Origin: Octopus sinensis
Taxonomy: Eukaryota
Length of the DNA stretch: 40,598 nucleotides
Direction of reading: 5' to 3'
Assembly: GCF_006345805.1 (NCBI RefSeq)
Contig: NW_021834217.1
Coordinates: 1 to 40,598 of the forward strand
The notes under the pieces were generated by a model. It had not been told where the DNA came from and ran no database searches. It worked only from the letters and a program-made list of their open reading frames with translations. A program made the position numbers and the translations under genes. Shown here one piece after another: positions 1 through 40,598 of the stretch (positions are counted from its first letter, which is position 1; every line of letters begins with the position of its first letter).

Positions 1-135
1 CATCAACTTACTTATTGATGTATATTGTTTTATTCTGTCTTATTCTGTTGGATTTGGATGTTCCTATTTATCTAAATAATTATTTAATAAATTATATGAA
101 TTGGTATTATCTGGAAGTTGATGATTGAAAGAAAT

Positions 136-207
136 CTATTCCTCTATTTTCTTATTATATATTATACATATATATATATATAATATATATATATATATAA
201 TATATAT

Positions 208-246
<39 letters not shown>

Positions 247-405
247 GTATATGTATATATATATGCATATATATATATACATGTATATGTATATATATAT
301 GCATATATATATATATACATGTATATATATATATATACATGTATATATATATATATATACATGTATATATATATACATGTATATATATATATATATACAT
401 ATATA

Positions 406-457
<52 letters not shown>

Positions 458-560
458 GTAATATATATATATATACATATATATATAATATGTATAATAT
501 ATATATATATACATATATATATATGTATATATATATATATTACATATATATATATATAAC
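136..560. repeat. (TA)n microsatellite with TATG/CATA interruptions
   Basis: Long alternating TA tract; it accounts for the YIYIYI ORFs in this interval. Confidence 0.97.
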
Positions 561-701
561 ACAAGGGGATCAGCCATCTGAATGTGGCTAGGGACAGGGC
601 GGGTGGTGGGGGTGTTACTGATGCATTTAGCCCCAGTAACACCCCCACCACCCCGCCCTGTCCCTAGCCACATTCAGATGGCTGATCCCCCTTGTGTTAT
701 A
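555..701. mobile_element. MITE-like near-perfect hairpin (about 66-bp arms, 13-nt loop) at the edge of a TA tract
   Basis: 555-620 (TATAACACAAGGGGATCAGCC...GTTACTG) is the reverse complement of 634-701, apart from two 1-nt homopolymer indels. Both ends read TATA. Confidence 0.7.
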
Positions 702-796
702 GAGCAGTTACTGTTTATATCTCGCTCAGAGATTTATTATTGTCATATATATATATATATAATAATATATGTATATGTGTGTATATATATATATAT

Positions 797-1851
797 CATC
801 ATCATCATCATCGTCGTTTAACGTCCGTTCTCCATGCTAGCATGGTTGGACGGTTCGACCGGGTTTCTGGGAAGCCAGAAGGCTGCACCAGGCTCCAGTC
901 TAATTTGGCAATGTTCTACAGCTGGATGCCCTTCCTAACGCCAACCACTCCGTGAGTGTAGTGGGTGCTTTTTACGTGCCACCTGCACAGGTGCCAGGCG
1001 GGGCTGGCAACGGCCACGGTCAGATTGTGTATTTTATGTGCCACCGGCACGGAAGCCAGTCGAGGCAGTGCTGGCATCGGCCACGAGTTGGATAGTGCTT
1101 TTTACGTACCACCAGACCAGGGATCCTGGCTGGTTCAATTCGATTCGATTTCGCTTGCCCCAACATGTCTTCACAAGCAAAGGGGGTTGGCAAGGGTGCC
1201 TGTCGTACGGTCGCATATTGGAGTATTTTACGTGCCACGGCCACGAGTCGGATAGGGCTTTTACGTACCACCAGACCAGGGCTCCTGGCTGGTTCAATTC
1301 GATTTCGATTTTGATTTCGCTTGCCCCAACATGTCTTCACAAGCAAGGAGGTTGGCATGGGTGCCTGTTGTACGGTCGCATTGGAGTATTTTACGTGCCA
1401 CGGCCACGAGTCGGATAGTGCTTTTTACGTACACCAGGCCAGGGATCCTGGCTGGTTCAATTCGGTTTCGATTTCGATTCGCTTGCCCCAACATGTCTTC
1501 GCAAGCATGGGGGTTGGCATGGGTTGTCTGTCGCGGATGAGGTTCTATATCGACTTCGCTTGCCTCAGCCGGTCTTTGTGTCCAAGAGGAGGAAAGGCAT
1601 CATAAGTGGGCTGGGCTCACTTGTCCTGCCTGGTCTTTCATGTACAGAATATTCCAAAGGTCTCGGTCTCTGGTCATTTCCTCAGTGAGGCCTAAAGTTC
1701 GAAGGTCGTGCTTCACCACCCGTCCCAGGTTTCCTGGGTCTACCTCTCCCACGGGTTCCCTCAACTGCTAGGGATTGGCACTTTCTCACACACCTATCTT
1801 CATCCATTCTCGCCACATGACCATACCAGCGCAATCGTCTCTCTTGCACAC
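797..1851 (-). mobile_element. 5'-truncated RTE-clade LINE (ORF C-terminus, repetitive 3'UTR, (TGA)n tail)
   Basis: Minus strand encodes VQERRLRWYGHVARMDEDRCVRKCQSLAVEGTRGRGRPRK. The 3' end matches 17660-17843 and (CAT)n lies at 797-812. Both sides are TA-rich. Confidence 0.92.
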
Positions 1852-3295
1852 ATATATATATATATGTGTGGTGTGGGGTGTGGTGTGTATGAATATATAA
1901 TATAGTGTACATATATATATATGTATGTATGTTATATACATACGTTTTATATATACTTACTATGTATGTACAAACATAGACGTACTATGTGGGAGGTTGA
2001 TTCAATTCTGAGCAAGAGAAAATGTTTACGAAATTCATGTTTTTTGATTTTGTAAGCATGTCAAAGGGTGTTAGACATATGGAATTCAAAACAGGGGCCC
2101 AAGGTTGCTGCTGGAAAGATGGTGGATAATCTTGTGGCTGACTACAAAGTCAGTTTTGCTGGACATCACCTACGTACGCATATACACACACACAGTTCAA
2201 TGAGGGAGATCGCTGCCTGGTTGTGAGACCAGCTATAAATAGCAGCTACATAACCCTCAAATGCAGAAATGCACACATAGTATATGTGTGTGTGTGTGTG
2301 CGCATATGTGTTAGTGTTAGTGTGTGTGTGTGTGCACCCCCAGTTTTAAATTCACCAGTTTACTTCTACAAAGTTCAGTCAGACATTTCAAATGCGGATA
2401 GAAATTGTTGAAATATTTGCAACAAACCCAAAATAAAGAAACAGGTTAGAAATTCATTTTTGCAGAACCGAATATGAGAGCAGAGTGTGTAAGCCAATAT
2501 TATGTTGAATAACATCAATGGACGTGATTGCCATCTTAGGTGTGGTAGGATCATTTCACTGTATCAGTTTATCCCAGGCGTTTCCATTTAATATCTCGTT
2601 TAAGAAAGGTGATCTTCAATAAAATTAAGGACTGTCAACCTTGATGGTTGCAGTGGTGATTGAGGTAGTGGTGTGTGTGTGTGTGTGTGTGAGTGTGAGT
2701 GTGATATTGTTGGTGTTGTTGTTGCTGTCATGTCATTTCCCCCAAGCTTGTTGATCATGTCAGTGAATGCCACCTACATATTTATTGTTCTGCATGTGAT
2801 TTGAGTGAAGTTTAGCTACTTTTTCTAATAGTCCATGATGGTAGCAAATTGACAGCTTTGCAGTAATTGTTCCAGCTCTTTGTGTTCTGAGATCAAATCC
2901 TGCTGAAATCAGATGTATTTTTCAATCTCTCAGGGTTAATAAATAAAATACAAGACATACCTACCTCACCATGGCACTGCTCTCATTCCATTAAGGGCCC
3001 AAGTAGAAATTGGCAAGGTGGTGGTGACAAGGGTGCTAGAGGTGGTGGTCATGGTGCCTATCAGAGGGAGAGGTTGGTATTAATGTAGTTAGAGCAGTTT
3101 GGCCCCAACTCAACCCTGATCCATCAAATCTAGAAGCTAAGACATTCCAGCCATGACATACTATTTGGACTAACTTTTAACAGCATCTCGCCAGACAATG
3201 AAAAACATTAAATACCAGTAATACGTTGTTACCATTCTGCTCACGTAATTATTAGGTTTTGGGGCACTGCGTTACACTCTCTCACTAATTAATTA

Positions 3296-3328
3296 GCTTG
3301 CATTATATGCATAAATGTGTGTATATAC

Positions 3329-3392
<64 letters not shown>

Positions 3393-3430
3393 ATGTAAAT
3401 ATTTATACATACATACACACACACATATAT

Positions 3431-3472
<42 letters not shown>

Positions 3473-3539
3473 TGTGTTTACATATATATATATATATATA
3501 TACATGTGTATACATATGTCTACATGCATATACATATAT
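3296..3539. repeat. (TA)n/(TG)n compound microsatellite
   Basis: Directly visible. Confidence 0.95.
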
Positions 3540-4321
3540 CATCGTCATTTAATGTCCACTTTCTATGTTGGCATGGGTGGGACGGTCTGACAAGTCAGAT
3601 GGTTGCAACCGGTTTTAAGCCAATTTGGCAAAGTTTCAACAATTGGATGCCCTTCCTAATGCCAAACACTCCAAGAGTGTAGAGGGTGCTTTTTACATGC
3701 AACCAGCACAAGGGCTGGTCAGGCAGTACTGGTAACAACCATGTTTGAATGGTGCTTTTTACGTGCCACCGGCATGGGAGCGAGTGAGGTGGCACTGGCA
3801 ATGATCACTTTCAAATGGTGCTTTTTACGTGCCACCAGCATGGGACCAGTTAGCTGGCACTGGTATCAACCACCCTCAAATGCTGCTTTTTATGTCCCCC
3901 TGGCACAGGAGCCACTCAGGTTGTACTGTCATCAGCCACGACAATGAACTCACTTGCATGAACATGACCTTACAAGCGCAGTTTATTGCCTAATGATTGA
4001 AAGGCACTCTTAAATGGGCTGGTTATGCTGCACTGGCATAGGCCACGGTTATGGTCTCAGCTTGCTGTGGCTTCTCAAGCACAGGATATATCTGCAGAGG
4101 TCTCAGCCACTTGTCATTGTCTTGGTGAAGCCCAACGTTTGAAGGTCGTGCCTCACCACCTCATTCCAGGTCTTCCTGGGTCTACCTTTCCCACAGGTTA
4201 CCCCTACTACTAGGGTGTGATACTTTTTCACACAGCTGTCCTCATCCATACACAACAAATGACCATATCAGTGCAGTCGTCTCTCTTGCACACCACATCT
4301 GATGTTTCTTAAGTCCAACTT
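3540..4321 (-). mobile_element. Diverged 5'-truncated RTE LINE 3' fragment
   Basis: Minus strand encodes KLDLRNIRCGVQERRLH. 3'UTR repeats contain GTGCTTTTTACGTGCCACC and the terminal sequence resembles the other RTE copies. Confidence 0.88.
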
Positions 4322-5165
4322 CAGATGTAAATAATATTTAATCAACTTTTCCATTCTCAAGCTTTTAACTAATACATTGTTCCTACACCTGTCTTTGTCT
4401 TTTGTTTTTTTGTAAATTTGAACCATATACCTGTTTGTGTGATTGGATGGCTGGACGGACGGATGGACACAGAGACAGAGAGTCTCTCTACAGAAAGAGA
4501 GCATTACTTTTCACTCCCCTCCTCTCTTATCAAATAGGTTCATATTCGGAATAGGCAGAGTGAATGCACAAAGAAGTAGGAGCACCTGCATAATGAAGGG
4601 GTTCAGAAGACTGGACAGGGTGTGTGGATAGAGAGAAGAGAGAGGGGTGATCCCTAACAGTGTGAGGGGAGATGGGTTGGGTTATGGAGACTGTAACAAG
4701 TGAGGGGGAGAGATATACGAGTGTCTAAGGGGACCATGGTACGTCTGTGAGGGCATTGAGAGTGAATGTGTGTGAGCAGGCATATGAGGGAGAGTGGAGG
4801 GACATGAAGTAGGAGGAAAGGAAAGTGTTGTTGAGAAGAGGTGGAGGACCAGATTGTATTGGGGGAAGGCATGGGTGTAAAGGGTGTAACTGTATGTATG
4901 TGTATATATATATATATATGTGTATATATATATATATAATATATACACACACTCAAGCACAGATGGCAAATTAATTTATTTCCACATTAATACAGAAAAT
5001 CAAGTCATGGGGTAAGTATAAAAATATTTTATTTTTCATTCCCTTTGAAATTACTCTTGTGGTTTGGGCTTTAACTGCCCTCTCTAGCACGTAAGGTGTC
5101 CTGTTAAAGGTAACCTACTTTGTGTATAAATACATACATTAATTTATATGTATATATATATATAT

Positions 5166-5429
5166 TTAGTGAATTGAAGAAATGGAGTTGAACGAAGATT
5201 GAACCATGGCCATGGGCTCTTAGGAGCCTCGTTCGATTTGTTTTGCTCCGCCTCTGTTCTGTTTTTGTTTTTTCCAACGGATTTCCTATTTCTTCCTGAA
5301 GAGAAAGACACAATATGGTCTCATTATTCAATCGGAATTTGGTAAATTGTGCCTTTCGAAACACGTGTAGAATGCAATAAAACGATTTCTGTTCAATCTT
5401 CGTTCAACTCCATTTCTTCAATTCACTAA
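5166..5429 (+). mobile_element. Penelope-like terminal fragment with an inverted 39-bp copy of its 3' end
   Basis: 5166-5204 is the exact reverse complement of 5391-5429. The interior holds a hammerhead motif followed by AATAAA (5376-5381). The left flank is (TA)n. Confidence 0.65.
5293..5372 (+). ncRNA. Type I hammerhead ribozyme motif (minimal stem III, palindromic ACGU loop)
   Basis: CTGAAGA (5296-5302); stem II GAAAGACACAAT/ATTGTGCCTTTC (11 of 12 pairs); GAAA (5358-5361); C-ACGT-G; GTA triplet (5367-5369); short stem I TTC/GAA. Confidence 0.75.
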
Positions 5430-5704
5430 TAATATTAAAATTCAATTATCCGCACCAACGCACGGTTGCAACACCATATGGTTGTACCTCCAACCGTGCT
5501 GTCTTCTGCTGTGATTTTTGCTACCAAGGTATCGGTTAAACTTTTGATTAATCTGCAACAAGATTATTCATCTTTCTATTTCACAAAATATATATATATA
5601 TATATATTGGCTTCAAATTTTGGCACAAAGCCAGCAGAATCGTGGAATGCTCCAGTTTTGATTGCATCAGTCCCAGTGGCCATCGTCCCTGAATGTGAAT
5701 CTCC

Positions 5705-5790
5705 ATGGAATTAGAACTCAGAACATAAAGTCAGATGAAAACACTGCTAAGCATTTTGCCTGGTGTACTAACGATTCTGCCAGCTCAGCA
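5705..5790 (-). mobile_element. tRNA-derived SINE 5' fragment
   Basis: Reverse complement of GAGCTGGCAGAATCGTTAG...GTTCTGAGTTCTAATTCC; same family as 11145-11351. Confidence 0.75.
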
Positions 5791-5811
5791 GATATATATA
5801 CATGTTTATAT

Positions 5812-5857
<46 letters not shown>

Positions 5858-5881
5858 GTATATATCTTTATATATATATAG

Positions 5882-5912
<31 letters not shown>

Positions 5913-6137
5913 CTAATTTCAGCTCAGAGCTGCAGCCATGCTGATGCACCGAGCCATACAGAGCTCTCGGTCATTGGCTCAATGCATACATATATACATT
6001 CCTATAACAATAGAATCTGACTAGAAGGAGATTTGGCTGTTATTTCTAGCAGGGTTAGCTACTCTAAAGCATTCTTTTTCCTTGCTTCGTTCAATGTCCG
6101 ACACATTAACGATGAAGTCATTCACTGCACAAATAAC

Positions 6138-6338
6138 AGTCCTTTCTTCTAAAGGCACAAGGCCTGACATTTTGTAGGGAAGCGGACGGTCGACTACATC
6201 GGCCTCAGTACTCAAATGCTACTTGTTTTATTGACCCTGGGGAGATGAAACCAAAGTCGGCCTCGGTGGAATTTGAACTTGGAACGTAGCGACAAGTGAA
6301 ATACCACTAAGCATTTCGCCCAACATGCTAACGATTCT
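6138..6338 (-). mobile_element. tRNA-derived SINE (same family as 11145-11351)
   Basis: AGAATCGTTAGCATG head, GTTCAAATTCC B-box-like motif, and CAGGCCTTGTGCC...AGAAAGG tail on the minus strand. Confidence 0.8.
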
Positions 6339-8257
6339 TATTAATTATAATAATAATAATAACTATAATGGGCTTATTGTATACGATGTTAGGGTCACTA
6401 CAACTCATTGGAAAAGGTATGCCTGTATGTGTGTATGTATATGGGTGTGTTTGTAGGTACATGTTTATATGTATATATATGTATGTGTATGTGTGTGTGT
6501 GTGTGTAGCTATATATGTATGTATACAAATTTAAATGTTGAGGATGGGATTTTTCCATATAAACAAAGAAGGCAAAATAAGTGAATATGATTGGTTCAGA
6601 AACATGAAACACTTGAATGGAAATGCATGGAGAGGTGGTGGTGGTGGTGGCCATGTTGGAGAGGATGTAAAGAGAGAAAGAAAGAATATAGAATTGGATG
6701 GGAGGTGGGGAGAGGGTGTCATTCATATAGTCTGTGGTAATCTGAGATAGGCGTGTAGATGCAATCTGGCTAACATATACTACAACACACCAACATATAC
6801 ACACACATACCTATACACGACAGCAGACACATACTTTTAAACCAAGATACATACCCATGACAAGGTAACACCCACCAGGTATCTAGAAACTTCTTCCTGG
6901 TAGATTATAAATATAGCTTTAAGTGCAGTATACTAGCCAAACCATTGCCACTTTTGCATGATATTTCTGAGAGAGACAGTCTTCAGGCTAGAATAAACAC
7001 CTCAACACAAGTAATCCAGGTAATTATTTTATTTAATATGCAATTTACCAATACACTTCGTTAAAGCTTCATTAGAACTATTTGAAGCATAAACTTTTAT
7101 ATTGGAATTTGTTTTATTTTCAGGCAGTATTTTTAGACAAGAAAATTTTCAAAGATTTTACACTGTTACATTACAAGTAAAAATTTTCATTTTCAGAATA
7201 TAAAATAAAGTATAGTTTGGTTATGACTATGTCAAAACTATTTAATGGAAATTAGAGGAATGGATATGTTCATCTAAGGATACACAATTTTAGGTAGTTT
7301 ACAGTGGATTTCTAATTCTCAAGTGAAATTTAAAATTTGTAAATTAATTTTATGGCTGTTAAATTATTAGTTTTATGTAAACTTAATTTTTTAAAAGCTT
7401 AGCAAGGGAGAAGGGCCCTGCCGATGGTCCTTTATATTTCCAGGGTCTTCAAAAGTGGTGAATGGAAGATAGACATTCTCAAAACAAGAGACCTAACATG
7501 AATGCATACAACAGAGAAATCCTCTCCTAAAAAGCATCTCAAGGGCCAGGTGATGGTGTCAAAAAAGGTGATAGATTAAGTCTGCAACCAAGGAGGCAAC
7601 AAAGGATTTGAACTCAGATCACAAAGAACCACATTAAATACTACAAGGCATCTTGTCAAATATATAAATCCATCAGACCACCACCTCAGACTGGCATTTT
7701 AATTATCGACCCTTGCATAATAAAAATCAAAATTAATCTCGGCAGGATTTGAACTCAGCAGACAAAGAGTTTGTATAAATACCACAAGGTAGTGTGTGTG
7801 TGTAGCTATATATGTATACAAATTTCAATATTGAGGATCGATTTTTCCACAAAAAGAAAGAAAGCAAAATAAGTAAAAAACAAATTTATAGCCTGATTAA
7901 GTTTGTGTCTAAGTCCAACGTTCTAATGACTCTATTAACACAGTGTAACACATGCTTTGTTTATTTGTATTTTTTAATGTTCATATAAGCATTTTTTGCC
8001 ACTAAATTCAAAAATCACATTCATTTTTACCTAACATCGATAGTTATTTATTTATTCCTAATTTCATATTTGCTCTTTATATTTGTAACTTTTCTCTACA
8101 GCACTTTGTTGGTTCAATCTATTCTAGTATTGTAAGGATAATTACACAACATTTAGTAATTTTTCATTGATTGAAAAGTATTTAGGAAGTATAATATTAG
8201 TTACAACAAAAAGAAACAATAAAACTCTGCACTGTAAATGCCTTGATAACTCTTTTC

Positions 8258-9046
8258 TTAAGATGAGAAGTGCTTTGACGATCGAGATTTTCTAGAGTGT
8301 ATACCTTCATCTCTTCTGACTAGAGACCATATATAATCTCCCATCATAGAAGTATCCCATCGACCTTGGTATCTTCTTTCCATAGTTGCGACGTCCTGAT
8401 TAAATCTCTCACCATGATCCTCACTTCACGGCATTTCCAGTATACAGATGTCTTGCAGTCTTCCCCCAGTAGATTCCATTCCTTCAACCTTGATAAAACA
8501 AGTTCAACTCCTGACTTAGTAAGACCCAGATCCCTGATTAAATCATCTAGCTCACTCTGATTTGGAAGGTGAGGCTCTGAAGTCGTTCATGGTACGAAAG
8601 CTTCTGCTACTTGTTGACTCTTCAGATGAAATATTTTCTGGTGGTAGTGGTACTCGTAAACTGTCAGGTGCTCTAGATGATGGTATGTCTGGATACTGAA
8701 GAGATTGTCTTCTTTTCACTTTTCTGTACTTTGTCACATTGATCATACAAAACTAACAGTCATCGTGATGGTTCTTTGGCTCTCTCCATACCCTTGGAAT
8801 GGCAAAAGGCATTGACCTTCCTGGACATTTTAACCATCATTCTAGAGTAGACTGACAGCTTCCACATATCACATGTGGGGGCCCGTGGTTTGTCCTGGTC
8901 ACCTATGGGCATTCCGAAATAGTCTGTACGCTATCCACAATTTGGCACCTTTCACGATCTTATGTAATACCTGCTTTTTTCCAATATAATAAACCACACA
9001 CATAGCAAAATGTATCTGGAGAATTTTTACATATTCTAGAAGCCAT
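8258..9046 (-). pseudogene. Internally deleted, disrupted Chapaev3-like (CMC) DNA transposase
   Basis: Minus strand reads MASRICKNSPDTFCYVCG, YFGMPIGDQDKP, MPFAIPRVWREPKNHHDDC*FC, YPDIPSS, PHLPNQSELDDLIRDLGLTKS...LSRLKEWNLL, then jumps at about 8425 to SEDHGERFNQDVATMERRYQGRWDTSMMGDYIWSL. Stops and frameshifts are present. Family assigned from recalled Chapaev3 motifs. Confidence 0.82.
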
Positions 9047-10694
9047 CCTGAAAGTAGCACAATTTAGTAATTGGTCTGAAAGGGAAAATTAGACATACAT
9101 TAGTCAGCGGAACATTATAACAATACCGAATATATAATAACATTGAAAGTCGACATATTGTTTTAACTGTTGATGAGACACAAAAAATAATTTCAGTTTT
9201 GGAATCAGCAGAAAAAATAGATTGATAAACAATGAAAAAAATTCAATTAACAAATTTTTTTTGAAAATTGTTACATTGTGTAATTGATCTTTTTCTTCTT
9301 TCAATCAATGAAATATTTTTTTTAACTGATTTTGATTTTAATATTAAACTTTGTATATAAATGGAATTGTTCTGCTGATTTCATTTCTATTTTATATCTT
9401 GAAGCAAACAAAAAGAATTGTTTAAATATTAAACAATTTGGTGACAACATATATTTTCTCTCTCAGCACATTTTAATGTGCAATGCATTAAATATGTTTT
9501 CTCACCATCTTCAATATTATTTATCAGATGGATTGCTTCTGAGAATTACTTCATATTGTCTGCAATTATTATAAACTCTATTACAAACCAACAACAAAGT
9601 CTCAAAAAAACTCCTAAAAACATGTTAGATGATAACAACTTATGGGTGGGGTCATGGCTAGAAAGTCTGACCATAGGGTGATTAGATAAGAATTGATTTT
9701 TAGTTAAACATCAACAACAGAAGCCATAATTTTAATTTATTTTAAACAAATATATTTGTTACATTTCAAATGTAATGTTTATAAAAATAATTCTAATATT
9801 TCAACTTCATAAATTGTATTCTGACATTATAAAAGTTAAACATCCTATTAATTTAAAAAAGATTATAGTTTTGATATATTTTTATAAATTATATTTAAAT
9901 ATTGTATTTGAAGGAATAATCTATGTTATAATTTGGTAAATTTAGAAATATTCTTGGAGATTTCTGTGGAATTATCAGCTTGGTTGAGAAATAGAATAGT
10001 GATGGGTGTTTTTTTAAAGTGTAGATTTGTGGATGAGAAAGACATGAATAATAATTGAAGAGAGGGTGTGTCATTTATAGAGATAGGTTAACAGACTAAA
10101 TGGTGGTGGTCGTGGTGGTAGAAAGATTTCAAGTTATGAATGTAATGTGTGGCTGATGTGTTTTACTCCTTTAGTTTATTGAACACGGCCATGCTGGAGC
10201 ATTGCTTTTATGTATTTAACTGATTGTATTAGCACCAGCATTTCTTTTTAAGTCCGGTAAATATTTTAACCGAATCTATTTGTGGATCAGCTAAATTAGG
10301 AAATGGAGTTGATATTTTAATTAAACAGTAAGTACTAATGATTAAATGATGGAAAGAATATATATATATATAAAGTGAGAGAGAGAGAGATACACACTTG
10401 TATACATACATATATACGCACACTCTTCACATTTGTGCTAATTTCCTCCAACCATTTTATAAACTATAAAAAATGTGTCTAGGATTTCAAATACTTTTAC
10501 AAGAAGAGAAAGTTTATATTTTTTTGAACAATTTCAAAAATATTTGATGAATTCTATAGAAAGAAAATGTAAATTATATTTAATGACAAAAGGTTTTAGA
10601 TTTTATGTTTCATGGAAAATTCAAAGTTTGTAAATCAATTTTACAGAAATTTAAGATAAGAAATCAAATAGGTACGTAACTGTGTCTTTATTTT

Positions 10695-10890
10695 TGTCCC
10701 ACTAACATTGCTTGACAACCGATGTTAGTGTGTTTACATTCCTTTAACTTAAAAGTTCAGCAAAAGACACCAATAGAATAAGTACTAGGCTTACAAAGAA
10801 TAAGTCCTGGGGTCAATTTGTTTGACTAAAGGCAGTGCTCCAGTATGGCCACAGTGAAATGACTGAAACAAGTACAAGAATAAAAGAATA
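10695..10890. mobile_element. Interspersed SINE-like repeat (also at about 10160-10250, 27425-27480, 35225-35420, 40280-40351)
   Basis: Recurrent AATAAGTCCTGGGGTCAATTTGTTTGACTAAAGGCAGTGCTCCAG(C/T)ATGGCCACAG block in both orientations. Confidence 0.8.
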
Positions 10891-11144
10891 TATATATATA
10901 TACATATATACACGTACACTATATAAACACACACACACACATAATATATACATGTTTATGTAAAAGGGAAATAAAATGTTGAAGTTGATATTGAAAAGGA
11001 GAGAGGGAATGAGAGAAAGAGAGAGAGAAGAAAGTAAAAGAAAAGAAGGACATATGAAGGATATAAAATAGGAAAGGAAGAGTTGTTATCATTATTATTA
11101 ATTACTATTATTATTATTATTATTAATTACTATTACTATTATTT

Positions 11145-11351
11145 GGGTGGTGAGCTGGCAGAATCGTTAGCATGCTGGGCAAAATGCTAGGCAGCTATTT
11201 GTTTGCCTTTACGTTCTGAGTTCAAATTTTGCCGACATCAACCTTGTTCCTTTCGGGGTCAATAAAATAAGTACCTTTTGAGTTCTGGAGTCGATGTAAT
11301 CAATTTACCTGCTCTCCAGAACAAGCTGGCCTTCTGTTAAAATTTGAAGCC
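11145..11351 (+). mobile_element. tRNA-derived SINE with a Meta-domain-like centre
   Basis: GGTGAGCTGGCAGAATCGTTAGC head, GTTCTGAGTTCAAAT B-box-like motif, CCTTTCGGGGTCAATAAAATAAGTACC centre, (ATT)n tail. Confidence 0.82.
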
Positions 11352-11384
11352 ATTATTATTATTATTATTATTATTATTATGACT

Positions 11385-11545
11385 CATCTGCCACAACATT
11401 CTGAGTTCAAATTCCACCAAGGTCAACTTTGCCTTTCATCCTTTTGGGGTCGATTCAATAAGTTCCAGCTATGCACTGGAGGCGATGTAATTTACTAGTC
11501 CCCTCACCCCAAATTTCAGGCCTTGTGCCTATAGTAAGAAAGTAT
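11385..11545 (+). mobile_element. Partial SINE, same family
   Basis: TTCTGAGTTCAAATTCCACCAAGGTCAACTTTGCCTTTCATCC...CAGGCCTTGTGCCTATAGTAAG. Confidence 0.78.
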
Positions 11546-11546
11546 T

Positions 11547-11577
<31 letters not shown>

Positions 11578-11612
11578 TTATTATTATTATTATTTTATTA
11601 TTATTATAATTA

Positions 11613-11826
11613 CTGTGACGAGCTGGCAGAATTGTGAGGATGCAAAGCAAAATGTTGAGCGGCATTTTGTCCATCTTTACATTCTGAGTTCAAATTCCAC
11701 CAAGGTTGACTTAGCCTCTCATCCTTTTCGGATCGATAAATTAAGTACTAGTTGAGTACTGGGGTGAGTGTAATAGACTGGACCCTTCCTTGAACTTGCT
11801 GGCCTTGTGCCAAAACTTGAAATCAT
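11613..11826 (+). mobile_element. SINE, same family
   Basis: GAGCTGGCAGAATTG...TTCTGAGTTCAAATTCCACC...GGCCTTGTGCCAAAACTTGAAATC. Confidence 0.78.
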
Positions 11827-11952
11827 TTTTATTATATTAAAAAAACATAAAAGAAATCATTGCTGTTGTTGTTGTTGTTTTTGCTGCTGCTGCTAATATT
11901 ATTATTATTGATGTTGTTATTGTTATAGTTATTGATATTCTTCTTCTTCTTC

Positions 11953-12004
<52 letters not shown>

Positions 12005-12006
<2 letters not shown>

Positions 12007-12229
12007 TGAACAAGCAGAATTGTTACAAAATGCCAGACAAAATACTTTGCATCATTTCTTCCAAGTTTACATTTTGAGTTCAAATTCCACCAAGGGTGAT
12101 TTTGACCCTTGTCCTTTTGGGATTGATAAAATAAGAACCAGTTAGGGGCTGGGGATGGGTGACATAATCAATTAACCCCCACACCCCAAATTTCAGGCCT
12201 TATGCCTATAGTAGAAAGGATTATTATTA
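12005..12229 (+). mobile_element. SINE, same family
   Basis: GCAGAATTGTTAC...TTGAGTTCAAATTCCACC...CAGGCCTTATGCCTATAGTAGAAAGGATTATT. Confidence 0.75.
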
Positions 12230-12256
12230 TCTTCAGAATATTACCAAAAAAATTTG

Positions 12257-12415
12257 GGGGCATGGCTGTATGGTTAAGAAACTCACTTCACAACCTTGTG
12301 GTCTCAGGTTCAGTCCCACTTTGCAGCACCTTAAAGAATTAACTTCTTCTAATGTTCCAGGTTGACTTAAGCCTTGTGAATGGGTTTCGTACATGGAACT
12401 GATAAAGCCTATGGT
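12257..12415 (+). mobile_element. CORE-type tRNA-derived SINE (octopus OR-like)
   Basis: GGCATGGCTGTATGGTTAAGAA...GGTTCAGTCCCACT...AAGCCTTGTGAATGG; matches 34782-34942. Confidence 0.72.
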
Positions 12416-12463
12416 ATATACATGTGTGTGTATATTCATGTATGCATGTATATGTATGCATGT

Positions 12464-12494
<31 letters not shown>

Positions 12495-13421
12495 CATATG
12501 TCTGCACATGTCTCCTTGTCTTGACATCTGCTGCGAATTATAAACAAATTTCGCATCAAACAAACAGTCGTTTGTTTGCAGTGTTTCACCAGAAAACATA
12601 TCCAACCATTGTGCTGTTCATGTTGGAAGAACTTGGGGAAATATTGGTGAGCCTCATCGAGTGTAGTCATAGACTTGACTGAGTGGGACTCACAAGAACC
12701 TGGCAAGAAACAAAACAAAATTATTAGAAAGAAAATACAAAAAAGAAAATACATCATCTGATGTATTATAAAGGTTTTGACATCCATTTTCCCTAACTGG
12801 CATGGGGAGGACAGTTGACGAGGAAGCAGTGAACCAGAGGACATTGCTGAGCTCCAATGAAAGATTTGGCAAGATTTCTACAGCTGCATGATCTTCTTAA
12901 CACCAGATGCACACATACACGTGTGTGTATGTGTTTATACGTGCATAAGAGTATATGAATGAATAAACATGGGTTTACTTACGTTTGATTGCACATCTGA
13001 TTTTGTATGCTAGCATGGGTTAGGTGAATATATTATTGTAGCCTTGTTTTACAGACAGACAGCCTTCCTATTACTCACCCAAAACCATTTTGCAAGAACA
13101 AAAGTTCTTATTTCCCATGTCTTCCAAGGCGGGGGTGATTGGTTGACAGATGTTTCTGCTTGGAGCAACTTAAAAGAGATTGCAAACATAAACAAATGCA
13201 CAGACACCTACGTGCACACACACTCAGCTCGAGTTCACTGCTTCCTGTAGCAGAAACAGCTGGAAGCTAATGAAGGTGTCTACGTAACTCTTGTTCTTTT
13301 GTCATTCATTGATTCATATCTAAAAACATACATAGACACAAACATTTATACACGGGTATGTGAAGGTATATTCATATATTTACACATGTGCATTTATGTA
13401 TATGTGTATGTATGTATATAT

Positions 13422-14908
13422 CATCATCATCGTTTAACGTCCACTTTCCATGCTAGCATGGGTTGGACAATTTGACTGAAGGCTGGTGAACCAGATGGCT
13501 GCACCAGGCTTCAATCTTGATCTGGTAGAGTTTCTACAGCTGGATGCTTTTCCTAACGCCAACCCTTCCGAGAGTATAGTGGGTGCTTTTACATGCCACT
13601 GGCACGGGGCCAGTCACGCGATACTGGTAATGACCTTGCTCAAATCTTTTACACATGCCACCGGCACAGGTGCCAGTAAGGCAATGCTGGTAACTATCAA
13701 GCTCGAATGGCGACTTTTATGTGCCAACAGCACGGACGCCAGATAGCCGGTTGGCAACGGTCACGCTAGGATGGTGCTCTTAATACCCTACTAGTACAGG
13801 GCTCGAGTGCCAGTAAGGCGACGCTGGGAACGATCACAATCGAATGGTGCCTTTTAAGTGCCACTGGGACGGAAGTCAGTTAGCCGCTACGGACACTAGT
13901 CATCGAATTGGATTTTGATTTCACTTGCATCAACAGGTCTTCACAAGCAGAGTTTAAGTCGTCCAAAGAAGGAAAAGGTACGCATAAGTGGGCTGGTTAC
14001 GCCCCTGGCATAGGCCATGAGGTTATGGACACATTTGGTTTGCCGGGTCTTCTCACGCATGGCATATTTCCAAAAGTCGATGTCACTAGTCATTTCCTTG
14101 GTGAGGCCTAAAGTTTAAAGGTCGTGCTTCACCACTTCATCCCAGGTTTTCCTAGGTCTACCTCTTCCACTGGTTCCCACAACCACTATGGTGTGGCACT
14201 TTTTCACACAGCTATCCTCATCTATTCTTGTCACATGACCATACCAGCACAGTTGTCTCTCTTGCACACCACATCTGATGCTTCTTAGGTTCAACTTTTC
14301 TCTCAAGGTACTTACACTCTGTTGAGAACGCACACTGACATTACACATCCATTGGATCATACTGGCTTCATTCCTTGCGAGCTTACACCTGTCCTCAGCA
14401 GTCACATCCCATGTTTCACTGCCATGTAGCATGGCTGTTCGTACACATGCGTCATACAGTCAACTTTTTACTTTGAGTGAGAGGCCCTTTGTCACCAGCA
14501 GAAGTAAGAGCTCTCTGAACTTTGTCCAAGCTATTCTTATTCTAGCAGTTACATTTTCAGCGCACCCTCCCCCACTACAGACTTGGTCACCTAGATAATG
14601 GAAGCTATCAACTACTTCAAGTTTTTCTTCCTGGAATGTGGCGGAAGTTGTTCTCTGCGCATTTTCAGTGTTTATTGCACCCGAGCATCTACCACACACA
14701 AAAGCTATCTTCCCAGTTAGCCTTCCTTTGATATTACTGCACCTCTTATGTGTCCATAGCTTACACTGGGTACATCTTATAGAATTTTTACCTATGCCTC
14801 TACTACAGATCGAGCAGGGCCATCTACCTGAAGGGATTTGTGGTTTGCTTGCCTTCCCACTTATTAGGACTGTGGTTTTAGCTAGGTTGACTCTAAGGCC
14901 CTTTGATT
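13422..14908 (-). mobile_element. 5'-truncated RTE LINE with PHD-like finger, RT C-terminus and 3'UTR
   Basis: Minus ORFs 14460-14699 (CGRCSGAINTEN...KFRELL) and 14115-14432 (MLHGSETW...RWYGHV-like...GRGRPRKTW). (CAT)n tail at 13422. Confidence 0.93.
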
Positions 14909-14922
14909 ATATATATATATAT

Positions 14923-17843
14923 AGATTTAGAGACATGTTACTTGAAGCCTTCGACGAAATAGAAGGGGGCATAGCTACACATGGGGTAGAAGATAACTGG
15001 GCGCTTCTAAGGGACAACCTACTGAAAGCCACTGACCAGATCTGTGGCTGGTGCAAAGTCCCCACAAGACCCAAAATAACGTGGTGGTGGAACAATACTG
15101 TTGACAGGGCTATTAGACAAAAGAAACAGGCTTGGAAGGACTGGAAGAACGGTGGTAGCAGGGAAGTGTATCAGACTGCAAGAAAGGAAGCTAGGAGGCA
15201 GGTTTATTTAGCCAGAGGGGAAGCAGATAGGAAAAAATTTGCCAATGTCCTGCGCCGTGAGGATGAAAGACTTGAGGTATTTCGTATAGCAAGACAGTGT
15301 GTGAGTGAGAATCGTGACGTGGTAGGAGAAAAATGTGTTCGCACGGATGACGGCTCACTTGCGCTAAATGAGGATGCAAAGAGAGAGGTTTGGAGAAGCC
15401 ACTATGAAAGGTTGCTGAATGAGGAAAATGAATGGGATAAAGAGAGTCTGCCGAATGTTGACCCAACAGAGGGACCAGCAATCCGAGTTGACAGTTCCTT
15501 AGTAGTTAAGGCAATTAAAAGCATGAAAACAGGGAAAGCCCCAGGCCCATCAGGAATTACTGCAGAGATGCTCAAAATATCCTGTAGTGTCGGCTATAGC
15601 CTAGTCACCCGTATAGTTAACTAGGTGATACACGAAGGAGTCATTCCCAATGACTGGTGTAGCAGCATAATAGTCAGCTGCTACAAAGGTAAAGGTGACG
15701 CCCTAGATACAAATAACTACAGGGGTATCAAGCTGCTGGATCAGGTAATGAAGGTTACGGAGAGGGTTATAGCCCAACTAATTAGAGAGAGAGTTAGCCT
15801 AGATCAGATGCAGTTTGGGTTCGTGCCAGGGAAAAGTACTACTGATGCTATTTTCATGGTAAGACAGCTGCAGGAGAAATACCTAGCCAAAGACAAGCCC
15901 CTGTACCTGGCTTTTGTTGACATGGTGGTCAATGAGGAAACTAGGGATAGATGAATCGTTAGTGAAAGCTGTTCAAGCCATGTACAGAGACGCTGCTAGT
16001 AAGGTGAGGGTTGGCATCGAGTACAGTGAAGAATTCAGGATAGAGGTTGGGGTCCACCAAGGTTCAGTCCTCAGTCCCCTCCTATTTATCATAGTCCTCC
16101 AGGCAATAACAGAGGAATTCAAAACAGGATGCCCCTGGGAGCTCCTCTATGCTGATGACCTTGCTCTAATTGCTGAGTCTCTATCAGAACTAGAGGAGAG
16201 GTTTCAGGTATGGAAGCAAAGTTTAGAATCGAAGGGCCTTAGAATCAACCTAGCCAAAACCAAAGTCCTAATAAGTAGGAAGGTAGACCAATCACAAACG
16301 CCTTCAGGTAGATGGCCCTGCTCGATCTGTAGAAAAGGTGTAGGTAGAAACTCTATAAGATCCACCAAGTGTAAGCTATGGACACATAAGAGGTGCAGCA
16401 ATGTCAAAGGAAGGCTAACTAGGAAGATGGTTTTTGTATGTGGCAGATGCTCAGGAACAATAAACACTGAAAATGCTCTGAGACCAACTTCCGTCACTTT
16501 CCAGGGAGAAAAACTAGAAGTAGTTGATAGTTTCCGTTACCTAGGTGACCAAGTCAGTAGCGGGGGCGGATGTGCTGAAAGTATAACTGCTAGAGTAAGA
16601 ATAGCCTGGGCAAAGTTTAGAGAGCTCTTACCCCTGCTGGTGACAAAAGGCCTCTCGCACAGAGTGAAAGGCAGACTGTATGATGCGTGTGTACGTACAG
16701 CTATGCTACATGGTAGTGAAACATGGGCCGTGACTGCTGAGGACATGCGTAAGCTCGCGAGAAATGAAGCTAGTATGCTCCGATGGATGTGTAACGTCAG
16801 TGTTCATAATCGACAGAGTGTAAGTACCTTGAGAGAAAAGTTGGACCTAAGCAGCATCAGTTGTTGTGTGCAAGAGAGACGTTTGCGCTGGTATGGTCAT
16901 GTGATGAGAATGGCTGAAGATACTTGTGTGCGAAAGTGCCACACCCTGGCAGTTGAGGGGACCTGTGGAAGAGGTAGACCCAGGAAAACCTGGGTCGAGG
17001 TGGTGAAGCACGACCTTCGAACTTTAGGTCTCACCAAGGAAATGACTAGAGACCGAGACCTTTGGAAGTATGCTGTGCGTGAGAAACCCGGCAAGACCAG
17101 TGAGAACAGTCAAAATCAAAATCAAACCAAATTGAGGTCGATCAACATCAGGGCCCCCGTGCAGGTGACACGTAAAAGCACCATCCGTTCGTGGCCGTTT
17201 GCCAGCCCTGTCTGGCCCCCGTGTCGGTGGCACGTAAAAGCACCATCCGTTCGTGTTCGTTGCCAGCCTGGCCTGGCCCCCATGCCGGTGACACGTAAAA
17301 GCACCATCCGGTCGTGGCTGTTTGCCAGCTCTGTCTGGCCCCCGTGCAGGTGACACGTAAAAGCACCATCTGTTCATGGCCGTTTGCCAGCCCTGTCTGG
17401 CCCCCGTGTCGGTGGCATGTAAAAGCACCATCCGTTCGTGTTCGTTGCCAGCCTGGCCTGGCCCCCGTGCCGGTGACACGTAAAAGCACCATCCGTTCGT
17501 GGCTGTTTGTCAGCTCTGTCTGGCCCCCGTGCAGGTGACACGTAAAAGCACCATCCGTTCATGTCCGTTGCCAGCCTCGCCTGGCCCCGTGCCGGTGACA
17601 CGTAAAAGCACCATCCGTTCGTGGCCGTTTGCCAGCTCTGTCTGGCACCTGTGCGGGTGGCACATAAAAAGCACCCACTACACTCGCGGAGTGGTTGGCG
17701 TTAGGAAGGGCATCCAGCCGTAGAAACACTGCCAGATCTGACTGGGCCTGATGAAGCCTTCCAGCTTCACAGACCCCAGTTGAACCGTCCAACCCATGCT
17801 AGCATGGAGAACGGACGCTAAATGATGATGATGATGATGATGA
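14923..17843 (+). mobile_element. 5'-truncated RTE LINE (2.9 kb) with a disrupted reverse transcriptase ORF
   Basis: KAPGPSG, YKGKGD...NYRGIKLL, QFGFVPGKSTTDAIF, GVHQGSVLSPLLF, LLYADDL, YLG and WYGHV motifs. Premature TAG at 15622-15624, a deletion with frameshift near 15925, a 1-bp deletion near 17085, and a (TGA)n tail at 17823-17843. Confidence 0.96.
17155..17672 (+). repeat. About 61-bp minisatellite in the RTE 3'UTR with a 185-bp higher-order trimer
   Basis: AAAAGCACC recurs at about 17174, 17235, 17297, 17359, 17421, 17482, 17544, 17604 and 17667. Units 1-3 are re-copied as units 4-6. Confidence 0.92.
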
Positions 17844-18289
17844 TATATATATATAAATATTTAGCAGAAGTAACAAAGTGACCCAAGATCCAAAAGTTTC
17901 GTTTAATAGCATTTATCAAACTGGTTCTTTGGAGGTATAGTCCCAGACCTCCAAAAACCAGTTTGATGAGCGTCAACTCTCGGACCTTGAGTCCCTACTG
18001 TCATGCCCCTATCACCCCTACCTCTATCTTTCATCTCTCAACCACTCTCTCTTCTTCTTTTCACTCTACTATCTTACTGCTGTGACAAAGATTGGCAGTA
18101 AATCTCTTCTCTTCACCATTCTTCCAATGAAACTAGGGATGTTACTGGACCTACCTGGGTCTCTCCCTAACACCCAAACCACTCCTTTTCATATATTTAT
18201 TACCCTAGATCTCTCACACATCCCAAGGTATATGTGAAACCCAGAGATTGAGGGGAACCTTTAGTTTTGTCAAGGACATGGCGATTGTC

Positions 18290-18460
18290 TCTAGTGACGG
18301 TGCCATAAGATGCACCCAGTGCACATTGTGCAGTGGTTGGTGTCAGGAAGAGCATCCAGCTGTAGAAAGAAAACCAGAAAATGTAACTTCAGGCAAGATA
18401 TTCTTTGAACCATCCAACCCATTCTAGCATGGAAAATGGGGGTAAAATGATGATCATCAT
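18290..18460 (+). mobile_element. Old RTE 3'-terminal fragment
   Basis: GGAAGAGCATCCAGCTGTAGAAA...CCATCCAACCCATTCTAGCATGGAAAATGG...ATGATGAT resembles the RTE 3' end. Confidence 0.7.
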
Positions 18461-19753
18461 ACATACAGACGTATGGATGTATAAATATACATATGTGCAT
18501 CCTTGTGTATATATTATACACGTTCATTCTATCATATATACATATATATGTATGTATATCCTGAAGAAGGTCTCTTTTATTTTTCATTCCTCCTGGGGTC
18601 AATAGAGTAACAGTCATTATTTCATAGACCAAGGAGGCGGTGGAGGATCATTCTGATGATGATGGGTCACCAGAATGTCATTAAACACCCCCACCAATAT
18701 TTCCTAATCCACCTCATTAAACCCCCAATACTTCATAATAAACTACACCAAGTTATAACTCCTCACCTGACACAAAACAAAACACACTTCACCTGCCAAA
18801 CCCTTTTTCATACAAACACATCTTTCTCATTGCTACCCAAACATTGTCCCTGAAATTAAAGATAATTAAGATGAACCTACCGTTCATTAATTGGACTTAT
18901 TCATTAACCAATCTTTATTATCTCAATCAGCAACAAATAATAACGATCCTCTCAACATGCTGTCTATCAGTGTGATTATATGAAAGCCCATCTTTGGATA
19001 AGCTTTCCCAGTTTAATCAATGTTGTGTATGATAATTGTGTGGATTATATTGAAATGTCGAGAGATTTACAGCATTTGTCAGGTTAAGAACAGTTTCGTC
19101 TCCAGCTATCTCTTAATCCAGGTAAATATGATGGAAACCAAGCCAACCATGACTGTCACATCATTTCCAGTGCATATAATTATTAGTAATACTTATAATC
19201 CTGATTGGTAGGGACGTGGTATTTTGTTATAAACTACTGTAAATTATATTAAATCGTTTTATAAGACAATACCACATTCAACTGTGTTAGCAGTGTTTTT
19301 CACATTATTCTACAGATATTCCATAGAAATTATAGCCGGCTCTGATTTTTTGCTAAAATGTTTCGTATCGAGATGTCAGATGTAAACAAACAACAGATGT
19401 TTTTGTCTTTGATCTCATTCTTTCCATCTGACATTTCAATATGAAATGTTGTAGCAGGAAATCAGTCCTGGCTATAATTTCTATCGATAATATCTGTAGA
19501 AATAACCTCAACAAAATACTTCCGTCTTACTCCAAAACTTTTCACCATCGCTTATATTCAGTCAATAAAGATAATGGTGTATTTATATCTTCAAGTTTTA
19601 TTTCTAATGATTATTCCATTGGAAACAGTTTAAATGTTTAACTTCACTGTCAAATAAACAATTTGTTTAATATATTTAATGAAATGTGTGTTTTCCTTGA
19701 AATTCTTTGAATGAATCAAGTAAATATTATTTTATCAAAAGCTTTTCACAAAA

Positions 19754-19779
19754 CTAATAAAGTTTTCATTTTATTTCAG
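19754..19779 (+). promoter_or_regulatory. Candidate branch point and 3' splice acceptor upstream of the large ORF
   Basis: CTAAT (19754-19758), then TTTTCATTTTATTTCAG ending at 19779. In-frame stops lie between the acceptor and ATG 19897. Confidence 0.45.
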
Positions 19780-19896
19780 CTTTCATGTAAAAATTAGTGA
19801 ATTTTGAAGAGATAAATTGTATTCCAAAGGAAGAAAACAAAATCCACAGAAAAGAATATATTTAACAGAAAAAGATAATAATTCTATATTCATAAA

Positions 19897-22800
19897 ATGG
19901 AGAAGATTAATGAAGAAAACAAAATGTTGGCTCTCATTCCAGCCACAGTCTGTGATACAACACCAATTCATAAGGAAACTACACCAATTCTTACCCAAAT
20001 ATTACATACACAAAACACAAAGAAAACAGAAGAACAGGAAAGAAAAGACACAAAGAAATCTAAAGAACAGGAAAAGTCCATGTTACCAAGTTTTCTTCAT
20101 ATTGTGACATGTTACCGAACACTAATCAAAACAGACCACATCAATACGTTTATAGATTATGTAAAGGATGAATGTAATCACATGGACTCTCTGGGTTTAA
20201 ATGGATCTCGAATTTTACGTAATATCAAGCGTAAAATGCCAAGATTTCTGGAATTTGCAGAACAAAATAATGATTTTGTTCACCAAAACCTTGATTGGTT
20301 TCAACAAAGACTCTTTGACATTTATGTCACCTGTAACCCATACAACCACAAGACCATTGAACCACCAAAAGTAACCACAAAATTTCGTCCTCTTCGGCCA
20401 GTTGTGACCAGAGAAGTAGAGATTGAGGAATCTGGTGAAGACTTAAGCAACCCAATATCCAATATTGTTGTCATACAAGGGGGTATTGTAACATATTCCC
20501 GCCACTGTATGACAATATGTTGTATAACAAGAGACAGCAACAGAAATGAAGTTCATTGCTCATCTTCTGTCACTGATTTTACTAGAATCAGTGAAGACAG
20601 AGTCCTGGCCACCCTGCCCTTCCGAAAAATGATTCTTATTATCAACCCTTTAAGTTTTAAAATCAAAAGAATTCAGCTAGGATTAATCTTGGTTTCCTAT
20701 TTGGAACATTCTACGCTTATAGGTGTAGAAATGTTTGGTCGGACCATATACGTCATTGACTGGGAAGAGAATAGAATAAAATACGAATTCATAACCAAAG
20801 AAACACCTTCAGATATTGCTGTAGGAGCACAAAACAAACTCTTAGTATCCTTTTCCAATATTAACAGGGTTACCTGTTACAATGTGGATGGCCAGCAGTT
20901 ATTTGAGGTGGATACCAATTCCCTGGACATTCCAAGCCACATCTCTGTCTACCAAAACCATTTTTATGTCCTTCAGGGACATATTATTTATCGGATATCA
21001 GGTACAGGTGCTGTGACAACAAGAGAAATTGGCATGAAATGCCGCCATATTTCTGTTGGCAGAGAAAACATTTTTGTAACCGATTATTTTGATGTCCTTC
21101 ATATCATTGGAACAAATGAAGACTTTTGGCCCAGGCAGTCATATAACCCCCAGCTATGGACCCCGACATTGAACAACTATATTTATATTGAGGATTGCTG
21201 CAATGTTACTAATATTCTACCTATGTCTACATCTTCTATATTAATATTCTACAGGAATAATAAAGCTATATTATTCACTGAGACTGGAGAAATAATTAAC
21301 CAAAATAATTCAACTTTCCTTGAGATTCCTTCTTGCTTTTGTAGAATGAATTCTAAAGGATTTCTGTTGTTTTACCGTGAAAACAAAGAATTTCAGTGTA
21401 TCACATGCCCTGGGCTAATGAAAGGCCCTTTAATGAAAGTCCATACTGATTACATTAAACTATGTCATGTTGTATCAAATAAGTGTTTAGCTCTAACCAC
21501 AAGTGGAAACAAAAGTGAGGTCCATATTCTATTGATCCACAAAGATAAAGTTGACATTGCAGAAAGAATTTCTCTGGGACATCATAATGTCAGCATTGCT
21601 GCAACTCCAATTAATTTTGTAGTCGTAGATGGAAACGAAAATAAAATGGTATTTTATTCCACATGTGGTGAAGAACTTTTTCAAAAATACCTTCCATTCT
21701 ATGGCTACCCTCATCACATCTACTCTGATAATGTTTATTTCTATGTCCTCTTCAGGAGACACTCTATTCTCAGATGTTACGATCTATATGGACAAATGAA
21801 ATGGCAGTGGGAACTGCCTTTCCCTGTTCACCCTCACATTGCTGTTTTCCAAGGAACCCTTTATGTCCCGGACACTCAACTCAACAGGGTTCTTCTTTAC
21901 AAGTATCAAGACCGGTCGTCTGGCTGCCTTTTACCCATTAAAAATCCTTATATCAGAAATCTAAATCTACGACTCAAAGAAAAGGAGAATGACCAAAAAC
22001 TTGTAATTGGCGAAATATGTAATCTGTCCAATGGACAGTTGGTGGTGTCTGACATCAAGCATGATTGTTTATTGTACATTTCTGAGGAAGGAGACATTGT
22101 GTCCAGATTACCTCTGCCGTCTACAGCCACAGATATATGTCGATGGGATTCTAATCATATAGGGGTCACATTACCCCTACAGAAACAATTAAGGGTCATC
22201 GGAAACCTATCAAAGACAGTGAGAAGTGTATCATTAAGGCAGCCTTATGTACGGGTGTGTAAGATGGGTGAATGTGAAATTGTTTGTTATTGTGATAAAC
22301 CATCACATTTTGACATTTTAGCCATCAATTATTATAATCAAGTCGAAGTAATTAAGACAATTAATATCCCTGTGTTTGTGAAATCATTATCAATAGACAA
22401 GAAAACAGAAAAGCTATTAATTGTTACTAGGGGAAAAGCTTTTCAGTACAACACTAGAATAGGTGGTGGTGGTCATGGCAGTGATGGTAGTATTAGTAGT
22501 GGTGATGGTAGTATTAGTAGTGGTGATGGTAGTATTAGTAGTAGTGATGGTATGGTTTCCAGTGATTCAGAGTCCGAAATAGAAGCTTTCTTCAAGCACA
22601 TTAGTGGTGGTGGTCATGGCGGTCGTCAGATGGTCCCCAGTGTTTTAATGTCCCAAGTGAAACGTCCCCTCAGTCTCCAAGGTGGATCTATTGACCAAAC
22701 GTCTGTTTATCTGATAGACAGAAGCCGTATGTTTGCCATAAACGATCAGAATTTGTTGGTTAATGATCTCGTTACTAATAATCAACTTAATTATTATATC

Positions 22801-25446
22801 GACCTGGTGGATGTATTTTCCAGACACATTTCTCTCAGTGAAATGTTGTCTTCCACTTTATATCTACAGGACCTGACAGTTTCTGATAAAGCCAGACATA
22901 TTCCTCTCCCTAAACATTTGGGAGACAAAGGACCAATGGAGATTAAACGTTTGGTTCTTACTGAAAATAATCTGATTGCAGGATGTGACTGGAAGAATGG
23001 AAACATTAAGATATTCACATTGGATGGTCAACTATTGGATTCAATCAAAGTGAATATTTATAGGAATATTAAAATGTGTCGATGGCAGTCAAACACACTG
23101 GTCATTACGATGAGGGATCTTTATGATTATAATAAACACCAACTGTTGACATTAAAAGTGGAATTTCCATTGTCGTTGGTAATTTACAAAACGAGAAATA
23201 ATTATTATGAATGTGTGGCTTCTTTATCAAACAATCAACTGGTTTTGAGTGAATGGAGAGATGGAAGACATTTGTATTTTGTTGATATTGATGAAATACA
23301 TTCGAGTGTGAAGGAAATAAAAAAAATAGACATACCTGAACCATTAATAAAGAGAGGCAGAAATGGAAATTATTCTGATATAATCCGGGATATTAAAGTT
23401 ACTGATGAAGATGTCATCATTGTCTTCAACGAAAGATTCATCATTTTCTTCAACAGTGGTGGTCAATATTTACATTCAGTCAGACACTACATGGTGAATT
23501 ATCATGGTGGTGGTGATGACAGGATGACAATTGATGACAGTTTTTTGTACATTTATGGTCAGTGGGAGAAATATTTAGGTTCATTTGGATATAAAAACAT
23601 TTTGTGTTTGACCCAGAATGGGGAATACAAGAGAATATTTTTAAATAAAAGAATTTATAAACATAGAGTAGAATTCTCCAGTATAGACTGTAAAGGACCA
23701 ATGTTTGTTGGAAGCCCCAGGAGGGAAGAAAGGAATGAATTGTATGTTGAAGGGTTGTTTATGGTGAATCGAGACAGCTTCCCGGTTGCTCGTTTACAAA
23801 CAGACAAATGTCCTGTTCAAGTAAAAGATTTTGATGTCTCTGAGGAAGGAAAGACAGTTGTGTGTGAAAAAGCCAATAATGGAAATGTTAAAATATTCGA
23901 TGAAGACGGCCAGTTGCTATGTCACAGAAATGTTGCAAGTTTAGTTGGTGGTGTGTGTTTTACACAAGAATCACACATAATGGCCACGGTTCCTAAAAGG
24001 AAAGAAATATTTCAACTGAATGGAGAAGATTTGCAGACATCTCAAGTTTGGTCGAGTCTCATCCCTTATGGTGTAATATGGAGAAAAGTGGCGGGTATTT
24101 ACTGGTGTGTACATAATGAATTGATTGAATGTCATTGCATAAAGATTGATGGGGACCAAGTGAACATTCTGGAATCTGTGTCGTTATTAAATCTTGATTC
24201 TTGTCTTCGTTTCCCTTCCATTACATCTGAAACGAACAAGGAAATATTCAGTAATGAATTAATTAATAAATTGGAATACAGAGGCGGAGATGGAGATGGA
24301 GGAGGAAGAAGAAGAGGTAAATCAGGTGAAATAATTGGTAAAGGTAGATTAAAGGTGAGATGTGGTAATTACATAGCGGAGATTAATAATTCAGGAATTG
24401 ATGAAATATCAGTGAGGAGACTTCCATATAGGACAGCAATGGTCTCTTTTTCCATTCCTGCATTTGAGGAACCTGTTGATTATGATTTTAGGGACATTAG
24501 GGACCGGAACAGTAAACTAATTAAGTTAGATGAGAATGTGAGTGTGTTGATGTTTCGAGAAAGTGTCACATTAATCAGAACAACAACAACAACAGTGGAC
24601 ATACTTCAACATGAACAACAACAACGACCACCACTGGACATATGTCGGTGGACAGAGGAATGTTTCATTGTCGCCTTTGGGAGAGAAATGAGGGTCTTCA
24701 ACAGGGATCTCCGTCGTTTAAAAACCATCAGAACTGAGAAATATTACAACAGGATTTATAAATACAACGACAATCAACTCGTGTGTGGTGGTCATTATAT
24801 TAGAGACATAACTCAAGAAGAGAGACACAAGAAATACAAAAGAAAATGGAGAAACAACAAGTATTGCTATTATTGCAAAGACCCCGACATCTGTGACCCT
24901 TTTTATGTGGATGTGGTTGATATCAAAGATGGGAAATGTAAAGATGAAGTGTGTCGTGGGAAGATGTGGAGATGGGGAAGGATGGAGGGAGATGAAGGGG
25001 TGGAAGATGTGGGAGTCACATCTTTTGGTGATGTTTTTGTTGTGAGGAGGGAGTGGAAGATGAACAAGTCTGGAAGATTGGAAGATTTTTGTTTTGTGGA
25101 ATGGTCCAGGGAAAAGTCTTTGGTGAGGAGGATAAGAATAGAAAGAGAAATATTTTATGGTCTGGAATTTTATGTTGTAAGACCTCGTCTGACCATAATT
25201 GGTGAATGTGTTTATATAACAGATTTAAGAAACAATATTTACGAAATACCTCGACATATTGAAGAGGAAACATCTGAAGATGATGAAATCCTGAGATTAA
25301 AAGATAATCCAAAATATTTACTCCTCAGTGAGGATTATAATGAAGTCTCTGAAGTTCTTGGTTTGGATGTTTCAGACAATTCTTTGATGGTTTTTGGAAT
25401 TATTCCTGGACGTCAATCTTTTGCTTTCTTTTATTTTGACAAATAA
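19897..25446 (+). CDS. Uncharacterised 1849-aa single-exon protein: N-terminal helical module plus about six tandem NHL/SGL-like beta-propellers
   Basis: Uninterrupted 5.55 kb ORF in 35-40% GC, repeat-saturated DNA. Recurring blocks such as IGEICNLSNGQLVVSD...DICRWDSNHIGVTLP, GNIKIFTLDGQLL...MCRWQSN, GNVKIFDEDGQLL...VCFTQE and LDICRWTEECFIV resemble the propeller of molluscan TRIM-like proteins. Confidence 0.9.
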   Translation: MEKINEENKMLALIPATVCDTTPIHKETTPILTQILHTQNTKKTEEQERKDTKKSKEQEKSMLPSFLHIVTCYRTLIKTDHINTFIDYVKDECNHMDSLGLNGSRILRNIKRKMPRFLEFAEQNNDFVHQNLDWFQQRLFDIYVTCNPYNHKTIEPPKVTTKFRPLRPVVTREVEIEESGEDLSNPISNIVVIQGGIVTYSRHCMTICCITRDSNRNEVHCSSSVTDFTRISEDRVLATLPFRKMILIINPLSFKIKRIQLGLILVSYLEHSTLIGVEMFGRTIYVIDWEENRIKYEFITKETPSDIAVGAQNKLLVSFSNINRVTCYNVDGQQLFEVDTNSLDIPSHISVYQNHFYVLQGHIIYRISGTGAVTTREIGMKCRHISVGRENIFVTDYFDVLHIIGTNEDFWPRQSYNPQLWTPTLNNYIYIEDCCNVTNILPMSTSSILIFYRNNKAILFTETGEIINQNNSTFLEIPSCFCRMNSKGFLLFYRENKEFQCITCPGLMKGPLMKVHTDYIKLCHVVSNKCLALTTSGNKSEVHILLIHKDKVDIAERISLGHHNVSIAATPINFVVVDGNENKMVFYSTCGEELFQKYLPFYGYPHHIYSDNVYFYVLFRRHSILRCYDLYGQMKWQWELPFPVHPHIAVFQGTLYVPDTQLNRVLLYKYQDRSSGCLLPIKNPYIRNLNLRLKEKENDQKLVIGEICNLSNGQLVVSDIKHDCLLYISEEGDIVSRLPLPSTATDICRWDSNHIGVTLPLQKQLRVIGNLSKTVRSVSLRQPYVRVCKMGECEIVCYCDKPSHFDILAINYYNQVEVIKTINIPVFVKSLSIDKKTEKLLIVTRGKAFQYNTRIGGGGHGSDGSISSGDGSISSGDGSISSSDGMVSSDSESEIEAFFKHISGGGHGGRQMVPSVLMSQVKRPLSLQGGSIDQTSVYLIDRSRMFAINDQNLLVNDLVTNNQLNYYIDLVDVFSRHISLSEMLSSTLYLQDLTVSDKARHIPLPKHLGDKGPMEIKRLVLTENNLIAGCDWKNGNIKIFTLDGQLLDSIKVNIYRNIKMCRWQSNTLVITMRDLYDYNKHQLLTLKVEFPLSLVIYKTRNNYYECVASLSNNQLVLSEWRDGRHLYFVDIDEIHSSVKEIKKIDIPEPLIKRGRNGNYSDIIRDIKVTDEDVIIVFNERFIIFFNSGGQYLHSVRHYMVNYHGGGDDRMTIDDSFLYIYGQWEKYLGSFGYKNILCLTQNGEYKRIFLNKRIYKHRVEFSSIDCKGPMFVGSPRREERNELYVEGLFMVNRDSFPVARLQTDKCPVQVKDFDVSEEGKTVVCEKANNGNVKIFDEDGQLLCHRNVASLVGGVCFTQESHIMATVPKRKEIFQLNGEDLQTSQVWSSLIPYGVIWRKVAGIYWCVHNELIECHCIKIDGDQVNILESVSLLNLDSCLRFPSITSETNKEIFSNELINKLEYRGGDGDGGGRRRGKSGEIIGKGRLKVRCGNYIAEINNSGIDEISVRRLPYRTAMVSFSIPAFEEPVDYDFRDIRDRNSKLIKLDENVSVLMFRESVTLIRTTTTTVDILQHEQQQRPPLDICRWTEECFIVAFGREMRVFNRDLRRLKTIRTEKYYNRIYKYNDNQLVCGGHYIRDITQEERHKKYKRKWRNNKYCYYCKDPDICDPFYVDVVDIKDGKCKDEVCRGKMWRWGRMEGDEGVEDVGVTSFGDVFVVRREWKMNKSGRLEDFCFVEWSREKSLVRRIRIEREIFYGLEFYVVRPRLTIIGECVYITDLRNNIYEIPRHIEEETSEDDEILRLKDNPKYLLLSEDYNEVSEVLGLDVSDNSLMVFGIIPGRQSFAFFYFDK
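22480..22551 (+). repeat. In-frame 21-bp tandem repeat encoding (G/S)DGSISS
   Basis: Three full units at 22480-22542 plus a partial fourth. Confidence 0.95.
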
Positions 25447-25865
25447 ATATTTCCAGAAATATTAAACTTCAATCTTCTTCTTCTTCTTCTTCTTCTTCTT
25501 CTTGTTGATGTAAATGGCTTCGCCCGGGAATCGAACCTGCATCGCATACATTGCATTCTACACACTAACTCTTATTGTTGTAACATTTCTCAACACTCTC
25601 TCTTTGTGTGTGAGTGTATATTTATATACAGTATATATACTTGTGTTTATATATATATACACACATATTTAGGAACGTATGTATAGAAATAAGGCTAGAA
25701 GTATGTATGTTTGTGTGTGTGTATATACGCATGTATATATATATATTATATATATATATACGCATGCATGTATGTATAGGAATGTCTGGTCGGAAACCAG
25801 AGACTTTCATAATCATTGATTCTCCATTAAAAGGCAGACGACCAACAACAACAACAGCAGACGAC

Positions 25866-25941
25866 AACCGCCACCGCCTCCATCACCACCACCACCGCCA
25901 CCTGCATCATCATCGTCATCATCATCACCACCGCCATCATC

Positions 25942-25972
<31 letters not shown>

Positions 25973-25983
25973 TCGTCGTCATC
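25866..25983. repeat. (CAT/CAC/CGT)n trinucleotide microsatellite
   Basis: Directly visible; it produces the poly-His ORF 25614-26018. Confidence 0.9.
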
Positions 25984-26726
25984 AGTGTCGTGTGTGCGTG
26001 TGTGCAGTCTGCATCTGACTTTTTATAATGTTTAATAAGAATAGATTGTTGTTGTTGTTGTTGCAGTGAAATTCCAACTGCACACACGCACAAACATTGC
26101 CTTTCGTCCTCGTAGGGTTGTTGTTGTTGTTGCTGTTAGGGGTTCATACAAAAGAGAAGGACACTTTAAGAAGCATTCAGTAAAAGCTTTCCCATAGCTG
26201 GTCATTTTTTATGCTAGAAATAGAAACCACTTTATTTTTCATATAAATTTTGAAGGACAGATAAGAAGCATTCATAAATAAAATTGACCTGTATATGGTC
26301 TCATTTCATGCTAGAAAGAGCCACCTAAACCTTCACGTGAAAGTTGTGAGAAAGCAAATTCGGCATAGCTACAGATGTATACCCCACCGACTTTGTTTCC
26401 TCATAACTTGCAGAAAAATGGATATGTTTTGAAGGAAACTTTCAACAAATAATCGCTTAGATCCTATAGATTGAGTTTTTGTAAGGATTTGTTGGAAAAA
26501 CATTTTCTGAAGGGTTGCGGAAAGGAGTTTCGCAAAATTCACACAACCAGACATTTTCCCTCCTCATAAATTTCAGGAAAATGGGTATTTTTGAATGAAA
26601 TTTTATAGAAATAACTTTCAAACGATGTAGATTATGATTAAAAAGAAATTTGTTGGCAAAATGTTTTGTAAGAGGTCGAGGGAAAATGTGTGTGATTTAA
26701 GGGAGATTTGGCTGTTGTTTTTAGCA

Positions 26727-27400
26727 CCCTGGGTATCAACATGAGTGAGGATACCTCTTTCCAAGTGCACATTACCAGGATGGCGACAAAGTGCAGACGA
26801 CTGGCTGGATGGATCCTAAGAACATTCAGAACCAGAGATAAGGAAACCATGATGGTCCTCTGGCGGACATTCGTCCTCAGCTGCCTGGATTAGTGCTCAC
26901 AGCTATGGTCACCCACCAGTGTGAAATTAACAGCGGGTCTTGAAGCAATCCAGAGAAGATTCACAAAGAAGATCGTCTCTTTGCAACAGCTCAGCAACTG
27001 AGAAAGGTTGGAACAGCTAAGACTCTACTCCCTGGAGAGAAGACGGGTGAGGTATGCAGTAATATACATTTGGAAGATCCTGGAAGGAATTGTGCGAAAT
27101 TTTGGCATTGTAAGCTACACCAATGCTAGAACGGGACAACACTGCATAGTGCCAAAGATCCCAGCAATGCCATCATGCTTCAGGACCAGCTACTGCAATA
27201 GCCTGGGCTTCAGGGGCCCACAGTTTTTCAATATTCTCCGAAAGAGTCTGAGGAACTTGCACAAAGTGGATGTAGAGGTTTTTAAATCAAAGCTGGATCT
27301 CTTCCTGTCGAGAGTCCCAGATGAACCTACCTCACGGCAAGAGGTGCAAATGAGGATAAGTAACATCAAACTCCATTCTTCACCAAGTGCCACATATTAG
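26727..27400 (+). mobile_element. CR1/L2-group LINE 3' fragment (decayed RT C-terminus)
   Basis: LGINMSED...WILRTFRTRD...LD*CSQLWSP...LEAIQRRFTK...LRLYSLERRR.RYAVIYIWKIL...FKSKLDLFLSRVPDEP. Confidence 0.88.
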
Positions 27401-27489
27401 AGGAGACTCTCAGTAATAACAGAGTAGCAAATGGCAGTGCTCCAGCATGGTCACAACTCTGAGCTGAAACTACAAAAAGAAAGAATATG

Positions 27490-27501
27490 CATGTATGTAT
27501 G

Positions 27502-27591
<90 letters not shown>
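27490..27591. repeat. (TA)n microsatellite
   Basis: Directly visible. Confidence 0.97.
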
Positions 27592-27598
<7 letters not shown>

Positions 27599-28253
27599 AA
27601 ATATTAGAGAGCCAACTTTGAGTATGTTAACTCTATGTGCTAAAAATATATCCGCCGGTCAAGTCGCCTAATATAAATCCACATAGAAATAGCACCACAT
27701 TCAATGCTATGAATTTAAGTTACAACAAATAATGGATTAATGTTATACATATGTTTCTTCATCAACAAGTTATGTAGATTTCACTTACATAATTGTCTAT
27801 GATTCCTCAGTAACATTTGTCTATATAATTGATCAGACCATTACAAGCGACGACTCTCCGATGGTCTGACGAATTATATACTGGTTGTATTTACAAAATT
27901 CCCGCCGAAAGTAAATGCTAAGTGGAAGTGAATACCGCATGTAATAATGACTGCAGCATATCAAATCAATACATTTAATAATGAGGGTGAATAAAATTAT
28001 AGATATTAATTTAATAATACCCCTATTTTAACACCAAGCGACCTAGCACAGAAAACTGGGGATACAAATTCATATTTATCCGTAAATACTGGCGGATCTA
28101 TTTTTAGCACATAGAGTTAACATACTAAAAGTTGGCTCTCTAATATTTACGGATAAATATGAATTTGTATCCCCAGTTTTCTGTGCTAGGTCGCTTGGTG
28201 TTAAAATAGGGTATTATTAAATTAATATCTATAATTTTATTCACCCTCATTAT

Positions 28254-28258
<5 letters not shown>
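27592..28258 (-). mobile_element. Fold-back Penelope-like terminal element with nested inverted repeats, between two (TA)n tracts
   Basis: 27592-27656 is the reverse complement of 28091-28155 (63/65). 27973-28088 is the reverse complement of 28144-28258 (one homopolymer indel). A hammerhead motif lies on the minus strand. Confidence 0.62.
27739..27817 (-). ncRNA. Type I hammerhead ribozyme motif
   Basis: Minus strand: AATGTTA-CTGAGGA-A-TCAT.GACAA.TTATGTA/TACATAA.TTGTT.ATGA-A-GAAA-C-ATAT-G-TA-TAACATT. This gives a perfect 7-bp stem I, a long stem II, a palindromic stem III loop and a GUA triplet. Confidence 0.78.
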
Positions 28259-28310
<52 letters not shown>

Positions 28311-29475
28311 ACATATATATATATATTTGGATATATATATATACAAATATTAATTCGATTTAATGGGATTAATTGATATGCGGGTATTCTATTTCAGATA
28401 ATACAAAAATAACCTAATGAAATACAATTTTTCAACTGGAAAGTTTCAAAAGGTTTGTGACTGATTTCCAACATTTTCGGTTCTCGTGTTTTCTTGACAA
28501 AGATTTACACTACAGTGAAATGCAGGGTAAATATAATCTTCACAGCTATTAGTAAATGTGTATTAACCCATAATTTCTCAATCTGATAAGTGTGAGTGAG
28601 GAAAATTTCTAAGTGCAATTTTTCATTTCACAATTCTCAAAATATTTGCTGATTATTTCAAACATTTACAGTCCTCGTCTTTTCTGATAAATCGATACAT
28701 GCCTCTTGACCTTACAAGGTCAGCAAGTCCTCAGTGTGCTGCCACTACCTCATACATCGGCACATGAGTGCCCTCACCTTCGCTGTCATTGTTGCACTCC
28801 GCCTTGCACCCAGGCAGCCACCACGCTTGCTCATACACTCATTCATGCTTGCCTGCTCCTCACCATCATATGCACCGCTGACAGCATCTCTGGTCATTCA
28901 TCATTTTTCACATTCAGACTCCTCCTCACCTTCGCCTTGATGTCATGGCTATGACCTCATCTGCTGCCACAGCTGTGAAGACTACACCTCTGCCTTGCTT
29001 CTAGACCAACAATATCATCATTGTGTCCCCCAATGCATTCCCATGACCACCTCCATCAGTTGGCATGCTATGGAAGCTTGCAATCTGTTGCTGCCCTTCT
29101 GGCTGATTTCGTACTGGGGACACTGTTGCTCATGCTTATGCGCTCCATGATCAACCACCTGCTTCTCTTTCTTTCCTCCTCACTGACCCTCGACCTTGAC
29201 TCAACATCCCCTCCATGATGGGCACCACCAGCGACCATTGTCAACACCTCACCACTTCCATATATGCTCACTGCTCCGGTTTTGTCGTTTTCTGTTGTTG
29301 AGGACCCGGTCAGGTTATGCTACTGATCTTGTGTTGCATTGCCACGGATGCAGCAGAAAGGCAAGAAGTAAAAAGAATATAAATGTGATATTATATCCCA
29401 GGATTCATGAAGCTTCCAGTCGTTGTGATACGTGCACCAGAAAATAAATAAAACAAGAAGAAAAAACACATTATT

Positions 29476-29850
29476 TATAATAATAATAATAATAATGAAA
29501 TTATTGTATACAGTGCTCAGGTGCACCACAACTTGTCAAAAGTGCATATAAAGCATATGCAGTAATGTACAAATGTCTGGAAAGCGAACAATGTATGAGT
29601 CAGACACATGCTTGCCTGTGTATGGAGGGGAGAAAATCAGGTGTAGTGTTGGAGAATCTCTGGAAGCATGGAAGTTTTGAAGGATGCAGTGCTCCGACAA
29701 TTAACAACTGATGTCGGCAGTTTGTTCCATGCTTAAGCAACTCTTAGCGTGAAAAAATGTTTCCGAAAGTCATGGGAGCTGTGCTGTTTTCTGACTTTGT
29801 AAACATGTCCACGGGTGTTAGACAGGTGGAGTTTGAAAAGGTGCTCAGAG
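29476..29850 (-). mobile_element. CR1-clade LINE 3' fragment, older copy
   Basis: (AAT)n tail followed by TGTATACAGTGCTCAGGTGCAC; similar to 30040-30330. Confidence 0.8.
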
Positions 29851-30039
29851 TTATAAATACATTCACACAAATGAAAGAAAACAACAGTGTCCCAGTGCAG
29901 CACAACTGAAAAAATTCTTGCAGGAACAAATGGACTTCATAACAAGAGGTAAATGACACTGGATAGTTATTGCTGTTCGTAACAGTAAAGCAGATGCTAA
30001 AACTGTGGCTACTATTACTTGCACATCCCAAGGTTCTAT

Positions 30040-31078
30040 AATAATAATAATAATAATAATAATAATTGTGTACAGTGCTCAGGTGCACTACAACTCATCT
30101 AAAGTGTATATATAATCAGGTGAAGTTTCGGCGGATTTCGGAAAGCATGAGGGCCTTAAAAGATGCAGTGTCATGGCAGTCAACAACTGACGCAGGCAGT
30201 TTATTCCATGCTTCAGCAACTCTGAGCGTGAAAAAATGTTTCCGAAAGTCATGGGAGCTGTATTGTTTTCTGACTTTGTCGGCATGTCCACGTGTGTTAG
30301 ACACATGGAGATCAAAAAGGTGTTCAGTGTTGTTGTTGGTGAGGTGGTTGATAACTTTGTGGGTGTTTACCAAGTCCGTCGCCAACGCCGGAGCTTCAGT
30401 GAATCCATGCCCAGGGAAACAAGGCGCTCAGATATGGTAGGTGTCTGATGGAGGGTATGCGTTTGGTTGCACGTCTCTGGACAGATTCCAGGAGGTCAAT
30501 GTTCTGTGCAAGATAGGTTCCAAACTGATGATGCGAATTCCAAGTGTGGTCGTACCATAGCTGTATACAGTTTTAAATAGATGGCTGGAGAGCGGCTAAC
30601 AAAAGACCTGCTGAGTGATGCCAAGACACCCTCGGCCTTCCTGACAATCTTAGAGATATGCTTTGACCAACGCAAATCACTGCTGACAGTGATGCCTAGG
30701 TCACGCTCGCAAGAGGATTTCTTGATATCAGTGTTGTGGAGGGAGTATATGAACGCAGGGTTTTTTCCCCCAAAATGCATGGTGGTACACTTGTCCACAG
30801 CCAGTTTCAGTTGCCAGTCTGTGATCCATTGCTGCATTGTGTCTAGGTCTGATTGCAGGAAAGAGTTGTAGACATCAGGATCTGTCCTCTTGATTTCAAG
30901 GTACAGCTTGATGTCGTCTGCATATTTCAATACTGTGGCATTCTTTAAATTGGCATCTATGTCGTTAATGTATGCCACAAACAAGAGGGGACCAAGGACA
31001 GATCCCTGTGGTACACCCGATGACATCTCATATGGTGTAGAGTGCTGTCCTAGAACTGTGACTACCTCCTTTCGGCTT
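30040..31078 (-). mobile_element. 5'-truncated CR1-clade LINE with RT fragment
   Basis: SGVPQGSVLGPLLF, LKYADDIKLY, ERDLGITV, VRPHLEFASSVW and RKHFFTLRVAEAWNKLP motifs. (ATT)n tail at 30040-30066. Confidence 0.93.
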
Positions 31079-32641
31079 ATGACTTAACTATTTATAGAGA
31101 AGACTGGTGACCAAAATAGGAGTTAGCAATGTATCAGCCCCAACAGGGACCAGACAAAAGTGGTGGCAATGGTGGAGGAGCACATAAAGGTTATAACCCT
31201 CAAGTCCACTCTCTAGCAGAATCATTCACCCATGACAGTGGTGAATAAATTAATTGGGTTTAAAAGACTGTGTTCATTGAGGAGAATCTTTTGGTGAAAA
31301 CCTTGTTAAAAAGTATCAGCAAGGAGAAAAGTTGTGACTTTAAGTAATGAAATATGGTAAGTAACACCCAAGATTGACTTTGAATCAAAATATATCAACT
31401 AATATTGAAGAAAATTATACAACAGTTGTGTTCAAATGAATCATCAAAAAATATTAGCATCAAAAAAGTGGTGTATCTTTAACTGACAAAAAAAAAGGTG
31501 ATTGTTTACACAAATGAAAATATTTTGGTCATTTTAAGATATTTAACATTATAAAAGTTGGTATCAGATGTAATAGTTCACGTAGCTTAATGGTACAGTA
31601 TGCTTAACTGTTTTTTAAATGATAAGGTTTCTCTGTAGTGGCTTGGTATAAAGTTTTCTGTTTTCGTTTTCTAAGAGTATTTTATCGATCTTAGCTGTTT
31701 TCACTTCTCCACTGCATTCGAGATTTCTTTTCTACATTTTTCTAAAATTTTTCAGGAACAACTGAATAACAACATCAGGTTTAGTGAGAAAAATTACATC
31801 AGTATATCAAATTTAAACATTTTCACTCAATTTAAAAATGTTTTAAAAGTGAAAACCAGCCAAAAAAGAATTTCACTTGTTCCAGAAAAATTTTAGAGAA
31901 ATGTTAAAGAGGTTTAAAGTTTGATTATTCTTAATCAGAAAACAGAATTTAGAAAACGATAAGTTGTAATAAGTTTTGAAATTTGAATAAGTTTAAATGA
32001 ATCAAGTCAAGCGAAACACTGGAGAAGGAAAAATTATCCATAAATTTTTTTTGGAAAAATTACAGGAAAACAAACTGGTACAGGTGCATTTTATGTGGTA
32101 GCAGCAGCCAGAAGCCTGCAAGATGAAGAACACTCAGCTGGAGAGGGACGCAGGGGACACGCCTGTATGCAAGGACAACCATGCTTTAACTTGGTTTGAC
32201 ATGTCCTCTCATAAAATCAGGGTTCCAGTTCCTCTGCCAGAGTTCTCTTTCTGCTGGGTCAGCTCTTCTTTTGCCCCTCACTAATCCAACAGTGAATAGC
32301 ATCTTGTGATTTTGGTTACTACAACTGCTTCCCTTACTTTGTGCAGTCCTTTACAAACAACAAACCAAATAACACACTCTCCAGCTTTAATAAAGGTGAA
32401 GGGTAAAGAGCCCCTTTGGTATTGCACCTAGAAAGTTGCCCTCTGGGGCACAAAGTCCAGGCAGAATGGTTTTATGTATATCAGCCTCTCCTCTCCATAG
32501 GGAAAAGAAGGGTAAAGTGCCCCTTTGGTCATGAATGACTAAGGGATTACGGTAGAATTAACAAATTTGATGTCATACAAACACAGAGGCATTGCACACC
32601 ATATTGCAGTACTGCTCACATACCCGGGGTGGGGCTGCTGT

Positions 32642-32696
<55 letters not shown>

Positions 32697-33156
32697 CTGT
32701 GTGACCAACGTTGAAATATGATCTAGGATGTGTGTGTGTGTGTGTGTGTGTGTGTGACAGCAGAAGTGTTCCAAATATGTAAACAGTTCCATAATGGGGC
32801 CTAGCGAGTGTGTTTGTGTGTGTATGTTTATGTGTGTGTGTGTTTGTGTGTGTGTGTATTTGTGTGTGTGTGTGATTGTGTGTGTGTGTATTTGTGTGTG
32901 TGTGTGTGATTGTGTGTGTGATTGTGCAACAGCAGACCTGTTCCAGGTATGCTAGTAGCCCATCCATTCTCCCTGGCTGCCCCCTCATGGGGCCAATGTC
33001 AATGTCTGCTGCACTCAAGTCTGGGAACCTGATTGACAGGAATGAAAGGCCAGCTTCTTACCCTTTATTCGAAGATATCGATCTGCTTTGGTTGGGTTTT
33101 TTTTTTTTTTTTTCCATAATCTTAAACAGAAAGTGGTGTACAAATGCACATTCATA

Positions 33157-33197
<41 letters not shown>

Positions 33198-33359
33198 CAG
33201 CAACACATGCCGGATGGCACCAAAATTTGGTCATAAACAGAAACAGGTACTCACATCTGCAAATGTCTGGAAGGAGGTGCATCCTGGAAAAAGAAATAAT
33301 GATGATAATAATAATAATTATAATAACAATAATAATAATAATAATAACAATGATGGTGG

Positions 33360-33403
<44 letters not shown>

Positions 33404-33407
33404 GTGA

Positions 33408-33630
33408 TGATCCCTAAAGATCTGAACGGAAGGATAGAGGAAATAGGCATAAAACCCAGTTTCGTACAGCTGCAGAAAACAGGGACAGCTAGGATACTTA
33501 GGAGGGTTCTTGGCATCTAAGGTTACTTGTTGTAATACTTTAGGGGGGTTCTTGGCATTTCAGGCAACTTGTTGGAGCACGATGTTAGGATTCTTTTCTT
33601 TTCCAACAGTCTAAGCTGTTGAGTGTATAA
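33408..33630 (+). mobile_element. Extreme 3' end of an R4/Dong-clade non-LTR element, embedded in (GAT)n/(TAA)n
   Basis: IPKDLNGRIEEIGIKPSFVQLQKT-GTARILRRVLGI* matches the recalled R4/Dong C-terminus LQK..LLGTARILR.VL. A short 3'UTR runs into (TAA)n. Confidence 0.7.
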
Positions 33631-33639
33631 CAATAATAA

Positions 33640-33686
<47 letters not shown>

Positions 33687-33700
33687 TAATAATAATAATG

Positions 33701-33752
<52 letters not shown>

Positions 33753-33775
33753 TAATAATAATAATAATGATAATA

Positions 33776-33814
<39 letters not shown>

Positions 33815-33825
33815 TAATAATAATG

Positions 33826-33900
<75 letters not shown>

Positions 33901-33901
33901 T
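33631..33901. repeat. (TAA)n microsatellite
   Basis: Directly visible. Confidence 0.97.
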
Positions 33902-34349
33902 TCTGCTCAATACCACAGACTTGCTTGTCAGTTACTTGACTGTAACTAGTTGAGCATGCCCCTTGGTAGCTGACGATATGTGCATCTCTGATCATGAGCA
34001 GAAGTACTGGGGGGGGGGGTATCATAGCCATGTGTTGAGAGGAATTCTTTGGGGTTTGAATAATTCACCTGTGGAAACATGGGTATTTTGCTCATCATCT
34101 TTGAAACAAACCTTATTCAGGGACCTTTTGAGCAGGATGGGCTACTCAACCAGAAGAAAATTCTAACTGGGCCCCACCTGCAAGGTCATGTGCTGTTTAT
34201 CTTGATATGAGATCACCATGTCACGCACATATGGTTGTGATGCATGTGGCTGATGTACCCTTATCTGATGGGTAGTCATGATGGGTATACTGGGCTTTGT
34301 ATATTTTACCCCAGTGTCACTTTGATGGCTTGCACTACTCTCTAATCAA

Positions 34350-34388
<39 letters not shown>

Positions 34389-34781
34389 CGGTGGTGGTGG
34401 TAATTGCTTCCCGTGTGTTTTAGAGTTACATGAAATGAAGTGTGTTGTTCCCTGGCAAATGACAGCCGCTGACACAGACAGATATTTATAAATAGACAAA
34501 CAAGGAAGTGAAAATAAAATTTGAAGGAAAAAGAAAAAAGCAACAACAGTGAAATGATTGAAAAGAATATTTGAAGAGAGGGAGGGAGAGAGAGGGAGAG
34601 GGGGAGAGAGGGAGAGAGAGGGGGAGAGAGGGAGGGAGAGAGAGGGGGAGGTAAAGAATAAGGCAGAGTAGAGAAAAACAAAACCCAAAAAAGTAACAGA
34701 ACTGAAATGGGAAGCTGAATGAAGAGTCGGAATTTCCAAGCCTGCCATCACAACAATACAAACGAGATATAAAGCTGATAG

Positions 34782-34942
34782 GTGCAGGTGTGGCTGTGTG
34801 GTAAAAAGCTTACTTCCCAACCACAAGGTACCAGGTTCAGTCACCTGTGTGGCACCTTGGGGAAGTGTCTTCTACTATAGCCTTGGGTTGACCAAAGCCT
34901 TGTGAGTGGATTTGGTAGATGGAAACTGAAAGAAGCCTGTCA
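34782..34942 (+). mobile_element. CORE-type tRNA-derived SINE
   Basis: GGTGTGGCTGTGTGGTAAAAAGC...GGTTCAGTC...GCACCTTGGGGAAGTGTCTTCTACTATAGCC (CORE-like ACCTTGGGCAAGT)...GGAAACTGAAAGAAGCC. Confidence 0.82.
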
Positions 34943-36227
34943 CGCACATATGTGTGTGTATGTATGTATGTATGTATATCAAGGACGTATATAGCAGGTG
35001 TGCCAGGTGTGCACTGAACACCTGTCGACAGTGGCAAATTCATTATAAAATATTGACCTTACTCGTTAATTTAATCACAAATCTTAACGGAAAACTTTTG
35101 TTAAGCTCCTGCTTGAAATTTGGTGGCACTGGGTGTGGCAGCACATCCAATACAATAATCACCATACGCCAGTGCGTATGTATGTATGTGTAAGTATATA
35201 TCTATGTGTCTACGTCTGTGCTTCCAACCCCCCCCCCCACCAACACAGCTTAACAACCGGTGTCGGCATATTTATGTCCCCGTAACTTAACAGTTCGGCA
35301 AAAGTATAAGTAGTAGGCTTTAAGGAGTAAGTCCTGGTGCCAATTTGTTTGACTAAAAGACTTCAAGGCAGTGCCCCAGCATGGCCACAGTCTCACAACT
35401 AAAACAAATAAAAGAATAAACAATAGTCGCATTAGTTTAAGAAATGGGGGTCAGTGCCCTGACAGCGTCTCACTGCACCTGCCATCTGTTGGTGACTCCT
35501 TACAAGTCATGCAGCACTCGGGTGACAACCTTCCAAACGCATGGGTCTGTTTGGGAAGTTGTTGCTGTTGAGGGTTTTACAAAGTCAGAGTACAAATCCA
35601 GCCTCATCCTCTATTAATCAGCTTTTATGATAAGCAGAGGAAATGCTGGGTCTATGCTTTGACATGTCAGTCCCCACATGGCTCCAGAGCAATGTGAAAT
35701 GAAGGGTTCTGTTCAGGGACATGCCACCTGAGTCGAGGATCGAACCCACAATCTCATGTCATGCATACAGCAGCCTAACCACCGAGCCATATCCTTTCCA
35801 ACCCCATGGCTTCAGGTTCAATCCCGCTGCGCCGCACATTGGACCAGCCAAAGACTTGTGAGATGATTTGGTAGATGGAGACTGTAAGAAGCCCATCATA
35901 TATATCTATGTAAATACATATTTATATATACACATAAATAGATATATATATATATATGTATATATATATTTACACGCATATAAATACATATATATATACA
36001 CATAAATATCTATATACATGCATATAAATATATATATATATATAAATACATATATATATACACACACACACATATATATATATCTATACACACACATAAA
36101 TATATATATATATACACACACATATAAATACATATATTTATATGTATGTCTATGGAACCTTTGGTAGGTGTCTTCTACTATAGCCTCAGGTCAACCAAAG
36201 CACACATGCATGCATACACACACATAT

Positions 36228-36385
36228 ACGACGGGCTTCTTTCAGTTTCCAATCTAATGCACTCAGAAGAGTCTGGTCGGCCCGAGGCCACAGTAGAAGT
36301 CACCTAGCCAAGGTGCTGCGCCATGGGTTTGAACCTAGAACTACATGGTTGGGGAGCAAAATTCTCACCACACGGCTACGCCTGG
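36228..36385 (-). mobile_element. CORE-type SINE
   Basis: Reverse-complement match to 34782-34942. Confidence 0.78.
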
Positions 36386-37827
36386 ATATATATATCTATA
36401 CACACACACTGACGAGAAATACAAGTTGACCTACTTTCAGCAGACTATGAAATTTCACATGACAGCCACACAATGTACATATATACACCACACATATACA
36501 CACACATATATATATATACACCACACATATACACATATGCGGGGCGTGGGGGTAGTAATGACAATTCAGCTGGACTTTTTCCTCCTCTTCCTCCTACTCT
36601 CCATATATTCATACATAAACACAAATACATACATGCTTATATATATATACACACACACTCCTATATATACACAACACACACACACTTATACACATATACA
36701 TACACATTTATGTACACATGCACACACACATCCATGATTCTATACACATACATGTTTACACACATACAAATATATGCACCTGTTTATACACACACCTACA
36801 CATTCAGACAGACGCATGTATACATGTGCATATATATATATATATATATATGTATACACACACACTGTTGAGATTCAGATATATCCTTATATACAGAGGC
36901 ACACATGTCTTTCACCTCCAGGTATATAGACAGAAGCCAGAAGGGATGTTTGGTTAAGAAGTTTGTGTGATTTGGGGTTCAAGTCCCGCTGTGAGGCATT
37001 CTGGCATAAATTTCACAGATATATCATTACGAAACAGCTGTTTTATCAGCAATAACTATAACAATTCTAAAATTATATAATTAAGATAAATCTATATTAA
37101 TAAAAGAGAAATTCTGTCCATCTGGGACCCCTGTATCTTGGTCTATATGTGCTCTATATAGACATTTTATACCCTTTTTTCCAAGCTCTCGTTAGTTTAG
37201 GGCTGCGGGTCCAATTAGCCCTCTGCAGGAGCTAGTTTAAAAGTCCACATGGAGTGCAGCTTTTAACCTAGTAATTAATATAAACGAATTTAAATTAATT
37301 GAGTTTTATCCTTCGTTATTGAGTTAAACACCTTCCATCCTGCACCACCACCCCATAATTTTTGAAATTTCAGCTCCCATATCTCAGCCCCTAGTCACTG
37401 TGTGCCCTAAGTGTACTCCTTTTACCCCCAATTTCATCACTTCCCCCCTCTATTCACTTCTTTAGTACATCTTCCAACTGCATATATTTTGTCTTCATAG
37501 AGCTCATTTTAGGCCTAACTGCTATATATTGGATCGTCCCATAAAGAATGGGGTTTCTTTATACTTTTTTACTTTTCAAAATTGAGGCAAAGTTCTTTTT
37601 TAATCTGAAATATACTCTCTTTCATTTTCTACAAAGCTCTTCTGTCTATCTGGTAGACTTGCAAGGCCCCTCTTTCAAGGTTCATTTGTCCCTGATTAAA
37701 AATACTCTTCCAGTACGGTACTGCCCTTGTCTACAGAATTCATGTCTTTTCCATGCAAATATAATATATGTATATATATATAATATATATATATAATACT
37801 TTATTTTAAGCAGCAGAAATTCAACAA

Positions 37828-37870
37828 AATCTGTTACTCTGAGTTTCTCGTTGCCGTTCATCAGACAGTT
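37828..37870 (-). ncRNA. Type I hammerhead motif (mirror copy of 40032-40074)
   Basis: Exact reverse complement of the right-arm motif. Confidence 0.62.
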
Positions 37871-38951
37871 CTTGCTAGAATGGAACATATATATTAATTC
37901 AATCTATACTCTTACAAACGCTACACCTTTAAAAAGAAATGGACTTGTTTGATTGGCCCTTTAGAAAAAACGGTCAATCTTCGAGGGATAACAAAAGGGT
38001 CAAAAATATATGTATATATATATAAAACTTATAAAAATATAAATCCGAGGAAAATACCGAGGAAAAAACCTGTTGCCGTTAATGAAGACAGTACAAATTA
38101 ATGCATAGAAATTAAACCCGTTATAAATACTGCAATACATATTTTATTAAAATCCACATATATATATCAACATACACAAAGGATGCGCGTAAACGCCATA
38201 CATACATATACAGACGTATGAATATGAATCTAAATTATACACATAAAAGCATGTGTACATATATTCACGCAAAACGTCTCGCACGCAAGCTAAAATTCAT
38301 CTATGTAGCAATTCTCATATACTGAGCAAGGAGGGGGAACGAAAGAAAGGAAAGAGAGAAAAAGGAACGAAGGAGGGGTGGGGAAAAAAATTTGTAGCGA
38401 TGTTATTTGGCATCTATAGAGGCCAGTATACATACACAAGTTTGAATCGATACATATACATACCGTCGTGTGTATGCGTGCTTAAGCACAAGCATACTTT
38501 CACTTACACATACACAGATACGTATGCTTACAAATACATATGCTTTGCTATACACAAACTTATATAAACATTCTAAATTTGACAACATTGCTTTTTATAT
38601 AAAAAAACATTGGTTTTAAAAATTCGGTGCATTAATAAAAATATATACGAAAGACCTATAAAATAAAATATAACATCCTATTTTGGGTCATTTATAAATA
38701 ATCAAGGTAATATAAATAATCAAGGTAATTTTATGCAATACAATAACATGAAAACAAAGTTTGTAGGTTTTTCCTAATATATATGTAGAAACAATAAGAC
38801 TTTGCTATAGGTCCGTTGCAGCGCTCAAGAGTCAAAATCAAAATCAAAAAATCAAAATACAAAATATACTCTATCCATATGGTATATTATATTCGACATT
38901 TTTAAATTTAGCCTTGTGCCTACATAAGTTCATTAATTCACTTCTTTGATT

Positions 38952-39029
38952 CAAAGAAGTGAATTAATGAACTTATGTAGGCACAAGGCTAAATTTAAAA
39001 TGTCGAATATAAATATACCATATGGATAG
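38952..39029 (+). pseudogene. C-terminal remnant of a Penelope-like ORF (post-GIY-YIG tail)
   Basis: QRSELMNLCRHKAKFKMSNINIPYG* resembles the recalled PLE C-terminal motif NKRSEL(I)SKCRH..KF. It is mirrored on the minus strand just left of the centre. Confidence 0.7.
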
Positions 39030-40031
39030 AGTATATATTTTGTATTTTGATTTTTTGATTTTGATTTTGACTCTTGAGCGCTGCAACGGACCTATAGCAA
39101 AGTCTTATTGTTTCTACATATATATTAGGAAAAACCTACAAACTTTGTTTTCATGTTATTGTATTGCATAAAATTACCTTGATTATTTATATTACCTTGA
39201 TTATTTATAATGACCCAAAATAGGATGTTATATTTTATTTTATAGGTCTTTCGTATATATTTTTATTAATGCACCGAATTTTTTAAACCAATTTTTTTTA
39301 TATAAAAAGCAATGTTGTCAAATTTAGAATGTTTATATAAGTTTGTGTATAGCAAAGCATATGTATTTGTAAGCATACGTATCTGTGTATGTGTAAGTGA
39401 AAGTATGCTTGTGCTTAAGCACGCATACACACGACGGTATGTATATGTATCGATTCAAACTTGTGTATGTATACTGGCCTCTATAGATGCCAAATAAATC
39501 GCTACAATTTTTTTCCCCACCCCTCCTTCGTTCCTTTTTCTCTCTTTCCCTTTCTTTCGTTCCCCCTCCTTGCTCAGTATATGAGAATTGCTACATAGAT
39601 GAATTTTAGCTTGCGTGCGAGACGTTTTGCGTGAATATATGTACACATGCTTTTATGTGTATAATTTAGATTCATATTCATACGTCTGTATATGTATGTA
39701 TGGCGTTTACGCGCATCCTTTTGTGTATGTTGATATATATATGTGGATTTTAATATAAATATGTATTGCAGTATTTATAACGGGTTTAATTTCTATGCAT
39801 TAATTTGTACTGTCTTCATTAACGGCAACAGGTTTTTTCCTCGGTATTTTCCTCGGATTTTATAATTTTTATAAGTTTTTATATATATATACATATATTT
39901 TGACCTTTTGTTTATCCCTCGAAGATTGACCGTTTTTTCTAAAGGGCCAATCAAACAAGTCCATTTCTTTTTAAGGTGTAGCGTTTGTAAGAGTATAGAT
40001 TGAATTAATATATATGTTCCATTCTAGCAAG

Positions 40032-40074
40032 AACTGTCTGATGAACGGCAACGAGAAACTCAGAGTAACAGATT
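40032..40074 (+). ncRNA. Minimal type I hammerhead motif
   Basis: AACTGT-CTGATGA (40038-40044)-A-CG-GCAA-CG-A-GAAA (40055-40058)-CT-CAG-AG-TA-ACAG(A)TT. Stem I is CTGT/ACAG, stem II has a GNRA loop, and the triplet is GUA (40065-40067). Confidence 0.62.
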
Positions 40075-40184
40075 TTGTTGAATTTTCTGCTGCTTAAAAT
40101 AAAGCATATTACTCTACCACTGGTATTTGAGTACTCTTTTTTCCACCTTGTTTCACATTTATGTGTTACTCCGGTATATATATA

Positions 40185-40231
<47 letters not shown>

Positions 40232-40351
40232 GAATTCACAAAATAAAAAAAGAGCACCACCTCGATGGGGTTTTAGTTGAGAAAATAAGACCCCAGGACT
40301 TATTCTATCATTCTCTTTTGCCAAACTGCTAAGTTACAGGGATGTAAACAC

Positions 40352-40590
40352 CAGGGCTGTGGAGTCGGAGTCAGTAAAACTATACTGACTCCAATCCTGA
40401 TTCACAATGTCTTTATTCCTTAATATAAACCAGTTGTAACCTATAGGCCGACTCAAGTACAAGCGTATGCATGTGCTTTATGAGATGTGTAGACCACAAT
40501 CACTTGATTACATAAAGAAGAGTCAGAGTCAGAGGTGCCAATGGTAGAGGAGTCGGAATCGAAGGTTTTTGTTTTGATTCCACAGCTCTG
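40352..40590. mobile_element. MITE-like element with 15-bp TIRs and internal GGAGTC repeats
   Basis: CAGGGCTGTGGAGTC ... GATTCCACAGCTCTG (13/15). It interrupts or abuts a SINE-like repeat. No target-site duplication is visible. Confidence 0.6.
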
Positions 40591-40598
40591 ATGCAAAA

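What the first reader, a model, noticed from the sequence alone, without database searches (positions are those of the whole stretch)
19897..25446. Giant intronless protein built from about six tandem divergent beta-propellers
A conserved motif recurs every 690-940 nt: FTRISEDRVLATLP (about 20578), FCRMNS (about 21338), ICRWDSNHIGVTLP (about 22135), MCRWQS (about 23074), VCFTQE (about 23953) and ICRWTE (about 24640). Most copies are preceded by a 'KIF..DGQLL'-type strand. Molluscan TRIM-like proteins usually carry one such propeller after a B-box/coiled-coil, whereas here no RING or B-box is visible and the propeller is multiplied about six times. An unbroken 5.5-kb ORF in TE-saturated DNA implies selection. 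A multivalent RNA-, glycan- or protein-binding scaffold, possibly immune, is a hypothesis only.
Basis: partly seen in the sequence, partly recalled or inferred. Interest (0 to 1): 0.75.

Follow-up and report, generated by a model that had tools for sequence, protein, structure and literature searches.

The report
Octopus giant multi-propeller protein family
This is an intact gene for a 1849-residue octopus protein made of six diverged copies of the beta-propeller found at the end of cephalopod TRIM-like proteins; it belongs to an undescribed, octopod-only, clustered gene family in which two propeller regions evolve under diversifying selection, the pattern expected of a recognition or defence protein.

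Summary
Plain self-BLAST sees no repeat. A profile of cephalopod/bivalve TRIM-like C-terminal propellers, however, matches six separate regions of the family profile (E 1e-21 to 3e-5). AlphaFold2 gives confident all-beta, four-strand-blade domains, and Foldseek returns only multi-propeller proteins. Four units are whole propellers and two (C, F) are half-units. No RING, B-box, signal peptide or membrane segment is present. Relatives are about 42 database clusters in Octopus vulgaris, O. sinensis and O. bimaculoides, plus two Argonauta proteins with the same architecture. All are unnamed, and 22 clusters lie on one O. vulgaris chromosome. Frameshifted copies and mosaic dS indicate gene birth-and-death and gene conversion. 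Units A-D and F are under purifying selection (pN/pS 0.25-0.53). Unit E (1.98, p=0.002) and the C-terminal region H (3.50, p=6e-5) are under diversifying selection, and in E the changes fall in loops. My best reading is an intracellular recognition scaffold with two variable specificity modules, probably engaged in a host-parasite conflict. The function is inferred, not shown. It is a new variant of a known kind.

The parts
19897..25446 (+). Complete single-exon coding sequence, 1849 aa plus stop
   Evidence: One search shows the ORF. Searches show 89% aa and 95% nt identity to O. vulgaris P0001 (locus L001), which is annotated as a single exon.
19897..20448 (+). N-terminal region, aa 1-184. 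About 50 residues are disordered, then come three helices (aa 52-145) predicted at low confidence. This is the most divergent part of the family.
   Evidence: pLDDT 25-63; mean pairwise identity 0.36, and no match to the TRIM coiled-coil (4.8% probability); only 4 Cys and 7 His in aa 1-170, so no zinc-finger pattern.
20449..21126 (+). Unit A, aa 185-410: conserved propeller carrying the motif FTRISEDRVLATLP
   Evidence: about 21 strands, pLDDT about 86; 86-93% probability against the TRIM-like propeller profile; pN/pS 0.37, p(deficit) 4e-11.
21199..21906 (+). Unit B, aa 435-670: conserved six-bladed propeller carrying the motif FCRMNS
   Evidence: 24 strands, pLDDT about 86; 85-95% probability, 171 columns; pN/pS 0.53; dS is raised in aa 377-601, which marks a gene-conversion mosaic.
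22009..22461 (+). Unit C, aa 705-855: half-propeller of about 3.5 blades carrying the motif ICRWDSNHIGVTLP. It is one of the most conserved units.
   Evidence: 14 strands, pLDDT about 75; 96-97% probability, but only to columns 24-157 of the 284-column propeller profile. C vs G 94.6% probability; pN/pS 0.32.
22462..22668 (+). Gly/Ser-rich disordered linker, aa 856-924. It contains a 21-nt coding tandem repeat at 22481-22552 (GDGSISS x3.4) and varies in length between paralogues.
   Evidence: (family D4) show the repeat. One search gives pLDDT below 50. Searches show a 51-residue indel relative to P0001.
22669..22890 (+). Segment D, aa 925-998: conserved, but with no detectable repeat homology and a low-confidence fold
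   Evidence: no match; pLDDT below 50; mean identity 0.73; pN/pS 0.25.
22891..23754 (+). Unit E, aa 999-1286: complete six-bladed NHL-like propeller carrying the motif MCRWQS. It is hypervariable and under diversifying selection.
   Evidence: 24 strands, pLDDT 73-93; 99.4-99.5% probability, E 1e-21 to 3.5e-23, against the whole TRIM-like propeller; 95.5% probability against Sepia P0064; pN/pS 1.98, p=0.002; 46% of loop positions vary against 20% of strand positions, Fisher 3e-6.
23755..24186 (+). Unit F, aa 1287-1430: highly conserved half-unit carrying NVKIFDEDGQLL and VCFTQE. Its fold was predicted at low confidence when modelled without unit C.
   Evidence: 74-82% probability, to columns 42-179 only; pLDDT 31-58; mean identity 0.70, 24% invariant columns; pN/pS 0.34.
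24187..24420 (+). Second linker, aa 1431-1508, with a Gly/Arg-rich patch (RGGDGDGGGRRRGKSG)
   Evidence: pLDDT below 50. One search shows the sequence.
24421..25443 (+). Unit G+H, aa 1509-1849: C-terminal propeller of 6-7 blades carrying the motif ICRWTE. Its second half (H, aa 1641-1849, nt 24817-25443) is hypervariable.
   Evidence: pLDDT 62-94; 97.5% probability, E 6e-12, 206 columns. G pN/pS 0.83; H pN/pS 3.50, p=6e-5; pairwise dN/dS in H is 1.7-9.2.
18558..19896 (+). Upstream flank duplicated together with the gene; presumably the promoter and 5' UTR. It contains a 70-nt-arm hairpin at 19320-19389/19418-19487.
   Evidence: collinear at 89-96% with loci L001, L002 and L003, and from 19265 onward with L005 and L006. 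(I2) show the hairpin.
25447..26336 (+). Downstream flank duplicated together with the gene; presumably the 3' UTR. It contains (TCT)10 and an imperfect (CAT)27 tract.
   Evidence: every O. vulgaris and O. sinensis paralogue locus sampled aligns up to window 26336. One search shows the repeats.

Best explanation
The ORF is a functional member of an undescribed gene family restricted to octopods (Octopus and Argonauta). Shown: the protein is soluble, with no signal peptide and no membrane segment. It consists of a variable helical N-terminus followed by six units homologous to the six-bladed, NHL-like beta-propeller that ends cephalopod and bivalve TRIM-like proteins (RING, B-box, coiled coil, propeller). 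Four units are whole propellers (A, B, E, G+H) and two are half-units (C, F). The RING and B-box are gone. Also shown: the family grew by segmental and tandem duplication, mostly on one chromosome, with gene conversion and pseudogenisation. Units A-D and F are held by purifying selection. Unit E and the C-terminal region H accumulate amino-acid changes faster than silent changes, and in E those changes fall in loops. Inferred: the conserved propellers form a structural or effector-binding core. E and G+H are interchangeable specificity modules that bind a rapidly changing ligand, most likely a protein or RNA of a virus, a transposon or another intracellular parasite. On this reading the family acts as an intracellular recognition or restriction scaffold, analogous to the variable C-terminal domains of antiviral TRIMs. 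Having no RING of its own, it would have to work by sequestration or by recruiting another effector. I am about 0.9 confident in the structural and evolutionary part and about 0.4 in the defence function.
For: ORF and motifs. Family membership and distribution. Argonauta P0045 is 38.5% identical over aa 43-1560, with the same architecture. Six-fold homology to the TRIM-like propeller: (E 1e-21, G+H 6e-12, C 2e-9, A 5e-6, B 7e-6, F 3e-5). The relatives carry RING, B-box and NHL Pfam domains. Fold. No RING or B-box. No membrane segment or signal peptide. Clustering, shared flanks and pseudogene copies. Selection: sliding windows; all pairs; counts and binomial tests; loop enrichment in E. One search shows E and H as old divergent cassettes (pS 0.53-0.66) inside otherwise homogenised genes (pS 0.09-0.17). 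Contrast in rate: the divergent paralogue P0046 is 93.9% identical between O. vulgaris and O. bimaculoides, whereas the window protein's best O. bimaculoides match is 66-69%. Context from the literature: the NHL-like C-terminus of TRIM56 binds RNA and restricts viruses (PMC6623546, PMC11768893), and TRIM genes fall into a conserved group and a fast-evolving group (PMC2533329).
Against: No expression, localisation or ligand data could be obtained. No Pfam domain passes threshold, so the NHL assignment rests on profile-profile homology to weakly NHL-positive relatives. The AlphaFold alignments are shallow (43 closely related sequences) and mean pLDDT is only 66-67. Units C, D and F are unresolved. 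The dN/dS tests use simple Nei-Gojobori counting on a minimum-spanning tree, not a recombination-aware codon model, and the family clearly recombines. In the older paralogue group the ratio in E and H is 0.6, not above 1. Diversifying selection also fits non-immune conflicts, such as reproduction. Without a RING the protein has no evident effector activity.
Confidence: 0.45

Rival explanations
1. The architecture is the same, but the conflict is not with parasites. The variable propellers would mediate species- or individual-specific protein recognition in reproduction (sperm-egg or seminal interactions) or in another tissue-specific octopod innovation, and the diversifying selection would come from sexual conflict or rapid co-evolution with an endogenous partner.
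For: Diversifying selection limited to two modules and rapid gene turnover are also typical of reproductive proteins. Nothing in the sequence is specifically immune. Octopod-only distribution fits a lineage-specific novelty.
Against: The protein has no signal peptide or membrane segment, so an extracellular gamete-recognition role is unlikely. The nearest relatives are TRIM-like cytoplasmic proteins. Dozens of copies with cassette-like old variants resemble defence repertoires more than reproductive genes.
Confidence: 0.2
2. It is a housekeeping-type multi-propeller scaffold, for example a substrate adaptor or hub for a ubiquitin ligase or an RNA-regulatory complex, working like DDB1 or like TRIM-NHL translational repressors. 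The expansion and variability would then reflect sub-functionalisation rather than an arms race.
For: Foldseek matches include DDB1 and other assembly hubs. NHL propellers of TRIM-NHL proteins bind RNA (established knowledge of Brat and LIN-41/TRIM71). A slowly evolving paralogue exists (P0046/P0081, 93.9% identical between species) that could have such a role.
Against: Housekeeping hubs are single-copy and conserved across animals, whereas this family is octopod-only. pN/pS above 1 in E and H and a whole-gene dN/dS of 0.78-0.89 among close copies are not the behaviour of a core scaffold.
Confidence: 0.15
3. It is a selfish or effectively neutral multicopy element. On this reading the ORFs are intact only because the copies are young, and the apparent dN/dS above 1 is an artefact of relaxed constraint, misalignment or gene conversion.
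For: There are many copies, in both orientations, amid transposon debris. Frameshifted copies exist. Whole-gene dN/dS is near 0.8 among close copies. There is no recognised domain.
Against: About 5% nucleotide divergence over 5.5 kb would be expected to introduce several stops if the sequence were neutral (my estimate), yet eight sampled copies of 5.3-5.6 kb are all open. pN/pS is significantly below 1 in five regions, down to p=4e-11. Misalignment or relaxed constraint drives the ratio towards 1, not to 2-3.5. The architecture is kept in Argonauta at 38% identity. There is no reverse transcriptase, integrase or transposase domain and no LTR or TIR around the unit. The shared flanks are ragged, as in segmental duplication.
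Confidence: 0.08

Closest known systems
TRIM-NHL and TRIM-like proteins (RING, B-box, coiled coil, six-bladed NHL propeller; for example TRIM2/3/32/71, Brat, and TRIM56 with its NHL-like C-terminus). The closest here are the cephalopod TRIM-like proteins P0064 (Sepia/Acanthosepion pharaonis), P0071 (Argonauta hians), P0067 and P0072.
   Same: Each of the six units is homologous to the C-terminal propeller of these proteins (E 1e-21 for unit E). They share the hallmark 'vKvFsfdGql...l...P.GiC.W....vVTlP....i.f'. Unit E is predicted with 24 strands, which is six blades. The proteins are cytoplasmic and soluble.
   Different: There is no RING, no B-box and no detectable TRIM coiled coil. There are six propeller units instead of one. 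Pfam NHL is not detected in the octopus protein itself. The family is restricted to octopods, and two units are hypervariable.
Fast-evolving antiviral TRIM repertoires (primate TRIM5/TRIM22; fish finTRIM with a variable B30.2 domain). This comparison comes from general knowledge, plus PMC2533329 for the two evolutionary classes of TRIM genes.
   Same: It is a clustered, lineage-specific multigene expansion. Diversifying selection is concentrated in loops of the C-terminal recognition domain while the rest is conserved. There is gene conversion and pseudogene turnover.
   Different: The recognition domain here is a propeller, not B30.2/SPRY. The E3-ligase part is absent. The recognition domain is multiplied within a single chain.
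Multi-propeller scaffolds: DDB1 (three propellers), LRP4/5/6 and LRP2 (YWTD propellers), IFT-A subunits, Utp21/WDR36
   Same: These are the best structural matches. Several beta-propellers sit in one polypeptide and act as an interaction platform.
   Different: Sequence identity is about 10% and there is no sequence-level homology. They belong to different propeller classes (WD40, YWTD). They are conserved, mostly single-copy genes found across eukaryotes.
Octopus lineage-specific clustered expansions (protocadherins and C2H2 zinc fingers; general knowledge of the O. bimaculoides genome paper, not verified here)
   Same: They show the same genomic style: large tandem or segmental arrays with mostly single large coding exons. 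A C2H2 zinc-finger gene lies next to paralogue P0002.
   Different: The protein fold is unrelated. This family has not, as far as I could find, been described.

Membership tests
TRIM / TRIM-NHL family | N-terminal RING finger | tested here: not met
   No RING Pfam hit in the window protein or in 17 relatives. Only 4 Cys and 7 His in aa 1-170.
TRIM / TRIM-NHL family | B-box zinc finger(s) | tested here: not met
   No B-box hit, whereas the related TRIM-like proteins P0064, P0067, P0069 and P0072 do hit it.
TRIM / TRIM-NHL family | Coiled coil following the B-box | tested here: inconclusive
   Helices at aa 52-145 are predicted at low pLDDT. There is no profile match to the pre-propeller region of the TRIM-like relatives (4.8% probability).
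TRIM / TRIM-NHL family | C-terminal six-bladed NHL-type beta-propeller | tested here: met
   Unit E aligns to the whole propeller of TRIM-like relatives (99.4% probability, E 1e-21). Those relatives carry Pfam NHL repeats. AlphaFold2 gives 24 strands, which is six blades. Caveat: Pfam NHL does not hit the octopus protein directly.
Beta-propeller fold (generic) | Repeated four-stranded antiparallel blades that give propeller matches in a fold search | tested here: met
   DSSP strand patterns. Foldseek PDB top hits are all propeller proteins, E down to 2e-21. The viral library gives an NHL-repeat protein with TM 0.68.
WD40-repeat proteins | WD40 sequence repeats (Pfam PF00400 and its clan) | tested here: not met
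   Only sub-threshold hits: WDR90 propeller E 0.073, ANAPC4_WD40 in 1 of 18 members. Bacterial WD40 proteins appear only at E about 1e-5 and over about 60 residues.
Octopod multi-propeller family (unnamed; P0001-P0046, Argonauta P0045/P0079) | Full-length collinear homology with the same order of six units | tested here: met
   41-95% identity over 92-100% of the length to many Octopus proteins. 38.5% over aa 43-1560, plus the C-terminus, to Argonauta P0045. 32% over aa 162-1632 to P0046.
Transposable-element or virus-encoded protein | Reverse transcriptase, integrase, transposase or capsid domain, and terminal repeats (LTR or TIR) bounding the copy | tested here: not met
   No such domain in the ORF. 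No LTR or TIR around 17.7-27.7 kb. Paralogue flanks are shared over ragged, variable lengths. The viral fold library gives only generic propellers.
Secreted or membrane immune receptor (lectin-like propellers, for example tectonins and tachylectins) | Signal peptide or transmembrane segment | tested here: not met
   The N-terminus is charged and polar. The maximum Kyte-Doolittle 19-residue mean is 1.38, and that stretch lies inside a propeller strand. No dedicated signal-peptide predictor was available.

The most novel reading that the evidence does not exclude
Octopods have evolved a previously unrecognised class of intracellular innate-immune (antiviral or anti-transposon) recognition proteins. 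A TRIM-like NHL propeller was multiplied six-fold into one chain and lost its E3-ligase head. The family then diversified into dozens of clustered genes. Two propellers serve as hypervariable, cassette-like specificity modules, and they are shuffled between paralogues by gene conversion while the remaining propellers are homogenised.
Probability: 0.3. Interest if true: 0.8.

Novelty: new variant of a known kind. Interest (0 to 1): 0.6.

Why it matters
To my knowledge, cephalopod immune recognition is poorly understood and no diversified receptor repertoire has been described (not verified here beyond the searches). This family offers a concrete candidate. It is large, clustered and octopod-specific, and it descends from a domain (the TRIM C-terminal propeller) that other animals use for RNA binding and virus restriction. 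It has a clear modular split between conserved scaffold units and two units under diversifying selection. It is also an unusual case of protein evolution: a single propeller domain was multiplied six-fold within one exon and the catalytic head was then lost. It also shows concerted evolution and cassette-like preservation of old variants operating side by side in the same gene. Even if the function turns out not to be immune, the family is a clean, testable example of a lineage-specific gene innovation in octopods. It has so far been annotated only as 'hypothetical protein'.

Tried and rejected
1. Self-BLASTP of the protein found no internal repeat. Profile methods were needed.

2. Pfam on the protein and on 18 family members found nothing above threshold. 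The weak hits (DUF5711, DUF4934, SGL, WDR90) only hint at propellers.

3. A PDB sequence search found nothing.

4. A second word-indexed homologue search with the family profile added only one more Octopus cluster.

5. I tested whether the N-terminal helices are a remnant TRIM coiled coil. No support was found.

6. I tested the transposon or virus origin. There are no transposon domains, no LTR or TIR, and only generic propellers in the viral fold library. Rejected.

7. I asked whether the window is identical to, or the strict orthologue of, a database copy. It is not. It is roughly equidistant (dS 0.05-0.07) from P0001 and P0002, which are themselves 0.047 apart. It is therefore a recent paralogue or a copy from a closely related genome.

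8. Per-unit net charge and pI, as a hint of RNA binding, were uninformative.

9. Literature searches by LOC identifiers and by cephalopod, octopus, TRIM and NHL terms found no description of the family.

10. Replicating the dN/dS>1 result in a second paralogue group (P0010, P0012, P0013) did not give a ratio above 1. There, E and H are saturated old cassettes with a ratio of 0.6. This qualifies the positive-selection claim to the recent duplicates.
Full report
**Observation**

Window 19897-25446 (+) is a single ORF of 1849 codons with an ATG start. It is the only ORF of 150 aa or more in that stretch. The next longest ORF in the whole 40.6-kb window is 479 aa. The region is 34-39% G+C, where stop codons are frequent, so an open frame of this length cannot be chance.

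Self-BLASTP finds no internal repeat at E<=10, so the periodicity is not obvious similarity and needed a sensitive test.

**What the protein is related to**

- Pfam gives nothing above threshold, only weak propeller-type hints. The PDB sequence search gives nothing.
- A search of 5.8 billion proteins returns 41 clusters, all from Octopus vulgaris, O. sinensis and O. bimaculoides. All are named 'uncharacterized' or 'hypothetical', at 41-95% identity and mostly full length. A profile search adds one more cluster.
- 22 of the 42 clusters lie on one 29.19-Mb O. vulgaris chromosome, OX597841.1. Sampled copies sit at 9.57, 10.30, 21.88-21.93, 22.03 and 22.66 Mb.
- An exhaustive HMMER search with a 1138-position family profile (aa 185-1384) against 1.84 billion representative proteins finds 26 proteins at E<=1e-10. 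All those I looked up belong to the family:
  - Octopus species, including many fragmentary gene models;
  - Argonauta hians (P0045 and P0079, 1913-1925 aa);
  - a divergent paralogue, P0046/P0080/P0081, located on a different, large chromosome.
- Argonauta P0045 is 38.5% identical to the window protein over aa 43-1560, and 31% over the C-terminus, so it has the same architecture. P0046 is 32% identical to the window protein but 93.9% identical between O. vulgaris and O. bimaculoides. The family therefore predates the Octopus-Argonauta split and contains both a slow branch and a fast, expanded branch.
- No squid, cuttlefish, Nautilus or other animal has a multi-propeller relative in this library.

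**The repeat and its origin**

- Outside the family, the next-best hits (E 4e-9 to 7e-4) include generic bacterial WD40 proteins, but those with a recognisable domain head are TRIM-like: a Sepia (Acanthosepion) pharaonis protein with RING, B-box and NHL hits (P0064); unnamed proteins from public read assemblies with RING/B-box and/or NHL hits (P0065, P0067, P0070, P0072); and a bivalve B-box protein (P0069). An Argonauta protein with no Pfam hit (P0071) also aligns.
- The family profile aligns to the C-terminal 290 residues of P0064 at 95.5% probability, E 1.6e-8.
- I built a profile of eight such TRIM-like propellers (284 columns) and compared it with the family profile. It matches six separate regions:
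  - unit E, 99.4%, E 1e-21, covering the whole propeller;
  - unit G+H, 97.5%, E 6e-12;
  - unit C, 96.3%, E 2e-9, covering columns 24-157 only;
  - unit A, 86%;
  - unit B, 85%;
  - unit F, 74%, covering columns 42-179 only.
That motif corresponds to the 'P.GiC.W....vVTlP' strand pair of the TRIM-like propeller, preceded by 'vKvFsfdGql'.
- Family segments also match each other: C vs G 94.6%, E 6.5e-8; C vs E 77%.
- The N-terminal 165 residues and segment D (aa 925-998) match nothing.
The refinement is that four units are complete and two are half-length.

**Structure**

- AlphaFold2 on aa 1-880 (43-sequence alignment; mean pLDDT 66.8) gives a disordered start, three low-confidence helices (aa 52-145), and all-beta domains at aa 185-410 and 435-670 (pLDDT about 86) and at 705-855 (about 75). 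The strand counts are about 21, 24 and 14.
- The model of aa 925-1849 (mean pLDDT 66.0, pTM 0.67) gives confident all-beta domains at aa 999-1286 (24 strands, which is six blades) and at aa 1509-1849. Confidence is low for aa 925-997 and 1287-1508.
- Foldseek against the PDB returns only multi-propeller proteins: IFT-A subunits, LRP4/LRP2, Utp21, DDB1 and axonemal WD proteins, at E 2e-21 to 1e-11 and about 10% identity. The viral library returns generic propellers, including an NHL-repeat protein at TM 0.68.
- Unit F is the most conserved unit in sequence but was poorly predicted, and unit C is only 3.5 blades. I had split these two between the two jobs. It is possible that C, D and F assemble together with E as an insertion.
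- There is no membrane segment and no signal-peptide-like N-terminus, so the protein is most likely intracellular.

**Genomic behaviour**

- The window is collinear with the P0001 locus of O. vulgaris (L001) at 89-97% in the flanks and about 95% in the CDS. Other paralogue loci share the 0.6-1.9 kb upstream and the 0.9 kb downstream of the ORF.
- The shared flanks end raggedly and are interrupted by retroelement insertions. No LTR or TIR bounds the unit. This is segmental duplication, not transposition.
- Frameshifted copies lie beside intact ones (L003 3903-9061, L002 20137-22944).
- Only one copy lies in the window itself.
- In P0010, P0012 and P0013 the large exon encodes all but the first 2-7 residues.

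**Selection**

- Whole-gene dN/dS is 0.78-0.89 among the close copies (dS about 0.05) and about 0.6 against an O. bimaculoides copy.
- The average hides a sharp mosaic. I counted changes on per-codon minimum-spanning trees across five close copies and obtained these pN/pS values:

| Region | pN/pS | p-value |
|---|---|---|
| A | 0.37 | 4e-11 (deficit) |
| B | 0.53 | 4e-3 (deficit) |
| C | 0.32 | 8e-4 (deficit) |
| D | 0.25 | 5e-3 (deficit) |
| F | 0.34 | 0.03 (deficit) |
| E | 1.98 | 2e-3 (excess) |
| H | 3.50 | 6e-5 (excess) |

- In E, 46% of loop positions vary against 20% of strand positions (Fisher 3e-6). In H the enrichment is not significant.
- dS also jumps locally: 0.22-0.28 in aa 377-601 against 0.02-0.09 elsewhere, and about 0.8 in unit A of P0003. 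This shows exchange between paralogues.
- In the older trio P0010, P0012 and P0013, E and H carry pS 0.53-0.66 and pN 0.32-0.42, while the rest of the gene has pS 0.09-0.17. The conserved units are therefore homogenised, and E and H persist as old, divergent cassettes. The ratio there is 0.6, so the excess of replacements is a feature of the recent duplicates.
- Across 18 family members, mean identity is lowest in the N-terminus (0.36), H (0.47) and E (0.55), and highest in C, D and F (0.70-0.73).

**Interpretation**

Shown: this is an intact, selectively maintained member of an octopod-only family of soluble proteins. They are built from six TRIM-like, NHL-type propeller units without a RING or B-box. 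The family is expanding and turning over in clusters, and it combines conserved scaffold units with two hypervariable units.

Inferred: E and G+H are specificity modules that bind a fast-changing ligand, and the conserved units hold the assembly or bind an effector. Cytoplasmic location, descent from TRIM-type recognition domains, clustered expansion, cassette-like variants and loop-focused diversifying selection together point most strongly to intracellular recognition of parasites (viruses or transposons).

Rivals are a reproductive or other endogenous co-evolution role, a sub-functionalised housekeeping scaffold, and a near-neutral multicopy element. The last is contradicted by the strong purifying selection on five regions, by eight open 5.3-5.6 kb ORFs, and by conservation in Argonauta.

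**Novelty**

I found no publication on the family, and every database name is 'hypothetical' or 'uncharacterized'. The fold and the parent domain are known. The six-fold tandem architecture, the loss of the TRIM head, the octopod restriction and the two-module hypervariability are new. I classify it as a new variant of a known kind.

Noticed in passing
window 17152-17675: A G+C-rich tandem array with a 62-bp unit, 8.5 copies (also readable as 123 or 185 bp). Related copies lie at window 784-1113 (-), 3538-3844 (-) and 13420-13872 (-), and in paralogue locus L002. It is probably the internal repeat of a dispersed element that lies next to a reverse-transcriptase fragment.
   Followed up: partly
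window 15914-17353 (+) and 30496-31026 (-): ORFs with partial reverse-transcriptase domains (RVT_1, E 6e-15 and 4e-16), which are retroelement remnants. The block at about 13.4-18.5 kb is absent from the otherwise collinear O. vulgaris locus L001, so it is an insertion specific to this copy.
   Followed up: partly
window 19320-19389 / 19418-19487: An inverted repeat with 70-nt arms (80% complementary, 28-nt spacer) about 410 bp upstream of the start codon. It also aligns to the paralogue locus L001 (positions 9378-9600). It could be a MITE-like insertion or a regulatory hairpin.
   Followed up: no
window 22481-22552: A 21-nt tandem repeat inside the coding sequence (GDGSISS x3.4) in the Gly/Ser linker. 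The linker differs by 51 residues between the window protein and P0001, and is different again in P0002, P0033 and P0036. It is a length-hypervariable disordered hinge.
   Followed up: partly
window 21025-21700 (aa 377-601); also unit A of paralogue P0003 (L005): Synonymous divergence jumps locally: dS 0.22-0.28 here against 0.02-0.09 in the neighbouring regions, and dS about 0.8 in unit A of P0003. These are mosaic genes produced by gene conversion or recombination between paralogues.
   Followed up: partly
L003 3903-9061 (-) and L002 20137-22944 (+): Frameshifted, partial copies of the family lie beside intact genes. One is partly annotated as a 411-aa gene. Another overlaps a C2H2 zinc-finger gene model, and some database 'fusion' proteins (P0009 with zinc fingers, P0014 with DUF4371) probably arise from such mis-joined models.
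   Followed up: partly
P0046 (O. vulgaris), P0080 (O. sinensis), P0081 (O. bimaculoides): A divergent family member on a different, about 200-Mb chromosome is 93.9% identical between O. vulgaris and O. bimaculoides, yet only 32% identical to the window protein. It is a slowly evolving branch, apparently one copy per species, that may retain the ancestral function.
   Followed up: partly
window 25473-25503 and 25905-25984: (TCT)10 lies immediately after the stop codon, and an imperfect (CAT)27 / His-Asp-like triplet tract lies in the 3' flank. The flank itself aligns in the paralogue loci.
   Followed up: no
P0033, P0035, P0027, P0045: Some paralogues carry long acidic or low-complexity repeat insertions: 'ESEDQI(S/F)' repeats before the last blades in P0033 and P0035, a poly-Asp insert in unit E of P0027, and 'ADNTRMV' and 'TPPLQQ' repeats in Argonauta P0045. 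The loops and linkers evidently tolerate large insertions.
   Followed up: no
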